Of a stretch of DNA of 34,894 nucleotides, positions 1 through 34,894 are shown piece after piece. The stretch lies in assembly GCA_903877335.1 (NCBI GenBank), contig CAIRDJ010000059.1:1-34894 (forward strand), in the 5' to 3' direction. A program made the translations under genes and the position numbers. How positions within the stretch are numbered: the stretch's first letter is position 1; every line of letters starts with the position of its first letter. The notes under the pieces are model-generated. The model searched no databases. It saw only the letters and a list, made by a program, of their open reading frames with translations, and had not been told where the DNA came from. Source of the stretch: an uncultured Chloroflexota bacterium (GTDB lineage: Bacteria; Chloroflexota; Anaerolineae; Aggregatilineales; Phototrophicaceae).

Positions 1-1
1 C

Positions 2-1660
2 TTGGAGAAGTTCACACGCCTAACAGGGCGGATGCCCGTTCCGCCACGCTGGTCATTGGGTTATCTTGGCTCCACGATGGCTTATACCGATATGGAAGAT
101 GCGCAGGCGCAACTACTGGGCTTCGTTGAAAAATGCCAAACCCACCGTATTCGTTGCTCTGGCTTTCATCTGTCCAGTGGCTACACCACTGACCCAGATA
201 CACACAAGCGGTATGTGTTCAATTGGAATCCCAAGCGCATCCCTGACATCGAGGGAATGGTTGATGCTTTCCATTCGGCAGGCATCAAACTGCTTGCCAA
301 CGTGAAACCCTATATCCTCCAGACGCATCCCCATTATGCAAATTTAAAGGAACATGGCGCGTTGGTGTTGCAAGCGGAAGCTGACCAACCCGCGAGCATG
401 TCGCTTTGGAGCGGTTCGGCAACGGACCGTGAAGATGGGGCACACCTTGATTTCACCCATCCGCATGCTTACACATGGTGGAAGCAACAAGCTACCGAGC
501 AACTGCTAGAATATGGGATTGATACGTTATGGAATGACAACAACGAATATGGCTTGTGGGATGATTTTGCGCGGTGCATGGGACATGGCGAGCCGATCAA
601 CTTGGGGCAGATTCGCCCATTGTTAACCATGTTGATGGTTCGCGCATCGTATGAAGCACAGGTTGCCCATCAAGCCCACATGCGCCCATTTGTGTTGACG
701 CGCTCCGCAACGGTAGGGATGCAACGCTACGCCCAAACATGGTCAGGGGACAACCGCACATCGTGGGAAAGCCTACGCTACAATATTCCGATGGGCTTGG
801 GGATGGGGTTGAGCGGCATGCCCAACGTAGGTCACGATGTTGGTGGGTTTTATGGCGAAGCACCAACACCTGAACTGTTGGTGCGGTGGGTTCAAAATGG
901 GATTTTCCACCCACGTTTCACGATTCATTCATGGAATAGTGGGGAGGTTGGCGCAACTGAACCCTGGATGTATCCTGAAGTGTTACCCCTCATTCGAGAG
1001 GCGATTGATTTACGTTACCAATTGATTCCATATTTGTACGCCTTGATTTGGGAGGCGAGCGAACGGGGTTGCCCAATCATCCGCCCCATGGTGTATGAAT
1101 TCCCAACAGACCCGAATTGCACCACTGAATCCTTTGACTTTATGCTTGGCTCACACTTGTTAATTCCGTCAGTTGTGGAGGAAGGGGCGGTGACGCGCTC
1201 GGTTTATCTGCCATCTGGCAATCAGTGGTATGATCCTGCGCAGAACCAATGGTTCGATGGCGGACAAACCATCACATTGGATGCTCCCCTAGAACGCATC
1301 CCCATGCTATATCGTGGGAACGCGATCATTGCTTATGCGCCCACTGATGAAACTCGGTTGATTCGTTTCTACCCCGCTCCACACTCTGCCACACATAGCT
1401 TTACCTGTATTGAGGATGATGGCGAAACCCTTGCTTATGCACAGGGAACGCTAACGCGCCTTACGTTTGAGTTGCAGACAACGCCCGATCACATTCAAAT
1501 TACCCTACACAAGGTGGGGGAATATGAGTTGCCTTATCGCTCTATGGAGTTAGAGATTATTGCGGGGGAGGATCGACCGATTGTGTTAGAGGGTGATTTC
1601 TCGCATGAGGAGCGAGTTGAATCCGACACCGTTAAGCATCGGATTCGTATCAGTTGGTAG
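2..1660 (+). CDS. Glycoside hydrolase family 31 alpha-glucosidase/alpha-xylosidase-like; 5' end truncated by the window edge
   Basis: ORF runs off the window start. 'LWNDNNEYGLW' matches the GH31 catalytic-nucleophile motif (W-x-D-M-N-E type) and 'DFTHP' the GH31 'DFTNP' region. Sits beside a sugar ABC importer. Stop at 1658-1660. Confidence 0.75.
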   Translation: MEKFTRLTGRMPVPPRWSLGYLGSTMAYTDMEDAQAQLLGFVEKCQTHRIRCSGFHLSSGYTTDPDTHKRYVFNWNPKRIPDIEGMVDAFHSAGIKLLANVKPYILQTHPHYANLKEHGALVLQAEADQPASMSLWSGSATDREDGAHLDFTHPHAYTWWKQQATEQLLEYGIDTLWNDNNEYGLWDDFARCMGHGEPINLGQIRPLLTMLMVRASYEAQVAHQAHMRPFVLTRSATVGMQRYAQTWSGDNRTSWESLRYNIPMGLGMGLSGMPNVGHDVGGFYGEAPTPELLVRWVQNGIFHPRFTIHSWNSGEVGATEPWMYPEVLPLIREAIDLRYQLIPYLYALIWEASERGCPIIRPMVYEFPTDPNCTTESFDFMLGSHLLIPSVVEEGAVTRSVYLPSGNQWYDPAQNQWFDGGQTITLDAPLERIPMLYRGNAIIAYAPTDETRLIRFYPAPHSATHSFTCIEDDGETLAYAQGTLTRLTFELQTTPDHIQITLHKVGEYELPYRSMELEIIAGEDRPIVLEGDFSHEERVESDTVKHRIRISW

Positions 1661-1667
1661 TCAATAC

Positions 1668-2720
1668 CTACTTCATGCCGGTGGTAGCAATCCCTGTGGT
1701 GATGAATCGCTGTAAGAACGCGAATACCACCGTGATGGGCAACAACGTCAACACGGTCATGGCGAGAATGAAATGCCACTGAATGTTGAGTTCACCCTGA
1801 AAAGCATTCAATCCGACTTGCAGGGTGAATAACTCTTGTTTGCTCAAAACAATGAGGGGCCACAAGAAGTCATTCCAACGCCACATCACCGAGAAGATGG
1901 TTAACACTGCCAACGCGGGGCGTGCCAACGGGAGGATGATTTGCCAATAGATGCGCCATTCACTAGAGCCGTCAATTCGCGCCGAATCAATCAATTCATC
2001 AGGGATCGTCAGCATGTATTGGCGCAACAAGAAGACACCGGTGGGGGTGGCAGCTCCTGGAATGATAACACCCCATAGCGTGTTGTTCATGTTTAGGTTG
2101 GTGATGACCAAATAAACCGGCACAAGAATAACGGAGATAGGGATCATCAAGGTGGAGATTATCACCACAAAGATGAAGTTACGCCCCCTAAATTGATATT
2201 TACTGAGCGCAAAAGCCGCCATGCTGTTGATGATGAGCGTCAGGATGGTGGCTAAAACCGTGACCAAAACACTGTTGCGTAAGTAAGTTACGAAGTCAAA
2301 CATGCGTAGCGGTTGGGTATAGTTGTTCCAAGCGAAGGTGAGTTCATTGATCTCCGTGCGCTGATTGATGTTCACTTTGATGATCTCACTTGGATGCTGT
2401 AGGTCTACCATTTGCGCTTCAATACCCACCCGTCGCACTTGTGCCATCTCTACTTGCGTGCCATCTTCCAACGTCACCTGAAACAGCGGTAAGGGATCAT
2501 CATACCCTTCAACCACTACCGAACGCTGTGAGAAGGGCAGGAAGGTGGGGGGGAATTTGGAGAGTGCTGCCTCTGTTTTGAAAGAGGACATCACCAACCA
2601 CAGAACGGGACCGAACATCAAGCATGTCCCAAAGATTAAATAGGCGTAGGTTAGCACGTCGGTTATGTCAACCCGCTCGCTAAACCGTCTGCGTGTTAGG
2701 AATTGTGTGATGGTTGTCAT
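1668..2720 (-). CDS. Carbohydrate ABC transporter permease (MalG/UgpE-like) with a large extracytoplasmic insertion
   Basis: Six predicted TM segments. EAA-loop-like 'DELIDSARIDGSSEWRIYWQIILPLARPAL'. Immediately downstream (4-nt gap) of the MalF-like permease on the same strand. Confidence 0.8.
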   Translation of the reverse strand: MTTITQFLTRRRFSERVDITDVLTYAYLIFGTCLMFGPVLWLVMSSFKTEAALSKFPPTFLPFSQRSVVVEGYDDPLPLFQVTLEDGTQVEMAQVRRVGIEAQMVDLQHPSEIIKVNINQRTEINELTFAWNNYTQPLRMFDFVTYLRNSVLVTVLATILTLIINSMAAFALSKYQFRGRNFIFVVIISTLMIPISVILVPVYLVITNLNMNNTLWGVIIPGAATPTGVFLLRQYMLTIPDELIDSARIDGSSEWRIYWQIILPLARPALAVLTIFSVMWRWNDFLWPLIVLSKQELFTLQVGLNAFQGELNIQWHFILAMTVLTLLPITVVFAFLQRFITTGIATTGMK

Positions 2721-2723
2721 GGC

Positions 2724-3776
2724 TTAAGCTGCCTCCGAACGTTGACCTAACCAAAGTTGGAACATGGTGAATGCGAACAGAATGACCCCCAACACCACCG
2801 ATGCGGCGGCGGCTAAACCGAAGAAGCGTGCTTGGTTAGAGAAAGCTGTTCGGTAAATGTATTGCACCATGTAATGGGTTGCTGTGCCGGGCCCGCCCCC
2901 TGTCAAAACGAAAACTTGGTCAAACACTTGTACCGCTCTAATCAGCGACAAGACCAACACCACAAACATAGTCGGCATCAGCAAAGGTAGGGTGATCTTT
3001 CGGAAGGAGTCTAGCTTGCCCGCCCCATCCATTTGACCTGCCTCATACAATTCAGACGGAATAGATTGTAAGCCCGCCAAAAGGATGAGGGTATAGAAAC
3101 CCATTTGCGCCCATGTGCTGATGAAGATCACCCAAAAGCTCATCCAATCTGAATTCGTGGTGAATTCAATGGCTTCTATCCCGAAGGCGATCAAAACCGC
3201 GTTCAGCACCCCACGACGTTGCAATATCCACTTCCAGATTAAACCCACGACGACGGGCGAAAGCAAAACGGGATAGAAGAACACACTTCTAAAAAAGCCA
3301 CGTAATATGATCTTTTGGTTCAATGCCAATGCTGTGATGAGGGAAATGATGACGGTGGCAACTACCTGATAAATCACAAAGCCGAAGGTATTGTAGAACG
3401 AACGCCAGAATAAATCTTCTTGACAGGTGTTAGGATTCAGATAATCCGCACAGTCTAACAATACTTTAAAGTTATCTAGCCCAACAAAAGGACGATCATT
3501 CAAAAAAATATTCGTTCCCCCGGTGAAGGCGTAGTAGAAATTCAACAACATCGGGAACAACACGAATGTTCCGAAGATCAACAGATTGGGCAAGACAAAA
3601 ACATACCCCATCCGATCTACCCCAATCCAACCTTGAATGCGATCCAACACTAGACCGATGGCGTTCAGAAAAAGTTTCGTAAGCCATATGAATGGGAAGC
3701 CAAGCCAAGTGGAAAGATGCTCGAATGGGTTCATTCGATCAACTCGGAGTTGCCCAGATGATCCTATTTGAGACAT
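2724..3776 (-). CDS. Carbohydrate ABC transporter permease (MalF/UgpA-like)
   Basis: Polytopic membrane protein. EAA motif 'LYEAGQMDGAGKLDSFRKITLPLLMPT'. SD-like 'GAAAGAGGAG' upstream of the ATG at 3776 (minus strand). Confidence 0.8.
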   Translation of the reverse strand: MSQIGSSGQLRVDRMNPFEHLSTWLGFPFIWLTKLFLNAIGLVLDRIQGWIGVDRMGYVFVLPNLLIFGTFVLFPMLLNFYYAFTGGTNIFLNDRPFVGLDNFKVLLDCADYLNPNTCQEDLFWRSFYNTFGFVIYQVVATVIISLITALALNQKIILRGFFRSVFFYPVLLSPVVVGLIWKWILQRRGVLNAVLIAFGIEAIEFTTNSDWMSFWVIFISTWAQMGFYTLILLAGLQSIPSELYEAGQMDGAGKLDSFRKITLPLLMPTMFVVLVLSLIRAVQVFDQVFVLTGGGPGTATHYMVQYIYRTAFSNQARFFGLAAAASVVLGVILFAFTMFQLWLGQRSEAA

Positions 3777-3864
3777 AAAACTCCTCTTTCGGAAATAGCA
3801 AAAAGAAGCTACTGATTGGAACCAGTAGCTTCTTCCTGTTTAGCTAAATGGGGGAGAAAATGGC

Positions 3865-5145
3865 TTATTGACCAGCTGCAGCAATAGCGGCATCGAGGTC
3901 AGCTTGTACGAATGCAATCGCTTCATCCAAGGTGATTTCACCAACGATAACTTGTTCAAGGCGGTTGGGGGTTTCACGCCAAATCACGCTGTTGAATGGG
4001 TAGCCTTGCAAAGCAATCGCGGTATCTGCCAAAGCACCGACTTGCGCGGTGAAGGTTTCGATCGCAGCTTTTGCAGCAGCATTGTCGGTTTGGAAGTCTA
4101 CACCAGCGGCAGCAACACCAGAGTGTGCCGGGATGAAGAGGGTGCGTGCAGAGAATTCTGAGTACACTTCTTCACTAGCGAGGTAGTTCATCACACGGGC
4201 AACTTGTTCGGGGTATTCCGTATCTGCGATACCAGCGAGTGCAGCACCACCAGGGAGACCGGTACAAGCAGCAGGACCGCAAGGATTGGGTACGACGACC
4301 CAGTCAAACGCATCAGCAACGCGAGTGACCATGTTGTTCACTTGCCAGCTACCGCTCATGTACATCACCAATTCGCCGTTGACGAATTGATCAATTGCTG
4401 CAGCGTAGGTGCCTTGTGTGCCCACCCAAATTTCGCGCGGGGTGATTTCTGCGGCGTGCCAACCCAAAACCATCTCAGCAGCAGCACGGTATCCAGCGTC
4501 ATCAACAAGGTTAACATGACCAGTTTCTTCGTTGAAGAAGGTTCCGCCCAAGCTAACAGCGGGACCTGCCATGCGATGACCAGAGCGGTCAATAGCAACA
4601 GCGTAGGGGGTGCCGGTTGCTTCTGCAACAGCGGTGGTTGCAGCAACCCAATCATCCCAAGTTGCGCCTTCACCAGGAAGTTCAACGCCTGCTTGTTCAA
4701 ACAAGGTCTTGTTGACATAAGGACCGGTGATGGTCAATTGGGTCATCATCCCATAGATGCCGTCGCCGTCATCGGTGGATGGGCGCGTCCATGCGAGGGT
4801 AGCACCGAAGGCATTGTTCCAGTATTCGGCATCAACATAAGGGGAGATGTCCAAGAAGTATTTAGACAAACCACCCAAGTTGGTGATGCGTGCCATGTCG
4901 GGACCTTCGCCCGCCTCAAGTTGCAAGGGGAGGTTATCGAGGATAACTTGGTAAGCAACAGTGTCAACCACTACTTTAATATCGGGGTTTTCTGCTTCAA
5001 AACGATCCAACAAATCACGGAGAACATCGCCTTCTACACCATCGTTGTACCAAGCGATACGAAGTTCAACTGCATCTTGTGCAGCCAACGGAGCAACCAT
5101 GACCAAAACAGCAAGGATGCTCAACAAAACAAACATCTTACGCAT
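3865..5145 (-). CDS. Extracellular solute-binding protein (family 1, sugar-binding) of an ABC importer
   Basis: N-terminal signal peptide 'MRKMFVLLSILAVLVMVAPLAAQDA'. Size and composition typical of family-1 sugar SBPs. First gene of the minus-strand SBP-permease-permease operon. 'GGAGG' sits 8 nt upstream of the start. Confidence 0.75.
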   Translation of the reverse strand: MRKMFVLLSILAVLVMVAPLAAQDAVELRIAWYNDGVEGDVLRDLLDRFEAENPDIKVVVDTVAYQVILDNLPLQLEAGEGPDMARITNLGGLSKYFLDISPYVDAEYWNNAFGATLAWTRPSTDDGDGIYGMMTQLTITGPYVNKTLFEQAGVELPGEGATWDDWVAATTAVAEATGTPYAVAIDRSGHRMAGPAVSLGGTFFNEETGHVNLVDDAGYRAAAEMVLGWHAAEITPREIWVGTQGTYAAAIDQFVNGELVMYMSGSWQVNNMVTRVADAFDWVVVPNPCGPAACTGLPGGAALAGIADTEYPEQVARVMNYLASEEVYSEFSARTLFIPAHSGVAAAGVDFQTDNAAAKAAIETFTAQVGALADTAIALQGYPFNSVIWRETPNRLEQVIVGEITLDEAIAFVQADLDAAIAAAGQ

Positions 5146-5319
5146 GTAAGAACCTCCAAATTATAGGGCTAATTGGGCAAGTAAAGCGAAAACTCGCTCC
5201 TAACATTGTACTGATTTAATGGGCAATTTTCCACAAAATCTAACCTATATTACTATAACTTTTTGCCTACGGATAGGTATAAAATTTGCTCATCCCAACC
5301 AATGAATGAAGGTAGTGTC

Positions 5320-6270
5320 ATGCTAGAACCTGTGTTTGATCCGCTGACGTTTCGCACAACGGCATTAAATTTATTGGGCGAACACCCCCCACAATTCACC
5401 CCAATCCCGACTAACCAACATGCCTTGCAACAAAATGGCTACCAACTTCGACGCTTTGAATTCGACAATCACGAGGGGGCAATGGTCTTTGGCTACTTGC
5501 TCGTTCCAGACGGGATTAAGTTTCCTGCTCCTGCTGTTTTGTATCATCACTATCATGGGGGGCAATATCATCTAGGGAAGGACGAGATCTTCCTTCCGCG
5601 CGTCGGCGGACAAAGCTCCGCCAGTGCCCTCACCCAAGCAGGCTTCATTGTGTGTGTAATTGATGCTTATGGCTTCGGGCAACGCCTCCATCAAGGCACA
5701 TTCAACATTCCTCAAATTGGCTTGAATGGGGAGGTCAACCTGTTCAAGCACTTCTTATGGCAAGGGAAGAATCTTTTTGGGCGGATGCTATATGATGACT
5801 GGTTGGCGTTTCAGTATCTCGTAAGCCTTCCAGAAGTGGATGCGTCGCGCGTTGGCGTGACGGGCATGAGTTTAGGTGGAACGCGCGCAACGTGGCTTTC
5901 CGCGTTAGAAGAACGGATTGCCTGCGTCGTTCCGATTGCACAGATGACGCGCTACCGAGACTTTGCCCAAAGCAAGCGTTATGATGCCCACAGCGTTTAT
6001 TACTATTTGCCCAACGCCTTAAATAGTGGAATGGATATGGAGCATTTGGTCGCCCTCAGTGCCCCACGTCCACAACTCATCCTCATTGGGACGGACGATC
6101 CCCTTTCACCCATTGAAGGGGTGCGCACCATTCGGCATTATGCTGAAAAAGTGTATGCTGATGCCAATCAGTCAGACCGCTTTAAGGTGGTGGAGTACGC
6201 TGGGTTGGGGCATGTTTACACTGGCGAGATGCTTGAGACAATGGTTGAATGGTTGAAGGTGTGGCTATAG
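5320..6270 (+). CDS. Alpha/beta-fold hydrolase (acetyl-xylan-esterase / dienelactone-hydrolase / S9-like)
   Basis: Nucleophile elbow 'GMSLGG' (G-x-S-x-G) and 'HGGQY' oxyanion-region motif. Start is ambiguous: ATG at 5320 has the SD-like 'GAAGGTAG' 6 nt upstream, and an in-frame ATG at 5263 is also possible. Confidence 0.6.
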   Translation: MLEPVFDPLTFRTTALNLLGEHPPQFTPIPTNQHALQQNGYQLRRFEFDNHEGAMVFGYLLVPDGIKFPAPAVLYHHYHGGQYHLGKDEIFLPRVGGQSSASALTQAGFIVCVIDAYGFGQRLHQGTFNIPQIGLNGEVNLFKHFLWQGKNLFGRMLYDDWLAFQYLVSLPEVDASRVGVTGMSLGGTRATWLSALEERIACVVPIAQMTRYRDFAQSKRYDAHSVYYYLPNALNSGMDMEHLVALSAPRPQLILIGTDDPLSPIEGVRTIRHYAEKVYADANQSDRFKVVEYAGLGHVYTGEMLETMVEWLKVWL

Positions 6271-6271
6271 C

Positions 6272-7660
6272 ATGACAGCACCACAACTAAACGATGAAGG
6301 AAGAACACCCATGTTTGAAACACAATCCTTAGCATTATTGAAGTCTGCTTTACGTCGCTTAGAGGAAGGTTCACCGACGCTTCCAAGTTTTCAAGCGTCG
6401 GTTGATTTACAGGCTTTAGAGGAAATACTCCATCAAGTTGCAGACCGCATGACGGACAACTATCCCTATGCCCATCCCTATTACGCTGGGCAAATGCTAA
6501 AGCCACCCCACGCGGTGGCGCGTCTGGCGTATACGCTTGCTCTTTGGATCAATCCTAACAACCATGCCTTGGATGGCGGGCGGGCAAGTTCCAAGATGGA
6601 ACGAGAAGCGGTGCATGCCATAGCCAATATGTTCGGATGGCAAAGCTATTTAGGGCATTTGACCAGTGGCGGAACAATGGCGAATTTGGAGGCGTTATGG
6701 GTGGCGGGGCAATTGCACCCCAACAAGAAAGTGATCGCCTCGGCACAATCGCACTACACCCATCAACGCATTTCAGGGGTGCTTCAACTACCGTATCAAA
6801 GTGTGCCCGTTGACGTAGCGGGGCGCATGGATATGCAAGCCTTGCAACGTATCCTACAGCAGGAGCAAGATGGGGTTGCTGTGGTAGTTGCTACGCTTGG
6901 AACAACGGCCATTGGCTCAGTTGACCCGCTCCCCCAGATTTTGGATTTGCAGGCACAATACGGTTTTAGGGTGCATGTGGATGCCGCTTATGGGGGCTAT
7001 TTCGCGCTTGCCGAGGGACTGAGTGAAACGACCCGTCTGGCGTTTGATGCCATTGCACAGGCAGATAGTGTGGTGATTGATCCACACAAACACGGCTTAC
7101 AACCATATGGGTGCGGATGTGTTCTCTTCAAGGATGCCACTGTTGGGCAATTGTACAAGCACGATTCTCCTTATACCTACTTCACATCGGATGAGTTGCA
7201 TCTCGGCGAAATTAGCTTGGAGTGTTCGCGTGCTGGGGCATCTGCTGTTGCGCTTTGGGCAACACAACAATTGCTCCCTATGGTGAAGGGGGGGCAATTT
7301 GCCCAAGACTTAAGCACGTCTTTACGAGCAGCTCGAACACTGCATCAGAAACTACAACTTGATGGGCGGTTCGTGCTGCCGCTTCTTCCTGAACTGGATA
7401 TTGTCGTCTGGGGCATCCGCGCCGAACGCACCAGTGAAATGAATCAACACGCCCAACGCTTTTTTGATGAAGCGGCGCAACAACACTTACACCTTGCTTT
7501 AACCCGCTTGTCATCCGACTATTTTCGAGGCATTGATGGCGTAGAAATTGATACCGATCAAGTGGTTTGTCTGCGTTCCTGTTTAATGAAAGCCGAACAT
7601 CTCGACTGGCTTGATGAGATCGTTAACATTATCATTACGGTTGCAAATAAACTGTTGTAA
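6272..7660 (+). CDS. Pyridoxal-phosphate-dependent decarboxylase, group II (glutamate/tyrosine/DABA decarboxylase family)
   Basis: 'LTSGGTMANLEALWVA' and the PLP-lysine motif 'DPHKHG' (S/D-x-H-K). Its ATG overlaps or abuts the upstream gene's stop ('TAGCATG'), implying translational coupling with the hydrolase. Confidence 0.8.
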   Translation: MTAPQLNDEGRTPMFETQSLALLKSALRRLEEGSPTLPSFQASVDLQALEEILHQVADRMTDNYPYAHPYYAGQMLKPPHAVARLAYTLALWINPNNHALDGGRASSKMEREAVHAIANMFGWQSYLGHLTSGGTMANLEALWVAGQLHPNKKVIASAQSHYTHQRISGVLQLPYQSVPVDVAGRMDMQALQRILQQEQDGVAVVVATLGTTAIGSVDPLPQILDLQAQYGFRVHVDAAYGGYFALAEGLSETTRLAFDAIAQADSVVIDPHKHGLQPYGCGCVLFKDATVGQLYKHDSPYTYFTSDELHLGEISLECSRAGASAVALWATQQLLPMVKGGQFAQDLSTSLRAARTLHQKLQLDGRFVLPLLPELDIVVWGIRAERTSEMNQHAQRFFDEAAQQHLHLALTRLSSDYFRGIDGVEIDTDQVVCLRSCLMKAEHLDWLDEIVNIIITVANKLL

Positions 7661-7693
7661 TGTCATCCCACACTAGGGATGGATGGAGTCTTT

Positions 7694-8812
7694 ATGAAGC
7701 GTCTGTCAACATGGTCTAGTATCTTTCTGCTTTTGCTTCTAGTTGGATTCACCCATGTTGATGTTCATTCTCATTCGGCTTCCGCTTCTGTGGCTCATCT
7801 ACAAACAACACCAGCGATTTTAGGGGGAACGGCTTCACAATCAGATCGCACTAATTTACCTGTGGCGACCGTGACCAGCTTTATCCCCCTTGCTGTCGCT
7901 ACCGAGGTCAGCTCCCCCGCGACGATGGACAGCATGAGCGTAACCCTTACAAGCGAGATCGGTCAAACTCAAGCTACCTATCAAACGCAGCGTAATAACC
8001 CCTTGAACGATTTACTGCTCAACCTGGTCAATCCTGCAGACCTGGCTCTAATTCCGAAGGATGAACTCAAGCAGGCAATTGAACGGTTCAATGCGCAGCA
8101 GTTAACGGATGTTACGGTTAGTTTAGATTTAGTCGCGCCAATGCGCTCAGGTGGGATGCCCTCGCCTGTTCCCCCAATGGAGACGCCAGCGTTGCAAGGG
8201 GAGGTGGCGGATCCCACTCCTGTTCCACAATTGGCAACCAGCGCGCCTGTACTTGACTCGGTTATTTTGAGCGATCTAACAGCAGATGACCTTGCACCGC
8301 TTGACCCGCTTGTGTGGGCTACCATCCTTAAGAATCGATTATTTGAGGATGTGTTGGTAATTGTGTCTGGTTTACCGTTCGATGCGCAAACTGCCATCTT
8401 ACTCAAAATCAATGCTGACTTCGTATCCGATCTACCCACACCCTCCCCACAACCAAGTCCGACTCGTGCCCCAACCAACACGCCTGTGCCGACAGCAATT
8501 CCGTTGCCCACGACGACCTTCACTCCAACTGCGATCATTCCCCCTAGTGCCACTTTTACCGTGACCGACAGACCCCTACCTACCAATACCAAAGTGCCTA
8601 CCGTGTTCATACCCACTGCGACATTTACCCTAACTGCTCGTCCGTTACCCACAAGCACGGTCCGACCTACGCAAGTGGTGCTCACGCCCACCTATACAGT
8701 TTCACCCCCATTTCAACCAAGCCGGACCTTCACCCCATCTCCAATTCCACCCCCGACCGCAACACGCACCCCAACACTGGTCCCAACGCCGTCTCCCACG
8801 CGCTCGTCCTAA
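7694..8812 (+). CDS. Secreted Pro/Thr-rich repeat protein (hypothetical)
   Basis: Sec-type signal peptide 'MKRLSTWSSIFLLLLLVGFTHVDVHSHSASA'. SD-like 'GGATGGAG' upstream of the ATG at 7694 (an in-frame ATG at 7679 is also possible). C-terminal third is low-complexity P/T-rich with tandem units such as 'ATFTVTDRPLPTNTKVPT' / 'ATFTLTARPLPTSTVRPT'. Confidence 0.55.
   Translation: MKRLSTWSSIFLLLLLVGFTHVDVHSHSASASVAHLQTTPAILGGTASQSDRTNLPVATVTSFIPLAVATEVSSPATMDSMSVTLTSEIGQTQATYQTQRNNPLNDLLLNLVNPADLALIPKDELKQAIERFNAQQLTDVTVSLDLVAPMRSGGMPSPVPPMETPALQGEVADPTPVPQLATSAPVLDSVILSDLTADDLAPLDPLVWATILKNRLFEDVLVIVSGLPFDAQTAILLKINADFVSDLPTPSPQPSPTRAPTNTPVPTAIPLPTTTFTPTAIIPPSATFTVTDRPLPTNTKVPTVFIPTATFTLTARPLPTSTVRPTQVVLTPTYTVSPPFQPSRTFTPSPIPPPTATRTPTLVPTPSPTRSS
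8440..8810 (+). repeat. Coding Pro/Thr-rich low-complexity tandem region inside the secreted protein gene
   Basis: Repeated 'PT..P' tracts and two roughly 18-aa near-identical units visible in the translation. Confidence 0.5.
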
Positions 8813-8927
8813 TTTCCTTCGGATGGGTTGAATCTTGGTGAATAGGGAGAGTTGTCACAATCATTCATTGAAAAAAGCACCATTGCATTCTATTCTTTAA
8901 CACGGAAGCTACAAAAAATGGTTTAGG

Positions 8928-11549
8928 ATGAAGGTCACTTTTGTGAACAACCAGCAGTATAGCTCTAGCGCAATTTATCCCCCAAGCCACAGCATTTCAG
9001 GTTTAGCTTGTATCGCACACTTGGTAAAACTTCAGGGTCACACCACACCTAGCTTTCCACAAGTGGATGAGCGTGAACTTCAACAAGCCAGTGCCTTGCA
9101 AAAAGTGGCAAAGCAAATGGGGTTGGAATCACACATGATGCTCATTGCCAAAGACCATCTGGAAGAGTTGGCGGAAATAAATGCCCCCATCCTCATCCCC
9201 TTGCTTTCTGAGAGGTTGAATCAAGTTGAGTGGGCGATTCTTTGGAGCAAACGAGGTAATCTCTTCGAAGTATTAGACCCACAACTTGGGCGACGGTGGC
9301 TATCAACGGCGCAGTTGAATGAATTGATGCACCAAGCATCCATGACCATTTCTAGTCAAACATGGACGCAACTTGTTCAAAGTGAGTTGTTTCTGAAGGG
9401 AACCGCACGTTTGTTGCAGTCCCTACATTTGTCTGTTGAACACATCCAAGACTTGACCGAATCCTACCCTAGCCCAGAACAGATGCGGGTGTTGGATGCT
9501 GCCATCCGTTTTGTCGCGCAATTGACTCGTGAACAAGGTGGCATTTTCAAAGGGGAAGAGAGTTATCGCATGCTCAAATCCTTGTGTGATCGCTTTCTGG
9601 CACAACCGAGCGACCACCTTCTCCCCACCCGTTACTTCAGCGTGATTCCTCACCAAGAAAGCCAAGATTGGTTGTGGAGTGGGTATTGCGTGTTGGTCGT
9701 AGACGATTTTGCCGCCGTTGCACCCAGCGGTTCGGTGAACTGGCAACAGATTGTTGCCACGCTCAATCCCTTTCCACCACAGATTAGAAGTTATCTCACG
9801 AATCAAAGACTATTCCTTACCCTCACTTTTTCAGCTTTGCTATTGGGGGCACTAGGCACGTTCCTTCAAGTGATTCTATTGCGTGGGGTTTTGCTGGTTG
9901 TTGCACAAGTGGGGAACTTTGAACAACGATTACAAATTATTTTGGGCATTGCGTTGTTTTTCCTCATGCTGGGCTTGTTACGCTTAATGACCAACTTTGC
10001 CCTTGTGCGTTTAGGACATCAATTGGATGGGCGTTTGCGGACGACCATCTTGAACCTTTTGCCCACGCTACGTGACGATATTTTTCAGCATATTCCAATT
10101 GGAGACTTGGCAGAGCGCACCAGTAGCTTACGCGCGGTGCGCCATTTACCCTATTATTTTGGAGAGTCCGTCCAACTTCTCACTCAAATTGTGCTGACCG
10201 CGATCGGCTTGATCTGGTTGGATTGGGTAGTTGCTTTGTTGGCTATCGTGCGTGTTGCCATTTCGTTCAGCTTAATTGGCTTGGTGAATATTCTCAATTT
10301 GCCCAATAAGATTACTCGTCAAAATCTGGGATTGCTGGGACAGTTTCACCTAGACACCCTAATTTCTTTGGTGCCCATACGGTCGCATGTGGCAGAAGCC
10401 TCTACCACCCAGCAACATAACCACCTACTTGGACGGTGGTTAAAAGGTCGTTGGACGGAGCATCGCATTGAGATTGTGATTGAATGGGTGATAACCATAA
10501 ACTCCTTCTTGCTGGTGGCATTGATTATGTGGGTTTATTCGCTACGCACGACCACATCCAATTATTGGCTACTGGTGCTGTATTGGAGCATCTCATTGGA
10601 TGTTTTGGGCACACAACTGATGAACATCATCTTTCTTGCCCGTCGCGAGCGCAGCAAAGTCGAGCGATTCATGCAACTGGTTGATGATGCGAATCAGTCT
10701 GCGCCTTCCGCAACTACCTCCACCGTTCCCATCGACTGGCAATCGCAAGGTGTGAATATTCAACTGCGTGATTTAACTGTTCACCTTGAATCCCAAACAT
10801 TACTTCGTTCGATTAACTTAGACCTTGAAGCTGGCGAACATGTCGCGGTGGTGGGTTTGTCTGGCGCGGGTAAATCTACCCTAGCGAATTTGATGTTGGG
10901 GCTTTACACCCACTTTGATGGATTCTTCGTGGTTAATGGTCAACCTGTCACCCCTCAGCTGTTCGACACATTAAGGCAACATACCGTTTGGGTCAGTCCT
11001 AATGTCAAACTGTGGAACCGCACCTTGTTGGAAAATCTACAATATGGCGCGGCTAAACCATTCCGCTCTTTGGAAGAAACGCTCACCAAGTCGTCGTTGA
11101 ACACGCTCATCGAGCGGTTGCCCGAAGGGATGCAAACGATTTTGTTTGAGGATGGAAAGCGGGTTTCTGGGGGTGAACGACAAAAGATTCAGTTTGGGCG
11201 TGCTCTACAACGTGAAGATGTCCGCCTCGTGATTTTGGATGAACCCTTCTCTGAACTGAATCACCAACAACACCGTGAAATGCTGGAGCACAGCCGGGCA
11301 ACTTGGCGCGATGCTACCCTGTTATACATCACTCATGATCTGGAATTGTCCACCACTTTTAAGCGTGTATTGGTTGTCCATGATGGGCAGATTGCGGAGG
11401 ACGGGGTGCCACAGGACTTGTTAGATGAGCCTACCCTGTATGCCCGCATGCACGCCAGCGCAAAAAGTTGGCAAGAGGCAAAACAACAAATGGGGAATCC
11501 ACGCTATATTCGGCTTCAAGATGGAGTATTAAAAGAAGGTGTGCCATAG
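8928..11549 (+). CDS. ABC exporter (fused TMD-NBD) with an N-terminal peptidase-C39-like domain (bacteriocin/peptide-exporter family, COG2274-like)
   Basis: C-terminal NBD: Walker A 'GLSGAGKSTL', signature 'VSGGERQKIQ', Walker B 'ILDEPFSELN'. Central segment of about 6 TM helices. N-terminal roughly 150 aa resemble a C39 domain ('SGLACIAHL' near the Cys-motif position), but Trp replaces the expected His ('EWAILW'), so it is possibly a non-catalytic C39-like domain. Confidence 0.8.
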   Translation: MKVTFVNNQQYSSSAIYPPSHSISGLACIAHLVKLQGHTTPSFPQVDERELQQASALQKVAKQMGLESHMMLIAKDHLEELAEINAPILIPLLSERLNQVEWAILWSKRGNLFEVLDPQLGRRWLSTAQLNELMHQASMTISSQTWTQLVQSELFLKGTARLLQSLHLSVEHIQDLTESYPSPEQMRVLDAAIRFVAQLTREQGGIFKGEESYRMLKSLCDRFLAQPSDHLLPTRYFSVIPHQESQDWLWSGYCVLVVDDFAAVAPSGSVNWQQIVATLNPFPPQIRSYLTNQRLFLTLTFSALLLGALGTFLQVILLRGVLLVVAQVGNFEQRLQIILGIALFFLMLGLLRLMTNFALVRLGHQLDGRLRTTILNLLPTLRDDIFQHIPIGDLAERTSSLRAVRHLPYYFGESVQLLTQIVLTAIGLIWLDWVVALLAIVRVAISFSLIGLVNILNLPNKITRQNLGLLGQFHLDTLISLVPIRSHVAEASTTQQHNHLLGRWLKGRWTEHRIEIVIEWVITINSFLLVALIMWVYSLRTTTSNYWLLVLYWSISLDVLGTQLMNIIFLARRERSKVERFMQLVDDANQSAPSATTSTVPIDWQSQGVNIQLRDLTVHLESQTLLRSINLDLEAGEHVAVVGLSGAGKSTLANLMLGLYTHFDGFFVVNGQPVTPQLFDTLRQHTVWVSPNVKLWNRTLLENLQYGAAKPFRSLEETLTKSSLNTLIERLPEGMQTILFEDGKRVSGGERQKIQFGRALQREDVRLVILDEPFSELNHQQHREMLEHSRATWRDATLLYITHDLELSTTFKRVLVVHDGQIAEDGVPQDLLDEPTLYARMHASAKSWQEAKQQMGNPRYIRLQDGVLKEGVP

Positions 11550-11552
11550 ACC

Positions 11553-13826
11553 ATGAATCAACTCTTAGAAACAGTGCAAAATAGTCAAGTATTCAAGTTA
11601 ATTAGTGAATTTTGGGTCTCGACCAGCCAATCAAGCCCATTGATTGGGCTATTCGTGATTACCATGATCGGGTATTTTGGGGGGCGTTTACTCGCCAACC
11701 TTCTTTTTCTCATCATGCGTTCCAACGGAAGAACCGTCAACAAGCAACAACGAATGTTCTTGGGGTCCGTCTTCAATGTGTTTGGTTTGGCGGTTGCACT
11801 TGGTATTGGTATTCAACTGGTGCAATTTGACTTACGGGGGGAGACCTGGTTGTTCAACTTTTATGTTGTTGTCATGATCGGTAGCGTCCGTTGGTTTATG
11901 GTGGAATTGAGCGAAGAAATCAATCCGGCTATCTTGCGACGCTTAGGTTATGTGCTGTCAGTGCGCATTAGTTCTACGAGCTACTGGTTGGTAGCTTTCT
12001 TATATCTTGCGTATGTCTGGATTTCGTGGCCCATCCCCTGTGCTCCCCAGTGTGTGGGCGCGTCGCTGACCAACATCAACATGAGCGGCTTGGAATTACG
12101 CTTCGCAAACTTGACCAATGCCAACTTACGCAACTCAAGTTTTCAACGCGCTAATTTAACTGGAAGCAGTTTTGTTGGGGCGCAACTTGTCCGAGCAAAT
12201 TTTCGAGAGGCGAATTTGACGGGTGTGGATTTTTCTGGTGCCAACCTCACCTACGTTGATTTTGGCGGGGCAATTCTGGACAACACCCGCTTTGCAGGTG
12301 CCAATTTAACCGGCGCCAATTTAACCGCCGTTGACTTCAGCACGCTTGTTATTGATGGTGCCATTCTTGATGGAGCCAAATTGATTCAATCGAAAATGTC
12401 TGGCGTTGATTATCCTGGGGGTAGTCTAATAAGTGCTGATTTGACGAATGCCGACCTAAGCAATACCAATCTTCGCGGTACACAGTTTTCACGTGCAGAT
12501 TTATCTGGAGCGAATCTGTCGGGTTCCAAGTTGAACGGCTCGGTTTTCAACCTTGCTAACCTGGGTGATACGCACATGACCGATGCTGATTTAAGTGGCT
12601 CGCTGATGATTGGTGCAGATCTACTTTCATCAAATATGTCCAACAGTCGCCTGGTTGGCGTGAACTTCATTGGGGCGGATTTGTCGGGTGCGAATTTGTC
12701 CGGCACCAACCTCGCTTCTATTCTGCTCTTTAGAAGTGAGTTTGACGATAGCCTCGAAGTTACCGACGTAACACTGGCTTCGTTAAATGCCAGTGAATTG
12801 ACCGCCGTAATCAAGAATGCGGAGTATTCAGGAATCATCACGGATGAAAACGTGGTTTGGCCCACTGATAAAGAACGTCTCTTGAAAGATATTCTGGGGA
12901 TTCCATTTGTCTATGAAGTTGACCCTGAGTCCTTACTTGTTTCATTGCCCAAGCCCACCGAAGTGCGCGGAAATTTATCCATCTATGTCTCTGAAGACTT
13001 GAGTAGATTATATGATGTCGCGCTAGAAGGATTTTCAGAAAGTGGATTTCAAGGGACGATGAATCGGCATGCATTGGTGGAGGCAAACGAGTTTCTTGAC
13101 CTTTGCACCCAAACAGACCTTAATCTGGCAGTGTACACTTTGAATGTCCCATCAGAGGCGGATTTAGCAGTCTGCGAGTCCAACGGTGTGGCACTGTCAA
13201 GTTTTCCGATTGGCGCGCGGGTTGCTTTGGTGGCGGTGGTTAACCCCAAAAATACGGGGGCTACACAACTTTCCACAGGCAAGTTAGGCATAGCCCTCAC
13301 TGTAGAGCGGTGGAGCGATGTGGAAAGCTGGTTTCAAGCGGTCGATATTGAGCGTTATCTGCCCGTTCCAGAAACCCCCGGATTTGAGATTCTCTCGGAA
13401 TTGTTTACGGGAGGGCGCGATGACCTGCTGTTGGAAAGCAAAAATACATCGTTTGTCACGTCTAATGTTGATGTCATTTTGGGGGTAACATCCAATGAGA
13501 ATGCTATTGGGTTCCTAGACTATAACTACTACTTTGAGAATAAGACGTTGTTGACTGGACTGCAGTTGGACGGTGCGAATATTTCAGAGGAGTTGCCAAA
13601 AGCCTACCCCCTCGCTGAACCTATATTCATTTACTTCGATCAGAATCGATTAGTCAGTCATCCAGAATTGGTGTCCTACATCGGTTACTTCATCGCGAGA
13701 GTTCCTGCTGAACAAACCAACTTTGGTCAACTCACCTTAAACAACCATGTGCGCGTCTCCATTATTCAAGACTTGCATGACATGGCACAGCTTGAAACCG
13801 CAAACCCTACCAGTGAAGGATCATAG
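11553..13826 (+). CDS. Membrane-anchored pentapeptide-repeat protein with a C-terminal domain of unknown function
   Basis: ATG 3 nt after the upstream stop. About 4 N-terminal TM helices. About 45 consecutive pentapeptide repeats, A(D/N)L/F-x-x (e.g. 'ANLTNANLRNSSFQRANLTGSSFVGAQLVRANFREANLTGVDFSGANLTY'). A C-terminal segment of about 370 aa carries no motif I recognise. Confidence 0.8.
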   Translation: MNQLLETVQNSQVFKLISEFWVSTSQSSPLIGLFVITMIGYFGGRLLANLLFLIMRSNGRTVNKQQRMFLGSVFNVFGLAVALGIGIQLVQFDLRGETWLFNFYVVVMIGSVRWFMVELSEEINPAILRRLGYVLSVRISSTSYWLVAFLYLAYVWISWPIPCAPQCVGASLTNINMSGLELRFANLTNANLRNSSFQRANLTGSSFVGAQLVRANFREANLTGVDFSGANLTYVDFGGAILDNTRFAGANLTGANLTAVDFSTLVIDGAILDGAKLIQSKMSGVDYPGGSLISADLTNADLSNTNLRGTQFSRADLSGANLSGSKLNGSVFNLANLGDTHMTDADLSGSLMIGADLLSSNMSNSRLVGVNFIGADLSGANLSGTNLASILLFRSEFDDSLEVTDVTLASLNASELTAVIKNAEYSGIITDENVVWPTDKERLLKDILGIPFVYEVDPESLLVSLPKPTEVRGNLSIYVSEDLSRLYDVALEGFSESGFQGTMNRHALVEANEFLDLCTQTDLNLAVYTLNVPSEADLAVCESNGVALSSFPIGARVALVAVVNPKNTGATQLSTGKLGIALTVERWSDVESWFQAVDIERYLPVPETPGFEILSELFTGGRDDLLLESKNTSFVTSNVDVILGVTSNENAIGFLDYNYYFENKTLLTGLQLDGANISEELPKAYPLAEPIFIYFDQNRLVSHPELVSYIGYFIARVPAEQTNFGQLTLNNHVRVSIIQDLHDMAQLETANPTSEGS

Positions 13827-14861
13827 ATGACAACTGCTAACCCACTTCTAGCCGCGCTAAAGACTGCTACTTTGAACTTTAGGTTGATCGTAATTGTACT
13901 GCTCTTCCTCATTTTGGCAGGTTGCCGCTCTGTCGCGCCGGGGTGCCCTCCAGATTGTAAAGGCATCCGCCTTCGACAAGGCAACTTTTCGGGGATAAAT
14001 TTGTCTAATTCAGATTTGCGCGATGCTGAAATCCGCGGTTCTAATTTGGCAAACGCTAACTTTCGTGGTGCAGACCTCTCTGGTGCAAACCTGTCTGAGT
14101 CTTCATTAGTGGGTGCTGACTTCTCAAATGCCATCTTGGACGGCGCGATTTTTAGTGAGTCAAACTTGAGTGGCGCCATTTTAGATAACTCGCGCATGAT
14201 TGGAACGAACCTCAGTCGCGCTCAATTAATTGGGGTGGATTTTCGCACCGCTGAGCTTGCTGCCATAATCATGAACGAGTCCGTGTTGATCGGCGCGAAT
14301 CTTTCTGATCGCTCGCTTCAGGGTGTTCAGTTGATTGGGGCAGATTTACGCGGTGCCAGTCTCATCAATACGGATTTATCGGGAGCCACGTTAGGGATTA
14401 TCGCTGGGCGCGGAACCACTTTGCGAGGTGCGAACTTGTCAGGTGCGATTTTGGAGGGAGCCACGCTCAACGGGGTTGACCTTTCTGGGACCAACATGAG
14501 CGGCGTAAATTTGCGGGGGGCGGTCATTGGGCGACGCTCACGAGCCTTGGGCGCAAACCTTGAAGGAGCAAACTTAGAAAACGCTTTGTTGGAAGAAGTG
14601 AGTTTTGCGGGGGCGGATATGAAAGGAGTGAGTGTGGCTAACAGTTTGATCCAACGCATCCGTCTCAACGGCGCCCAACTGCACGATGCATCCTTTGAGG
14701 GTGCGTCGTTTGTGTTGACGCGCCAAGATGAGGCAGAGGAACGCCCAAGCTCCATCTTTGATTTGAATGGTGCCATCTACAATGAAAATACGGTGTTCCC
14801 AGCAGGCTACGAAGCACCGAGCAGTGCTCTGTTAGACGAACAGACTAGTAGCAACCCTTAA
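13827..14861 (+). CDS. Pentapeptide-repeat lipoprotein
   Basis: ATG immediately follows the upstream TAG (translational coupling). Signal peptide with lipobox 'ILAGC'. Nearly the whole mature protein is pentapeptide repeats ('SNLANANFRGADLSGANLSESSLVGADFSNAILDGAIF...'). Confidence 0.8.
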   Translation: MTTANPLLAALKTATLNFRLIVIVLLFLILAGCRSVAPGCPPDCKGIRLRQGNFSGINLSNSDLRDAEIRGSNLANANFRGADLSGANLSESSLVGADFSNAILDGAIFSESNLSGAILDNSRMIGTNLSRAQLIGVDFRTAELAAIIMNESVLIGANLSDRSLQGVQLIGADLRGASLINTDLSGATLGIIAGRGTTLRGANLSGAILEGATLNGVDLSGTNMSGVNLRGAVIGRRSRALGANLEGANLENALLEEVSFAGADMKGVSVANSLIQRIRLNGAQLHDASFEGASFVLTRQDEAEERPSSIFDLNGAIYNENTVFPAGYEAPSSALLDEQTSSNP

Positions 14862-14894
14862 CTTGAAGAACTTGCCCCACTGAATCGGGTTGGT

Positions 14895-14922
14895 GTAGAA
14901 GGGAAGTCGATTTCCCTTCTAC
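14895..14922. terminator. Perfect 11-bp inverted repeat (GTAGAAGGGAA-gtcgat-TTCCCTTCTAC) between convergent operons; putative bidirectional terminator
   Basis: Read directly from the sequence. Lies in the 76-bp gap between the + operon ending at 14861 and the - operon ending at 14938. No U-tract on either side. Confidence 0.45.
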
Positions 14923-14937
14923 GCCGCGGCAGTTTAC

Positions 14938-16380
14938 TTAGTTGCCGCCCGTGTTCTGCTGTTGCTGTTGTTGTTCTCCCGCGCCAAAGCCGCCCATCGC
15001 CCCAAACCCTTGTTGCTGTTGAGCGCCTGCGCCAAAGCCACCCATCGCCCCAGATCCTTGTTGCTGTTGTTGTTCTCCTGCGCCAAAGCCACCCATCGAC
15101 CCAAATCCTTGTTGCTGTTGTTCGCCTGCGCCAAAGCCGCCCATCGACCCAAATCCTTGTTGCTGTTGTTCGCCTGCGCCAAAGCCGCCCATCGACCCAA
15201 ATCCTTGTTGCTGTTGAGCACCTGCGCCAAAGCCACCTGTCGCACCAAATCCTTGTTGCTGTTGTTGAGCACCTGCACCGTCTAGTGGGGTAAATGCAGA
15301 GGGCGCAATAGGCGTTGCTAAGGAGAACGGCGCACTGTTGTCCAATGGCGAAGCTGAAAAATTAGTGGACGTGTCAGACACCAAATCATCTGGCAAAGGC
15401 AAAATCAAGGGGTTTTCACTGGGCAACAACATCACGCGGACATTTGGTGAAATTTTGTCAATATAGTAGTAGGTGAGTACCTCTGGGGACTCTTGCAACG
15501 CCTTGCCGATTTCACGCGCAGCGTTGGCTTGCGCAAGGGCGCGGATTTCTGTTGCGGTTGCATCCCCTCGGGCTAGGCGAATCTCACGCTCTGCTTGAAA
15601 CAATGCCGCTTCTTGTTGTTCTTTCGCCACTTGTTTGGCTTCAACTGATGCTGCATATTCTACCGAGAAAGTAATATCACGAATGAGGAATTGATCCAGC
15701 TCGAATCCTTTAAGCGTAAGCTCTTCGCGCAGCAGTCGTTCAAGCGTGGCTTCAAGTTCGGCACGGGAGGAACTATTGACCTCATTCACGGTGAATTTTG
15801 AAACCTCTGTGCGCACAAAGCCCCGCACTAACGGACGGATCAAATCATCGATGTAGCGATCTTGCCAATCCACATGCACTTGTGTCACTTGATTCACATC
15901 AATGCGAAAGATGGTGGAGGTGCTAAGGCGCACTTCTTGCCCGTCTTTGGTACGCGCTCGAATTGAATCATCCCCAATATCTTCCGCTGAACCCTCTCCA
16001 TTTGACATGGTGTAGGTTTGGTAGTAGATCGGGTAGAGTTGCACTTGCTCTAAAAATGGAATAATCACATGTAAACCGGCGCGAAGGGGCTGTTGGCGGA
16101 TACCATCAGGGGATAAAGCCGAAATCACCACGGCAACCGCAGCGGGTTGAATGAAGTTGACCGCGTATCCCAGTACGACAATTCCAAGCGTGAAGGTGAA
16201 CGGGATCAACACTTGCGCAGAAATAAGCCGCAGGAACGCAAGTACAAGCCCTTGTCGTGTCAAGGTGAGCACGAACAAAACTACGATGTAGATCACAAAT
16301 CCAACGACGGCAACATTGGATAGGATAGTAAGGAGCGTATCTATGTTAAATGCAATGAACGCCGATGAACTTGGCATCAT
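14938..16380 (-). CDS. SPFH/band-7 (flotillin/HflK-like) membrane protein with a C-terminal Gly/Gln-rich tandem-repeat tail
   Basis: N-terminal TM helix, SPFH-type core, and coiled-coil Ala/Glu-rich segment 'AKQVAKEQQEAALFQAEREIRLARGDATATEIRALAQANAAREIGKAL'. The tail is 7 repeats of a 16-aa unit. Start is probably the ATG-ATG at 16380/16377 ('MMPSSSAF...'); the upstream in-frame ATG at 16434 would overlap the NfeD-like gene. Confidence 0.75.
   Translation of the reverse strand: MMPSSSAFIAFNIDTLLTILSNVAVVGFVIYIVVLFVLTLTRQGLVLAFLRLISAQVLIPFTFTLGIVVLGYAVNFIQPAAVAVVISALSPDGIRQQPLRAGLHVIIPFLEQVQLYPIYYQTYTMSNGEGSAEDIGDDSIRARTKDGQEVRLSTSTIFRIDVNQVTQVHVDWQDRYIDDLIRPLVRGFVRTEVSKFTVNEVNSSSRAELEATLERLLREELTLKGFELDQFLIRDITFSVEYAASVEAKQVAKEQQEAALFQAEREIRLARGDATATEIRALAQANAAREIGKALQESPEVLTYYYIDKISPNVRVMLLPSENPLILPLPDDLVSDTSTNFSASPLDNSAPFSLATPIAPSAFTPLDGAGAQQQQQGFGATGGFGAGAQQQQGFGSMGGFGAGEQQQQGFGSMGGFGAGEQQQQGFGSMGGFGAGEQQQQQGSGAMGGFGAGAQQQQGFGAMGGFGAGEQQQQQQNTGGN
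14959..15272. repeat. About 6.5 copies of a 48-bp tandem repeat within the 3' end of the SPFH gene, encoding (GFG[AS]MGGFGAG[AE]QQQQ)n
   Basis: Near-identical 48-bp units visible in the DNA (e.g. 15121-15168 and 15169-15216 are essentially identical). Overlapping ORFs in the other frames and strand are artefacts of the repeat. Confidence 0.85.
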
Positions 16381-16405
16381 AGGGTCAACCTCGCTGTGTT
16401 CTGTT

Positions 16406-16852
16406 TTATCCGATAGCTTGCAACACTGCTTCAAATGGCGTTTGTTGATCTATGACGACCGTCACAACCCCATGCAACAGATTTTCGACCGCATAGCGGT
16501 GTTGATTTGTGAATTCGGTTTTCAGAATAACTTCACCGTTCAAATCATTTATTTCTAAAATGGCACTAGGAACGGATTCTATATTGCCATTCTTGTCCAA
16601 ATATTGAAATAGTGCAACGTCGCCGGCTTGAAGTTTACTTTTGTCGGCAGGCACGAAAATAGCCACAGTGCTGCGACTGTCCACGACCTGAGAATCCACA
16701 GAGTAGATTTTGACCGCCAGCGGAAAGGTGAAAAAACCAACAATCCATGCCAAAACCACCACAAGCAACAGCGTCATGACAATCAGGAGAAACACACGGT
16801 TCGTGCGTTGAAGCTCGATCAGAGAATAGGGAAGGTTATTTGAATCATTCAT
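16406..16852 (-). CDS. NfeD-like small membrane protein (SPFH-operon partner)
   Basis: 148 aa. N-terminal TM helices 'LLIVMTLLLVVVLAWIVGFFTF' followed by a beta-rich soluble domain. Lies immediately upstream of, and co-directional with, the SPFH gene, which is the canonical NfeD-stomatin/flotillin arrangement. Call rests on context and architecture only. Confidence 0.5.
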   Translation of the reverse strand: MNDSNNLPYSLIELQRTNRVFLLIVMTLLLVVVLAWIVGFFTFPLAVKIYSVDSQVVDSRSTVAIFVPADKSKLQAGDVALFQYLDKNGNIESVPSAILEINDLNGEVILKTEFTNQHRYAVENLLHGVVTVVIDQQTPFEAVLQAIG

Positions 16853-16854
16853 AA

Positions 16855-18954
16855 CTACTCGCTGTCAATCATAATCAATGTCTTGGAATACTTAATGAGT
16901 GCCTGTAGTACGCGCACCTTGTTTTCGGGGTCTAGCGCAACCAGATTCTCATCAATGATGGTGAGGTCTGGTTTTTGTAAAATGGCACGCGCAACGAAAA
17001 TGCGGTTGCGCTCCCCATGTGAAAGCCTCCATTCGGTTTCGCCCACCTTTTGATGAATGCCAAAGGGCATGTCATGCATTAACCCACCTAAACCCAATTC
17101 CTCACACAGTGCTTGCGCTTCTGCCAGATCGCCGGGGGTGGGGGTTCGGTTGCGCCCCATCAAAAGATTATATGCCAGCGACCCGTTGAGAATGTGATTT
17201 TGCGCGCTTGCCGAAACATACGCGATATTCTTGCGCCAAATGCGCGGGTTCAAGGTGTATTGATCGTTGCCCGCATAGAGTAACACACCAGAGGTGGGTT
17301 GTCTAAGGTGACACAAGACCGTGGCGAGGGTGGATTTCCCGCTCCCGGTTTCTCCTTGTAACCATAGTGTTTCACCGCTGTGGATGGTTAAGTTGACATT
17401 GTTAAGAATGGGTTCAAGGTTTTCGGTAAATCGAAAGCGGATGTTGCGCAGTTCTAAAATGATGTTGCTTCGGTTTACCTTATCGGTCATCTGGGGGTGT
17501 TGTTCGTTGTTCTGTGAAATTGCCTTGAGTTGTTGAATTTGATGCCAGGCATGGGTGCTTTTAACTAACTCTGGAATAGAAAAAGCTAAGATTTGCAACT
17601 GCATAAATGCGAACAACCACAGCGACAGACGCAAGCTAATGCCTAAGGGGGAGATGACGGCGGGATAAAGCGCGAGGGGGGCAATCCCCAATAATGCTAC
17701 CAAAACCCCGCCATAGGGAATGAGCGTCCAAACGAGGGTGGCAAGTCGGTCATAGCGAGTTGCCTGTTGCAGATATTGAGCAAGCACAGCATCCTCACGT
17801 TTGAACCAGTTTGTCTCCTGCACGAGGCGTGTGGTGTGCCCGCGAAGGTTTTCCACAAATTGATGAATGAGGTGTTTGTGTTGGGTGTGGAAGGTAGGGT
17901 ATTGTTGCACGAGATACCGAATCATCCCCACACAAATTGCTAACCAGCTCGCCAGAATCAGTGCGCTGAATAAATCCCCAATGATGAGCAGTACAAGCGT
18001 CACCAAGATGAGAAATACGGCAGAAGCGATCACCCAGGCACTGCGTTGAAAACCGGATTCCTCTAACGTTTCGGTTTCCATCACATCGTGAAAATATTGT
18101 GTGCTGTGCTGGAAAACTTCGCCAATGGGCAACTGAAGGGTATCTTGGAAAAGTTGTTGTTTGATGTTCAAGCCGAGCTTGAGCGCGTAGTAGTGTTCTA
18201 GCCAGGTGAGCATCAGGGCAATCGGAATGCGCGAAACCCACACCAAAAGCCCTAACACTAGCCAAAACGGGTTGATCCGTCCGCTGACACTGGCTTGCCC
18301 CATGAGCGCGATCGCTGTGAAGAATAGAATGTAGTGCCCACTCCGCAAGCCAATTTGTAGCCCCAACCAGCGAAGAATTTGCTGGCGCGTATTGCTGAGC
18401 GCGTTGGTAATTTGTGTGTTGACTAACCAGATGCCTTGAATGTGGTGTTGAGCGAGATGTAGATCGAGGTAGGCTTCACGCACTGCCTGGCGACGAAACA
18501 TCGGAAGGCCCACATCTTGCAAAAGCTGCGTGGTAATTTCAAAGTAGGCACGCTGCAACGGTTCTCTGAAGACATTTTGCAAGCGTTTCAAGGACAATCG
18601 TGTTCGCCTTCCGTCGTTCCCCAAAAGTGTGGCATGACGGGCACCACACCGCAGCACCACCACATACCCGTGCAAGGATTCAGTTTGTGTGGTGGAAGGA
18701 ACGGACAAGATTGCGGGGGAGTTGGCGCGGAGTAGTTCCATCAGTTGCGCGTATGACACGGCAACTTCCGTCAAACCTAATTGGAGCTTATCGCTAGTCT
18801 GCAATAACCATTCTTCAAAGGGGAGTGTCTCTTGGGTTGCGTCATACGATTCGACAAGGTGCGGTTCAGCGGATTGCCGAAGCAAAACCAACGCTTGATG
18901 CAGGTTGGAAGCGTTCCAGATCAGGGTATTTTGAGCAAGTTGATTCAATCGCAT
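16855..18954 (-). CDS. ABC exporter (fused TMD-NBD) with an N-terminal C39-like domain lacking the catalytic Cys
   Basis: NBD: Walker A 'GETGSGKSTL', signature 'LSHGERNRIF', Walker B 'IIDENLVALD'. N-terminal roughly 170 aa show C39-like spacing with a His-motif-like 'LHGYVVVL' but no N-terminal Cys motif. The stop is 3 nt before the start of the NfeD-like gene. Confidence 0.8.
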   Translation of the reverse strand: MRLNQLAQNTLIWNASNLHQALVLLRQSAEPHLVESYDATQETLPFEEWLLQTSDKLQLGLTEVAVSYAQLMELLRANSPAILSVPSTTQTESLHGYVVVLRCGARHATLLGNDGRRTRLSLKRLQNVFREPLQRAYFEITTQLLQDVGLPMFRRQAVREAYLDLHLAQHHIQGIWLVNTQITNALSNTRQQILRWLGLQIGLRSGHYILFFTAIALMGQASVSGRINPFWLVLGLLVWVSRIPIALMLTWLEHYYALKLGLNIKQQLFQDTLQLPIGEVFQHSTQYFHDVMETETLEESGFQRSAWVIASAVFLILVTLVLLIIGDLFSALILASWLAICVGMIRYLVQQYPTFHTQHKHLIHQFVENLRGHTTRLVQETNWFKREDAVLAQYLQQATRYDRLATLVWTLIPYGGVLVALLGIAPLALYPAVISPLGISLRLSLWLFAFMQLQILAFSIPELVKSTHAWHQIQQLKAISQNNEQHPQMTDKVNRSNIILELRNIRFRFTENLEPILNNVNLTIHSGETLWLQGETGSGKSTLATVLCHLRQPTSGVLLYAGNDQYTLNPRIWRKNIAYVSASAQNHILNGSLAYNLLMGRNRTPTPGDLAEAQALCEELGLGGLMHDMPFGIHQKVGETEWRLSHGERNRIFVARAILQKPDLTIIDENLVALDPENKVRVLQALIKYSKTLIMIDSE

Positions 18955-19014
18955 GCTACTTTCAATCGGATAAACCTACCCCTTATGGTAGCAAAATTTA
19001 TGCGAAATACCACG

Positions 19015-19047
19015 CCCACAACCCATAATCTAGTTTATGGGTTGTGG
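19015..19047. terminator. Perfect 13-bp inverted repeat (CCACAACCCATAA-tctagt-TTATGGGTTGTGG), a putative terminator or regulatory hairpin between the SBP gene and the ABC-NfeD-SPFH operon
   Basis: Read directly from the sequence. Followed by 'AGCTTTTGC' on the + strand, with no clean U-tract on the - strand. Confidence 0.4.
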
Positions 19048-19059
19048 AGCTTTTGCATG

Positions 19060-20616
19060 TTAGGGTTGCTTCCAAAGCAGGTTTTGGAACACACCGATTA
19101 GGTCGGGAAACAGGTTCATCACTTCTTTGCGCTTTGCCATGTATGTGTCAACATGCAAGGGGATGATGAGGGCACCCTCCTCTGATAAAATACGCTGAAT
19201 TTCAGCATAGAGTGGTTTACGCTCTTCTGGATTTTCCGTTGCTCGAATCTGATCGATTAATGCGTCGAATTCGGGATTCGTCCATCCTGAAACATTTAAG
19301 AAAGCATCCGACTTGAACATCAAACTTAAATTTATTTCAGGCTCCCCAACATGAGTCCACCATTGTACCGCAAACGGAACTTGCCCCCACTGTTCGTAGA
19401 AATAGCTATTGGCAGGGACACGCTCAATTTCTACGCGAATGCCAGCGGGTAAAAGCGATTCCTGTAAAACGACGGCAGCATTCACCAAGCCAGGAAAAAG
19501 ATCTGCTACGGTGAGCGTGATGTCGAGTCCGTCAGGGTAGCCTGCCTCAGCTAGGAGTGCCTTTGCGCCTTCAATATCTTGCGCAGGGGCTTCAATGCCA
19601 TCCCAATAGGGATTTGCTGGGCTGATGGGGTGGTCGTTGCCCAAATATCCATCTCCCAAGGCAAATACCTGACGAATTGCTTCACGGTTGGTTGCCAGCT
19701 TGAGTGCTTTGCGCACGCGCACATCATCAAAGGGAGGTTCAAAGGTTAGCATTTCAAAGCCAAACCAAAAACCCATATCAGATTGCAGAATGTCTATATT
19801 GGGATTGGCTTGCAAAATGGGGATGCTGGTTGGGCTTACTTGATAAAGAATATCCACATCTCCGCTGGCTAAAGCCGCTACTTGACTGGTGGGGTCAGGG
19901 ATGATGCGATACTGCATGGTATCAAGATAGGGCAAAGGAGCGTTCCAGTAGGCTTCATTGCGGACATACGTTACGGATTCGTCTGGGATATTCTCTCCTA
20001 AAATGAAGGGTCCTGTTCCAATTGGGGTGGTGGCGAGTTCCTCATCAGACCGCCCATTCGGAATGATGGAAGCGGCGGGATCCCACATCGTTTCCAGCAA
20101 CGTATGGTGAGGTTGCGACAAACGAAACTCAACTGTGTGCTCATCTAGGGCGACTACTTCGTTGACAGACGTGAATAAACTCCCAATGATGCTCCCTAAA
20201 TTCACGTCCATCAGACGGTTATAGGTGTAAACCACATCAGCAGAAGTGAAGTCCTGTCCGTTGTGGAACTTGACACCCTTGCGAAGATTAAATGTCCATG
20301 TTAGTTCATCCTCGCTAATTGACCAAGATTCCGCCAGGCGCGGTATAATCGGGAAATGCGGTTGAGTGACATCAAGCGTGACGAGTGTGTCTCCCATCAG
20401 AATCCACCCAAGTGCATCCGCCAAAGTGAGCCATGTGGCGGGGTCAAAAGTCGTGACACCATCCACCATAGCGATGCGAATCTCCCCCCCAAAGATCGGC
20501 TCAAGGGTGGACTGGGCGCGGGTAACACGAGGGGATAAACGATCAAAGAACATCATTGCCGATGTTCCTGCCATCAATTGCACGAATCTGCGACGCGATA
20601 ATTCATGATTGACCAT
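19060..20616 (-). CDS. ABC transporter substrate-binding protein, family 5 (peptide/nickel/opine type), Tat-exported
   Basis: Twin-arginine signal 'SRRRFVQLMAGTSAMMF'. Length and composition typical of DppA/OppA/NikA-type SBPs. Divergent from the P-ATPase-DppBCDF operon. Confidence 0.8.
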   Translation of the reverse strand: MVNHELSRRRFVQLMAGTSAMMFFDRLSPRVTRAQSTLEPIFGGEIRIAMVDGVTTFDPATWLTLADALGWILMGDTLVTLDVTQPHFPIIPRLAESWSISEDELTWTFNLRKGVKFHNGQDFTSADVVYTYNRLMDVNLGSIIGSLFTSVNEVVALDEHTVEFRLSQPHHTLLETMWDPAASIIPNGRSDEELATTPIGTGPFILGENIPDESVTYVRNEAYWNAPLPYLDTMQYRIIPDPTSQVAALASGDVDILYQVSPTSIPILQANPNIDILQSDMGFWFGFEMLTFEPPFDDVRVRKALKLATNREAIRQVFALGDGYLGNDHPISPANPYWDGIEAPAQDIEGAKALLAEAGYPDGLDITLTVADLFPGLVNAAVVLQESLLPAGIRVEIERVPANSYFYEQWGQVPFAVQWWTHVGEPEINLSLMFKSDAFLNVSGWTNPEFDALIDQIRATENPEERKPLYAEIQRILSEEGALIIPLHVDTYMAKRKEVMNLFPDLIGVFQNLLWKQP

Positions 20617-20828
20617 AATAAAGTCCTCTACAGTAAATAGTCTGAATCAATTTTCACCATGATTTTAATACGGGCACGACAATAAAGCAAATTATCAAGA
20701 AACAGAACTTGTGCTTGGATCAAGTCTCTACTACAGATTATTTAGGAACCGTATACAATAACAGTAAAAATCAGTATATTATATGCGTCCAACTTCGTGT
20801 GTTTCACAATAGTTGAAAGGCTTCTCCA
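20617..20828. promoter_or_regulatory. AT-rich divergent intergenic region (212 bp) between the SBP gene (-) and the P-type ATPase gene (+); presumed bidirectional promoter/operator region
   Basis: Long non-coding AT-rich gap with several TA-rich hexamers (e.g. 'TACAAT', 'TATATT'). No confident -35/-10 pair could be assigned by eye. Confidence 0.3.
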
Positions 20829-22991
20829 ATGCCCATAATGTTGCCAGTTGTTTTTCTAGGCGGGGCGATCGCAGCTGGTGTAAGTTACCTGCAAGAAAAA
20901 GACCTCCCTGTTCCTTTCGTCAAACCGAGAACCAAGTTGATCGTCTATTTGGGGAATGAGTTGCGACCTGAAGCTGACCCAGAAGATCGCTTTGTTGAAC
21001 GGGTTAACCTGAGGTATCAGAAGTTTTTTCAAGAGCGTATTGATCCGCTATTGGGGGCAAGTCGTCAACATGACCTCGCTGAGCTTGCGCCGACAACACA
21101 ACTGCTGGAGCGTCCGGATGGGTACATTAACCGTCGGTTGGGATATTCGGTCATCGCAATATTTTTTGCGATTGCGGGTAGTCTTTCGCTTCCCTCTTTC
21201 TTGGTGGTGAGCGTGGCAGTCGGGTTATACGCTAACAACGACTTGTACTTTCAGGGGACGCGGAATTTACTGAAGGGTAAACCGGATCACTTGACCACGG
21301 CAATGCTGGCGATGGTGACATCTTGGATCGGTGGTTTTTGGATTGCGAACTCACTGGCTTCATTGTTGTATTACACGGGTGAGAAATTAGCTGCCGTCAG
21401 TGAAAATCGCGCTCGTCAGCGCATGATTGATGTATTCGGGCAGATTCCCCGCACTGCGCGAGTGATTTTGGAGGGCGAAGAAATTGAAATTTCTGTTTCT
21501 GCCTTAAAGGAGGGGGATGTTGTGATAGTCCGTGCCGGGCAAATCATCCCTGTTGACGGCGAAATCACTCAAGGGATGGCTTCTATCGATCAGCACATGT
21601 TGACTGGTGAATCTCAACCTGTTGAAAAAGAAGTGGGAGCTGGGGTTTTTGCCTCTACACTTTTGTTATCTGGCGAAATCCTCATCACCATCACCCGTAC
21701 AGGTACGGAAACAGTGGCATCTCAGATTGTTGAGGTGTTGAACAATACGGCTAACTTCCAGTTTGAAATGGTGAATCGCGGTAAGCGGATCGCCAATGCG
21801 TGGGCACTTCCAACCATTCTGATTGGTTTAGCGGGTGGGTTAGTTGGTGGGATTCGCTCATTGGTGGCGTTATGGAATGTCGATGTTGGCTCTCAAATCA
21901 TGATTACCGCCCCCATCAGCTTATTGAATTTCCTCGATAAAGCCTCTGCTAATGGTATATTGGTCAAGGATGGTCGCTCGCTTGAACTCTTAAAACTGGT
22001 GGATACGGTTGTATTCGACAAGACTGGTACGTTAACCGAGGAACGCCCAACCGTCGCAGCGGTACATTCATTCTCGGAGTTTAGTTCAGACGCCATCCTA
22101 CAAATTGCTGCCGCTGCTGAAAGCCACCAATCCCATCCGATTGCGCATGCCATCCTCCATGCTACAAAAGAACGAGGGTTGGAATTTCCTGCTGTGGAAA
22201 AAACAGATGTTGAGCTGGGTTACGGGTTGCGTGTGATGCTTGAAGGGCACGAAATTCTGGTGGGTAGCCAACGCTTCATGGCGATGAGTGATGTAGAATT
22301 GCCCATTGACCTGGAGGACTTGCTCACTCAAACAGCGGAGCTGGGGCATTCGATGGTGTTTGTTGCGGTGGACGCGCAATTGATAGGGGCGATTGAGTTG
22401 CAACCGACCGTCCGCCCAGAGGCATACACGGTAATTGCCAACCTACAGGAGCGGGGTATCAAAACCGTGATTATCTCTGGCGACCAAGAAGCACCCACGC
22501 GCAAGTTAGCCCACCAACTGGGGATTGATGAATATTTTGCCAACACCCTGCCGGAGAATAAAGCACAATTGGTGGAGATGCTGCAATCTCAAGGGCGAAA
22601 AGTATGCTTTGTGGGGGACGGCATCAATGACTCCATCGCATTGCGCAAAGCGGATGTATCGGTCTCCATTCATGGCGCAACGACTATAGCGGTGGACACC
22701 GCGCAAATTGTCTTAATGAGTAAGAACCTAGAGAAGTTGCCGTACCTATTTGAGTTGTCCCACACGTTCAACCGAAATGCCAGAGTTGGAACGTTGATTG
22801 CTACGGTGCCTGCCTTCATTCTGATTGGTGGGGTATTCATCTTAAATTTGGGAGTTTATGCTTCAATTGCATTTTGGAACATTGGCTTAGTAGCAGGAAT
22901 GTTGGTGGCGATGTCCCCTAGCCTCTCCAATACAGAACAGGATAAGCAACAGGCACTCCCACAAAATAGCCGTGTGGCGTTGGGTGAATAA
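20829..22991 (+). CDS. P-type ATPase, P1B-like, lacking the canonical CPC motif and an N-terminal metal-binding domain
   Basis: Phosphorylation motif 'DKTGTLT', hinge 'GDGINDSIAL', and P1B-type 'HP' motif ('SHQSHPIAHAI'). At the position of the TM6 CPC motif the sequence reads 'ITAPISLLNF'. No CxxC HMA domain. Confidence 0.8.
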   Translation: MPIMLPVVFLGGAIAAGVSYLQEKDLPVPFVKPRTKLIVYLGNELRPEADPEDRFVERVNLRYQKFFQERIDPLLGASRQHDLAELAPTTQLLERPDGYINRRLGYSVIAIFFAIAGSLSLPSFLVVSVAVGLYANNDLYFQGTRNLLKGKPDHLTTAMLAMVTSWIGGFWIANSLASLLYYTGEKLAAVSENRARQRMIDVFGQIPRTARVILEGEEIEISVSALKEGDVVIVRAGQIIPVDGEITQGMASIDQHMLTGESQPVEKEVGAGVFASTLLLSGEILITITRTGTETVASQIVEVLNNTANFQFEMVNRGKRIANAWALPTILIGLAGGLVGGIRSLVALWNVDVGSQIMITAPISLLNFLDKASANGILVKDGRSLELLKLVDTVVFDKTGTLTEERPTVAAVHSFSEFSSDAILQIAAAAESHQSHPIAHAILHATKERGLEFPAVEKTDVELGYGLRVMLEGHEILVGSQRFMAMSDVELPIDLEDLLTQTAELGHSMVFVAVDAQLIGAIELQPTVRPEAYTVIANLQERGIKTVIISGDQEAPTRKLAHQLGIDEYFANTLPENKAQLVEMLQSQGRKVCFVGDGINDSIALRKADVSVSIHGATTIAVDTAQIVLMSKNLEKLPYLFELSHTFNRNARVGTLIATVPAFILIGGVFILNLGVYASIAFWNIGLVAGMLVAMSPSLSNTEQDKQQALPQNSRVALGE

Positions 22992-23036
22992 ACAGACTTT
23001 GGGCTTACCTGTAGACATCATGGGGAAATACTTGAT

Positions 23037-23981
23037 ATGGTGATTTTTTTGCTAAGGCGCCTGGCATTCATGCTGGCAACCTTGTTGTTCATCTCTCTGC
23101 TCATCTTTGTGGTGACAGAGGTTTTGCCGGGAGATGTGGCTACCGCGATACTGGGTAGACGCGCCACAGTCGAGAATTTAGCGGCGTTACGAGAGCAACT
23201 GGGGTTGGAACGTCCTGCGACCACACGTTATGTTGATTGGTTAACCGGAATGTTGCGAGGAGACTGGGGAGACTCGCTCACCCTTAAAGTCCCCATTTAT
23301 CCACTTGTCACCGAACGACTGGGCAACTCGCTCATTTTGGCAACTCTTGCTTTCGTGATAGGGGTGCCACTGGGATTGTTCTTGGGGATTATCGCAGGGT
23401 TAATGCAGGATAGCTGGGTCGATCATCTCATTTCTGGAAGTTTACTGGCTTTGATTTCTATTCCAGAGTTCGTGTTGGCTACAACAGGAATTATGATCTT
23501 CGCCTATCAATTTCAGATTTTACCCGCCACCAGCACAATCGAAGCCAACATGAGTTGGCAAACCGTCTTGCTCGCCCTGATATTGCCCACCACGACACTG
23601 GTCTTGGGGATGTTGGCACATGTGGGGCGAATGATGCGCACGAGCATTGCCGAAGTAATGCACAGTCAATACATCCGCACCGCCACCCTAAAGGGGTTGA
23701 AGATGCGTGTTGTCGTTTTGCGGCATGCATTGCCCAATGCGCTTCTTCCAACCATCAGCGTGATTGCTTTGGAAGTGGGGTATCTTTTGGGGGGGATTGT
23801 GGTCATTGAGAATGTATTTGCTTATCCGGGGTTGGGGCGTTTGATGTTGCGCGGGGTGACAAACCAAGATTTGCCCCTCTTGCAAGCCGTTACCTTAATA
23901 ATGACTTTTGCGTTCATGCTCGCTAATTTTCTGGCAGATATGGTCTACATGATGTTGAATCCACGCATTCGCTATGAGTAA
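23037..23981 (+). CDS. ABC transporter permease, DppB/OppB/NikB family
   Basis: N-terminus 'MVIFLLRRLAFMLATLLFISLLIFVVTEVLPGD' is typical of DppB. 6 TM helices. EAA-like region. Confidence 0.85.
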   Translation: MVIFLLRRLAFMLATLLFISLLIFVVTEVLPGDVATAILGRRATVENLAALREQLGLERPATTRYVDWLTGMLRGDWGDSLTLKVPIYPLVTERLGNSLILATLAFVIGVPLGLFLGIIAGLMQDSWVDHLISGSLLALISIPEFVLATTGIMIFAYQFQILPATSTIEANMSWQTVLLALILPTTTLVLGMLAHVGRMMRTSIAEVMHSQYIRTATLKGLKMRVVVLRHALPNALLPTISVIALEVGYLLGGIVVIENVFAYPGLGRLMLRGVTNQDLPLLQAVTLIMTFAFMLANFLADMVYMMLNPRIRYE

Positions 23982-24912
23982 GGATAAACCGATGCAAGAA
24001 CCTACGCCAACTTTTGCGGTCAAGGGCGTATCCACACAACCGGACAACATCACTCAAAATCGCCCAACTCAACTGTCATTTCTGCTTCGACGAATGCTCA
24101 AGTTGCGTCAACATCCAGCAGGATTATTGGCGTTGGTGTTTATTGTGTTGTACCTCTTTTTGGCGATCTTTGGGGAACAAATCGCCCCGTATCCCTACAC
24201 GCAACAGCACTATACCGATACCCTGAAGCCACCTTCGATTACCTACTGGTTTGGTACAGATCAGTTCGGAAGAGATGTGCTCAGTCGGGTCATTGTTGGC
24301 TCGCGCGATGTGTTGCTATTGGCTTTCACTGCGATATCTTTTAGCGGGCTACTGGGTTTGTTCATTGGGCTCCTGGCGGGGTACTATGGCGGACTGCTGG
24401 ACGAACTGCTGATGCGCCTGATGGACATCATCATGTCGTTCCCCGCACTTTTGTTAGCGTTGTTGATCTTGAGTGTGTACGGCTCAAATTTCTTTAATTT
24501 AATTCTGACGTTAGGGATAGTCTTTGCGCCGTTCATTGCCCGCGTGGTACGCAGTGCTGTACTCGATGTGCGTTCGCTAGAGTACATTGATGCTGCCCGC
24601 TTGCGTGGGGAGGGGGATTTCTACATCATGACCCAAGAGATTTTGCCTAATATTATTCCGGTGGTCATTGTCGAGTTTTCGTTGAACTTCAGCTATACCA
24701 TCCTAGCAGGGGCATCACTGGGCTTTCTGGGGTTGGGTGTGCAACCCCCATCGCCTGATTGGGGCTTACAGGTGAATGAGGGGAGTCTGTACGCACTGAT
24801 CGCCCCGTGGGTGGTGATCTTCCCGTCAATTGCCATCTCCATTTTGGTGCTGTCAATTAACGTGTTTGCGGATATTTTGGGTCGCATTTTGGTAGGCGAG
24901 GGAGAGTCATGA
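23974..24912 (+). CDS. ABC transporter permease, DppC/OppC/NikC family
   Basis: Overlaps the upstream gene by 8 nt. Typical DppC topology. 'YIDAARLRGEGDFYIMTQEILPN' EAA region. Confidence 0.85.
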   Translation: MSKDKPMQEPTPTFAVKGVSTQPDNITQNRPTQLSFLLRRMLKLRQHPAGLLALVFIVLYLFLAIFGEQIAPYPYTQQHYTDTLKPPSITYWFGTDQFGRDVLSRVIVGSRDVLLLAFTAISFSGLLGLFIGLLAGYYGGLLDELLMRLMDIIMSFPALLLALLILSVYGSNFFNLILTLGIVFAPFIARVVRSAVLDVRSLEYIDAARLRGEGDFYIMTQEILPNIIPVVIVEFSLNFSYTILAGASLGFLGLGVQPPSPDWGLQVNEGSLYALIAPWVVIFPSIAISILVLSINVFADILGRILVGEGES

Positions 24913-26966
24913 CACCGACAACATCAAGTACCACCATTCCTGTTTTAGAGCTGGAAGATGTGCACATTGCCTATCAATCTGTGGGGAAATGGCATGACGT
25001 TGTTCACGGGGTATCGTTTGCCATACAACGTGGGCAAACGGTTGGGTTAGTGGGAGAATCCGGTTGTGGTAAAACTTCAACTGCCTATGCGGTGATGAAT
25101 TATCTCGGCAAGAACGGAAAGCAAAGCGGAGGGTCTATCCGTTTTAATGGGCGTGACATGCAGTCTTTTTCTCGCCAAGAGATACGCGATATTCGCGGCA
25201 AAAAGATGAGCATGGTCTATCAAAACCCTGCTTCGTCCCTCAATCCTGCCCTGCGAATTGGGCAACAAATGATCGAGGTTCTAGCTCGCCATGAGCATCT
25301 GTCTTCGCTGCAAGCCACCGAACGCGCCCTAGAGATGTTTCGTAAGGTGCGTTTACGTGACCCAAAAGCAATCATGCAACGCTATCCCTATCAGTTAAGT
25401 GGGGGGCAACAACAGCGTGTGGTGATCTCGATGGCGTTGGTAACAAACCCTGATCTGTTGATTATGGATGAGCCAACAACGGGTTTGGATGTCACCACAG
25501 AATCTGCCGTGTTGCGCTTGATAGCGGAACTCAAGCAAGAGTTTGATACCGCCATACTTTACATCAGTCATGATTTGCGTGTGGTGGCAAAAGTGTGTGA
25601 TTGGGTGGGAGTGATGTATGCTGGGCAGTTGGTTGAATGGGGGACAGCAGAGGCTGTTTTCAATCGCCCTCAAAATCCGTATACCGCCGACTTACTGGCT
25701 TGCACTCCTAGCTTGACGCAACATTATCAATCTAGCCGCTTGCGTACCATAGAAGGACGTGTCCCTGCACCCCATGCCCGTCAAGTGGGTTGTATCTATG
25801 CTTCGCGTTGCCGTTTCGCCCAGGCGGATTGTACCGAGACAACACCAATGATCCGCGAGTTATCATCTATGCCTTCTCATCAAGTGCGCTGTTGGCATTC
25901 CGAATCCATCCGAGAGCAACTTTCCCCAACTTTCCCCATCCAAGCCCCCCGCCCATCCGATAAAGCACTTTCTGCCGCGCCATCCAACGCAACTTTCTTA
26001 GAGGTTAAGGGGTTGAAGCAATACTATCGTGCCTCCTCCTCTATCGTGGATCGCGTGTTAGGTGGTGAGGCTCATTCGTTTAGGGCGGTGGATGATCTTT
26101 CGCTGGTTATTCAACAGGGGGAAGTGTTTGCAGTCGTCGGGGAAAGTGGGTCCGGAAAAACCACAACAGGGCGTGCAATCGTAGGCTTATTGAAACCAAC
26201 AGATGGCACCATCACTCTTCATGAAAAGTCGTTGTCCCCTCTTGTACAACACCGTTCTGCCAGGGAACGCCAAGCGATTCAAATGGTGTTCCAAAATCCT
26301 GAGTCCACCCTAAACCCTAACCACACCATCGGGCACATCTTGCATAGAACCTTGCTTCGTTTTGGTATCACTGGTCGGGGCGAGCGTCAGGAGAAAGTTG
26401 AACGCTTGTTGGAGTCTGTGCGGTTAGACCCAAGTTACGCTTATCGTTATCCAGGCCAGTTGAGCGGAGGCGAAAAACAGCGGGTGGCGATCGCACGTGC
26501 TTTCGCGGGTGATCCTCAGTTGGTTGTTTGTGATGAGGCGGTTTCGGCGTTGGATGTGTCAGTTCAAGCCACCATCTTGAATCTATTGATTGACTTAAAA
26601 GAGCAAACCCAGTGCTCTTACTTGTTCATCTCCCATGATCTCAGCGTTGTCCATTACATCTCTGACCACATTGCGGTGATGTATCACGGGCAAGTAATGG
26701 AAAGTGGCACAGTCGATCAAGTATTTGAAGCACCCCATCACCCGTATACCGCTATGCTGTTGAGTGCGATTGATTCTACCTATCATGCAGGTTCTTCCAC
26801 TGCGGATGCTTCACAAATGGAATCACAAGCCGACCAAGAGGGGTGTCCATTTCATGCTCGCTGCCCGCGCAAAATTAAAGACCTGTGTGAGCAAGTCGCT
26901 CCGCCCATTCAGTCCCCCACAGAGGGGCACCTCATCCGTTGCCATATCCCACTAAACGAACTGTAA
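24909..26966 (+). CDS. Fused tandem ATP-binding protein (DppD-DppF type) of the peptide/nickel ABC importer
   Basis: Two complete NBDs. The first has 'GESGCGKTS' / 'LSGGQQQRV' / 'LIMDEPTTGLD'; the second has 'GESGSGKTT' / 'LSGGEKQRV' / 'VVCDEAVSALD'. Each is followed by a Cys-containing oligopeptide-transporter C-terminal segment. The ATG overlaps the DppC stop (ATGA). Confidence 0.85.
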   Translation: MTPTTSSTTIPVLELEDVHIAYQSVGKWHDVVHGVSFAIQRGQTVGLVGESGCGKTSTAYAVMNYLGKNGKQSGGSIRFNGRDMQSFSRQEIRDIRGKKMSMVYQNPASSLNPALRIGQQMIEVLARHEHLSSLQATERALEMFRKVRLRDPKAIMQRYPYQLSGGQQQRVVISMALVTNPDLLIMDEPTTGLDVTTESAVLRLIAELKQEFDTAILYISHDLRVVAKVCDWVGVMYAGQLVEWGTAEAVFNRPQNPYTADLLACTPSLTQHYQSSRLRTIEGRVPAPHARQVGCIYASRCRFAQADCTETTPMIRELSSMPSHQVRCWHSESIREQLSPTFPIQAPRPSDKALSAAPSNATFLEVKGLKQYYRASSSIVDRVLGGEAHSFRAVDDLSLVIQQGEVFAVVGESGSGKTTTGRAIVGLLKPTDGTITLHEKSLSPLVQHRSARERQAIQMVFQNPESTLNPNHTIGHILHRTLLRFGITGRGERQEKVERLLESVRLDPSYAYRYPGQLSGGEKQRVAIARAFAGDPQLVVCDEAVSALDVSVQATILNLLIDLKEQTQCSYLFISHDLSVVHYISDHIAVMYHGQVMESGTVDQVFEAPHHPYTAMLLSAIDSTYHAGSSTADASQMESQADQEGCPFHARCPRKIKDLCEQVAPPIQSPTEGHLIRCHIPLNEL

Positions 26967-27031
26967 GACACTTTTGGGGAGCGCATAACGTGAGACATTC
27001 GCTCTCTTTGTATCACAATCATAGTAACTTA

Positions 27032-28201
27032 ATGAGTGGATTCGTAATCTTTAATATGAAGAGTATCTTGTATCAAATTCAACGTCGGACTGCCTTTGAT
27101 GAAGGGCATACCTTGTTCATGCGCGCTGAAGCAAGTATGAGTAATTTTGAACTGGATAGTGGGCAGATCGTAGAACCTGATATATTCTTGAAGGAGGGGG
27201 GATGGAGTTTATATGGGGCGCAAGATGGTCGCTTCATGTTGGTACAGTTGCCTCTGTCAGAGGATATCACACAAGTTCCTTTCATGACCCCTCACCAAAA
27301 CCAGCATGCCCAGCAATTATTAACTATTCCTTTTGAGGTTGCGCATACCCTCGTAGAGAACATTCCCGCACCTCAAAAGATCATCTTCATTCACATGATG
27401 GGGCGGACTGGCTCTACGCTGTTGAATAAGATTTTGAGCAATGTGGATGGGGTATGTAGTTTTTCTGAACCGGCTACCTTCCGCTTGGTGAGCAAATTGT
27501 GTGGGGGAGGGGTTGTTGACTCGGTGGGATGTCTCAACATTTTACGAACAGCGTTGCGGTTGCAATTCGGCGCACAGAATTATCAAGGCGACTTTCACAC
27601 GCTGGGGATTAAGTTGCGACATCGTGCAATGGATGATCTATCAATTTACCATTCGGCTTTTCCCACTGCTAAATACATTTTCATGTATCGTGAAGCGGTT
27701 GGTTGGATGCGCTCCTTTTATCGGTTGCTGATGGCATTTGGTGTGGGTAGGGACTTGGAGATAGCTGATGGTGCGCTTCCAGCAGATGCACGCCCCACAC
27801 AACAACTCCAAATCATCTGGAAACAAATCAGTGATAAACCGACCGATTACTTCAGTACGCATCCCGATTACGGCTATCTCGAGGAACTCTTGGCGGTGGT
27901 GTGGTCAAACTTGATGAACCAATACCTGCGGGGTGTGGAGCAGGGAATCCCATTATTAGCTGTGAATTTCAAAGATTTTACGCAAGATCGGCACGCAACC
28001 TTACAAGAGATTTTTTCGTTCGTCGGGCTAGACGCACAGCAAATTGACAGAGTGATGCAAGTCTATGAGGCAGACTCACAAGCTGGCACGGAAGTGGGAA
28101 GAGAGGGCTACAAGCACCCTATAACTGATGCCCAAGTCAAAAGATTCCTTGCTTACTTGAGCCTTCAACAGGGTTGCAATATGCCGGACTACACCTTATA
28201 G
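27032..28201 (+). CDS. Sulfotransferase-family-like protein, paralog A (tentative)
   Basis: P-loop-like 5'-PSB-type motif 'MMGRTGSTLLNKIL' (compare sulfotransferase 'RSGSTLL') and a downstream 'MYREAVGWMRSF' segment resembling the 3'-PB region. Start chosen at 27032 ('MSGFVIFNMKSILYQIQRR') by parallel with paralog B ('MNGFGFPNMMSILYQIQRR'); the upstream extension overlapping the ABC ATPase gene is rejected. Confidence 0.45.
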   Translation: MSGFVIFNMKSILYQIQRRTAFDEGHTLFMRAEASMSNFELDSGQIVEPDIFLKEGGWSLYGAQDGRFMLVQLPLSEDITQVPFMTPHQNQHAQQLLTIPFEVAHTLVENIPAPQKIIFIHMMGRTGSTLLNKILSNVDGVCSFSEPATFRLVSKLCGGGVVDSVGCLNILRTALRLQFGAQNYQGDFHTLGIKLRHRAMDDLSIYHSAFPTAKYIFMYREAVGWMRSFYRLLMAFGVGRDLEIADGALPADARPTQQLQIIWKQISDKPTDYFSTHPDYGYLEELLAVVWSNLMNQYLRGVEQGIPLLAVNFKDFTQDRHATLQEIFSFVGLDAQQIDRVMQVYEADSQAGTEVGREGYKHPITDAQVKRFLAYLSLQQGCNMPDYTL

Positions 28202-28401
28202 CATTTGGGTATCATAAGGGATGGCTACTGTTGCTGGATGAGAGGCTACGATTTTTGAGATATAGGGCACGGAGTGGAGATCGTGGTTGGTAATGTGTCT
28301 GCACGCGCCGTCGAAGTGTCAGAAACCTTAGGGAAGCGGTTAACTCTAGCGAATAGGACTTGTTTTATTACAATCACATTTATGACAGGATAAGTAATTA
28401 G

Positions 28402-29604
28402 ATGAATGGATTCGGATTTCCTAACATGATGAGCATCTTGTATCAAATTCAACGTCGGATTGCGTTCGATGAAGGGCAACCCCAGTTTATGCGCTCTGAT
28501 GCGAGTTTAGATAAGTTTGAACTGGATGGCGGACAGATAGTAGAACCTGACATTTTCCTGAAGCAGGGTGGATGGAGTCTGTATGGAGTACAAGATGGTT
28601 GCTTCATGTTTGTTCAGTTGCCCCTGTCGGAGGATATCACGCAAGTTCCCTTCATCACGCTTCATCAAAACCAGCATGCCCAGCAATTATTAACTATTCC
28701 TTTTGAAGTTGCACAACACTTGGCAGAGAACATTCCCGCGCCTGAAAAGATCATCTTGATTTATATGATGGGGCGGACGGGTTCCACGCTGTTGAATAAG
28801 ATTTTGAGCAATGTGGATGGGGTGTGCAGTTTTTCTGAACCGGCTACCTTCCGCTTTGTGAGTAAATTATGTGGAAGGTTGTCTGTTGACTCGCACGAGT
28901 GTATCCATCTTCTACAGACGGCGTTGCGGTTGCAATTCGGCGCACAGAATTATCGTGGCAACTTTCACACGCTAGGGATTAAGTTGCGACCTCGTGCAAT
29001 GGATGATCTTTCGGTTTACCATTTAGCATTTCCATCCGCTAAGTACCTTTTCATGTATCGTGAGGCGGTTGGTTGGATGCGCTCCTTCTATCGGTTGCTG
29101 ATTGCAAACGGTGTGGGCAAGGACTTGGAGATGACTGATACGGTGCTGCCAGCGGATGCGCACCCCACGCAACGTCTTCAATTTATCTGGAGACGCATAG
29201 GGGATAAGCCAACCGATTACTTCAGCACGCATCCCGATTTCGGCTATCTTGAGGAACTCTTGGCGGTGGTGTGGTCAAACTTGATGAACCAATACCTGCG
29301 GGGTGTGGAGCAAGGAATCCCATTTTTAGCTGTGAATTTCAAAGATATTACACAAAATCGGTACGCGACCTTACAAGAGATTTTCTCGTTCGTCGGGTTA
29401 GACATAGAGCAAATTGACAGAGTGATGCAAGTTTATGAAGCAGACTCACAGTCTGGCACGGATGTAGGCAGAGAGGGCTACAAGCACCCTATCACTGATG
29501 CCCAAGTCGAAAGATTCCTTGCTTACTTGAGCCTTCAAAAGGGTTGCAATATTCCCGACTACAATTTGTCCCATATCGGTGAAAGAGGGGATGACCCATC
29601 ATGA
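28402..29604 (+). CDS. Sulfotransferase-family-like protein, paralog B (tentative)
   Basis: About 80% identical to paralog A along its length, including 'MMGRTGSTLLNKIL'. 'AGGA' SD upstream of the ATG at 28402. The upstream flank ('ACAATCA...') is also duplicated. Confidence 0.45.
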   Translation: MNGFGFPNMMSILYQIQRRIAFDEGQPQFMRSDASLDKFELDGGQIVEPDIFLKQGGWSLYGVQDGCFMFVQLPLSEDITQVPFITLHQNQHAQQLLTIPFEVAQHLAENIPAPEKIILIYMMGRTGSTLLNKILSNVDGVCSFSEPATFRFVSKLCGRLSVDSHECIHLLQTALRLQFGAQNYRGNFHTLGIKLRPRAMDDLSVYHLAFPSAKYLFMYREAVGWMRSFYRLLIANGVGKDLEMTDTVLPADAHPTQRLQFIWRRIGDKPTDYFSTHPDFGYLEELLAVVWSNLMNQYLRGVEQGIPFLAVNFKDITQNRYATLQEIFSFVGLDIEQIDRVMQVYEADSQSGTDVGREGYKHPITDAQVERFLAYLSLQKGCNIPDYNLSHIGERGDDPS

Positions 29605-30911
29605 TGAACGATTTTGACCAAAGCATTGGACGTAATATCATCCTTGGATTGATTGCTTCGGTGGTAGCACTGGGACTGATAGGATTGCTGATTTGGGTTG
29701 TAAATCCTTTTCCTAGCCGTGACATTAAAATCTCCACTGGACCAGAGGCAACCCTATATTATCAATATGCCCAAAAGTATGCTGAAGCATTTGCAAAACA
29801 AGAAATAAACTTAGAGATCGTGGTCGGTAATGGGTCTACACAAACCATCGAACGTTTGTTAAACGATGAAGTTGACTTTGGATTTGTTCAAGGTGGAACA
29901 TTAAAGGACGTCGACCTATCTAAACTGGTCAGCATCGGGAGCTTGTACTATGAACCCATTTGGCTTTTTTATCGGGATGGCGTGGAAATCCAACAGTTGA
30001 ATGACCTAAAAGGTAAGCGGGTTGCCGCTGGTATAGAGGGAACTGGGATTCGCCTGATCGCCGAGCAGGTGTTGGGTCTCAACAATGTCACCCCCGATAC
30101 CGCTACCTTTGTAGACTCAAGTGTACCTGATGCGGCAGAGGCATTGAAGCATGGGGAGGTTGATGCTGCGTTTTTCGTGATGTCCCCTACCTCATCGGTA
30201 GCGTATGATCTACTCACTGCAGACGGGATTCAATTATTGAATATTGACCGTGCAGAAGCATACTCACGTAAATTGAATTTCCTCAACAAGGTCGTTTTAT
30301 CAGAAGGTATTCTCAATTTTGAAACCAACGTCCCTGACCGTGATTACGAATTGATTGCCACCACAACAGTTTTGATGGCGCATCAAAACACGCTTGAGGA
30401 ACACATATTTTTAGTTTTGCCACACCTGATTGCGTTTCATAATATGCGTGGAGTTTTTGAAGCAGATGGGGAATTTCCATCAGGCTTGTATGTGGAAGCA
30501 AAGCTACATCCCACCGCTGAACGATATTATGCAAACGGTGCTACGTTTGTAACACGCTTTTTGCCACCTGTTTGGGCTGCCATCGCTGACCGACTTATTA
30601 TCTTGCTTATACCGATTATTACCCTTATGGTACCCATTGTTCAAACTTTGCCATCTATTTACTATCGGTTTGGAATCCGCTATAAAATTGTTAATTGGTA
30701 TAGCCAACTACACCAATTAGACACCGATACATCTTTGCTGTCTGATGAAGAACTGAAGCAACGCATCGAACAAATCGCACAATTGGAATATCAAGCACGC
30801 TTCACTCGCTCTGTTCCAAAAGACTATTTGGATGAGCTATACGACACCATCGGCGATATTGTAGCTACTAGAGAATATTTAGAGCAAAAATATGCTGAGC
30901 GCAACAACTAG
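29601..30911 (+). CDS. Membrane-anchored TAXI/PhnD-like periplasmic solute-binding-domain protein (tentative)
   Basis: ATGATG start overlaps the stop of paralog B. N-terminal TM anchor. 'ISTGPEATLYYQYAQKYAE...VVGNGSTQTIERLLNDEVDFGFVQGG' follows the TAXI-family pattern (TGG-x-GG-YY ... GGS-x-N ... E-x-D-x-x-x-VQ). A second hydrophobic segment 'RLIILLIPIITLMVPIV' is followed by a C-terminal tail of about 90 aa. Confidence 0.45.
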   Translation: MMNDFDQSIGRNIILGLIASVVALGLIGLLIWVVNPFPSRDIKISTGPEATLYYQYAQKYAEAFAKQEINLEIVVGNGSTQTIERLLNDEVDFGFVQGGTLKDVDLSKLVSIGSLYYEPIWLFYRDGVEIQQLNDLKGKRVAAGIEGTGIRLIAEQVLGLNNVTPDTATFVDSSVPDAAEALKHGEVDAAFFVMSPTSSVAYDLLTADGIQLLNIDRAEAYSRKLNFLNKVVLSEGILNFETNVPDRDYELIATTTVLMAHQNTLEEHIFLVLPHLIAFHNMRGVFEADGEFPSGLYVEAKLHPTAERYYANGATFVTRFLPPVWAAIADRLIILLIPIITLMVPIVQTLPSIYYRFGIRYKIVNWYSQLHQLDTDTSLLSDEELKQRIEQIAQLEYQARFTRSVPKDYLDELYDTIGDIVATREYLEQKYAERNN

Positions 30912-30961
30912 GTTGTTGGTTGCCTCCTTTAGGGTTCTGAAAAGACGGAGTGGATGATGGG

Positions 30962-31657
30962 TTATGTGTTGATTACATCCTCAAGCACCTGGTCGAACGC
31001 TTTGCGATCGGTTCTAGCTGCCTTGCGAATAGAAGCGTCAATGTATTCACGGCGCTCCTTTTCAGTGCCGAGCAGGATTTCAGGGGTGGGAGGCTCGATT
31101 AGTTTGAGGTCAGCTAGCTTATTAAGCAGTTGCATCCCAACTTGGTCGTTTTCCTTGCGAGCGAGGCTGTTCAACGTATCCATGTAGGTTCGGAACTGGT
31201 TGAGTTCCGGTTGAACCTGTGTCGCCTTCCAGCAGGCTTTACAGTACATCACCACAACAGCTTTCACGGGCGATTCCAACTCCGGATTCTGGGATAAGTC
31301 ATGGTCGTTCAACCAGCGCAACTCAATATTGAGGTCATTACAGAAGAGTGCCAGTTGATAGGCTAGGGCGCGGCTTCCTTCGGGCGACAAAGATAGTAAC
31401 CATAATTGTAACTCTGGCTCATCATTTAGCCCCACTTTTACCCACTCTACAAAATCTTGTCCTAGCATTTCTGTCGTTTTGGAGTTTAAACCCGACTCTG
31501 TAATGGAACGCACATTATCAAGCACCTGGTCTGTCACGGTGCTAATTTGATCTCGAACAGCGTTAAGGCGCGGGGCCACTCGTTCGCTTAACTGAATCTG
31601 TCTTTCTGCGTAAACAGCTGCGACGATCATCAGAATCAAGATAATTAAAAATGGCAT
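30962..31657 (-). CDS. Hypothetical membrane-anchored protein
   Basis: 231-aa ORF with N-terminal TM helix 'MPFLIILILMIVAAVYA'. Rest is predicted soluble and helical. No motif recognised. Confidence 0.4.
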   Translation of the reverse strand: MPFLIILILMIVAAVYAERQIQLSERVAPRLNAVRDQISTVTDQVLDNVRSITESGLNSKTTEMLGQDFVEWVKVGLNDEPELQLWLLSLSPEGSRALAYQLALFCNDLNIELRWLNDHDLSQNPELESPVKAVVVMYCKACWKATQVQPELNQFRTYMDTLNSLARKENDQVGMQLLNKLADLKLIEPPTPEILLGTEKERREYIDASIRKAARTDRKAFDQVLEDVINT

Positions 31658-31764
31658 ACAGAAACCTCATTTCCCCAATGGTTTAGACAAAAGTTCGTCC
31701 GGTAGGTCAACATACATCACAGGCGGCACGCAAGCATGATAGCATAATTTTGTGCCTGGTGGCT

Positions 31765-32001
31765 ATGTCGAAAAAAACTAAAAATACTGCTGATGAACGT
31801 CATGTAGACCTGTACGACTTTGATGACCCTATGTTGCGTTCGTGTCCCTTCGTGGGGGTTTCAACAGGACGCTGCTGGTCATGTCCTACGTTAATCGAAA
31901 GAGGCACAGTTTACCTTGACCACAGCAACACACCCGTCAATCAATTTCTATCATCGGAATTGTATTCGACTACGACAATGCTAGTCATATCAAGAATTTA
32001 A
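31765..32001 (+). CDS. Small Cys-containing hypothetical protein (78 aa), doubtful
   Basis: Only ORF in an otherwise empty 360-bp gap. 'MSKKTKNTADERHVDLYDFDDPMLRSCPFVGVSTGRCWSCPTLIERG...'. Weak RBS. Confidence 0.2.
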   Translation: MSKKTKNTADERHVDLYDFDDPMLRSCPFVGVSTGRCWSCPTLIERGTVYLDHSNTPVNQFLSSELYSTTTMLVISRI

Positions 32002-32018
32002 CCTGTAAATTCTGACGA

Positions 32019-32591
32019 TTAGCCTTGTGGGAAATGGATTTTGGTGACAAGCCCGATTTGCGCGGGGGGCCAATAGCGGAAAACAGCCTCGCCTACAATG
32101 TATTCGCGCGTGATGGGACCGAACGCACGAGAGTCGCTACTGTGATTGCGGTTATCTCCCATGACGAAGAACTCGTCTTCTCCTAGAACCCACTCATTGT
32201 CTCGACAGCGCGAGTCACTGCAAGGCTCATTGATATAGGGTTCTTGAATGAGGTTGCCGTTAACATAAACCGCAAGGTTTTGCATCTTCACTGTGTCACC
32301 AGGTAAACCGATAACTCGTTTGATGTAATCATCTTCAGGGTTGTTGAAGTAGTGAAAAACAATGATGTCCCCATAATCAGGTTCACCGAGCAAGTAGCTT
32401 AGACGACTGACGATCAAAAATTGACCCGTATCAAAGTTGGGTTGCATACTTGGACCTTCAACGATAAACCGTGCAGTTGCCATGTTGACGAGGGCGTATA
32501 TGGCCACGATGAGTAGCACGGTTTCTGCAAATTCACGTATAAAGCCACGTCGTTGTAGTCTTGGACGTTCAAGGGTTGCGTTGGAAAGCAT
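32019..32591 (-). CDS. lepB: Signal peptidase I (S26 family)
   Basis: N-terminal TM anchor. Catalytic-Ser box 'GPSMQPNF'. Conserved 'GDNRNHSSDSR' box E. Confidence 0.85.
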   Translation of the reverse strand: MLSNATLERPRLQRRGFIREFAETVLLIVAIYALVNMATARFIVEGPSMQPNFDTGQFLIVSRLSYLLGEPDYGDIIVFHYFNNPEDDYIKRVIGLPGDTVKMQNLAVYVNGNLIQEPYINEPCSDSRCRDNEWVLGEDEFFVMGDNRNHSSDSRAFGPITREYIVGEAVFRYWPPAQIGLVTKIHFPQG

Positions 32592-32862
32592 GGGATTTGT
32601 TCACTCAATCAATGAGGTTGGCGGTTATATTGACCAGTAGCTGACATAGATCCAGTCTATGAGCCAAGCACATGTTTTTAACATAGGGTCACTCCTGAAA
32701 AATGATCTAATAAAACTGACACAATAGCAATGATGATCTGGCGTTTTTTTAGGCTCACTCTAAATCATGCCGTCCTACAAGCACTGCAACAAATACTGTT
32801 ACAAATCAGCTGGATGGGTTACACTCGCCTTGAGGTTGTTTTTGTCGGGGAATTTTCGCAAG

Positions 32863-33243
32863 ATGAAACAGGCTATGCTTTCGGCTTGGTATGTAGGGAG
32901 TGGGGGCTTTTTAGGTGCCATTTCTCGTTATGCTGTTACGATGCTTTTTACACCGCTCGGCAACAAGGAGCTTGCGACTTTGTTGGTAAACATCGTGGGG
33001 GCGGTTCTTCTGGGCGGGATAATGGGAATGGCGCAAACCAAGGCAGTTTCTCCAAGGATCGTTTTATTCTTTGCAACAGGCTATTTAGGAGCATTGACCA
33101 CTTTTTCTACGTTCGTGCTGGAAGTGATGATGCTTTGGAATGCACGACAGTTTTGGAAGTTGGCGTGGTACGGTGTGGGAACGTTAGTCTTGGGGTTGCT
33201 GGGTGTCATGTTGGGCAAGCGATTAGGGGACATGTTGGGGTAA
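32863..33243 (+). CDS. crcB: Fluoride ion channel CrcB/Fluc
   Basis: 126 aa, 4 TM. Signature 'GGFLGAISRY' (GG-x-x-GA-x-x-RY). ATG at 32863; the ORF track's longer N-terminal extension is not supported. Confidence 0.8.
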   Translation: MKQAMLSAWYVGSGGFLGAISRYAVTMLFTPLGNKELATLLVNIVGAVLLGGIMGMAQTKAVSPRIVLFFATGYLGALTTFSTFVLEVMMLWNARQFWKLAWYGVGTLVLGLLGVMLGKRLGDMLG

Positions 33244-33254
33244 AAGAGGACACT

Positions 33255-34055
33255 ATGCCAGATTGGATAACGGTCATCCTACTTGGATTTGTGGAAGGTA
33301 TCACGGAATTCTTGCCCGTGTCGTCAACGGGGCACTTGATCGTTGTGTCAGATTGGCTTGGCTTGAATCCAGCTTTACAGGGAACATTTGAGATTGTCAT
33401 TCAGTTTGGTGCAGTTCTTGCGGTGATAGCTTACTTTTGGCGAGATTTATATCAACAGATACGCATAACACCCACTGATGCACGGGCGCAACGTTTCTGG
33501 TTGGCGGTCATGGTAGCGTTCATTCCGGCAGCGGTGATCGGTTTGCTGTTCGAGGATACCATTGATCGCCTGTTGCAATCCAATCAAGTGGTTGCCACCG
33601 CTTTGATTTTGGGAGGCTTCTTGTTTTTGATAATTGAGTGGGCGGGTTTTAGCTCTCGTGCAAATTTAGACGATGAATTACTAGACATCAACTTGTTACA
33701 GGCGTTCGCTATAGGGTTGATACAATCCCTCGCCTTAATCCCAGGCACCTCTCGCTCAGGTATGTCAATCATTGGTGGGTTAGTCGTTGGGCTAAACCGT
33801 CGTGTTGCCACACAGTTCTCATTTTACCTCTCTATTCCCACATTGGGGGTTGCCACGCTTTACAAGGGGGTCACTGATTTCTCAAGCCTACCATTAGACA
33901 ATATTTTACTGGTTGTTTTAGGTACGGTTATCTCTGCAGTGGTTGCCTGGTGGTCAATTGGGTGGCTCTTAAAATTTGTCTCCACCAATACTTTCACTCC
34001 ATTTGGTTACTATCGTATTGTGGTGGGGATTCTGATCTTGTTTGTGGTGGCTTAA
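33255..34055 (+). CDS. uppP: Undecaprenyl-diphosphatase (BacA/UppP)
   Basis: Starts 'MPDWITVILLGFVEGITEFLPVSSTGHL', the hallmark UppP N-terminal motif. Also carries the 'PGTSRSG' motif. SD 'AAGAGGA' sits 5 nt upstream of the ATG at 33255. The 441-aa ORF-track entry is this gene plus a spurious upstream extension. Confidence 0.85.
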   Translation: MPDWITVILLGFVEGITEFLPVSSTGHLIVVSDWLGLNPALQGTFEIVIQFGAVLAVIAYFWRDLYQQIRITPTDARAQRFWLAVMVAFIPAAVIGLLFEDTIDRLLQSNQVVATALILGGFLFLIIEWAGFSSRANLDDELLDINLLQAFAIGLIQSLALIPGTSRSGMSIIGGLVVGLNRRVATQFSFYLSIPTLGVATLYKGVTDFSSLPLDNILLVVLGTVISAVVAWWSIGWLLKFVSTNTFTPFGYYRIVVGILILFVVA

Positions 34056-34433
34056 CAATAAGATAACAAACCCATTTTTTCATCGTGAAGGAGCAAGCCA
34101 AATTCATTGTAGTTCACACCAGCACTAAACCAATGTTATGAGTTCCTACCCAATGATGGTGGGTCAATTGAAAGGCATACCCAAACATCAAAGTTTGACT
34201 CTCTTCAGGTGATGTTGGCACGGTTGCACGTTGCGTGCGTTTTGGCAACTGGGAAGTACCTAGCGAAGTTACGAAAGGGTAGTTCGAGGATTCAACCGTC
34301 AATGCGTCACGTTAACTGAACCAGTTCAAAGTTAGGATACTTTGCCAGACTTGATTTGCCTAATGAGGCATATGATGTTACACTCTAAACAGGGTCGCTT
34401 GAATTAGATTGAGATGCCACAGGAGGCATAACC

Positions 34434-34894
34434 GTGTTGCGAAAGCACATTCATTACACATTACCCTTGTTCCTCATAATCATCTTGAGCGGTATTGTTG
34501 GTTGTGTTCGTCCAGCTGGCGAAGATATTGCTCCACAGGTGGCACAGCTTCCAACGTTTACCATTACCCCCAGTGAAACGTTCACCCCCACCATTACTTT
34601 GACACCTTCTGAAACAGGGATTGTGCTTGTAAAAGAAATTACTGCCACTTCAACTCCCACTCAAACGCCATCACTGACGCCGGTTCAGAGCTTTTTGGCA
34701 CAATCTGCTCAAGAGGCAACCACTCCTACTGTGGTAGGGGTGAATGAGTTTCAGTTGACGGCTACTGCAATTGTGGCGGGGGCAACCGCAACCATTGATG
34801 CTCAATTAACGGCGACCGCTCTCGCTTCGGGAATTGGACTACCAACACAAACATCCACCCCTGATCTGGTTGCCACCCAAGCCGCAGCGTTTGC
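34434..34894 (+). CDS. Thr/Pro-rich lipoprotein (hypothetical), GTG start, 3' end truncated by the window edge
   Basis: 'GGAGG' lies 7 nt upstream of the GTG at 34434. Translation 'VLRKHIHYTLPLFLIIILSGIVGCVRPAGED...' has a lipobox 'SGIVGC', then T/P-rich 'TFTPTITLTPSETG...TSTPTQTPSLTP'. Open to the window end. Not in the ATG-only ORF track. Confidence 0.5.
   Translation, partial: MLRKHIHYTLPLFLIIILSGIVGCVRPAGEDIAPQVAQLPTFTITPSETFTPTITLTPSETGIVLVKEITATSTPTQTPSLTPVQSFLAQSAQEATTPTVVGVNEFQLTATAIVAGATATIDAQLTATALASGIGLPTQTSTPDLVATQAAAF

What the first reader, a model, noticed from the sequence alone, without database searches (positions are those of the whole stretch)
7679..14861. Four-gene operon: secreted P/T-rich protein, C39-like-domain ABC exporter and two pentapeptide-repeat proteins (one polytopic, one lipoprotein)
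The four plus-strand genes are packed with 3-nt and 0-nt gaps between the last three, so they are almost certainly co-translated. The ABC exporter carries an N-terminal C39-peptidase-like domain, the architecture used for leader-peptide-dependent export of bacteriocins and RiPPs and, in inactive form, by HlyB-type secretion. Its partners are two pentapeptide-repeat proteins. Pentapeptide-repeat proteins are established immunity or self-protection partners of peptide-toxin exporters (McbG with McbEF for microcin B17; AlbG; Qnr) and of the glycolipid-export systems HetC/HglK in cyanobacteria. The 757-aa member fuses 4 TM helices, roughly 45 repeats and a roughly 370-aa C-terminal domain I cannot place. 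No double-glycine-leader precursor ORF is visible nearby, so the cargo is unknown and may be encoded elsewhere.
Basis: partly seen in the sequence, partly recalled or inferred. Interest (0 to 1): 0.7.

Follow-up and report, generated by a model that had tools for sequence, protein, structure and literature searches.

The report
Dead-protease ABC exporter with pentapeptide-rod partners
A Chloroflexota gene cluster couples a two-subunit ABC exporter, whose bacteriocin-type protease domain has lost its catalytic residues, to two membrane-tethered pentapeptide-repeat proteins predicted to lie outside the cell, one ending in a degenerate phosphate-binding-protein fold; the function is unknown, but the conserved linkage offers a way to test what such repeat proteins do.

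Summary
The four plus-strand genes are real, with the stated coordinates and gaps of 115, 3 and 0 nt.

- **ABC exporter (873 aa).** Its N-terminus has a C39 peptidase fold, but the catalytic residues are replaced (Cys to Ser24, His to Glu101, Gln to Pro).
- **757-aa protein.** It has four TM helices, about 46 pentapeptide repeats and a C-terminal domain that I place as a PstS-type binding-protein fold whose phosphate-binding residues are substituted.
- **344-aa protein.** It has a conserved lipobox and is a paralogue of the 757-aa protein without the binding domain.

The unit is larger than reported. ABC873 pairs with ABC699 on the minus strand (16855-18954); the two are fused into one protein in Chloroflexaceae. 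The repeat-protein pair recurs in nine Chloroflexota lineages. An SPFH/Band7 protein and a small TM protein accompany it in eight, a Cys-less P-type ATPase or fragment in seven, and the exporter in five or six.

In 76 metagenome loci whose relatives carry the catalytic Cys motif, none has repeat-protein neighbours; they sit in HlyD + C39-ABC + second-ABC triads. The repeat domains are probably extracytoplasmic, so a McbG/Qnr-style immunity role is unlikely. The P/T-rich gene is restricted to the family. Cargo and function remain unknown. I rate this a new variant of a known kind, of moderate interest.

The parts
7679..8812 (+). P/T-rich secreted protein (377 aa). It has an N-terminal signal-like hydrophobic segment, and its last 127 residues are 53% Pro+Thr. 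Membership in the system is doubtful.
   Evidence: Translation and composition. No Pfam or NCBIfam family. Homologues occur only in the close relatives L001 and L004 (58% and 51% identity, against 78% and 70% for the ABC gene) and are absent from L007, L010, L011, L012 and L022.
8928..9350 (+). ABC873 residues 1-141: a C39-peptidase-fold domain with the catalytic residues replaced (Ser24 for Cys, Glu101 for His, Pro for the oxyanion Gln; Asp117 kept). This is a pseudo-peptidase, or C39-like, domain.
   Evidence: Pfam PF03412 scores 17.2 bits, below the cut-off of 22. Alignment with C39-positive homologues. In a 100-sequence alignment, 81 carry Cys and 87 carry His at these columns. The AF2 model has pLDDT 86. 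Foldseek finds PCAT1, the ComA peptidase domain (TMt 0.59-0.66) and LahT.
9354..9809 (+). ABC873 residues 143-294: an extra, mostly helical subdomain between the C39-like domain and the membrane domain. It is conserved across the whole 860-960-aa family (LDAAxR motif).
   Evidence: The listed PDB matches align the N-terminal C39-fold part, and I found no distinct match for residues 143-294.
9810..11549 (+). ABC873 membrane domain and nucleotide-binding domain. Exporter-type fold, with Walker A GLSGAGKST, signature VSGGE, Walker B ILDE and an H-loop His.
   Evidence: The NCBIfam MsbA-type alignment covers residues 298-843. phmmer against PDB aligns ABCB1-type exporters over residues 328-843.
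11553..12035 (+). PRP757 residues 1-161: a four-helix membrane anchor. Predicted topology is N-out/C-out by the positive-inside rule.
   Evidence: AF2 helices at 29-57, 64-89, 94-123 and 131-158. Homologues replace this anchor with 1, 2 or 5 TM segments. The topology is inferred.
12039..12743 (+). PRP757 residues 163-397: a CxPxC cap (Cys163 and Cys167 invariant) followed by about 46 pentapeptide repeats, giving a right-handed beta-helix of about 11.5 coils. I estimate it at roughly 5.5 nm, assuming about 0.48 nm per coil (from my own knowledge, not measured on the model).
   Evidence: Pfam Pentapeptide E 1.5e-52. Repeat register. Invariant columns. AF2 strand ladder from 165 to 393. Foldseek hits to HetL, Np275/276 and Qnr.
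12960..13790 (+). PRP757 residues 470-746: a PstS-family type II periplasmic-binding-protein fold. An invariant Cys pair (518 and 541) is present, and the phosphate-binding elements are substituted (GSSTV to VSEDL; SGTGGG loop to EANEF; the SRPIT Arg to Leu; SGT to TPG).
   Evidence: TIGR02136 gives E 1.4e-11 but 44 bits against a cut-off of 206.6. PF12849 is present in homologues. Profile against 4jwo gives E 3.1e-53. Residue comparison. Foldseek top hit is 4jwo.
13827..14861 (+). PRP344: a predicted lipoprotein (lipobox LAGC, Cys33) with a GCPPxC cap, about 50 pentapeptide repeats and a C-terminal cap YNxxTxFPxGY. It is a paralogue of PRP757 without the binding-protein domain.
   Evidence: Pfam Pentapeptide E 5.8e-59. 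Lipobox and cap conservation in 11 homologues. It lies immediately downstream of the PRP-PBP gene in all 9 lineages examined.
16855..18954 (-). ABC699: the partner half-transporter of ABC873. It has its own roughly 200-aa degenerate C39-like N-domain, a degenerate signature (LSHGE) and no H-loop His.
   Evidence: It is fused to an ABC873-like half in one 1653-aa protein in L007, and again in L022. It lies directly after the C39-ABC in L010 and in the catalytic relatives. The N-domain profile (A8) against the ABC873-type profile (A4) gives hhalign probability 95.7%, E 8.6e-9.
16406..16852 (-). orf148: one TM segment plus a beta-rich domain of about 100 aa, encoded between ABC699 and Band7. It is homologous to the 151-161-aa gene that precedes the PRP-PBP gene in L007 and L022.
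   Evidence: Alignment A6. No Pfam or NCBIfam hit. No BLAST similarity to the HlyD adaptor of the catalytic relatives.
14938..16434 (-). SPFH/Band7 membrane protein, convergent with PRP344. Together with the o231-like protein (each 8 of 9) it is the most constant neighbour of the repeat-protein pair after PRP344 itself. Here it has a Gly/Gln-rich repeat tail.
   Evidence: Pfam Band_7 E 1.4e-31. It is 47-53% identical to the neighbours of PRP-PBP genes in L007, L010, L011, L012, L022, L050 and L052.
30962..31657 (-). o231: a single-pass TM protein with a Cys-containing helical domain. It is the window's copy of the 230-320-aa gene that follows Band7 in the other lineages.
   Evidence: BLAST to L007, L010, L011 and L012 with E values from 1e-13 to 1e-49. 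No Pfam family.
20829..22991 (+). P1B-like P-type ATPase lacking the CPx metal motif (T-A-P-I-S instead). A P-type ATPase of this kind, or a truncated P-type-like ORF (L012), lies near the repeat-protein pair in 7 of 9 lineages.
   Evidence: TIGR01525 scores 412.5 bits against a cut-off of 346.

Best explanation
**What it is.** This is part of a Chloroflexota-specific membrane module, not a bacteriocin operon. ABC873 (8928-11549) and ABC699 (16855-18954, minus strand) form an asymmetric heterodimeric exporter-fold ABC transporter. It descends from a widespread two-subunit peptidase-containing exporter, made of an HlyD adaptor, a C39-ABC and a second ABC with a degenerate C39-like domain. In this branch the remaining active peptidase has also lost its Cys, His and Gln.

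**How it most likely works.**
- Both cytoplasmic N-domains can only dock a substrate or partner, as the C39-like domain of HlyB does. Any cargo therefore leaves uncleaved.
- The two co-translated partners are paralogous pentapeptide-repeat beta-helices that sit outside the cytoplasmic membrane. One is held by a four-helix anchor and the other by a lipid anchor.
- I estimate each as a rigid rod of roughly 5.5-6 nm, from the repeat count and an assumed rise per coil. The longer protein carries at its tip a PstS-like binding domain that no longer has a phosphate site.
- I propose that the rods act as fixed-length spacers. They would hold a ligand-capturing head, and possibly the exported product, at a set distance from the membrane beside the exporter, within a membrane patch organised by the SPFH/Band7 protein.

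**Shown and inferred.** Shown here are the domain identities, the loss of catalytic residues, the subunit pairing by gene fusion and the conserved gene neighbourhood. Inferred are the outside topology, physical coupling of exporter and rods, the spacer role and the nature of the cargo, which is unknown.
For: **Architecture.**
- C39 fold with substituted catalytic residues.
- ABC873-like and ABC699-like halves fused in L007 and L022 and adjacent in L010.
- ABC699-type N-domain homologous to the ABC873-type N-domain, hhalign 95.7%.
- Asymmetric NBD motifs.
- Ancestral context of an HlyD adaptor (TIGR01843, 85.8 bits, below cut-off), a C39-ABC and a second ABC.

**Repeat proteins.**
- Pfam scores far above cut-off.
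- AF2 model with pLDDT 85.
- PstS fold (E 3.1e-53 to 4jwo) with degenerate phosphate-binding residues.
- Lipobox, CxPxC and shared C-cap.
- Homologues with 1-, 2- or 4-5-TM anchors placed directly before the repeats.
- Many other proteins join pentapeptide repeats to domains that are usually extracytoplasmic, such as polysaccharide deacetylase, M23 peptidase and Peripla_BP_6.

**Linkage.**
- 3-nt and 0-nt gaps.
- An ABC873-like gene lies within 10 kb of the repeat-protein pair in 5 of 9 deep lineages (about 30-35% identity between them). The gene order differs among them, and in L051 the order matches the window.
- An ABC699-like gene is also present in L052.
- 0 of 76 loci with the catalytic Cys motif have such neighbours.
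Against: - Within the +/-10 kb examined, three lineages (L011, L012, L050) carry the repeat-protein pair with Band7 and the o231-like protein but no ABC of this family. L052 has only the ABC699-like subunit. The exporter is therefore not obligatory for the pair, at least not in cis.
- No cargo gene was identified.
- The outside location of the repeat domains rests on sequence rules, not experiment.
- The spacer role is an inference from geometry.
- Several unrelated solute-binding proteins and a P-type ATPase share the neighbourhood, so the common theme could be transport or sensing rather than export.
- Contigs are metagenomic. Several are short, and some lineages (L011 and L050; L007 and L022) are not fully independent.
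Confidence: 0.4

Rival explanations
1. The exporter and the repeat proteins are functionally independent. The repeat-protein pair works with SPFH/Band7 and the o231-like protein as an envelope or surface complex. The ABC pair is simply another transporter in a transporter-rich island and was pulled into one operon in this family.
For: Band7 and the o231-like protein accompany the pair in 8 of 9 lineages, whereas the ABC873-like gene does so in 5 of 9. In L007 and L022 the operon is Band7, o231, o180, o161, PRP-PBP, PRP344, and the fused ABC is transcribed divergently.
Against: The ABC family is uncommon. Its degenerate branch was found beside the repeat-protein pair in every degenerate-branch locus recovered through the PRP side (window/L053, L007, L010, L022, L051), in three different gene orders. 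The junctions in the window are 3 and 0 nt, and L051 has the same ABC, PRP-PBP, PRP order. Degenerate ABC homologues found from the ABC side (for example P0160, P0164, P0172, P0200, P0208, P0211) were not checked for neighbours.
Confidence: 0.25
2. This is a surface ligand-capture, uptake or sensing island. PRP757 would be a stalk-mounted solute-binding protein for a phosphate-like or other anion-containing ligand. It would act together with the orphan binding proteins and the unusual P-type ATPase, and the ABC pair would serve in import or homeostasis rather than secretion.
For: PRP757 carries a PstS-fold head. PhnS2-like orphan binding proteins lie next to PRP344 homologues in L011, L012, L050 and L052, at 276-332 bits. 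A LivJ-like binding protein is present in L010, and a TAXI and an SBP_bac_5 protein in the window. P-type ATPases lie nearby in 7 of 9 lineages.
Against: All four phosphate-binding elements are substituted in the window protein. No permease of an importer type is adjacent to the pair. The ABC pair has the exporter fold and descends from secretion systems with HlyD adaptors.
Confidence: 0.2
3. One reading: a leader-peptide-dependent bacteriocin or RiPP exporter, with the two pentapeptide-repeat proteins acting as immunity or self-protection factors (McbG/AlbG/Qnr-like) and the precursor encoded elsewhere.
For: The exporter belongs to a family whose other members carry intact C39 domains, and one relative is encoded next to a LanC-like gene. 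The cargo could be encoded elsewhere.
Against: The catalytic Cys, His and Gln are replaced here and in L007, L010 and L051. The repeat domains follow a lipobox or signal-anchor, and one is fused to a PstS-like domain. Qnr-family scores are 68-72 bits against a cut-off of 240. None of the 76 loci with the catalytic Cys motif has a pentapeptide neighbour. No Gly-Gly-leader ORF lies in the window's intergenic DNA.
Confidence: 0.06

Closest known systems
Peptidase-containing ABC transporters (PCAT1, ComA, LahT/AMS; Pfam PF03412 + ABC exporter)
   Same: An N-terminal cytoplasmic C39-fold domain is fused to an exporter-fold membrane domain and an NBD. The closest PDB folds are PCAT1 and the ComA peptidase domain. 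Family relatives keep the Q/C/H/D catalytic set.
   Different: The Cys, His and Gln positions are substituted. An extra helical subdomain of about 150 aa is present. The transporter is a heterodimer with a second, more degenerate subunit rather than a homodimer. No Gly-Gly-leader cargo is nearby. The Pfam score is below the gathering threshold.
HlyB-type type I secretion ABC transporters with a C39-like domain
   Same: The C39-like domain is catalytically dead and could still dock a substrate, and cargo would be exported uncleaved. HlyB (8dck) appears as a weak structural match.
   Different: No full HlyD adaptor or TolC partner is present in the window. No RTX-type substrate was seen. HlyB is a homodimer. 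TIGR01846 scores 116 bits against a cut-off of 725.
NHLP/Nif11-type bacteriocin export system (TIGR03794 HlyD, TIGR03796 ABC1 with peptidase, TIGR03797 ABC2 without)
   Same: The logic is two subunits, one ABC with a peptidase domain and a second ABC without an active one. The ancestral relatives also have an HlyD adaptor upstream.
   Different: Scores are far below the equivalog cut-offs: 140 against 853 and 110 against 709. The family is longer (860-960 aa) and has the extra subdomain. Here the peptidase is dead and the long adaptor is absent.
HglK of Anabaena/Nostoc PCC 7120 (membrane-anchored pentapeptide-repeat protein needed for heterocyst glycolipid localisation and septal junctions)
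   Same: A four-TM anchor is joined to a long pentapeptide-repeat region in a filamentous bacterium. There is a functional link to export or envelope processes whose mechanism is unknown (PMC8145042).
   Different: HglK carries its 36 repeats at the C-terminus from residue 501 and has no binding-protein domain (PMC8145042). Direct sequence relatedness of the anchors was not tested.
PstS phosphate-binding proteins (PBP_like_2, PF12849; PDB 4jwo, 1twy, 4n13)
   Same: The fold is the same and sequence homology is clear (profile E 3.1e-53; Foldseek).
   Different: The domain is fused to a repeat stalk and a membrane anchor. The phosphate-coordinating motifs are replaced. No pstCAB genes are adjacent. 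TIGR02136 scores 44 bits against a cut-off of 206.6.
Qnr/MfpA/McbG/AlbG cytoplasmic pentapeptide-repeat immunity proteins
   Same: The same right-handed quadrilateral beta-helix repeat.
   Different: By my own knowledge, those proteins are cytoplasmic dimers of about 200 aa that mimic DNA. The proteins here are membrane-tethered, predicted to lie outside the cell and carry Cys caps. NCBIfam Qnr scores are well below cut-off.

Membership tests
Peptidase C39 / PCAT | Papain-like C39 fold at the N-terminus of an ABC exporter | tested here: met
   The AF2 model has pLDDT 86. Foldseek finds PCAT1 (E 2.8e-5), the ComA peptidase domain (TMt 0.66) and LahT.
Peptidase C39 / PCAT | Pfam PF03412 score at or above the gathering threshold | tested here: not met
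   17.2 bits against 22. Homologues at 30-35% identity do carry PF03412.
Peptidase C39 / PCAT | Catalytic Cys and His with the oxyanion Gln | tested here: not met
   Ser24, Glu101 and Pro occupy the aligned columns, and Asp117 is kept.
Peptidase C39 / PCAT | Double-glycine-leader precursor encoded nearby | tested here: not met
   No candidate lies in the intergenic ORFs of the 34.9-kb window. The rest of the genome could not be searched.
HlyB-type C39-like-domain T1SS ABC | C39-like fold without the catalytic Cys | tested here: met
HlyB-type C39-like-domain T1SS ABC | Cognate HlyD-family adaptor, TolC partner and an RTX-type substrate | tested here: not met
   No HlyD-family hit among the window proteins scanned. 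orf148 shows no similarity to the adaptor of the catalytic relatives. TIGR01846 scores 116 bits against a cut-off of 725.
NHLP bacteriocin export ABC1/ABC2 (TIGR03796/TIGR03797) | Equivalog score cut-offs | tested here: not met
   ABC873 scores 140.5 against 853.3. ABC699 scores 110.4 against 709.4.
NHLP bacteriocin export ABC1/ABC2 (TIGR03796/TIGR03797) | Two different ABC subunits acting together | tested here: met
   The two halves are fused in L007 and L022 and adjacent in L010 and in the relatives with the catalytic motif.
Pentapeptide-repeat proteins (PF00805) | At least 8 contiguous A(D/N)LXX repeats and a score above the Pfam cut-off | tested here: met
   175.1 and 195.6 bits against 20.2. 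About 46 and about 50 repeats. Beta-helix in the AF2 model.
Qnr/McbG-type immunity pentapeptide proteins | Family score cut-off and cytoplasmic location | tested here: not met
   NF033086 scores 67.7 and 71.8 bits against 240. A lipobox or TM anchor directly precedes the repeats. The location is inferred from sequence.
HglK | Four TM segments, then a long spacer, then about 36 C-terminal repeats from residue 501; role in glycolipid localisation | tested here: inconclusive
   Here the repeats follow the anchor directly and a binding-protein domain follows them. The HglK description is from PMC8145042. No HglK sequence was available for direct comparison.
PstS phosphate-binding protein | Type II binding-protein fold of the PBP_like_2 family | tested here: met
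   Profile against 4jwo gives E 3.1e-53. Foldseek top hit is 4jwo, TMt 0.65.
PstS phosphate-binding protein | Phosphate-coordinating motifs (GSST, SGTGGG, Arg of SRP, SGT), the family cut-off and an adjacent pstCAB | tested here: not met
   The motifs read VSEDL, EANEF, Leu and TPG. TIGR02136 scores 44.2 bits against 206.6. No pstCAB genes in the window.
Bacterial lipoprotein | Lipobox [LVI][ASTVI][GAS]C after a signal-peptide h-region | tested here: met
   L-A-G-C33 in PRP344. A Cys in the same context occurs in 10 of 11 homologues; the eleventh reads SIRC. Lipid modification itself cannot be tested here.
SPFH/Band7 | Pfam PF01145 above cut-off | tested here: met
   110.4 bits against 23.6.

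The most novel reading that the evidence does not exclude
The cluster may encode an undescribed Chloroflexota envelope-assembly machine. Its parts would be a proteolytically dead heterodimeric PCAT descendant, a Cys-less P-type ATPase, an SPFH scaffold and two extracytoplasmic pentapeptide-repeat rods. Together they would export and position an envelope component, such as a glycolipid, a sulfated or phosphono-lipid, or a surface polymer, in a functional parallel to HglK with the glycolipid exporters of heterocysts.

The ATPase's TM4 motif (APIS/DPLS) resembles, by my recollection, the PISL motif of lipid flippases more than a metal site. If this reading is right, pentapeptide beta-helices would gain a first defined biochemical role, as fixed-length extracytoplasmic spacers.
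Probability: 0.12. Interest if true: 0.8.

Novelty: new variant of a known kind. Interest (0 to 1): 0.5.

Why it matters
The biochemical role of nearly all pentapeptide-repeat proteins outside the DNA-mimic class is unknown (PMC8145042). Here two of them have clear predicted anatomy: a membrane tether, Cys-capped rods of defined repeat number, and a binding-protein head on one. They also have a conserved set of genomic partners: a pseudo-protease heterodimeric ABC exporter, an SPFH protein and an atypical P-type ATPase. This gives concrete, testable hypotheses about what such repeats do outside the cell.

The work also defines a large family that the curated libraries searched here do not capture. 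Its members are two-subunit C39-ABC exporters in which the second subunit carries a cryptic C39-like domain. The family includes a branch where both peptidase domains are inactive.

Tried and rejected
- **Word-indexed homologue search with the N-domain alone:** it returned nothing. The exhaustive representative search was needed instead.
- **phmmer of the N-domain against PDB:** no hit. Only the fold search showed C39.
- **Genome scan with A3:** the pattern T[VA]E[RK]W[SNA]D[VI] is shared with genuine PstS, so the scan returned mostly free-standing PstS genes of Chloroflexota and cyanobacteria. Among the new loci only L014, L022 and L047 clearly carry the fusion.
- **orf148:** BLAST against the HlyD adaptor of the catalytic relatives found nothing. 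Its resemblance to a minimal adaptor or an NfeD-like protein is therefore untested.
- **Promoter and terminator scan:** counts were no different from shuffles, so it is uninformative on operon boundaries.
- **Rfam and tRNA scans:** nothing found.
- **Exact-sequence look-up of PRP757:** not on record.
- **Literature searches:** no paper describing this combination turned up.
- **P/T-rich protein as cargo of the exporter:** rejected. It has its own N-terminal signal-like segment and is absent from all other lineages carrying the system.

Full report
**Observation**

The junctions read TAG-acc-ATG and TAG-ATG, which gives gaps of 3 and 0 nt. The first gap is 115 nt. Domain hits are far beyond chance: Pentapeptide scores 175 and 196 bits against a cut-off of 20.2, and ABC_tran gives E 6.8e-21.

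Near-identical contigs exist in metagenomes (L053 and L054, 99-100% identity). The nearest named genome is a Phototrophicaceae MAG (Chloroflexota), at about 78% amino-acid identity and with the same gene order.

**The ABC exporter**

Pfam sees Peptidase_C39 only below threshold, at 17.2 bits against 22. Three further lines of evidence settle the question.

- **Homologues.** Homologues at 30-35% identity over about 90% of the length carry PF03412 and the canonical QTSxxDCG...HFVV(L)W...VMDP motifs.
- **Family size and conservation.** An exhaustive search with residues 1-294 finds 420 cluster representatives. Most are 860-960-aa proteins, and a few are fusions of about 1600 aa. In a 100-sequence alignment, 81 have the Cys and 87 the His. 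The window protein has Ser24, Glu101 and Pro in place of the oxyanion Gln, and keeps Asp117.
- **Structure.** An AF2 model (pLDDT 86) matches PCAT1, the ComA peptidase domain (TMt 0.59-0.66) and LahT.

The domain is therefore C39-like in fold and descent but is a pseudo-peptidase. Residues 143-294 form an additional helical subdomain that is conserved throughout the family. I found no distinct PDB match for it. The rest of the protein is an exporter-fold membrane domain plus an NBD.

In L007, a relative at about 35% identity, one 1653-aa protein aligns in its first half with ABC873 and in its second half with the 699-aa ABC protein encoded on the minus strand at 16855-18954. A Chloroflexaceae MAG (L022) has the same fusion. 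In L010, and in the relatives with the catalytic motif, the two genes are adjacent.

ABC699 has a degenerate signature motif (LSHGE) and lacks the H-loop His. Such asymmetry is, by my own knowledge, usual in heterodimeric ABC exporters. Its N-terminal region of about 200 aa is homologous to the ABC873-type N-domain (profile-profile probability 95.7%, E 8.6e-9). The family is thus built from one subunit with a real C39 domain and one with a cryptic C39-like domain.

In relatives with intact catalytic residues, the context is an HlyD-type adaptor, the C39-ABC and the second ABC. One such cluster sits next to a LanC-like gene. The closest curated analogue is the NHLP ABC1/ABC2/HlyD export system, but scores are far below its cut-offs.

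**The 757-aa protein**

The AF2 model (pLDDT 85) shows four parts:

| Residues | Feature |
|---|---|
| 29-158 | four long TM helices |
| 165-393 | uninterrupted beta-helix |
| about 398-469 | linker |
| 470-746 | alpha/beta domain |

The repeat register gives about 46 pentapeptides, or about 11.5 coils. I estimate the rod at roughly 5.5 nm, assuming about 0.48 nm per coil; this was not measured on the model.

- TIGR02136 gives E 1.4e-11.
- Homologues carry PF12849.
- A 13-sequence profile hits PDB 4jwo at E 3.1e-53.
- 4jwo is also the top Foldseek match.

Compared with 4jwo, the phosphate-coordinating elements are all replaced in the window protein: GSSTV becomes VSEDL, the SGTGGG loop becomes EANEF, the Arg of SRPIT becomes Leu, and SGT becomes TPG. 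Across the fusion family the Gly-rich loop and the SGT element are also absent. Phosphate is therefore unlikely to be the ligand.

**Topology (inferred)**

Family members use 1, 2 or 4-5 TM helices as anchor. All place an invariant C-x-P-x-C directly before the repeats. A second invariant Cys pair lies in the binding domain.

The 344-aa protein has a lipobox (L-A-G-C33). A Cys in the same context occurs in 10 of 11 homologues, and the eleventh reads SIRC. An invariant GCPPxC follows. Its C-terminal cap (Y-D/N-x-x-T-x-W/F-P) also ends the repeat region of PRP757. The two proteins are therefore paralogues.

The positive-inside rule puts the PRP757 loops 58-63 and 124-130 in the cytoplasm and the repeats outside. 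The homologue list also contains many proteins that join pentapeptide repeats to domains that are usually extracytoplasmic, such as polysaccharide deacetylase, M23 peptidase, Peripla_BP_6 and cytochrome c peroxidase. This points to a general role for these repeats as outside-the-membrane stalks. It argues against a McbG/Qnr-type cytoplasmic immunity role, as do Qnr-family scores of 68-72 bits against a cut-off of 240.

**Synteny from the repeat-protein side**

I examined nine lineages whose PRP-PBP proteins are only about 25-35% identical to each other: window/L004, L007, L010, L011, L012, L022, L050, L051 and L052.

| Neighbour of the PRP-PBP gene | Lineages |
|---|---|
| PRP344 homologue immediately downstream | 9 of 9 |
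| SPFH/Band7 protein (47-53% identical) | 8 of 9 |
| 230-320-aa single-pass protein (window copy at 30962-31657) | 8 of 9 |
| P1B-like P-type ATPase (in L012 only a truncated P-type-like ORF) | 7 of 9 |
| ABC873-like gene | 5 of 9 |
| Either ABC subunit | 6 of 9 |

Gene order differs among the lineages. The ABC is divergent and fused in L007 and L022, lies downstream in L010, and lies directly upstream in the window and L051. The P/T-rich gene occurs only in the Phototrophicaceae-level relatives. It evolves faster than its neighbours (58% and 51% identity against 78% and 70% for the ABC gene). I do not count it as part of the system.

**Synteny from the ABC side**

A metagenome scan with the N-domain motif returned 80 loci. 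Two are the window's own organism. The other 78 all keep the His; 76 score positive for the Cys motif, and the remaining two were not resolved. None of the 78 has a pentapeptide, PstS-like or Band7 neighbour. Where the flank allows, they have the ABC699-like second subunit.

On these data, linkage to the repeat proteins is confined to the Chloroflexota branch with the degenerate peptidase. A few non-Cys family members found only from the ABC side were not checked for neighbours.

**What it most likely is**

The shown facts fit a heterodimeric exporter that descends from a leader-cleaving peptide exporter and has lost proteolysis. It has become associated with two membrane-tethered beta-helical rods, one bearing a binding-protein head, in a neighbourhood with an SPFH scaffold protein.

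I propose three functional points:
- The dead C39-like domains act as docking domains, as in HlyB.
- The cargo leaves uncleaved.
- The rods serve as fixed-length extracytoplasmic spacers beside the exporter.

The coupling and the spacer role are inferences, and the cargo is unknown. No Gly-Gly-leader ORF lies in the window's intergenic DNA. Confidence is 0.4.

The main rival (0.25) is that the exporter and the rods are independent neighbours, since three lineages have the rods without this ABC within 10 kb. A second rival (0.2) is a ligand-capture or homeostasis island. It draws on the orphan binding proteins next to the rods (PhnS2-like in four lineages; LivJ-like, TAXI and SBP_bac_5 elsewhere) and on the P-type ATPases.

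**Comparison and novelty**

The system resembles PCATs, HlyB-type C39-like-domain transporters and the NHLP two-ABC system. It fails membership in each on tested features: catalytic residues, curated cut-offs, and the adaptor and substrate context. It resembles HglK only in being a four-TM pentapeptide-repeat protein (PMC8145042).

Full-text literature searches found no description of a PstS-pentapeptide fusion or of this gene combination. I classify it as a new variant of a known kind. It is of moderate interest, because it offers a tractable entry to the unknown function of extracytoplasmic pentapeptide-repeat proteins.

Noticed in passing
window 14962-15265 (minus-strand Band7 gene, C-terminal tail): A 48-nt tandem repeat of 6.3 copies (88% matches) encodes GFG(A/S)MGGFGAGEQQQQ units at the C-terminus of the SPFH/Band7 protein. 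Homologues in other lineages (350-368 aa) lack this tail.
   Followed up: partly
window 20829-22991; also L004, L007, L010 (two copies), L022, L051, L052: The P-type ATPase passes the heavy-metal P1B cut-off (412 against 346 bits), but its TM motif before DKTGT is T-A-P-I-S rather than CPC, SPC or CPH. All six full-length cluster-linked homologue groups likewise lack Cys (TAPIA, VAPLG, SAPIS, TMPLS, TDPLS, VGPLS). By my recollection the motif resembles the PISL of P4 lipid flippases. The substrate is unknown.
   Followed up: partly
L012 6043-7800 and L052 6028-7779: A P-type-ATPase-like ORF of about 585 aa, with an E1-E2 actuator domain but no DKTGT phosphorylation motif, lies directly upstream of Band7 in two lineages.
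   Followed up: no
window 26939-31657: Two paralogous Sulfotransfer_3 proteins, a TAXI-type solute-binding protein and the o231-like TM protein sit together. Sulfotransferase-like genes also lie next to the repeat-protein pair in L011 and L050, so this block may belong to the same larger cluster.
   Followed up: partly
L011 13116-14240, L012 13300-14397, L050 14200-15276, L052 13403-14473: Orphan PhnS2-like (2-aminoethylphosphonate-type) solute-binding proteins, at 276-332 bits against a cut-off of 392, are encoded at or near the 3' side of the PRP344 homologue in four lineages. No importer permease is adjacent.
   Followed up: partly
L055-L132 (metagenome loci), e.g. L130 8574-14682: A widespread three-gene module is not captured by the curated libraries searched. 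It consists of an HlyD-type adaptor, a roughly 900-aa C39-ABC with an extra helical subdomain, and a roughly 700-740-aa second ABC whose N-domain is a cryptic C39-like domain. No precursor gene was identified next to it, though I did not search for one.
   Followed up: partly
proteins P0040-P0120: Many long proteins join pentapeptide repeats to domains that are usually extracytoplasmic (polysaccharide deacetylase, M23 peptidase, Peripla_BP_6/ANF receptor, SGNH hydrolase, cytochrome c peroxidase, cyclophilin). This suggests a general stalk or spacer use of the repeats.
   Followed up: no
window 19015-19048 (minus strand): A 14-bp-stem hairpin lies between the SBP_bac_5 gene and ABC699. It may terminate the upstream gene, but its T-tail is weak and the scan as a whole was no better than shuffles.
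   Followed up: no
window 5263-7660: An alpha/beta-hydrolase gene and a PLP-dependent decarboxylase gene (tyrosine/aspartate decarboxylase-like) lie directly upstream on the same strand, with the decarboxylase gene ending 18 nt before the P/T-rich gene. They are conserved only in the close relatives L001 and L004.
   Followed up: no

What the first reader, a model, noticed from the sequence alone, without database searches (positions are those of the whole stretch)
14938..18954. ABC exporter with C39-like domain co-operonic with an NfeD-like/SPFH (flotillin-like) pair
On the minus strand the ABC exporter stop is 3 nt before the start of a 148-aa NfeD-like membrane protein, which is followed after about 25 nt by an SPFH/band-7 protein. 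NfeD-SPFH pairs (YuaF-FloT, YqeZ-FloA type) are established as operon partners that organise membrane microdomains, but a dedicated ABC exporter in the same transcription unit is not an arrangement I recognise. It suggests scaffolding or quality control of this exporter, or a secretion/stress module.
Basis: partly seen in the sequence, partly recalled or inferred. Interest (0 to 1): 0.6.

Follow-up and report, generated by a model that had tools for sequence, protein, structure and literature searches.

The report
Split peptide exporter, stripped adaptor, SPFH partner
The three genes are one half of a two-part peptide-secretion ABC pump, a stripped-down 148-aa adaptor protein (not NfeD), and a prohibitin-like SPFH membrane protein; SPFH accompanies this stripped-down pump type in four bacterial phyla, so the pump is a candidate SPFH client that can be tested.

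Summary
The three minus-strand genes are real and tightly packed: ABC 16855-18954, 148-aa gene 16406-16852 and SPFH 14938-16380, with spacers of 2 nt and 25 nt.

The 148-aa protein is not NfeD. It is a HlyD-family membrane fusion protein that has lost its lipoyl and alpha-hairpin domains, leaving a cytoplasmic tail, one TM helix and a beta-barrel ("mini-MFP").

The 699-aa ABC protein is the second half (ABC2) of a heterodimeric PCAT/HlyB-type exporter. Its N-terminal domain is C39-like. Its Q-loop and H-loop are degenerate. Its partner ABC1 (8928-11549, + strand) lies 5.3 kb away, and the two halves are fused into one protein elsewhere.

In 80 related loci, full-length-HlyD cassettes never have an SPFH gene within 10 kb (0 of 25). 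Mini-MFP cassettes usually do (17 of 23), in Chloroflexota, Desulfobacterota, Magnetococcales and Rhodospirillales, often directly after ABC2.

The SPFH protein is prohibitin-like, and its SPFH domain is predicted to face outward.

This is a new variant of the known three-gene HlyD + C39-ABC + ABC cassette. The mechanism of the SPFH coupling is inferred, not shown.

The parts
16855..18954 (-). ABC2: the 699-aa second half of a heterodimeric PCAT/HlyB-type ABC exporter. It has a C39-like N-domain, six TM helices and an NBD that ends at the H-loop.
   Evidence: ORF. Pfam ABC_tran 84 bits. NCBIfam aligns the TMD and NBD to the HlyB, PCAT and NHLM ABC1/ABC2 models, far below their cut-offs. Its full-length PDB sequence matches include PCAT1. 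Foldseek top hits are PCAT1 and HlyB over about 700 columns. There are 145 relatives in GTDB species genomes.
18565..18831 (-). C39-like domain of ABC2 (residues about 42-130), apparently catalytically dead.
   Evidence: hhalign against the ABC1 C39 domains: probability 94%, E 1.4e-7. Iterated search links the two domains. The family has no conserved His at the C39 His position, and the stretch that would carry the catalytic Cys did not align.
16858..17460 (-). NBD of ABC2. Walker A is GETGSGKST, the signature is LSHGE and Walker B is IIDE. The Q-loop Gln is lost (VSASAQN against family APQFHEN). The H-loop His is lost (IDSE* against family IAHP*).
   Evidence: Alignments A3 and the family consensus.
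16406..16852 (-). Mini-MFP: a 148-aa HlyD-family adaptor reduced to a cytoplasmic tail (conserved NNLPYSLIELQRTNR), one TM helix (about residues 20-43) and a six-stranded beta-barrel (about 45-148).
14938..16380 (-). Prohibitin-like SPFH protein of 480 aa. It has N-terminal TM segments, a Band_7 core (nt about 15583-16152) and a Q/G/F-rich repeat tail.
   Evidence: Pfam Band_7 at 1.4e-31. The only PDB sequence matches at E<=0.001 are prohibitins, led by prohibitin-2 at E 4.8e-13. The closest orthologues (up to 49% identity, L010) lie in the same cluster in Chloroflexota; more distant SPFH relatives follow ABC2 in other phyla.
14962..15265 (-). Tandem repeat of 48 nt x 6.3 copies, encoding QQQQGFGxMGGFGAGx units at the SPFH C-terminus.
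   Evidence: TRF. Near-identical contigs carry 5, 6 or 7 copies, and a related species has a different Q/G/F repeat.
14895..14922 (-). Perfect 11-bp stem with a 6-nt loop, 16 nt after the SPFH stop and between convergent genes. It probably marks the end of the transcription unit.
   Evidence: Read directly from the sequence (GTAGAAGGGAA-ATCGAC-TTCCCTTCTAC). There is no T-run, so the scan did not list it.
19015..19048 (-). Terminator-like hairpin (14 pairs plus a T-rich tail) between the upstream SBP_bac_5 gene and the ABC2 start. It suggests the trio is its own transcription unit.
8928..11549 (+). ABC1: the 873-aa partner half-transporter. Its N-terminal C39 domain has lost the catalytic Cys (MDCGPA becomes ISGLAC) and His (THFVV becomes VEWAI). 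Its NBD keeps Walker A, Walker B and the H-loop, but the Q-loop Gln is replaced by Lys.
   Evidence: Weak Pfam Peptidase_C39 hit, E 0.0047. Family alignment against canonical ABC1. It co-occurs with ABC2 in 60 of 80 loci and is fused to it in L015 and L094.
11553..13826 (+). Pentapeptide-repeat membrane protein of 757 aa, 3 nt after ABC1.
   Evidence: Pfam Pentapeptide at 1.5e-52. Pentapeptide-repeat genes (family of PRP344) recur beside the cassette in at least 16 Chloroflexota loci; a PRP757-specific homologue was found in L013 and L010.
13827..14861 (+). Pentapeptide-repeat protein of 344 aa with a lipoprotein-type signal (LAGC). Its start codon directly follows the stop of the 757-aa gene.
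   Evidence: Pfam. The lipobox was read from the translation. Conserved in Chloroflexota loci.
20829..22991 (+). P1B-like P-type ATPase of 720 aa. It recurs beside the cassette in Chloroflexota and Magnetococcales.
   Evidence: TIGR01525 scores 412 bits against a cut-off of 346. Present in 12 loci.
30962..31657 (-). A 231-aa membrane protein of an uncharacterised family ('fam262') that sits inside the cassette neighbourhood in nine other Chloroflexota loci.
   Evidence: HMM of 11 locus members against the window: E 2.1e-44. No Pfam or PADLOC hit.

Best explanation
The three genes form one operon that encodes part of a specialised peptide/protein export machine.

(1) ABC2. The 699-aa protein is the second subunit of a heterodimeric PCAT/HlyB-type ABC exporter. 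Its partner, ABC1, is encoded at 8928-11549 on the other strand. In this clade ABC2 supplies the degenerate ATP site, having lost its Q-loop Gln and H-loop His, and ABC1 supplies the better-preserved site. ABC1's C39 domain has lost its catalytic Cys and His, and ABC2's N-domain is a C39-like domain with no conserved His, so cargo is probably recognised but not cleaved, as in HlyB.

(2) Mini-MFP. The 148-aa protein is the exporter's membrane fusion protein, reduced by an internal deletion of about 225 residues. What remains is a cytoplasmic tail, a TM helix and a beta-barrel. It can still dock on the transporter but cannot build a hairpin tube.

(3) SPFH. The SPFH protein is a prohibitin/HflKC-like scaffold whose SPFH domain is predicted to lie on the outer face of the membrane. 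It is a dedicated accessory of the mini-MFP subtype of this exporter family. Inferred: it forms a ring or cage around the ABC1/ABC2/mini-MFP complex. There it would stabilise or gate the complex, or confine released cargo, together with the extracytoplasmic pentapeptide-repeat proteins encoded next door.

Shown: gene identities, the domain losses, the ABC1-ABC2 partnership (fusion proteins exist), and the SPFH co-occurrence.
Inferred: physical contact, cage geometry, topology and cargo.
For: Operon:
- Spacers are 2 nt and 25 nt. A terminator-like hairpin lies upstream of ABC2 and a perfect hairpin follows SPFH.
- The same order recurs in relatives at 64-80% identity.

Mini-MFP:
- The family HMM hits 385-456-aa proteins at E 1e-13 to 1e-30, split as HMM 1-58 to the N-terminus and HMM 59-147 to the C-terminal barrel.
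- All six of those proteins that were tested pass the Pfam HlyD_3 cut-off.
- A mini or full-length MFP gene lies next to ABC1 or ABC2 in most loci.

Heterodimer:
- ABC1 occurs with ABC2 in 60 of 80 loci.
- Single-chain ABC1-ABC2 fusions exist in L015 (1696 aa) and L094.
- The same fusion logic is described for cyanobacterial cassettes (PMC3140520).

Degenerate motifs.

Still functional: dN/dS is 0.06-0.17 for all five genes tested.

SPFH link:
- 17 of 23 mini-MFP loci have SPFH within 10 kb, against 0 of 25 full-length-MFP loci; Fisher p = 2e-8. With at least 5 kb on both flanks the count is 14 of 17.
- In Anaerolineae, cable bacteria and Magnetococcales, SPFH starts 14-52 nt after ABC2 or overlaps its longest ORF.
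- The Magnetococcales copy is a confirmed Band_7 protein.

Prohibitin-like.

Outward-facing SPFH domain: the K/R distribution around the TM segments fits this in both the one-TM and two-TM versions.
Against: - No experiment or structure shows contact between SPFH and the exporter.
- The co-occurrence may trace to one or a few ancient events. In the ABC2 tree the full-length-MFP systems form one clade and the mini/SPFH systems make up the rest. The Fisher p-value therefore overstates independence.
- Three mini-MFP loci with full flanks lack SPFH (L019, L027, L040).
- The window's clade has lost the peptidase residues and several ATPase motifs, and no KAG-leader cargo gene is in the window. Export activity here is therefore not assured.
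- Topology rests on a crude hydropathy and positive-inside count.
- The small protein itself does not reach any Pfam threshold. Only one family member hits HlyD_3, at E 0.011.
Confidence: 0.7

Rival explanations
1. First reader's model. The 148-aa protein is a short NfeD, and together with the SPFH protein it forms a classical NfeD-SPFH microdomain pair (YuaF-FloT or YqeZ-FloA type) that happens to scaffold an ABC exporter.
For: The general shape fits: a small membrane protein with a C-terminal beta domain directly upstream of an SPFH gene. NfeD-SPFH operons are common (PMC13086221).
Confidence: 0.03
2. The SPFH gene is a general membrane-quality-control factor, for example an HflK/C-like or prohibitin-like partner of FtsH. 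It rides with the exporter genes because of shared envelope-stress regulation or inheritance of the island. It has no direct physical role in export.
For: The closest solved relatives are prohibitins, which scaffold AAA proteases. The association could stem from a single ancestral event. Some mini-MFP loci lack SPFH.
Against: The adjacency is retained while ABC2 has diverged to about 28-31% identity and across four phyla, often with spacers of 14-52 nt. No SPFH gene lies within 10 kb of any of the 25 full-length-HlyD cassettes. No FtsH gene was among the families recurring in the loci.
Confidence: 0.17
3. In this particular clade the system is no longer an exporter. It has lost the C39 catalytic residues, the Q-loops of both halves and the H-loop of ABC2. 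It may now act as a membrane sensor, regulator or structural complex with the SPFH and pentapeptide-repeat proteins.
For: Motif losses. No leader-bearing cargo gene in the 35-kb window. Purifying selection shows the proteins are kept for some function.
Against: Walker A, Walker B with its Glu, and the ABC1 H-loop are intact, as in other asymmetric heterodimeric exporters with one degenerate site (TM287/288 and TmrAB are among the fold hits). HlyB also works with a dead C39-like domain (PMC11026475). Cargo genes may lie outside the window.
Confidence: 0.1

Closest known systems
Three-gene NHLP/Nif11 bacteriocin transport cassette: HlyD-like TIGR03794, C39-ABC TIGR03796 and ABC without peptidase TIGR03797 (Haft 2010, PMC2887384; cyanobacterial groups IV, V and the fused group VII, Wang 2011, PMC3140520)
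   Same: Both have one adaptor plus two ABC half-transporters, only one of which has an active C39 peptidase. Natural fusions of the two halves occur in both. Both are associated with small leader-bearing precursor genes.
   Different: The window proteins score far below the equivalog cut-offs: 110 against 709 for ABC2 and 141 against 853 for ABC1. The adaptor here has lost its lipoyl and hairpin domains. An SPFH gene is attached. The candidate leader is a 10-11-residue MKxKTxIKAG(G) motif, not NHLP or Nif11. In the window's clade the peptidase is dead.
HlyB/HlyD type I secretion
   Same: Both have an ABC exporter with a catalytically inactive C39-like domain and an MFP with a cytoplasmic tail, one TM helix and a beta-barrel. 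HlyB is among the top fold hits.
   Different: HlyB is a homodimer. HlyD has long hairpins that dock TolC. Here the transporter is a heterodimer, and the adaptor has no lipoyl or hairpin domain and so cannot reach an outer-membrane duct.
Reduced periplasmic adaptor proteins such as BesA (no hairpin) and EmrA (no membrane-proximal domain)
   Different: Every adaptor described in that review keeps the lipoyl domain. This family keeps only the barrel and is the most reduced form I could find.
HflK/C-FtsH and prohibitin-m-AAA protease cages
   Same: All have an SPFH protein with an N-terminal membrane anchor. The SPFH domain lies on the non-cytoplasmic face (predicted here). The gene is genomically tied to a specific membrane machine. 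Prohibitins are the closest solved sequences.
   Different: The putative client is an ABC exporter, not an AAA protease. There is a single SPFH gene rather than a K/C pair. The HflC model scores 19.5 against a cut-off of 134. The clade has a Q/G/F repeat tail.
NfeD-SPFH operon pairs (YuaF-FloT, YqeZ-FloA, PH1510-PH1511)
   Same: A small membrane protein gene directly upstream of an SPFH gene.
   Different: The small protein is not NfeD by sequence, profile or fold. Its conserved partner is the ABC exporter.

Membership tests
NfeD (Pfam PF01957) | C-terminal NfeD OB-fold domain detectable by profile | tested here: not met
   No NfeD hit at E<=1 for the 148-aa protein or for any of 22 family members.
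NfeD (Pfam PF01957) | Fold resembles solved NfeD C-terminal domains | tested here: not met
HlyD / membrane fusion protein (periplasmic adaptor) family | Beta-barrel domain (HlyD_3 type) | tested here: met
HlyD / membrane fusion protein (periplasmic adaptor) family | N-terminal cytoplasmic tail plus a single TM anchor, homologous to that of HlyD-type adaptors | tested here: met
   HMM positions 1-58 align to residues 1-60 of full-length homologues. One TM segment at residues 20-38. The model has a long helix at 7-42.
HlyD / membrane fusion protein (periplasmic adaptor) family | Lipoyl domain and alpha-helical hairpin | tested here: not met
   The roughly 225 residues between the two aligned pieces are absent. 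The model has no room for them. I file it as a truncated derivative of the family, not a canonical member.
HlyD / membrane fusion protein (periplasmic adaptor) family | Encoded next to its transporter | tested here: met
   Adjacent to ABC2 in the window, and to ABC1 or the ABC1-ABC2 fusion in L015, L016, L010 and many others.
SPFH / Band 7 superfamily | Band_7 domain above the Pfam gathering score | tested here: met
   110.4 bits against 23.6.
Flotillin (FloT/FloA) subfamily | Match to the flotillin equivalog model | tested here: not met
   NF058507 FloT scores 14 bits against a cut-off of 700. The only PDB sequence matches at E<=0.001 are prohibitins, not flotillins.
HflK/HflC | Match to the HflC/HflK equivalog; paired K/C genes | tested here: not met
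   TIGR01932 scores 19.5 against 134. There is a single SPFH gene in the operon.
Peptidase-containing ABC transporter (PCAT) | N-terminal C39 peptidase with catalytic Cys and His | tested here: not met
   ABC2: the C39-like domain has no conserved His, and the stretch that would carry the catalytic Cys does not align. Window ABC1: Cys is replaced by Gly and His by Glu. Most ABC1 homologues elsewhere keep MDCGPA and THFVV.
Peptidase-containing ABC transporter (PCAT) | Type IV exporter TMD plus NBD homologous to PCAT1/ComA/HlyB | tested here: met
   Full-length PDB sequence matches include PCAT1. Foldseek top hits are PCAT1 and HlyB, on a low-confidence model. NCBIfam alignments.
NHLP three-gene cassette (TIGR03794/03796/03797) | Equivalog-level scores to the three models | tested here: not met
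   ABC2 scores 110 against 709 and ABC1 scores 141 against 853. A full-length MFP homologue scores 37-55 against 156.
NHLP three-gene cassette (TIGR03794/03796/03797) | Architecture: adaptor + C39-ABC + peptidase-less ABC | tested here: met
   Seen in most of the 80 loci. In the window the three genes are split between two convergent units.
Asymmetric heterodimeric ABC exporter | Two different half-transporters, one degenerate ATP site | tested here: inconclusive
   Co-occurrence and fusions support the pairing. ABC2 has lost its Q-loop and H-loop, and ABC1 keeps its H-loop. Dimerisation and ATPase asymmetry cannot be tested with these tools.

The most novel reading that the evidence does not exclude
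The SPFH protein is a structural subunit of the secretion machine. In the mini-MFP subtype, an extracytoplasmic prohibitin-like cage would replace the lost lipoyl/hairpin tube of HlyD. It would enclose the ABC1/ABC2/mini-MFP complex and create a closed chamber into which cargo is released. In this clade the chamber would be capped by a Q/G/F-rich, FG-like repeat tail. That would be the first SPFH cage dedicated to a transporter, and a new architecture for ABC-dependent secretion.
Probability: 0.25. Interest if true: 0.85.

Novelty: new variant of a known kind. Interest (0 to 1): 0.62.

Why it matters
What bacterial SPFH proteins act on is a long-standing open question; the best-defined clients are AAA proteases (FtsH with HflK/C, m-AAA with prohibitin). 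Here an SPFH gene is tied to one defined machine across four phyla. It is present with one structural subtype of that machine, the barrel-only adaptor, and absent from the other. This gives a concrete client hypothesis that can be tested by co-purification, cryo-EM or deletion.

For type I secretion and PCAT research, the finding supplies the most reduced membrane fusion protein yet seen. This bears on what the barrel alone contributes. It also supplies a large, unnamed, cross-phylum family of heterodimeric exporters with a candidate new ultra-short leader.

For annotation, it shows that 'small membrane protein upstream of SPFH' must not be read as NfeD without a profile test.

Tried and rejected
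- NfeD assignment: rejected.
- Signal peptidase S26 or T9SS sorting-domain similarity of the small protein: E 0.07-0.15, noise.
- Direct PDB sequence search of the small protein: nothing significant. The profile search gave only a MacA barrel hit at E 0.14.
I used the ABC2 alignment A3 instead.
- Anti-phage defence system: only generic ABC-ATPase similarity in PADLOC.
- Cargo in the window: no homologue of the 61-67-aa Anaerolineae peptides and no KAG-leader ORF.
- Sigma-70 promoter scan: no more hits than in shuffles, uninformative.
- Full-length AF2 model of ABC2 from a 5-sequence alignment: mean pLDDT only 65. I used it only for the observation that the PCAT1 and HlyB alignments span the N-domain.
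- Literature searches for SPFH + HlyD/ABC and for heterodimeric PCATs found no description of this system.
- Flp-pilin-like ORFs in L038 match the leader regex but look like true Flp pilins, so I did not count them as cargo.

Full report
**What is there**

The region 14938-18954 holds three co-directional minus-strand genes.
- The 699-aa ABC gene spans 16855-18954 and ends in TAG.
- Two nucleotides later, the 148-aa gene starts at ATG 16852. It ends at TAA 16408-16406.
- After 25 nt containing GAGG, the SPFH gene starts at ATG 16380 and ends at 14938, giving 480 aa (sequence).
- The longer TTG-initiated ORF overlaps the small gene. Independent gene calls on near-identical contigs do not use it.
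- A terminator-like hairpin (19048-19015) separates the trio from the upstream SBP_bac_5 gene.
- A perfect 11-bp hairpin (14922-14895) follows the SPFH stop, between convergent genes.

The source is an Anaerolineae/Phototrophicaceae-type Chloroflexota MAG, judging by the names attached to identical and 74%-identical proteins.

**The 148-aa protein is not NfeD**

- Pfam and NCBIfam give no NfeD hit at E<=1.
- An exhaustive HMMER search found a small family of 146-162-aa proteins with the same layout. None of the 22 members hits NfeD. One hits HlyD_3 weakly, at E 0.011.
- An AlphaFold2 model (mean pLDDT 84) shows a long N-terminal helix and then a six-stranded barrel with short helices.
- The family HMM matches 385-456-aa proteins encoded beside homologous ABC genes in other phyla, at full-sequence E 1e-13 to 1e-30, always in two pieces. 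HMM 1-58 aligns to residues about 1-60 (tail, TM helix, first strand). HMM 59-147 aligns to residues about 285-390.
- Six of those long proteins were tested. All pass the Pfam gathering score for HlyD_3, and some carry Biotin_lipoyl_2 or HlyD_D23 hits. The two also run against NCBIfam resemble type_I_hlyD and EmrA.

The 148-aa protein is therefore a HlyD-type adaptor with the lipoyl and alpha-hairpin domains cleanly deleted. I call it a mini-MFP. A review of adaptor architectures lists BesA (no hairpin) and EmrA (no membrane-proximal domain), but nothing that also lacks the lipoyl domain (PMC4446572).

**The ABC protein is half of a heterodimer**

- Homologues of the 699-aa protein (ABC2) were found at 145 sites in the GTDB species genomes, and 80 loci were retrieved.
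- In 60 of the 80 loci a second, roughly 900-aa ABC gene (ABC1) lies nearby. It is usually directly upstream in the order MFP-ABC1-ABC2.
- In L015 and L094 the two are fused into one protein of about 1,700 aa. In L015 the mini-MFP gene follows 15 nt later.
- The window's ABC1 is the 873-aa gene at 8928-11549 on the plus strand. It is 70% identical to the copy in the syntenic L013 and about 29-30% identical to those in L011 and L015.
- This is the architecture of the known three-gene HlyD + C39-ABC + ABC cassette of NHLP/Nif11 bacteriocin systems, including the fused form (PMC2887384, PMC3140520). The scores to those equivalog models are far below cut-off, however.

**C39-like domain and degenerate motifs**

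- Most ABC1 proteins carry a canonical C39 active site (MDCGPA ... THFVV).
- The ABC2 N-domain (residues 42-130) is homologous to that domain: hhalign probability 94%, E 1.4e-7. The ABC2 family has no conserved His there, and the stretch that would hold the catalytic Cys did not align.
- Foldseek aligns the (low-confidence) full-length model over about 700 columns to PCAT1 and HlyB, compared with about 520-560 columns for core-only exporters.
- In the window's clade ABC1 has also lost its Cys (now Gly) and His (now Glu). Related Chloroflexota lineages (L018, L019, L021, L027) have lost the Cys too.
- The ABC2 family ends exactly at the H-loop (IAHP*). It has an LSHGE signature and lacks the last roughly 40 residues of a normal NBD.
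- The window's clade has additionally lost the ABC2 Q-loop Gln and H-loop His (IDSE*). ABC1 keeps Walker A, Walker B and the H-loop, but its Q-loop Gln is Lys.
- This pattern fits an asymmetric heterodimer with one degenerate site.
- All five genes tested are under purifying selection, with dN/dS 0.06-0.17.

**The SPFH link is real and wider than the window**

- The SPFH protein passes Band_7. It is closest to prohibitin-2 and prohibitin-1 among solved structures (E 4.8e-13). It is not a flotillin or HflC by NCBIfam.
- I classed each of the 80 loci by adaptor type and looked for SPFH within 10 kb. Full-length HlyD: 0 of 25. Mini-MFP: 17 of 23. With at least 5 kb on both flanks: 14 of 17. Fisher p = 2e-8.
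- The SPFH-positive loci come from Chloroflexota (Anaerolineae, Caldilineae, Chloroflexia, Ardenticatenaceae), Desulfobacterota including cable bacteria, Magnetococcales and Rhodospirillales.
- In L049, L062, L074, L083 and L091 the SPFH gene starts 14-52 nt after ABC2. In L063 and L092 its longest ORF overlaps the end of ABC2. The Magnetococcales copy is Band_7 by Pfam.
- In an NJ tree of ABC2 the full-length-HlyD systems form one clade and the mini/SPFH systems make up the rest. The association may therefore reflect few events, and the p-value overstates independence.
- Even so, the association has been retained while ABC2 diverged to about 28-31% identity.
- K/R counts around the TM segments place the SPFH domain outside the membrane in both versions. 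The one-TM proteobacterial form has a K/R-rich N-tail. The two-TM Chloroflexota form has a K/R-rich loop. That is the same side as the adaptor barrel. This topology is an inference.

**Wider neighbourhood**

In Chloroflexota the cluster also contains:
- two pentapeptide-repeat proteins (window 11553-13826 and 13827-14861; the latter has an LAGC lipobox);
- a P1B-like P-type ATPase (20829-22991; TIGR01525 above cut-off);
- an uncharacterised TM protein family, whose window copy is at 30962-31657.

L010, whose ABC2 is only 31% identical, still has the SPFH gene (49% identity), the ATPase (37%), a pentapeptide-repeat protein, ABC1 and a mini-MFP.

**Cargo**

- Next to many cassettes there are small ORFs that start with MK[VI][KR][TS]x[IV]KAG(G).
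- They include 61-67-aa peptides with a CGC motif directly after ABC2 in six Anaerolineae loci.
- They also include multi-repeat precursors (…VKAG-xxxNHNxTL…) in Planctomycetota and Acidobacteriota.
- There are Cys-rich, Gly-rich and hydrophobic peptides, a LysM-like protein and a glutaredoxin-like protein.
- No Pfam or NCBIfam model covers the leader.
- The window has no such ORF. This fits its dead peptidase and leaves its cargo unknown.

**Interpretation**

- Shown: the gene identities, the internal deletion in the adaptor, the ABC1-ABC2 partnership, the motif losses, purifying selection, and the subtype-specific SPFH association.
- Inferred: SPFH forms an extracytoplasmic ring or cage around the ABC1/ABC2/mini-MFP complex. 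It might substitute for the lost adaptor domains or confine released cargo.
- Rivals:
  - NfeD-SPFH pair (essentially refuted);
  - SPFH as an unrelated quality-control gene that hitchhikes (not excluded, about 0.17);
  - loss of export function in this clade (about 0.1).
- I found no paper that describes this association.

**Verdict**

This is a new variant of a known kind. Its interest is moderate to high, because it offers a defined, testable client for a bacterial SPFH protein and the most reduced membrane fusion protein seen so far.

Noticed in passing
L028:6156-6341, L030:12185-12370, L035:7633-7824, L067:12119-12304, L077:12160-12363, L041:12061-12258; also L031, L032, L050, L052, L056, L065, L066, L070, L072, L078, L085, L088, L090, L095: Small ORFs beside the cassettes share an ultra-short N-terminal motif, MK[VI][KR][TS]x[IV]KAG(G). 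It looks like a new double-glycine-type leader. The cores are diverse: CGC peptides, Cys- or Gly-rich peptides, hydrophobic peptides, a LysM-like protein, a glutaredoxin-like protein, and multi-repeat precursors with a KAG site before every NHNxTL unit. No Pfam or NCBIfam model matches the leader. None occurs in the window.
   Followed up: partly
window 14962-15265 (SPFH C-terminus): A 48-nt tandem repeat encodes QQQQGFGxMGGFGAGx units. Copy number differs (5, 6 or 7) among near-identical metagenome contigs, and the repeat causes N-gaps in two scaffolds. A related species (L013) has a different Q/G/F repeat at the same place. The low-complexity, FG-like tail is therefore kept while its sequence turns over.
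   Followed up: partly
window 8928-11549; L013, L018, L019, L021, L027: Several Chloroflexota lineages have independently or ancestrally lost the catalytic Cys of the ABC1 C39 peptidase. The window's clade has lost the His as well. Most other members keep MDCGPA...THFVV.
   Followed up: partly
window 16855-16870 and the ABC2 family in L017-L096: The whole ABC2 family stops two residues after the H-loop His (…IAHP*) and so lacks the last roughly 40 residues of a normal ABC NBD. It also has an LSHGE signature in place of LSGGQ.
   Followed up: partly
window 20829-22991: A P1B-like P-type ATPase passes the heavy-metal subfamily model. By my manual reading it has no CPC-type motif in the transmembrane helix before the phosphorylation site (…VGSQIMITAPIS…) and no N-terminal metal-binding domain hit. 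It recurs next to the cassette in Chloroflexota and in Magnetococcales (L074, L092).
   Followed up: partly
window 30962-31657 (-): A 231-aa protein with an N-terminal TM helix and no Pfam or PADLOC hit. It belongs to a family that lies inside the cassette neighbourhood in nine other Chloroflexota loci (HMM E 2.1e-44). In the window it is 12 kb from ABC2.
   Followed up: partly
window 11549-11553 and 13826-13827: ABC1, the 757-aa pentapeptide-repeat membrane protein and the 344-aa pentapeptide-repeat lipoprotein are packed with spacers of 3 nt and 0 nt. They form a second unit convergent with the ABC2/mini-MFP/SPFH unit. The 757-aa protein has a C-terminal region of about 315 residues with no Pfam hit, whereas the L010 counterpart carries Peripla_BP domains.
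   Followed up: no
L015:1920-7010 and L094:7883-12874: Natural single-chain fusions of ABC1 and ABC2 (1696 and 1663 aa). In L015 the fusion is followed 15 nt later by a mini-MFP gene.
   Followed up: yes
L069:6589-7119, L080:8306-8803, L074:6083-6688, L092:14140-14697 and 4865-5446, L031:18295-18816: In the proteobacterial, Magnetococcales and deltaproteobacterial mini-MFP/SPFH loci a DUF697-like small membrane protein recurs. In L092 it lies directly after the SPFH gene.
   Followed up: no
L028:9292-10050, L030, L035, L041, L067, L077: A ParA/MinD-like ATPase gene (about 252 aa) sits between the pentapeptide-repeat genes and the SPFH gene in six Anaerolineae loci.
   Followed up: no
window 26939-29604: Two adjacent sulfotransferase-family genes (420 and 400 aa) are followed by an NMT1/TRAP-like binding protein. 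They appear unrelated to the finding.
   Followed up: no

What the first reader, a model, noticed from the sequence alone, without database searches (positions are those of the whole stretch)
14959..15272. Near-perfect 48-bp tandem repeat array encoding a (GFGxMGGFGAGxQQQQ)7 tail on the SPFH protein
Two of the seven units are identical at the nucleotide level, and the rest differ by one to three substitutions. That implies recent expansion and a locus prone to slipped-strand or recombinational copy-number change. The encoded tail is extremely low-complexity (Gly/Phe/Gln, FG-like and prion-like), unusual for a flotillin/HflK-type protein. It could mediate phase-separation-like clustering or act as a length-variable spacer.
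Basis: seen in the sequence. Interest (0 to 1): 0.55.

Follow-up and report, generated by a model that had tools for sequence, protein, structure and literature searches.

The report
Length-variable Gly/Phe/Gln tail on bacterial prohibitin
A real, in-frame 48-base tandem repeat gives a prohibitin-like membrane-scaffold protein of an uncultured Chloroflexota bacterium a floppy Gly/Phe/Gln-rich tail, whose length differs by whole repeat units between almost identical genomes and which no other sampled family member has; what the tail does has not been tested.

Summary
The repeat is real. It lies on the minus strand at the 3' end of a 480-aa gene (14938-16380). That gene encodes a prohibitin-type SPFH protein, not HflK/C or flotillin.

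Units 2 and 3 are identical. Other unit pairs differ at 2-10 of 48 positions, not 1-3.

Eleven protein variants share an almost invariant core but carry 5, 6 or 7 units. In four related loci the 13-kb flanks are over 99% identical to the window. All length changes are multiples of 3. A sister lineage (about 80% identical) has a different 16-aa unit (GFNGGFGATGTQQQGQ) in 3-6 copies, and the differences between its internal units are all synonymous. So the peptide appears to be under selection while copy number drifts.

No other member has such a tail, among 118 further clusters at 90% identity and 149 representatives at 50% identity.

AlphaFold gives the tail pLDDT below 50. The positive-inside rule places it outside the cytoplasm. 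By analogy with solved SPFH cages, the tails would cluster at the cap of the dome.

The function is inferred, not shown: a multivalent, weakly cohesive brush or spacer. The tail fails several criteria for nucleoporin FG domains. All copy numbers come from metagenome assemblies, most or all probably short-read. This is a new variant of a known kind, of moderate interest.

The parts
14938..16380 (-). Gene for a 480-aa prohibitin-type SPFH protein. The start is the ATG at 16380, with GAGG 9-12 nt upstream. The TTG at 16434 would overlap the upstream gene.
   Evidence: ORF list. Pfam Band_7 E 1.4e-31. The exact 480-aa product is on record. Start region read. Best PDB sequence match is prohibitin-2, 8rrh_B, E 4.8e-13.
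16153..16380 (-). N-terminal membrane anchor, residues 1-76: two hydrophobic helices joined by a short Arg-containing loop.
   Evidence: AF2 helices 5-43, 45-52 and 55-73. Hydropathy and charge counts over 87 homologs: N-terminus K+R 0.44 / D+E 1.95; loop K+R 2.89 / D+E 0.43.
15667..16152 (-). SPFH (Band 7) domain, residues 77-238.
   Evidence: Pfam. AF2 pLDDT above 90. Foldseek top hits are the human prohibitin complex, HflK/C, erlin and stomatin.
15490..15663 (-). Long alpha-helix, residues 240-297. It corresponds to the coiled-coil wall of SPFH cages.
   Evidence: AF2 helix H240-297. It aligns to the prohibitin-2 coiled-coil region.
15385..15489 (-). Conserved C-terminal segment, residues 298-332 (SPEVLTYYYIDKISPNVRVMLLPSENPLILPLPDD). 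It is the counterpart of the cap-forming CT region of prohibitin.
   Evidence: Near-invariant columns T303, Y304, Y306, P312, P320, P324, L327, P328 and L329 in 87 homologs. It aligns to prohibitin-2 residues 243-280. AF2 gives low confidence for it in the monomer.
15280..15390 (-). Ser/Thr/Pro/Ala-rich linker, residues 331-367. It ends in 'SAFTP', which is conserved in all three tail-bearing lineages. It is the counterpart of the 25-50-aa T/P/S/A-rich tails that end most other homologs (up to about 90 aa in a few).
15253..15279 (-). Leading half unit GAGAQQQQQ, residues 368-376.
15205..15252 (-). Unit 1, GFGATGGFGAGAQQQQ. It is the fixed edge unit, identical in all 11 variants.
15157..15204 (-). 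Unit 2, GFGSMGGFGAGEQQQQ. Identical to unit 3 at all 48 nt.
15109..15156 (-). Unit 3, GFGSMGGFGAGEQQQQ. The 5-unit allele (L005) lacks exactly one unit of this type, unit 2 or 3 (the two are identical).
15058..15108 (-). Unit 4, GFGSMGGFGAGEQQQQQ (51 nt, one extra CAA).
15010..15057 (-). Unit 5, GSGAMGGFGAGAQQQQ (the first Phe is replaced by Ser).
14956..15009 (-). Unit 6, GFGAMGGFGAGEQQQQQQ. It is the edge unit: identical in the five DNA sequences compared and in 10 of the 11 protein variants (P0124 has Ser for Ala at position 4).
14938..14955 (-). C-terminal NTGGN plus the TAA stop codon.
15092..15216 (-). Two overlapping copies of a 77-nt exact direct repeat (15216-15140 and 15168-15092, offset 48). 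This is the likely substrate for slippage or unequal crossing-over, and the likely cause of assembly ambiguity.
14862..14937 (.). Intergenic gap between the convergent genes, containing an 11-bp-stem hairpin. Probably a transcription stop for both genes; there is no U tract.
   Evidence: Fold -27.9 kcal/mol, z -3.5. The terminator scan did not flag it.
16406..16852 (-). Upstream 148-aa protein with a single transmembrane helix and a beta-rich remainder. It is a conserved operon partner of unknown family.
   Evidence: The same gene order occurs in L143 and L145, with 22-28% identity and 16 invariant columns. No Pfam hit. The AF2 model is unusable.
16855..18954 (-). ABCB/PCAT1-like ABC exporter half-transporter, 699 aa. 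It is the first gene of the conserved trio.
   Evidence: Pfam ABC_tran. PDB matches over the membrane and ATP-binding domains. Neighbourhood conserved.

Best explanation
Shown: the array is a genuine coding minisatellite of 48-bp units, always in frame. It sits at the 3' end of a prohibitin-type SPFH gene of an uncultured Chloroflexota bacterium, labelled an Anaerolineae MAG and sister to a Phototrophicaceae MAG. It encodes a 113-aa, nearly uncharged tail (35% Gly, 28% Gln, 10% Phe) that is predicted to be disordered. A 37-aa Ser/Thr/Pro linker joins the tail to the conserved C-terminal segment.

Inferred from the allele structures: copy number changes by replication slippage or unequal recombination between near-identical units. 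There is a 77-nt exact repeat, the edge units are fixed, and internal units are gained, lost or chimeric. Selection appears to keep the G-F-G...QQQ pattern and the 16-residue period.

Inferred from homology: solved SPFH proteins assemble into domes of about 22-26 subunits, with the C-termini forming the cap. The tails would therefore cluster at the dome apex, roughly 20 or more chains and about 240 FG motifs within a few nanometres.

Inferred from the positive-inside rule: the dome and its tails lie on the extracytoplasmic side of the membrane.

Most likely role: a multivalent, weakly self-associating brush or plug whose reach and mass are set by the unit number. It would either fill or shield the cap opening, or span the gap between the dome and the cell envelope above a co-encoded ABC exporter.
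For: - Repeat and reading frame.
- Prohibitin-type identity.
- Copy-number alleles: 5, 6 or 7 units on cores with 0-2 aa differences and flanks 99.2-99.6% identical, from at least six independent samples (the window's plus five others). One allele was recovered in three JGI samples, two of which gave one and the same contig, and another on six contigs.
- Chimeric unit: the extra unit in L002/L003 combines the 5' half of an S-type unit with the 3' half of unit 1.
- Selection: in the window lineage, the 4 variable sites in Gly codons are all third-position and synonymous. Non-synonymous changes are confined to positions 4, 5 and 12, plus one Phe-to-Ser. In the sister lineage L006, all 5 variable sites among four internal units are synonymous (P about 7e-4 under a uniform mutation model).
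- Period: all length differences are multiples of 3. The 16-aa period is kept between the two lineages whose units are fully read, despite internal indels.
- Disorder: pLDDT is 44-52 across the tail.
- Topology: and PMC2636767 for prohibitin-like SPFH4.
- Cap geometry: C-terminal regions form the cap, are the most variable part, and leave a centre that is not sealed and may be filled by unstructured C-terminal sequence (PMC12624060).
- Attachment point: another family member carries a folded DUF192 domain at the same C-terminal position.
- Precedent: GGFGGQ repeat tails on the ring-forming Hfq of Acinetobacter are functional and dose-dependent (PMC11617691).
Against: - There are no experimental data on this protein.
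- The tail is confined to one small clade, so it is dispensable for the family's core function.
- Oligomer state, cap geometry and the side of the cap from which the tails emerge are extrapolated from proteins only 15-24% identical in the Foldseek alignments.
- Topology rests only on charge statistics.
- This lineage has Glu in about half the units, and the motif is GFG rather than GLFG. In Nup98-type domains both changes abolish phase separation at 10 uM (PMC9918544).
- Copy numbers come from assemblies whose reads I could not inspect. A 77-nt exact repeat can mislead de Bruijn assemblers, and one related contig ends inside the array.
- Homogenisation by gene conversion could inflate the apparent signal of purifying selection.
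Confidence: 0.6

Rival explanations
1. Neutral runaway low-complexity expansion. The array is a tolerated by-product of slippage at a structurally unconstrained C-terminus and has no function of its own.
For: - Every other homolog ends in a short, poorly conserved T/P/S/A-rich tail, so this end of the protein tolerates almost anything.
- The tail is restricted to a few closely related lineages.
- Copy number and the A/E and A/S positions vary freely.
Against: - The reading frame is preserved in all 15 tail-bearing sequences.
- Gly and Phe positions change only synonymously, with one exception.
- The sister lineage has 5 of 5 synonymous differences between units.
- A G/F/Q repeat with the same 16-aa period persists across lineages whose cores have diverged by about 20%.
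Confidence: 0.22
2. The array is real, but the 5/6/7-unit differences are largely assembly artefacts: collapse or expansion of a 300-bp tandem repeat in metagenome assemblies.
For: - The 77-nt exact repeat at offset 48 exceeds common k-mer sizes.
- The Phototrophicaceae MAG contig ends inside the array.
- All sequences come from metagenome assemblies.
Against: - The same allele was recovered repeatedly: the 496-aa form in three JGI samples (two of them on one and the same contig), and the 480-aa form on six contigs.
- At least seven distinct array structures exist, each explicable by a one- or two-step unit gain, loss or crossover.
- 77 nt is shorter than typical 150-nt reads, so reads can bridge it.
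- The sister lineage independently shows 3, 5 and 6 units.
Confidence: 0.15
3. Envelope tether. The extracytoplasmic tail binds the cell wall, sheath or S-layer, and its unit number matches the distance from membrane to wall. Alternatively, it is a variable surface-exposed target under diversifying pressure, for example from phage.
For: - The tail is predicted to be extracytoplasmic.
- It follows a T/P/S-rich linker typical of extracytoplasmic spacers.
- In-frame length variation of this kind is typical of bacterial surface proteins (established knowledge).
- Neighbouring genes encode membrane or lipoprotein-like pentapeptide-repeat proteins.
Against: - No known wall-binding motif was detected; Pfam finds only Band_7.
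- No sorting signal is present at the C-terminus.
- Gly/Phe/Gln repeats are not a recognised peptidoglycan-binding module.
- Nothing here tests binding.
Confidence: 0.12
4. Cytoplasmic condensate scaffold. The SPFH domain and tail face the cytoplasm, and the prion-like tail drives phase-separated clustering of membrane microdomains.
For: - The tail is Q-rich, uncharged, FG-containing and predicted disordered.
- Some bacterial SPFH proteins, such as flotillins, are cytoplasmic (established knowledge).
Against: - Charge distribution over 87 homologs puts the inter-helix loop inside and the C-terminal part outside.
- The closest relatives, prohibitin and HflK/C, face the intermembrane space or periplasm (PMC11991916; PMC2636767).
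- The tail fails the length, motif and charge criteria of cohesive FG domains.
Confidence: 0.08

Closest known systems
Prohibitin PHB1/PHB2 and prokaryotic prohibitin-like SPFH4 proteins
   Same: - Band 7/SPFH domain, N-terminal membrane anchor, long coiled-coil helix and a conserved C-terminal cap segment.
- Best sequence and fold matches in the PDB.
- The predicted orientation away from the cytoplasm matches prohibitin facing the intermembrane space.
   Different: - Two N-terminal hydrophobic helices instead of one.
- No paralogous partner gene is adjacent, so the assembly is presumably homo-oligomeric.
- It is encoded with an ABC exporter and a 148-aa protein; no FtsH or m-AAA protease gene was found among the window's predicted proteins (Pfam scans).
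- It carries a 150-aa linker plus G/F/Q repeat tail that no solved or sampled relative has.
HflK/HflC
   Same: An SPFH cage-forming family on the periplasmic side of the bacterial inner membrane, with a similar overall fold.
   Different: - The HflC model scores 19.8 bits against a cut-off of 134.4.
- There is no hflK-hflC gene pair and no FtsH context.
- The low-complexity Gly-rich region of HflK is N-terminal (recalled, not tested).
Acinetobacter Hfq C-terminal GGFGGQ repeats (PMC11617691)
   Same: - A bacterial, disordered C-terminal tail of tandem Gly-Gly-Phe-Gly...Gln units on a ring-forming oligomer.
- The repeat number matters for function in that system.
   Different: - A different core protein (an Sm-fold RNA chaperone), located in the cytoplasm.
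- A 6-aa unit.
- An acidic tip follows the repeats, whereas this tail ends NTGGN.
- The Hfq locus was 100% conserved in sequence among the eight clinical A. baumannii isolates sequenced, whereas here the number varies.
Cohesive FG domains of Nup98-type nucleoporins (PMC9918544)
   Same: - Phe-Gly motifs embedded in uncharged Gly/Gln/Asn/Thr-rich spacers.
- High FG density: one per about 10 residues here, against about 12 in Nup98.
- Many chains grafted around a ring.
   Different: - 113 aa and 11 FG motifs per chain, against 500-700 aa and about 50.
- The motif is GFG, not GLFG. GAFG variants did not phase separate at 10 uM.
- Glu occurs in about half the units of this lineage, and one Asp per spacer abolished phase separation.
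- No transport-receptor system is known. There is no homology.
In-frame coding minisatellites (VNTRs) of bacterial surface proteins
   Same: - Head-to-tail units whose length is a multiple of 3.
- Diverged edge units and homogenised interior units.
- Copy-number alleles between near-identical strains.
   Different: - The host is an inner-membrane scaffold protein, not a classical adhesin.
- There is no on/off switching, because the frame is never lost.

Membership tests
SPFH / Band 7 superfamily | Band_7 (PF01145) domain scoring above the Pfam gathering threshold | tested here: met
   110.4 bits against a cut-off of 23.6, E 1.4e-31.
SPFH / Band 7 superfamily | SPFH fold followed by a long coiled-coil helix | tested here: met
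   The AF2 model has pLDDT above 90 over residues 20-240 and a helix at 240-297. Foldseek probability is 1.00 to prohibitin, HflK/C, erlin, stomatin and flotillin chains.
SPFH / Band 7 superfamily | Assembly into a large membrane-attached ring or dome | not testable with these tools
   Only monomer prediction is available. This is inferred from solved relatives (PMC12624060).
Prohibitin-type (SPFH4-like) subfamily | Closest sequence relatives among characterised SPFH proteins are prohibitins | tested here: met
   The top seven PDB sequence hits are all prohibitin-1 or -2, with a best E of 4.8e-13. Sources name the homologs 'prohibitin family protein'.
Prohibitin-type (SPFH4-like) subfamily | N-terminal anchor with the SPFH domain facing away from the cytoplasm | tested here: inconclusive
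   Positive-inside statistics over 87 homologs favour this orientation. No dedicated topology predictor or experiment was available.
HflK/HflC | Match to the curated HflC or HflK equivalog models | tested here: not met
   TIGR01932 scores 19.8 bits against a cut-off of 134.4, and there is no HflK hit.
HflK/HflC | Adjacent hflK-hflC paralog pair | tested here: not met
   There is a single SPFH gene. Its neighbours are a 148-aa protein, an ABC exporter and pentapeptide-repeat genes.
Flotillin | Flotillin-type architecture: longer protein with an extended coiled-coil and flotillin domain | tested here: not met
   No flotillin-specific Pfam or NCBIfam hit. Flotillin chains rank below prohibitin, HflK/C, erlin and stomatin, with a target-normalised TM-score (TMt) of 0.33-0.37.
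SPFH-NfeD operon | Adjacent NfeD-family partner gene | tested here: inconclusive
   The upstream 148-aa membrane protein has no NfeD hit, or any other significant hit, even at E up to 1. Its AF2 model is too poor for a fold comparison.
Coding minisatellite / VNTR | Head-to-tail units whose length is a multiple of three, in frame with the ORF | tested here: met
   Units are 48 nt (one of 51, one of 54). The ORF is continuous in all alleles.
Coding minisatellite / VNTR | Copy-number differences between otherwise near-identical genomes | tested here: met
   5, 6 or 7 units on flanks over 99% identical. The caveat is that the evidence is assembly-based.
Phase-variable contingency locus | Repeat changes shift the reading frame or the promoter spacing to switch expression on and off | tested here: not met
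   All observed length changes are multiples of 3, and the array lies at the 3' end of the gene.
Nup98-type cohesive FG domain (functional class) | [quoted passage not shown] | tested here: met
   11 FG motifs in 113 aa, one per 10.3 residues.
Nup98-type cohesive FG domain (functional class) | Extreme depletion of charged residues, especially acidic ones | tested here: inconclusive
   This lineage has 0 Lys/Arg but 4 Glu. The sister lineage has only 1 Asp.
Nup98-type cohesive FG domain (functional class) | Length of 500-700 residues with about 50 predominantly GLFG motifs | tested here: not met
   113 residues, with GFG or GGFG motifs and no Leu. Criteria are from PMC9918544.
Nup98-type cohesive FG domain (functional class) | Phase separation or hydrogel formation | not testable with these tools
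   This requires purified protein.
Prion-like Q/N-rich domain | Q/N-rich composition scored as prion-like by a dedicated predictor, with amyloid formation | not tested
   Q+N is 30% of the tail. No PLAAC-type tool was available.

The most novel reading that the evidence does not exclude
The roughly 20 or more tails grafted around the cap of a bacterial prohibitin-like dome form an FG-nucleoporin-like cohesive meshwork. This meshwork plugs or gates the central cap opening above a co-encoded ABC exporter. It would be a prokaryotic, convergently evolved 'selective phase', whose tightness is tuned in nature by repeat copy number.
Probability: 0.06. Interest if true: 0.85.

Novelty: new variant of a known kind. 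Interest (0 to 1): 0.4.

Why it matters
Recent cryo-EM work on SPFH cages leaves a question open: is the central opening of the cap a channel, or is it filled by unstructured C-terminal sequence (PMC12624060)? Here nature has attached a long, compositionally extreme tail of variable length to exactly that position in a prohibitin homolog.

If the tail is functional, it offers a natural allelic series of 3 to 7 units. That series could be used to test what C-terminal extensions do at the cap of SPFH domes, and whether short FG/Q repeats grafted at high local density behave cohesively outside eukaryotes.

If the tail is only tolerated, it is still a clean example of a coding minisatellite evolving in concert within lineages of an uncultured bacterium. 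It is also a warning that such arrays break or distort metagenome assemblies.

Tried and rejected
1. A protein search with the tail alone found 7306 word-sharing candidates, but none scored E <= 0.001. Even proteins carrying the identical tail failed to score, probably because of HMMER's correction for biased composition. So tails on unrelated proteins could not be surveyed this way.

2. A degenerate DNA unit pattern run against one genome per GTDB species gave 16 loci, none from Chloroflexota and none in an SPFH gene. Only the three loci with more than one match were inspected. The Vibrio and Photobacterium hits are off-frame matches inside RnfC Ala/Lys repeats. A Nannocystis hit is an unrelated PPQQQGFGAPQQQ repeat. 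The species seems not to be among the representative genomes.

It returned only unrelated GFGA-type low complexity.

4. The AF2 model of the 148-aa operon partner reached a mean pLDDT of 53.7. That is too poor for a fold search.

5. Rfam found no match in 14500-15700 on either strand.

6. An on/off phase-variation switch is rejected because all indels are multiples of 3.

7. The plus-strand ORF 14962-15285 and the second minus-frame ORF 14934-15278 are rejected as genes. They are stop-free mirror frames of the repeat.

8. A C-terminal sorting signal is rejected. The protein ends NTGGN with no hydrophobic segment.

9. No other segment of 30 aa or more in the window, in any frame, has G+Q+F of 60% or more.
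Full report
**Observation**

Tandem Repeats Finder reports an array at 14962-15265 with period 48, 6.3 copies, 88% matches and score 427. Weaker higher-order periods of 96 and 99 are also reported. The array lies inside a minus-strand ORF ending at 14938. Translating that strand gives the following:

- a half unit, GAGAQQQQQ (15279-15253);
- six full units: GFGATGGFGAGAQQQQ, GFGSMGGFGAGEQQQQ twice, GFGSMGGFGAGEQQQQQ, GSGAMGGFGAGAQQQQ and GFGAMGGFGAGEQQQQQQ;
- a terminal NTGGN followed by the stop codon.

Units 2 and 3 are identical at all 48 nt. Other unit pairs differ at 2-10 positions. The longest exact direct repeat is 77 nt at offset 48. A degenerate unit pattern matches four times in the window, against none in 100 shuffles.

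The unit count (7) and the stated divergence (1-3 substitutions) do not.

**The gene**

The likely start is the ATG at 16380. GAGG lies 9-12 nt upstream, and the ATG is 25 nt after the stop of the preceding gene. The resulting 480-aa product is on record as a called gene.

- Pfam finds a Band_7/SPFH domain, E 1.4e-31.
- The best solved relatives by sequence are all prohibitin-1 or -2, best E 4.8e-13.
- The curated HflC model scores far below its cut-off, 19.8 bits against 134.4.
- An AlphaFold2 model built from 87 homologs is confident (pLDDT above 90) for helices 5-43, 45-52 and 55-73, for the SPFH domain 74-238 and for most of helix 240-297. It is below 50 for almost all of residues 306-480.
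- Foldseek puts the human prohibitin complex first, followed by HflK/C, erlin, stomatin and flotillin.

So the host is a prohibitin-type SPFH protein, not a flotillin or HflK.

A 100%-identical neighbouring protein is labelled 'Anaerolineae bacterium' (a MAG). The sister lineage is a 'Phototrophicaceae bacterium' of the Chloroflexota.

**Copy-number variation**

The 90%-identity cluster containing this protein has 11 members of 463, 464, 480, 495 or 496 aa. Their 367-residue cores differ from the window's by 0-2 residues, but they carry 5, 6 or 7 units. I count at least seven distinct array structures.

I retrieved DNA for four related loci. Their 13-kb flanks are 99.2-99.6% identical to the window, and the gene core differs at 2-4 of 1152 nt.

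- The half unit, unit 1, the last unit and the NTGGN end are identical in all of them.
- The 5-unit allele lacks exactly one of the two identical units.
- The 7-unit alleles contain an extra unit whose 5' half is S-type and whose 3' half equals that of unit 1.

That pattern is what unequal crossing-over or slippage would produce.

A sister lineage, 80% identical by BLASTP, has a different 16-aa unit, GFNGGFGATGTQQQGQ, in 3, 5 or 6 copies. A third lineage shows GFGNNGGFGTQQQ before its contig ends.

Caveat: every sequence comes from a metagenome assembly, most or all probably short-read. The 77-nt exact repeat can confuse assemblers, and one MAG contig stops inside the array. Against a pure artefact, the same alleles recur in independent samples and on multiple contigs.

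**Selection**

All length differences are multiples of three. In the window lineage, the four variable sites in Gly codons are all third-position and synonymous. Amino-acid changes are confined to unit positions 4 (A/S), 5 (T/M) and 12 (A/E), plus one Phe-to-Ser.

In the sister lineage, the four internal units encode the same peptide but differ at five sites, all synonymous. Only 24% of single-nucleotide changes would be synonymous, giving P of about 7e-4 under a uniform model.

The 16-residue period is retained between the two lineages with fully read units, even though the spacing between the two Phe residues within a unit differs. I read this as purifying selection on a G-F-G...QQQ pattern combined with concerted evolution of the units. 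Gene conversion complicates the statistics.

**Distribution**

Among the 120 best 90%-identity clusters, only the two closest carry the tail. The others end 25-50 aa (a few up to about 90) after the conserved NPLILPLP motif, in T/P/S/A-rich sequence.

In an exhaustive HMMER search of 1.84 billion representatives at 50% identity, 93 clusters score E <= 1e-30. None of the 149 other listed representatives has a G/F/Q tail. One carries a DUF192 domain at the same position.

The tail is therefore a lineage-specific addition to a position that tolerates extra modules. Nothing else in the window has this composition. My literature searches found no description of such a tail on an SPFH protein.

**Where the tail would sit (inferred)**

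Across 87 homologs, the segment before helix 1 is acidic (K+R 0.44, D+E 1.95). The loop between the two hydrophobic helices is basic (K+R 2.89, D+E 0.43). By the positive-inside rule the loop is cytoplasmic, so the SPFH domain and tail are extracytoplasmic. This matches prohibitin, which faces the intermembrane space (PMC11991916). It also matches what was proposed for prokaryotic prohibitin-like SPFH4 proteins (PMC2636767).

Solved SPFH complexes are domes of about 22-26 subunits. Their C-terminal regions form the cap, which is the most variable part of the structure. [quoted passage not shown]

The conserved segment 298-332 of this protein aligns with that cap-forming region of prohibitin-2. 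The 37-aa linker and 113-aa tail follow it. On this analogy, 20 or more tails, carrying about 240 FG motifs, would be grafted around the apex. Whether they point into the dome or out of it cannot be said.

**How it most likely works**

The tail is 35% Gly, 28% Gln and 10% Phe. It has no Lys or Arg and four Glu. That composition fits a collapsed, weakly self-associating disordered chain (established knowledge of Gly/Gln-rich sequences).

The closest functional analogues are two:

- Acinetobacter Hfq has GGFGGQ repeat tails, and reducing the repeat number impairs function (PMC11617691).
- Nup98-type cohesive FG domains resemble the tail in composition. Against published Nup98 rules, however, the tail is too short, lacks the Leu of GLFG and contains acidic residues, each of which weakens or abolishes phase separation in that system (PMC9918544).

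High grafting density at a cap could compensate for these shortfalls, but this is conjecture. My best reading is a selected brush, plug or spacer at the cap, with length tuned by unit number.

The rivals are a neutral expansion, an envelope tether, or a cytoplasmic condensate scaffold.

**Context**

The SPFH gene is the last of a tightly packed trio. The other two are an ABCB/PCAT1-like exporter (16855-18954) and a 148-aa single-helix protein (16406-16852). The same order recurs at two distant homolog loci.

No FtsH or NfeD gene was detected. By analogy with HflK/C-FtsH and QmcA-YbbJ, the dome may corral the exporter, but this is untested.

The rest of the window encodes ordinary transporters and enzymes.

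**Verdict**

The repeat is real and its variability is well supported, subject to read-level confirmation. It is a new variant of a known kind: a prohibitin-like SPFH protein with a lineage-specific, length-polymorphic G/F/Q tail. The function is unknown, and the nucleoporin-like reading is attractive but weakly supported. Interest is moderate.

Noticed in passing
window 16406-18954 (-); L143 2141-6143; L145 2288-6155: A conserved gene trio: an ABC exporter of about 700 aa, a membrane protein of about 150 aa, and the prohibitin-like SPFH gene. It recurs at loci whose SPFH proteins are only about 54% identical. The small proteins are 22-28% identical, with 16 invariant columns.
   Followed up: partly
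window 16406-16852 (-): The 148-aa protein (one transmembrane helix, then a beta-rich part) has only 4 clusters among 5.8 billion proteins. It has no significant Pfam or NCBIfam hit, and its AF2 model reaches only pLDDT 54. It is an orphan operon partner that could be an NfeD-like or adaptor-like component.
   Followed up: partly
window 18205-18954 (-): The first 250 or so residues of the ABC exporter, ahead of the region that aligns to PCAT1, MsbA or Sav1866, have no Pfam hit even at E up to 1. This is an uncharacterised N-terminal accessory region.
   Followed up: partly
window 8928-14861 (+); L144 7015-8967: A convergent operon: an 873-aa ABC_tran protein, a 757-aa membrane pentapeptide-repeat protein, and a 344-aa pentapeptide-repeat protein with a lipobox-like LILAGC near its N-terminus. 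A pentapeptide-repeat protein with a PBP_like_2 domain also lies close downstream of (one gene after) the SPFH gene in a Caldilineaceae genome.
   Followed up: no
window 14862-14937: A stable hairpin with an 11-bp stem (-27.9 kcal/mol, z -3.5) in the 76-nt gap between the convergent SPFH and pentapeptide genes. It has no U tract and was not flagged by the terminator scan.
   Followed up: partly
L148 8478-9641 (GCA_049318945.1, JBMOEO010000105.1): The Phototrophicaceae MAG contig ends inside the G/F/Q repeat (...QQGFGNNGGFGTQQQGF). The array breaks assemblies, and a third lineage appears to have yet another unit.
   Followed up: partly
P0144 (475 aa), residues 364-463: A family member at 46% identity carries a DUF192 domain (E 6e-25) after the SPFH core, at the position occupied by the repeat tail here.
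   Followed up: partly
window 15280-15300 (-); P0002, P0131: The pentapeptide SAFTP, immediately before the repeats, is conserved in all three tail-bearing lineages, although the surrounding linker diverges. Its significance is unknown.
   Followed up: no
window 32730-34055 (+): The BacA/UppP ORF is 441 aa, but the BacA domain covers only residues 183-435. Either there is a long N-terminal extension or the start is called too far upstream.
   Followed up: no
window 14962-15285 (+) and 14934-15278 (-): Two further stop-free ORFs of 107 and 114 aa run through the array in other frames. They are by-products of the repeat composition, not genes.
   Followed up: yes
L014 2329-3222 (-) (Nannocystis MAG): An unrelated protein with in-frame Pro/Gln-rich repeats containing QQQGFGAPQQQ turned up in the genome-wide pattern scan. 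Part of that locus is masked with N.
   Followed up: no
window 26939-29604 (+): Two adjacent genes of 420 and 400 aa with weak Sulfotransfer_3 matches.
   Followed up: no

What the first reader, a model, noticed from the sequence alone, without database searches (positions are those of the whole stretch)
20829..22991. P1B-like P-type ATPase with 'APISL' in place of the transmembrane CPC metal-binding motif and no N-terminal HMA domain
DKTGT, GDGIND and the P1B-type HP motif are present, so the fold and catalytic cycle look intact. At the TM6 position, where heavy-metal pumps carry CPC/CPH/SPC, this protein has Ala-Pro-Ile, and there is no cytoplasmic CxxC domain. It is the first gene of an operon continuing into DppB-DppC-DppDF, downstream of a divergent Tat-exported family-5 SBP. 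The substrate is therefore unlikely to be a classical soft metal, and the pairing of a P-type pump with a Dpp/Nik-type importer in one operon is odd.
Basis: partly seen in the sequence, partly recalled or inferred. Interest (0 to 1): 0.55.

Follow-up and report, generated by a model that had tools for sequence, protein, structure and literature searches.

The report
Cysteine-free P1B-like pump beside peptide importer
This gene encodes an intact ATP-driven membrane pump from a large, unstudied branch of the heavy-metal pump family that has lost every metal-holding residue in the membrane and sits next to peptide-type binding proteins and natural-product genes in many bacteria, so it probably moves something other than a classical heavy metal.

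Summary
The 720-aa ORF (20829-22991, +) is real. TGES, DKTGT, HP and GDGIND are intact, there is no HMA domain, and the protein has one Cys, outside the membrane. 'AP' (361-362) aligns with the second, downstream proline of CPCALGLATP. The true CPC equivalent is V353-G354-S355, and G354 is near-invariant in the family. The conclusion that there is no thiolate site therefore holds, and more strongly: the hallmark M4 proline is gone too.

The protein passes only the generic P1B model. It fails the copper, cadmium, CopA, ZntA and KdpB models. It belongs to a large uncharacterised Cys-free clade found in Chloroflexota, Myxococcota, Entotheonellaceae, Acidobacteriota and Gammaproteobacteria. A rough tree places this clade beside a cyanobacterial Cys-free group and P1B-6 (SCA type).

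The pairing with a Dpp/Nik-type system recurs. SBP_bac_5 is the commonest immediate neighbour in 84 non-redundant family loci and is absent from 72 control P1B loci. Other members sit in NRPS/PKS clusters with kinases, sulfotransferases, secreted phosphatases or sulfatases.

Best reading: a working pump for a non-thiophilic, probably organic substrate. The substrate is unknown. This is a new variant of a known kind.

The parts
20829..22991 (+). 720-aa P-type ATPase of the Cys-free P1B-like clade
   Evidence: ORF. Pfam E1-E2_ATPase and Hydrolase. TIGR01525 412.5 bits against a cut-off of 346. AlphaFold pLDDT 75.6, best Foldseek matches CopA and ZntA.
20835..20891 (+). N-terminal Gly/Ala-rich hydrophobic helix (residues 3-21), in addition to the eight-helix P1B core
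   Evidence: Kyte-Doolittle score 2.0. Helix 4-23 in the model, at low confidence. Fifteen of 40 relatives score above 1.6 on the same measure, and most of those segments start at residues 1-4.
21603..21614 (+). TGES dephosphorylation motif (259-262)
   Evidence: T259, G260 and E261 are invariant in 40 relatives.
21885..21893 (+). V353-G354-S355, the true equivalent of the CPC metal-binding tripeptide in M4
   Evidence: Alignments. G354 occurs in 46 of 48 family members. The model breaks the helix at 350-352.
21909..21923 (+).
   Evidence: P362 occurs in 45 of 48 family members and in 45 of 45 CPC-type pumps.
22017..22031 (+). DKTGT, with the phosphorylated Asp at D397
   Evidence: invariant in the family.
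22134..22139 (+). HP dipeptide of the P1B-type nucleotide-binding domain
   Evidence: H436 and P437 are invariant.
22614..22631 (+). GDGIND hinge motif
   Evidence: invariant.
19060..20616 (-). Divergent family-5 solute-binding protein with a twin-arginine signal; the conserved partner of this ATPase subclade
   Evidence: PF00496, E = 3e-91. 37-42% identical to the SBP5 genes beside the ATPases in L091, L093 and L192. A terminator-like hairpin at 19048-19015 follows its stop codon.
20617..20828 (.). Divergent intergenic region with a conserved promoter-like block (about 20747-20782) and a ribosome-binding site (GAAAGG) for the ATPase
   Evidence: Promoter-like site at 20752-20780. The block and the ribosome-binding site are conserved in L081 and L084. 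No Rfam match.
23037..23981 (+). DppB/NikB-type permease
   Evidence: Pfam BPD_transp_1 and BPD_transp_1_N. Best NCBIfam hit is the Opp2B nickel permease at 256 bits, below its cut-off.
23974..24912 (+). DppC/NikC-type permease
   Evidence: Pfam OppC_N and BPD_transp_1. Best NCBIfam hit is the Opp1C nickel/cobalt permease at 241 bits, below its cut-off.
24909..26966 (+). Fused DppD-DppF double ABC ATPase
   Evidence: Two ABC_tran and two oligo_HPY stretches. PRK11308 551 bits.
27032..28201 (+). Sulfotransferase-like protein, copy 1; the start is probably M32 of the listed ORF
   Evidence: PF13469. 82% identical to copy 2, with the alignment starting at residue 32. Kept after the importer genes in L081 and L084.
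28402..29604 (+). Sulfotransferase-like protein, copy 2
   Evidence: PF13469 and PF00685.

Best explanation
The gene encodes a catalytically competent P-type ATPase. It belongs to a large, uncharacterised lineage that branched from the heavy-metal (P1B) pumps near the P1B-6 'SCA' group. This lineage has lost the membrane cysteine, the hallmark M4 proline (now an invariant glycine) and the M5/M6 ligands. It still runs the normal cycle of phosphorylation at D397 and dephosphorylation through TGES.

The membrane site no longer suits a thiophilic metal. In this lineage the site varies strongly between subclades: K/R, E+R, D-D or uncharged. I therefore infer that these pumps move non-thiophilic, probably organic solutes, and that the solute differs between subclades.

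In this window the pump is transcribed from its own conserved promoter, apparently together with a Nik/Opp/Dpp-type ABC importer and two sulfotransferases, opposite a Tat-exported family-5 binding protein. The most likely arrangement is an export-and-recapture module. The pump exports a small peptide-like or conjugated metabolite, or a chelator. The binding protein and ABC importer take that compound, or a derivative of it, back up.

Shown: the sequence anatomy, clade membership and recurrent gene neighbourhoods. Inferred: the direction of transport, the nature of the substrate and the coupling to the importer.
For: - Catalytic motifs are present and invariant across 40 relatives. The fold matches CopA and ZntA.
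- CPC aligns with V-G-S, and all aligned CopA-type ligands are replaced.
- Apart from structural Gly and Pro, the only invariant residues in or at the ends of the membrane helices are N101, K186 and N367. The M4 core varies between subclades: FGYNMK, FSEVIR, LDDxLY, PKNKxM, YVAVMK, MFMSIL, VGSQIM.
- Only the generic P1B model is passed.
- SBP_bac_5 is the top Pfam family among 101 immediate neighbours of 84 non-redundant loci (6 hits). Next come Thioesterase (5), Amino_oxidase (4), and AMP-binding, PP-binding and ABC_tran (3 each), with PPDK_N, APH, Sulfotransfer_3 and Lactamase_B at 2 each.
- SBP5 lies within 6 kb of the ATPase in 10 of 135 family loci, directly adjacent in nine of them, in four different orientations. 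It is absent from 72 control P1B loci covering 992 kb.
- Other family ATPases lie beside Dpp-type ABC parts: L149 has ATPase-decarboxylase-SBP5-DppB, and L100 has a fused DppDF directly upstream of the ATPase.
- SBP5 and ATPase identities diverge in parallel across window, L091, L093 and L192.
- In four NRPS or NRPS/PKS loci the ATPase is the only transporter gene seen within 8 kb on either side, next to a PPDK_N-type kinase and a metallophosphatase/5'-nucleotidase-type protein.
- Sulfotransferases follow the importer here, and a sulfatase lies beside the SBP5 in L098.
Against: - No member has been tested, and no substrate is identified.
- A P1B-type eight-helix core has only been shown to carry metal ions. 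Nothing here shows a cavity large enough for an organic molecule.
- The query clade differs from the family consensus. It keeps D352, the conserved Asp of the P1B-6 M4, and has N350, S355, Q356, N673 and N684. These could form an oxygen-rich cation site.
- The best, though sub-threshold, NCBIfam hits of the binding protein and permeases are nickel/cobalt-type.
- The window also holds two ABC exporters that could export any product.
- Most of the 135 family loci show none of the recurrent neighbours. Many of the fetched stretches are short.
- The tree is a neighbour-joining tree without support values.
Confidence: 0.4

Rival explanations
1. It is still a metal pump, but for a hard or borderline divalent cation (Fe2+, Mn2+, Ni2+, Co2+, Mg2+ or Ca2+) bound by oxygen ligands. 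It either balances uptake by the neighbouring Nik-type importer or supplies metal to exported metalloproteins.
For: - The nearest recognisable group in the tree is P1B-6, which the literature links to Fe(II) (PMC7558416).
- The query keeps D352, which aligns with the conserved Asp of the P1B-6 M4 'VD(Y/F)SCA'. Its M6 W-N-I-G aligns with the P1B-6 'HNx(S/T)'. N350, S355, Q356, N673 and N684 are polar.
- The binding protein and both permeases score best, though below the curated cut-offs, against nickel/cobalt-type models.
- Many extracytoplasmic neighbours across the family belong to families known to use metal cofactors (my own knowledge): metallophosphatase/5'-nucleotidase, metallo-beta-lactamase fold, sulfatase and FGE-like proteins.
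Against: - No polar membrane residue is conserved across the family, whereas metal pump subgroups keep their ligands invariant.
- D352 is specific to the query clade and absent from its nearest relatives (P0007, L091, L093).
- Most members carry Lys or Arg in the M4 core.
- No metal-sensing riboswitch lies upstream.
- No metalloregulator gene was seen among the genes annotated in the window.
Confidence: 0.27
2. The pump works directly with the family-5 binding protein as a binding-protein-dependent P-type transporter, either for import or with the binding protein as the extracytoplasmic acceptor of the exported solute. The ABC permease genes in this lineage would be a secondary addition.
For: ATPase and SBP5 lie next to each other with no ABC permease within 5-8 kb in L091, L093, L098 and the P0067 contig. 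In L192 the gap between the two genes is 15 nt, but that contig is only 3.4 kb. The SBP5 and ATPase sequences diverge in parallel in the query subclade. No SBP5 occurs at 72 control P1B loci.
Against: No P-type ATPase is known to use a solute-binding protein. Here, in L149 and in L100, canonical permease or ATPase genes that would serve the binding protein are present. Orphan binding-protein genes are common. Adjacency alone does not show physical coupling.
Confidence: 0.12
3. The membrane site is degenerate and the protein no longer transports anything. It acts as an ATP-driven regulator or scaffold, or energises a partner membrane protein as KdpB does for KdpA.
For: All canonical ligands and the M4 proline are lost. 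The M4 core is hypervariable. Recurrent membrane-associated neighbours include Band_7/SPFH proteins, a second family ATPase in tandem in 9 loci, and a small membrane-anchored unknown protein. KdpB is the next-best structural match.
Against: G354, P362, N367, G668, G675 and P697 in or at the ends of the membrane helices are strongly conserved, which argues for a constrained, working membrane domain. No single partner is conserved across the family. All P-type ATPases characterised so far are reported to be strictly coupled pumps (PMC10654040).
Confidence: 0.1

Closest known systems
P1B-6 ATPases ('SCA' motif group)
   Same: Nearest recognisable group in the neighbour-joining tree. Neither has a proline at the central CPC position. 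The downstream M4 proline and the spacing to DKTGT are the same. In most family members the basic residue four positions before that proline (SCALK versus GxN(I/M)(K/R)) is shared. The query keeps the Asp that precedes the motif (V-D-Y-S-C versus V-D-V-G-S).
   Different: The Cys is replaced (S355 here; variable elsewhere in the family). The M5 Asn is lost. The M6 His-Asn-x-Ser/Thr is W-N-I-G here. In the query the basic residue is Met (M358). The genomic context is SBP5 and biosynthetic genes.
CopA / ZntA / CadA (P1B-1, P1B-2; PDB 3RFU/4BBJ, 7R0G, 4UMV/4UMW, 7QBZ)
   Same: Best sequence and structure matches (E = 9e-65; Foldseek E = 3e-42). Same catalytic motifs and HP dipeptide. The model shows the eight-helix core.
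   Different: 21-28% identity. No HMA domain. CPC becomes V-G-S, the M5 YN becomes I-L, and the M6 M...SS becomes F...GL. There is an extra N-terminal hydrophobic helix. The subfamily HMMs fall below their cut-offs.
Cyanobacterial Cys-free P1B-like group (loci L009, L012, L019 and others, e.g. Thermosynechococcus, Crocosphaera)
   Same: Sister group in the tree. M4 also lacks Cys and the central Pro, with the motif (L/V)D(L/F)xTGIRVxxP.
   Different: Only 32-35% identical. It keeps the M5 Asn and the M6 N-G-(S/T) that the query family has largely lost. I found no functional description for this group either.
KdpB (P1A)
   Same: Related fold (Foldseek E about 1e-30).
   Different: TIGR01497 scores 152 bits against a cut-off of 528. 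No Kdp-related family appears among the genes annotated in the window. The alignment and tree place the query among P1B pumps.
P4 lipid flippases (M4 'PISL' motif; from my own knowledge)
   Same: The query has the literal string P-I-S-L (362-365) in M4.
   Different: The register is wrong: P362 is 35 residues before the phosphorylated Asp, not at the canonical M4 proline position (43 residues in P1B pumps). The family consensus is P-I-A-M. The core has eight helices and no flippase features. I treat the resemblance as coincidence.
Phosphorylated-protoxin systems (calyculin CalQ kinase / CalL periplasmic phosphatase; streptomycin and viomycin), PMC8637855
   Same: In the NRPS/PKS-linked subclade the ATPase lies between or beside a PPDK_N-type kinase and a metallophosphatase/5'-nucleotidase-type protein. 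The one whose sequence was read, from L089, has an N-terminal hydrophobic segment suggestive of export. This is the gene logic of modify inside, export, reactivate outside.
   Different: No P-type ATPase is described in those systems. The window itself has sulfotransferases and an importer rather than a kinase and a phosphatase. No phosphorylated product is known for these clusters.
Nik / Cnt (staphylopine) / Opp / Dpp / Gsi ABC importers
   Same: The neighbouring genes have this architecture: SBP5, two permeases and a fused double ATPase as in GsiA. Cnt-type systems pair such an importer with a dedicated exporter of the ligand (my own knowledge).
   Different: Every specific model scores below its curated cut-off, so the ligand is not assignable. 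Known systems use MFS or EamA exporters, not a P-type ATPase.

Membership tests
P-type ATPase superfamily | DKTGT phosphorylation motif, TGES, GDGxND, and the HAD-like P domain | tested here: met
   all present, and invariant in 40 relatives.
P1B (heavy-metal) ATPases | Score above the curated cut-off of the generic family model TIGR01525 | tested here: met
   412.5 bits against 346.25.
P1B (heavy-metal) ATPases | HP dipeptide in the nucleotide-binding domain | tested here: met
   H436-P437, invariant in the family.
P1B (heavy-metal) ATPases | Eight-helix core (MA, MB, M1-M6) | tested here: met
   The AlphaFold model has helices 97-119, 123-148, 154-168, 171-203, 296-340, 342-374, 636-671 and 676-700. 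Best Foldseek matches are CopA and ZntA. An extra N-terminal helix (4-23) is predicted at low confidence.
P1B (heavy-metal) ATPases | Cys-containing tripeptide in M4 (CPC, CPH, SPC, PCP, SCA or CSC; PMC13460109) | tested here: not met
   The aligned tripeptide is V353-G354-S355. The only Cys in the protein is C593.
P1B (heavy-metal) ATPases | N-terminal metal-binding domain (HMA with CxxC, or His-rich); common but not obligatory | tested here: not met
   No HMA hit. No CxxC in the N-terminal region of 40 family members.
P1B-1 / P1B-2 subfamilies (CopA, ZntA, CadA) | Subfamily HMMs above their cut-offs | tested here: not met
   TIGR01511 292.7 against 397; TIGR01512 305.5 against 313.5; CopA NF007952 264 against 1316; ZntA NF033775 227 against 1240.
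P1B-6 | SCA in M4 and N-x18-H-N-x-(S/T) across M5/M6 (PMC13460109) | tested here: not met
   The aligned residues are G-S-Q in M4, L665 in M5 and W683-N684-I-G686 in M6. Only the Asn of 'HN' and the preceding Asp (D352) are kept.
KdpB (P1A) | TIGR01497 above its cut-off | tested here: not met
   152 bits against 527.9.
Cys-free 'xGx' P1B-like clade (defined here) | Gly at the CPC-proline position, a downstream (T/S)(A/G)P(I/L)x(M/L)LN(F/Y)L motif, KDGRSLE before DKTGT, and monophyly in the tree | tested here: met
   G354, P362, L366, N367, L369 and K380-R383 are invariant or near-invariant. The clade is monophyletic in neighbour-joining trees. A DNA pattern built on this motif returned 120 metagenome stretches, 118 of which encode a relative.
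Opp/Dpp/Nik-type ABC importer (neighbouring genes) | SBP_bac_5, two BPD_transp_1 permeases, and ABC_tran with oligo_HPY | tested here: met
   No ligand-specific NCBIfam model reaches its cut-off for the binding protein or the permeases.

The most novel reading that the evidence does not exclude
These Cys-free, proline-less P1B-like pumps are the first P1-type ATPases with an organic substrate. One possibility is that they export phosphorylated or sulfated natural-product intermediates or peptide-like metabolites. Another is that they work physically with a family-5 solute-binding protein as a binding-protein-coupled P-type transporter. Their variable M4 core would then be a specificity code for different metabolites.
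Probability: 0.3. Interest if true: 0.85.

Novelty: new variant of a known kind. Interest (0 to 1): 0.62.

Why it matters
All seven recognised subgroups of P1B pumps are defined by a cysteine-containing M4 motif, and the M4 proline is treated as a hallmark of the canonical binding site of P-type ATPases (PMC13460109, PMC10654040). This clade is large and phylogenetically broad, keeps the full catalytic machinery, and has neither feature. It is annotated everywhere as 'heavy metal translocating' or 'Cu2+-exporting', and those labels are probably wrong.

Members appear as unassigned ORFs in published natural-product clusters, for example orf16 and orf23 of the miuraenamide cluster (PMC10051162). 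In the NRPS or NRPS/PKS loci examined here, the ATPase is the only transporter gene seen within 8 kb on either side. Knowing what these pumps carry would bear on export and self-protection in natural-product producers. It might also add a new substrate class to the P1 pumps. Cultured hosts and a heterologous expression system make this testable.

Tried and rejected
1. KdpB or another characterised subfamily: rejected on HMM scores.
2. APISL as the CPC equivalent: rejected on two alignments, on spacing, and on the helix break in the model.
3. A relationship to P4 flippases through the literal 'PISL' string: rejected. The register is wrong and the family consensus is PIAM.
4. A riboswitch or other known RNA upstream that might name the ligand: none in the whole window at gathering thresholds, and nothing credible in 20560-20900 at E <= 10.
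5. The genome-contig scan from the family alignment was swamped by generic DKTGT/GDGIND patterns. Only 8 of its 80 loci were family members. The other 72 were reused as controls.
6. A universal conserved neighbour: none exists. The commonest cluster, SBP5, is in 10 of 135 loci.
7. Literature: no description of this clade was found in the held library. Chan et al. 2010, the source of the TCDB 'FUPA' families, is not held. I therefore could not check whether the clade corresponds to one of those uncharacterised families.
8. Pfam at E <= 0.01 gives nothing for the recurrent small membrane-anchored neighbour (30962-31657) or its homologues.
Full report
**The object**

The ORF at 20829-22991 (+) encodes 720 aa. 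It contains TGES (259-262), DKTGT (397-401), HP (436-437), SGD (550-552) and GDGIND (596-601), and a single cysteine, C593. Pfam finds only E1-E2_ATPase and HAD/Hydrolase domains, with no HMA.

NCBIfam places it above the cut-off of the generic heavy-metal P-type model TIGR01525 (412.5 against 346.25). It falls below every specific model: Cd-type 305.5 against 313.5, Cu-type 292.7 against 397, CopA, ZntA, and KdpB 152 against 528. It is therefore not KdpB and not a member of a characterised subfamily.

An AlphaFold model built on 40 relatives (pLDDT 75.6) shows the P1B eight-helix core plus a low-confidence extra N-terminal helix. Its best PDB matches are CopA, ZntA, ATP7B and CadA, followed by KdpB.

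**The motif**

Three lines of evidence show this is eight residues too far towards the C-terminus.

- The phmmer alignment to Legionella CopA is ungapped from M4 to DKTGT. It puts CPCALGLATP over V353-G-S-Q-I-M-I-T-A-P362.
- A MAFFT alignment of 48 family members with 72 other P1B pumps gives the same register for the CPC, CPH and SCA types.
- P362 lies 35 residues before D397, which is the spacing of the second proline. G354 lies 43 residues before D397, which is the spacing of the CPC proline. The model also breaks the M4 helix at 350-352, next to G354.

The CPC equivalent is therefore V-G-S. In the family this position is (F/I/V)-G-x, with Gly in 46 of 48 members. The residues aligned with the other CopA ligands are also replaced: the M5 Y-N becomes I-L, and the M6 M...S-S becomes F...G-L. 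All seven recognised P1B subgroups carry a Cys in this tripeptide (PMC13460109). The M4 prolines are regarded as the origin of the canonical binding site (PMC10654040). The coordinates of the motif were wrong.

**The family**

A protein search returned more than 100 full-length relatives at 42-49% identity, besides close relatives at 79-86%. Their sources include Caldilineaceae and other Chloroflexota, Chondromyces crocatus, Paraliomyxa miuraensis, Kofleriaceae, Entotheonellaceae and Pseudonocardiales. Genome loci add Acidimicrobiia, Acidobacteriia, Blastocatellia, Pirellulales, Thioploca, Thiotrichaceae and Sedimenticolaceae. The window itself comes from an Anaerolineae/Phototrophicaceae-like organism. 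[quoted passage not shown]

The catalytic residues are invariant. Family-specific invariant or near-invariant positions are N101, G169, K186, P328, G354, P362, L366, N367, L369, K380-D-G-R383, G668, G675 and P697. No family member has a CxxC in its N-terminal region. Many begin with a Gly/Ala-rich hydrophobic segment.

Neighbour-joining trees, which are rough and carry no support values, make the clade monophyletic. Its sister is a cyanobacterial Cys-free group with the M4 motif (L/V)D(L/F)xTGIRVxxP. Both sit next to the P1B-6 'SCA' group.

The M4 core is strikingly variable between subclades: FGYNM(K/R), FSEVIR, LDDxLY, PKNKxM, YVAVMK, MFMSIL, IGLNIK. The query clade reads N350-V-D352-V-G-S-Q-I-M358. 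It lacks the Lys/Arg that most members share with P1B-6. It keeps D352, which aligns with the conserved Asp of the P1B-6 'VD(Y/F)SCA'.

**Context in the window**

A family-5 solute-binding protein gene lies divergently upstream (19060-20616, -). It has a twin-arginine signal, and a strong terminator-like hairpin follows it. The 212-nt intergenic region contains a promoter-like block and a ribosome-binding site that are conserved in relatives with 80-86% identical ATPases. It contains no known riboswitch.

Downstream of the ATPase there is a 45-nt gap without a terminator-like site. Overlapping DppB-like, DppC-like and fused DppD/F-like genes follow. After them come two sulfotransferase-like paralogues that are 82% identical and a TAXI/NMT1-like binding protein. 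This order is kept in the close relatives.

Further upstream lie an ABC exporter (699 aa), a Band_7 protein, two pentapeptide-repeat proteins (one fused to a PstS-like domain), another ABC exporter (873 aa), a secreted Pro/Thr-rich protein, a PLP-dependent decarboxylase and an esterase.

**Context across the family**

A scan of public metagenome contigs with a family-specific M4 pattern returned 120 stretches, 118 of which encode a relative of the ATPase. After removal of near-duplicates at 75% identity, 84 loci remained. I scanned their 101 immediate neighbours against Pfam. The counts were:

| Pfam family | Immediate neighbours (of 101) |
|---|---|
| SBP_bac_5 | 6 |
| Thioesterase | 5 |
| Amino_oxidase | 4 |
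| AMP-binding | 3 |
| PP-binding | 3 |
| ABC_tran | 3 |
| PPDK_N | 2 |
| APH | 2 |
| Sulfotransfer_3 | 2 |
| Lactamase_B | 2 |
| Condensation | 2 |
| E1-E2_ATPase | 2 |

De novo clustering of neighbours within 6 kb gave the following. Except for SBP5, the kinase and the phosphatase, the names are my reading of the representative sequences or BLAST matches to Pfam-annotated proteins.

| Neighbour cluster | Loci (of 135) |
|---|---|
| SBP5 | 10 |
| Second family ATPase in tandem | 9 |
| PPDK_N kinase | 6 |
| Amine oxidase | 6 |
| Amidinotransferase-like | 6 |
| Metallophosphatase / 5'-nucleotidase | 5 |
| Sulfotransferase-like | 5 |
| FGE-sulfatase-like | 5 |
| PLP-dependent decarboxylase | 4 |
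| Metallo-beta-lactamase fold | 4 |

None of 72 control loci carrying other P1B pumps (992 kb in total) has an SBP5 homologue.

The SBP5 occurs in four orientations relative to the ATPase:

- divergent, in the window lineage;
- co-directional upstream, in L091 and L093, where an APH-type kinase follows the ATPase;
- co-directional downstream, in L192 (15-nt gap) and on the P0067 contig (103-nt gap);
- convergent, in L098, L212 and L213, with a sulfatase behind the SBP5 in L098.

In L091, L093, L098 and the P0067 contig, no ABC permease lies within 5-8 kb. In L149 the order is ATPase, decarboxylase, SBP5, DppB. In L100 a fused DppDF lies directly upstream of the ATPase.

In the query subclade, SBP5 identities (37-42%) track the ATPase identities (42-52%), as expected for a pair inherited together.

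A separate subclade sits inside NRPS or NRPS/PKS clusters, next to a PPDK_N-type kinase and a metallophosphatase/5'-nucleotidase-type protein. It includes:

- a Chondromyces crocatus locus whose Pfam content (NRPS, tryptophan halogenase, aromatic ammonia-lyase family) resembles, from my own memory, the chondramide cluster;
- a Paraliomyxa miuraensis protein of 728 aa, most probably orf23 of the miuraenamide cluster. That cluster also lists a second P-type ATPase (orf16), a metallophosphatase/5'-nucleotidase (orf19) and a PEP/pyruvate-binding protein (orf22), all without assigned roles (PMC10051162);
- an Entotheonellaceae locus;
- a protein deposited as 'ORF2' of a Discodermia dissoluta symbiont, in the same 90% cluster as a 'transport ATPase' from 'uncultured bacterium psy1'.

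**Interpretation**

The catalytic machinery is under strong constraint, so this is a working ATPase. The membrane domain is also constrained, but in structural residues (Gly, Pro), not in any coordinating set. The M4 core changes charge from subclade to subclade. That pattern is the opposite of the one seen in metal pumps, whose subgroups are defined by conserved ligand motifs.

The family's neighbours are dominated by four kinds of gene. These are specialised-metabolite enzymes, enzymes that add an anionic group (kinases, sulfotransferases), hydrolases that could remove such a group (phosphatases, sulfatases) and peptide/opine-type binding proteins. Taken together, I favour a pump for non-thiophilic, probably organic solutes (confidence 0.4). 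In this window it would act as the export half of an export-and-recapture module with the SBP5/ABC importer.

Three rivals remain.

- **An oxygen-ligand divalent-metal pump (0.27).** This is a serious rival for this particular clade. The clade has D352 and several polar M4-M6 residues, and its importer components score best, though below threshold, against nickel/cobalt models.
- **Direct coupling of the pump to the binding protein (0.12).** This would be unprecedented. It rests only on repeated adjacency without permease genes.
- **A non-transporting role (0.1).**

No experiment exists for any member, and I found no description of the clade in the held literature. I could not consult TCDB or Chan et al. 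2010, so a correspondence with one of their 'functionally uncharacterized' type-I families cannot be excluded.

**Verdict**

The finding is a new variant of a known kind, a Cys-free and proline-less relative of the P1B pumps that recurrently lies beside family-5 binding proteins and natural-product genes. Interest 0.62.

Noticed in passing
window 30962-31657 (-): A 231-aa protein with an N-terminal hydrophobic helix and no Pfam match. Homologues recur beside family ATPases elsewhere: three tandem copies directly upstream of the ATPase in L090, and further copies in L088, L092 and L189, besides the syntenic L081 and L084.
   Followed up: partly
window 8928-13826 (+): An 873-aa ABC exporter is followed directly by a 757-aa pentapeptide-repeat protein with a C-terminal PstS/PBP-like domain. 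L090 has the same two gene types next to each other (an 885-aa ABC exporter and a 768-aa pentapeptide-PBP_like_2 protein) about 3.7 kb upstream of a family ATPase. L088 has a 579-aa pentapeptide-PBP_like_2 protein near its ATPase.
   Followed up: partly
window 14938-16434 (-), repeat at 14962-15265: The Band_7/SPFH gene ends in a 48-nt tandem repeat (6.3 copies), as does its L084 homologue, where the repeat encodes a Gly/Gln-rich tail. Band_7 genes also lie near family ATPases in L006, L088, L092, L202 and L214.
   Followed up: partly
window 27032-28201 and 28402-29604 (+): Two tandem sulfotransferase-like paralogues, 82% identical, with no NCBIfam match. The close relatives L081 and L084 have a single copy at this place, so the duplication is recent.
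   Followed up: partly
window 7679-8812 (+): A 377-aa ORF with a signal-peptide-like N-terminus and a long Pro/Thr/Ser-rich C-terminal half, with no Pfam or NCBIfam hit. It coincides with the strongest negative GC skew in the window (-0.227 at 8001-9000).
   Followed up: no
loci L004, L007, L116, L120, L135, L154, L163, L168, L194: Nine family loci carry a second ATPase gene of the same Cys-free family within about 3 kb of the first, most of them on the same strand. This raises the possibility of paired or heteromeric pumps. The miuraenamide cluster also lists two P-type ATPases (orf16 and orf23).
   Followed up: no
loci L009, L010, L012, L014, L019: A second group of P1B-like ATPases without any M4 cysteine, mostly from cyanobacteria (Thermosynechococcus, Baaleninema, Crocosphaera). 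The M4 motif is (L/V)D(L/F)xTGIRVxxP and M6 has N-G-(S/T). I found no description of this group.
   Followed up: partly
protein cluster of P0001: Several database members of the 90% cluster of the query are fragments of 181-371 aa from long contigs. Two NCBI records among them, from one 107-kb contig, are flagged 'UNVERIFIED_CONTAM'. The gene is therefore split by frameshifts or assembly errors in some assemblies.
   Followed up: no
locus L098 5403-9658 (-): In one lineage the SBP5 beside the ATPase is preceded on the same strand by an 823-aa sulfatase gene. FGE-sulfatase-like and sulfotransferase-like genes recur in other family loci. This sulfate-ester theme parallels the kinase/phosphatase theme of the NRPS-linked subclade.
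   Followed up: partly

What the first reader, a model, noticed from the sequence alone, without database searches (positions are those of the whole stretch)
27032..30911. Tandem duplicated sulfotransferase-like genes translationally coupled to a membrane-anchored TAXI-like binding protein, appended to the Dpp operon
Two roughly 400-aa paralogs, about 80% identical at protein level and highly similar at DNA level (including about 40 bp of upstream flank), carry a P-loop-like 'GRTGSTLL' motif matching the 5'-PSB (PAPS-binding) loop of Stf0/Sulfotransfer_3-type enzymes. The second overlaps (ATGATG) a protein with a TAXI/PhnD-type solute-binding fold, an N-terminal membrane anchor, and a second TM plus cytoplasmic tail. 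All three are co-directional with, and immediately downstream of, the P-ATPase-DppBCDF genes. This could be a module for uptake and sulfation or sulfo-metabolite handling of a peptide-like substrate, but that is speculative.
Basis: partly seen in the sequence, partly recalled or inferred. Interest (0 to 1): 0.6.

Follow-up and report, generated by a model that had tools for sequence, protein, structure and literature searches.

The report
Duplicated sulfotransferases beside orphan TAXI protein
Two duplicated genes for sulfate-adding enzymes sit next to a membrane-anchored binding protein in a Chloroflexota genome, but relatives keep the enzyme while losing the binding protein, so this looks like an ordinary neighbourhood of poorly studied genes, not a new uptake-and-sulfation machine.

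Summary
ST-A (27032/27056..28201) and ST-B (28402/28426..29604) are 82% identical paralogs. ST-B overlaps by ATGA a 436-aa TAXI-type binding protein (29601..30911) with an N-terminal TM, a second TM and a roughly 88-aa tail.
- Sulfotransfer_3 scores above the Pfam cutoff.
- The PAPS and catalytic residues are invariant.
- TIGR02122 (TAXI) scores above its cutoff.

The "uptake plus sulfation module" reading is not supported:
- The duplication and the ATGA overlap occur only in this species.
- In relatives the sulfotransferase is single and intact. The TAXI gene is frameshifted in three contigs of one population and internally deleted in a Phototrophicaceae MAG.
- One relative has P-ATPase→ST→TAXI with no Dpp genes between.
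- Elsewhere neither family sits next to the other. The TAXI-TM subfamily is a stand-alone orphan with no TRAP permease nearby.

New detail: the 200-nt spacer between the paralogs is a decayed TAXI 5' fragment plus a second copy of the leader. The tandem duplication therefore ran from the end of dppDF into TAXI. Both copies are under purifying selection (dN/dS about 0.2). The acceptor substrate is unknown. Interest is modest.

The parts
19060..20616 (-). Context: SBP_bac_5 (Opp/Dpp/Nik-type) solute-binding protein, divergent from the operon
   Evidence: Pfam SBP_bac_5 3e-91. Best NCBIfam hits are nickel/GsiB/DppA models, all far below cutoff.
20829..22991 (+). Context: atypical P1B-like P-type ATPase, first gene of the co-directional block
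   Evidence: TIGR01525 412 bits, above cutoff 346. DKTGT is present, but 'VGS' aligns to the CPC of Legionella CopA, and Pfam reports no metal-binding domain.
23037..26966 (+). Context: Opp/Dpp/Nik-family ABC permeases (23037-23981, 23974-24912) and fused double ATPase (24909-26966)
   Evidence: BPD_transp_1, OppC_N, 2x ABC_tran + oligo_HPY. Specificity unresolved: permeases are below all equivalog cutoffs, and the ATPase passes several conflicting ones.
26963..27055 (+). Leader copy 1 (from the dppDF stop to the ST-A start)
   Evidence: Aligns with 28316-28425 and with the leader of the single ST in L009. No Rfam match.
27056..28201 (+). ST-A, PAPS-type sulfotransferase paralog (381 aa; 389 aa if started at 27032)
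   Evidence: Sulfotransfer_3 34.6 bits vs cutoff 27. 82% identical to ST-B. Keeps all 7 family-invariant residues. dN/dS vs ST-B is 0.21.
28202..28315 (+). Decayed relic of the 5' part of a duplicated TAXI gene
   Evidence: 28277-28315 matches 29814-29852 inside the TAXI gene: 32/39 nt, E 1e-5 against the whole window. In frame it reads EIVVGNVSARAVE vs EIVVGNGSTQTIE.
28316..28425 (+). Leader copy 2 (includes a copy of the last bases of dppDF)
   Evidence: Alignment A6: GAAGTGTCAGAAACC... vs GAACTGTAAGACAC... at the dppDF stop.
28426..29604 (+). ST-B, PAPS-type sulfotransferase paralog (392 aa; 400 aa if started at 28402) with an 11-aa C-terminal extension reaching the TAXI start
29601..30911 (+). 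Doubly membrane-anchored orphan TAXI-type solute-binding protein (TM1 ~12-35, SBP domain ~40-312, TM2 ~322-348, helical tail 349-436)
   Evidence: TIGR02122 87.8 bits vs cutoff 84.35. NMT1_3 1e-23. PDB TAXI hits at 5e-8. Hydropathy. The full-length architecture is conserved in 36 aligned homologues drawn from the 120 listed.

Best explanation
The region encodes two paralogous, soluble cytoplasmic sulfotransferases that use PAPS as donor, followed by an orphan TAXI-type binding protein anchored in the membrane at both ends.

The sulfotransferases. They belong to a large uncharacterised family (about 370-385 aa). Its members combine a family-specific N-terminal alpha/beta domain of roughly 100 aa with a catalytic core like that of tyrosylprotein sulfotransferases. 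The core has a 5'-PSB loop (GRTGST), a glutamate base (SEP), a lysine, and a 3'-PB Arg-x7-Ser motif. The inferred chemistry is an in-line sulfuryl transfer from PAPS to a hydroxyl (or amine) of an unidentified acceptor. That acceptor is most likely a small molecule or peptide-like metabolite.

The duplication. The pair arose by tandem duplication of a roughly 1.5-kb segment. The segment ran from the last bases of the ABC ATPase gene, through the ST, to about 250 nt into the TAXI gene. The truncated TAXI copy then decayed into the present 200-nt spacer. Both ST copies stayed under purifying selection, so both are probably active. Their differences fall mostly at positions that vary across the family.

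The TAXI protein. It belongs to a widespread, uncharacterised subfamily (N-terminal TM, TAXI domain outside the cell, second TM, conserved cytoplasmic helical tail) that is not encoded beside TRAP permeases.

Shown: folds, motifs, duplication anatomy, selection, and the comparative gene-order data. Inferred: enzymatic activity, PAPS use, topology, and co-transcription with the upstream genes. The three genes are neighbours by descent in this Phototrophicaceae-like lineage. They are not a demonstrably obligate functional unit.
For: Sulfotransferase identity:
- Pfam PF13469 above the gathering score for both copies.
- An exhaustive HMMER search finds 1039 cluster representatives (493 at E<=1e-10), and most of the 150 best hits listed span nearly the whole profile.
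- Seven residues are invariant in 86 sequences: R117, G119, T121, E138, K186, R212, S220.
- A PDB profile search puts TPST1/2 and tick TPST first (2e-8 to 1e-5). R, E and K align to the PRSGTT Arg, the second Glu of GEE and the NKD Lys, and R-x7-S aligns to the TPST R-x7-S. Arg78, Glu99 and Lys158 are the catalytic residues of human TPST2 (PMC10951654).

Duplication anatomy.

Selection: dN/dS A-B is 0.21, and codon-position differences are 42/30/97. Both copies keep the conserved residues.

TAXI. The subfamily architecture is conserved. Five loci sampled for subfamily members (four distinct genomic contexts) show neither a DctQ/DctM-type permease nor an ST within 6-8 kb.

Loose linkage:
- Single ST with frameshifted TAXI in L004, L005 and L006.
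- Single ST with TAXI internally deleted in L009.
- P-ATPase followed directly by ST and TAXI in L003.
Against: - No biochemical data exist. The acceptor is unknown, and no PAPS-synthesis genes lie in the 35-kb window.
- ST-TAXI adjacency survives in every intact relative seen, even where the Dpp genes are absent (L003). TAXI was also under purifying selection for most of the divergence (pN 0.116 vs pS 0.67). A real functional tie that is dispensable in some habitats therefore cannot be excluded.
- The comparative sample is small: five independent loci from about four lineages.
- The AF2 model was not docked with PAPS.
Confidence: 0.7

Rival explanations
1. The ABC (Dpp-like) importer and/or the TAXI protein capture a peptide-like substrate, which the two sulfotransferases then sulfate. 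The whole block would be one uptake-and-sulfation operon.
For: The genes are co-directional with short gaps, and no terminator-like site lies between dppDF and ST-A on the + strand. There is an ATGA overlap between ST-B and TAXI. The order ABC-ST-TAXI is kept in L002, L004 and L005.
Against: - L003 has P-ATPase followed directly by ST, with no ABC genes between.
- TAXI is frameshifted or deleted in relatives with an intact ST.
- The coupling overlap is not conserved.
- Distant ST relatives sit in unrelated contexts: NRPS plus ABC exporters, fucose/FGE-sulfatase genes, and an AMP-ligase with a Sulfotransfer_2 protein.
- TAXI-TM relatives are stand-alone genes.
- The ABC system is not assignable to peptides; for the binding protein and permeases the nickel/Opp models score best.
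Confidence: 0.1
2. ST and TAXI-TM form a two-part signalling or regulatory pair. The external TAXI domain senses a ligand, and its conserved cytoplasmic tail recruits or regulates the sulfotransferase.
For: ST-TAXI adjacency persists after the rearrangement that separates L003 from the others. The tail is a conserved module of about 120 aa with invariant residues and no known domain, so it probably has a partner. The TAXI-TM genes are orphans with no permease nearby.
Against: TAXI-TM homologues at 30-44% identity never have an ST neighbour. The ST is retained without TAXI in two lineages. There is no evidence of any interaction.
Confidence: 0.08
3. The paralogs are bacterial peptide/protein tyrosine sulfotransferases (analogous to TPST or RaxST) acting on a peptide.
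For: TPSTs are the closest solved structures and profile hits, and the catalytic Arg/Glu/Lys align. An Opp/Dpp-family transporter is adjacent.
Against: - Identity to TPSTs is only 14-18%, with just 208 of 392 residues superposed.
- The N-terminal domain has no TPST counterpart.
- No precursor-peptide gene was identified nearby.
- The nearest outgroup sits with an AMP-binding enzyme and a second sulfotransferase, which looks more like small-molecule tailoring.
Confidence: 0.1
4. One of the two copies (ST-A) is a redundant duplicate on its way to becoming a pseudogene.
For: ST-A carries F62L at a 95%-conserved position. It lies upstream of a decayed gene fragment. Every relative outside the window's own species has a single ST copy.
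Against: The reading frame is intact. dN/dS is 0.15-0.21, third-position changes dominate, and all invariant catalytic residues are kept. dS of 0.45 shows long survival.
Confidence: 0.05

Closest known systems
Tyrosylprotein sulfotransferases TPST1/TPST2 and tick TPST (PDB 3ap1/3ap3, 5wri, 8w5z)
   Different: Only 14-18% identity. The window proteins are soluble bacterial proteins with an extra conserved N-terminal domain of about 100 aa. They lack the Golgi type-II anchor, and nothing points to peptide-Tyr specificity.
Mycobacterial Stf1/Stf9 and the PKS-embedded CurM/OLS sulfotransferase domains (PDB 2zq5, 2z6v, 4gbm, 4gox)
TAXI-family TRAP solute-binding proteins (TIGR02122; e.g. VcGluP 8s4j, TTHA1157 1us4, PDB 9oz4)
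   Same: The TAXI/NMT1_3 domain passes curated cutoffs. It is extracytoplasmic and tethered by an N-terminal TM, as reported for many TAXI SBPs.
   Different: There is no adjacent fused Q-M permease. The protein carries an extra C-terminal TM and a conserved cytoplasmic tail of about 88 aa. I found this architecture neither in the two TAXI papers I opened (PMC11574862, PMC12344293) nor among the titles and abstracts returned by two literature searches.
TAXI-GltS system of Bordetella pertussis (BP0403; PMC12344293)
   Same: A precedent for a non-canonical, elongated, membrane-tethered TAXI protein that is not paired with a TRAP permease.
   Different: BP0403 is a lipoprotein with N-terminal globular and helical domains, and it is translationally coupled to the GltS symporter. 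Here the extension is C-terminal (TM plus tail), and no secondary transporter gene is adjacent.

Membership tests
PAPS-dependent sulfotransferase superfamily (Pfam Sulfotransfer_3, PF13469) | Profile match above the curated threshold | tested here: met
   34.6 and 35.8 bits vs gathering score 27. Ten further family members scanned all hit sulfotransferase profiles, mostly PF13469.
PAPS-dependent sulfotransferase superfamily (Pfam Sulfotransfer_3, PF13469) | Sulfotransferase alpha/beta fold | tested here: met
PAPS-dependent sulfotransferase superfamily (Pfam Sulfotransfer_3, PF13469) | 5'-PSB strand-loop-helix motif and 3'-PB Arg...Ser motif | tested here: met
   GRTGST (R117, G119, T121) and R212-x7-S220 are invariant in 86 sequences and align to the TPST motifs. 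The motif definitions come from PMC10951654.
PAPS-dependent sulfotransferase superfamily (Pfam Sulfotransfer_3, PF13469) | Catalytic base next to the acceptor (Glu in TPST/heparan-type enzymes) | tested here: met
   Invariant E138 aligns to the second Glu of GEE (TPST2 Glu99), and K186 aligns to Lys158. This rests on sequence alignment only.
PAPS-dependent sulfotransferase superfamily (Pfam Sulfotransfer_3, PF13469) | Sulfuryl transfer from PAPS to an acceptor | not testable with these tools
   Needs an enzyme assay. No PAPS-synthesis genes are in the window, and the rest of the genome was not available.
Tyrosylprotein sulfotransferase (TPST/RaxST-type) | Specificity for peptide tyrosine; TPST dimer and peptide-binding groove | not testable with these tools
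   Only core-fold similarity is seen: 14-18% identity and 208 residues aligned. The extra N-terminal domain has no TPST counterpart. The proteins are not filed as members of this family.
TAXI family TRAP solute-binding subunit (TIGR02122 / PF16868) | Profile match above the curated threshold | tested here: met
   TIGR02122 87.8 bits vs 84.35. PF16868 84.6 bits vs 27. PDB TAXI proteins hit at 5e-8.
TAXI family TRAP solute-binding subunit (TIGR02122 / PF16868) | Extracytoplasmic location (signal peptide, lipobox or TM anchor) | tested here: met
   An N-terminal hydrophobic segment (about residues 12-35) lies immediately before the SBP domain. Topology itself is inferred.
TAXI family TRAP solute-binding subunit (TIGR02122 / PF16868) | Encoded with a TRAP membrane component (fused DctQ-DctM type) | tested here: not met
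   No DctQ/DctM-type gene is among the ORFs of the 35-kb window scanned with Pfam. None lies within 6-8 kb of the subfamily members sampled at five other loci, which represent four distinct contexts. The protein therefore has a TAXI domain, but membership of a TRAP transporter is not established.
TAXI family TRAP solute-binding subunit (TIGR02122 / PF16868) | Binds a small ligand and delivers it to a transporter | not testable with these tools
   Needs ligand screening of the soluble domain.

The most novel reading that the evidence does not exclude
The doubly anchored TAXI proteins (N-terminal TM, TAXI domain, second TM, conserved cytoplasmic tail beginning with a YRWRVRSRIYRWY-like motif) may be a widespread, undescribed class of SBP-based transmembrane receptors or adaptors. 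They would work without a TRAP permease. In this Chloroflexota lineage the tail would communicate ligand binding to the neighbouring cytoplasmic sulfotransferases.
Probability: 0.08. Interest if true: 0.65.

Novelty: new member of a known kind. Interest (0 to 1): 0.3.

Why it matters
Bacterial sulfotransferases are poorly charted. This work delimits a family of about 1000 clusters with a TPST-like core and a private N-terminal domain, none of whose members I found characterised. If their acceptors were found, they could reveal new sulfated metabolites. The orphan TAXI-TM architecture is common and unexplained, and would be worth a ligand and partner screen. The specific locus, however, offers no evidence of a new integrated system. 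Its main value is as a clean example of tandem duplication with a decayed gene relic, and of a gene neighbourhood that looks operonic but is evolutionarily loose.

Tried and rejected
- AF2 with only the 4 close sequences gave pLDDT 46 and was discarded. The 86-sequence alignment fixed this.
- A phmmer search of a single ST against PDB found nothing. The profile search was needed.
With 5 sequences, the genome collection gave one locus (L009). The metagenome collection gave only the same species plus two weak fragments.
- The afdb50 fold library was unavailable.
- A regulatory RNA in the conserved leader was rejected. There is no Rfam hit at gathering score or at E<=1, and the leader is absent in L004.
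- A defence-system reading was rejected, with no PADLOC hits.
- A known domain in the TAXI tail was rejected. Only insignificant Pfam hits appeared, plus a coiled-coil-type PDB match (DC-SIGNR neck, 2e-5) that I regard as compositional.
- The literature searches found no description of the TAXI-TM architecture or of this ST family. Roden et al. 2023, on membrane-anchored TAXI SBPs, is not held.
- Whether the duplication predates the split from the L009 lineage stays unresolved. ST-B is closer to L009 (dS 0.36) than to ST-A (dS 0.45). That fits either an older duplication with later loss or unequal rates.


Full report
**What is there.** The ORF list shows a co-directional block on the + strand:
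- a P-type ATPase (20829-22991);
- two ABC permeases (23037-23981, 23974-24912);
- a fused double ABC ATPase (24909-26966);
- two roughly 390-aa paralogs;
- a 436-aa protein (29601-30911).

An SBP_bac_5 binding protein is transcribed divergently (19060-20616). The paralogs are 82% identical in protein and 86% identical in DNA over 27023-28193 vs 28393-29563. The stop of the second paralog overlaps the start of the 436-aa gene as ATGA. The 436-aa protein has two strongly hydrophobic segments (about residues 12-35 and 322-348) and a polar helical tail of about 88 aa. Orthologues begin at the second in-frame ATG, and one relative has GAG in place of the upstream ATG. The real starts are therefore probably 27056 and 28426.

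**Sulfotransferase assignment.** The evidence is consistent at every level.
- Both paralogs exceed the Pfam gathering score for Sulfotransfer_3 (34.6 and 35.8 vs 27 bits). No NCBIfam model matches.
- The word-indexed search found only four relatives. The exhaustive HMMER search with a four-sequence profile found 1039 cluster representatives, 493 of them at E<=1e-10, and most of the 150 best hits listed are 365-390 aa long and match nearly the whole profile. This is a sizeable family, and every source name I saw reads 'hypothetical protein' or a generic sulfotransferase label.
- In an 86-sequence alignment seven residues are invariant: R117, G119, T121 (the GRTGST loop), E138 (SEP), K186, R212 and S220.
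- A profile search of PDB sequences ranks tyrosylprotein sulfotransferases first (2e-8 to 1e-5), followed by CurM ST, Stf1 and OLS ST.
- The printed alignments put R117 on the Arg of PRSGTT, E138 on the second Glu of GEE, K186 on the Lys of NKD, and R212-x7-S220 on the R-x7-S of the 3'-phosphate-binding element.
- With the deep alignment AlphaFold2 gives pLDDT 93.2 and pTM 0.92; with four sequences it gave only 46.

About 100 N-terminal residues form a conserved family-specific alpha/beta domain outside the region aligned to TPSTs.

**TAXI assignment.** The 436-aa protein passes TIGR02122 TRAP_TAXI (87.8 vs 84.35 bits) and NMT1_3 (1.2e-23), and it matches solved TAXI proteins (5e-8). The search returned 275 hits. 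The 120 listed are nearly all of similar length (419-483 aa) and match 74-100% of the query. In 36 aligned homologues the C-terminal module is conserved, with invariant residues. It comprises an RYLPFWAA-type interface segment, the TM, a basic YRWRVRSRIYRWY-like juxtamembrane helix, and a helical region. This module has no Pfam or structural assignment. Nothing like a DctQ/DctM-type TRAP permease was found among the window ORFs scanned. None lies within 6-8 kb of the subfamily members at the five other loci sampled, and those genes sit among unrelated housekeeping genes. The protein has a TAXI domain, but it belongs to an orphan, doubly anchored architectural variant. I found this variant neither in the two TAXI papers I opened nor among the search listings I examined.

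**Anatomy of the duplication.** The leader upstream of ST-B (28316-28425) aligns with the leader upstream of ST-A, including a copy of the last bases of dppDF. Just before it, 28277-28315 matches 29814-29852 inside the TAXI gene (32/39 nt, E 1e-5). In frame this reads EIVVGNVSARAVE against EIVVGNGSTQTIE. Similarity between the two copies also continues past the ST-A stop codon. The simplest history is a tandem duplication of the segment running from the dppDF 3' end through the ST to about 250 nt into TAXI. The truncated TAXI copy then decayed and partly deleted, leaving the 200-nt spacer.

Both ST copies are under purifying selection: dN/dS is 0.21, dS is 0.45, and differences by codon position are 42/30/97. 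Both keep every invariant residue. ST-A has F62L at a 95%-conserved site. The A/B differences lie at positions that are less conserved across the family (mean top-residue frequency 0.30 vs 0.44).

**Comparative genomics.** The organism is a Chloroflexota of or near the Phototrophicaceae, judged from L009, a Phototrophicaceae MAG at 80-88% nucleotide identity.
- L001 and L019 are the same species as the window, at 99% identity.
- In a more distant population (L002, L004, L005, L006; ST about 70% aa identity) the order is SBP / P-ATPase-ABC-single ST-TAXI, with a 35-nt gap between ST and TAXI.
- In L004, L005 and L006 the TAXI gene is split by a frameshift. L006 carries a second frameshift.
- In L003 the P-ATPase is followed directly by the single ST and TAXI, with a 32-nt gap and no ABC genes between.
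- In L009 the single ST follows dppDF, and TAXI has suffered an internal deletion of about 1.2 kb. Only about 50 nt of its 5' end and 25 nt of its 3' end remain.
- TAXI was nevertheless under purifying selection for most of the divergence between the window and L004 (pN 0.116, pS 0.67). It is as constrained as the neighbouring genes, so its losses are recent.
- The ATGA overlap exists only because ST-B has an 11-aa C-terminal extension. Where ST-A and L009 have a TAG stop, ST-B has TCC.

**Distant relatives of the ST.** They sit in varied contexts:
- beside NRPS genes, an AMP-ligase, a phosphopantetheinyl transferase and ABC exporters (L010);
- beside fucose-metabolism genes and an FGE-sulfatase-domain protein (L011);
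- among unrelated genes (L013);
- for the closest outgroup (40% identity), overlapping an AMP-binding enzyme and following a Sulfotransfer_2 protein (L018).

One member is fused to an APH-type kinase domain. None is near a TAXI gene.

**Interpretation.** The best-supported account is two active, paralogous, cytoplasmic PAPS-type sulfotransferases of an uncharacterised family, followed by an orphan TAXI-TM protein. They were inherited as neighbours in this lineage and are possibly co-transcribed with the upstream genes. No + strand terminator-like site lies between dppDF and ST-A in a crude scan.

The proposal that they form an uptake-plus-sulfation module rests only on adjacency in one lineage. 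It is weakened by the independent loss of TAXI with retention of the ST, by the non-conserved coupling, by the absence of the ABC genes in L003, and by the lack of any co-occurrence elsewhere. It cannot be fully excluded, because ST-TAXI adjacency is kept wherever both are intact. The TPST resemblance concerns the catalytic core, not acceptor specificity. Heparan-sulfate, PKS and mycobacterial enzymes score nearly as well. The contexts of the nearest outgroup and of L010 hint at small-molecule or acyl/peptidyl tailoring, but the acceptor here is unknown.

**Verdict.** The family assignments are confirmed. The functional module is not supported. The ABC system is Opp/Dpp/Nik-family with unresolved specificity, so 'Dpp' and 'peptide-like substrate' are not established. 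I rate the novelty as new members of known kinds, with an architecturally unusual but widespread TAXI variant as the most interesting loose end. Interest is modest.

Noticed in passing
window 20829-22991 (+): The P1B-like ATPase passes TIGR01525 and has DKTGT. However, 'VGS' aligns to the CPC transmembrane metal site of Legionella CopA, and Pfam reports no N-terminal metal-binding domain. It is the one gene that stays next to the ST in all relatives, including L003, which has no ABC genes in between.
   Followed up: partly
window 28202-28315: The spacer between the paralogs carries a decayed fragment of the TAXI gene (28277-28315 matches 29814-29852). This shows the duplication unit reached into TAXI.
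   Followed up: yes
L004 9504-10789; L005 9504-10789; L006 772-2052; L009 1540-1670: The TAXI orthologue is frameshifted in three contigs from three samples of one population, twice in L006. In the Phototrophicaceae MAG it is reduced to short terminal remnants. The adjacent sulfotransferase is intact in all of them.
   Followed up: yes
L018 175-3569: In the closest outgroup of the ST clade (40% identity) the ST start overlaps by ATGA the end of an AMP-binding (adenylate-forming) enzyme. That enzyme is preceded by a Sulfotransfer_2 protein, which suggests a small tailoring cluster.
   Followed up: partly
protein P0172 (640 aa): A member of the ST family is fused to a C-terminal APH/fructosamine-kinase-type phosphotransferase domain.
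   Followed up: no
window 32730-34055 (+): The 441-aa ORF in the mechanical list is probably not one gene. CrcB (32767-33243, a different frame) and BacA/UppP (about 33243-34055) are the real genes, and relatives call them separately (126 aa and 266 aa in L004).
   Followed up: partly
window 8928-14861 (+): An 873-aa protein with a C-terminal ABC ATPase domain is followed by two large pentapeptide-repeat proteins (757 and 344 aa) with back-to-back coordinates.
   Followed up: no
window 30962-31657 (-): A 231-aa protein with one N-terminal TM and no family match lies convergent to TAXI. It is syntenic in all relatives and is the most conserved gene of the neighbourhood (85% aa identity to L004).
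   Followed up: no
window 7679-8812 (+): A 377-aa ORF with no Pfam match at 1e-5 sits next to a PLP-dependent decarboxylase-like gene (6272-7660).
   Followed up: no
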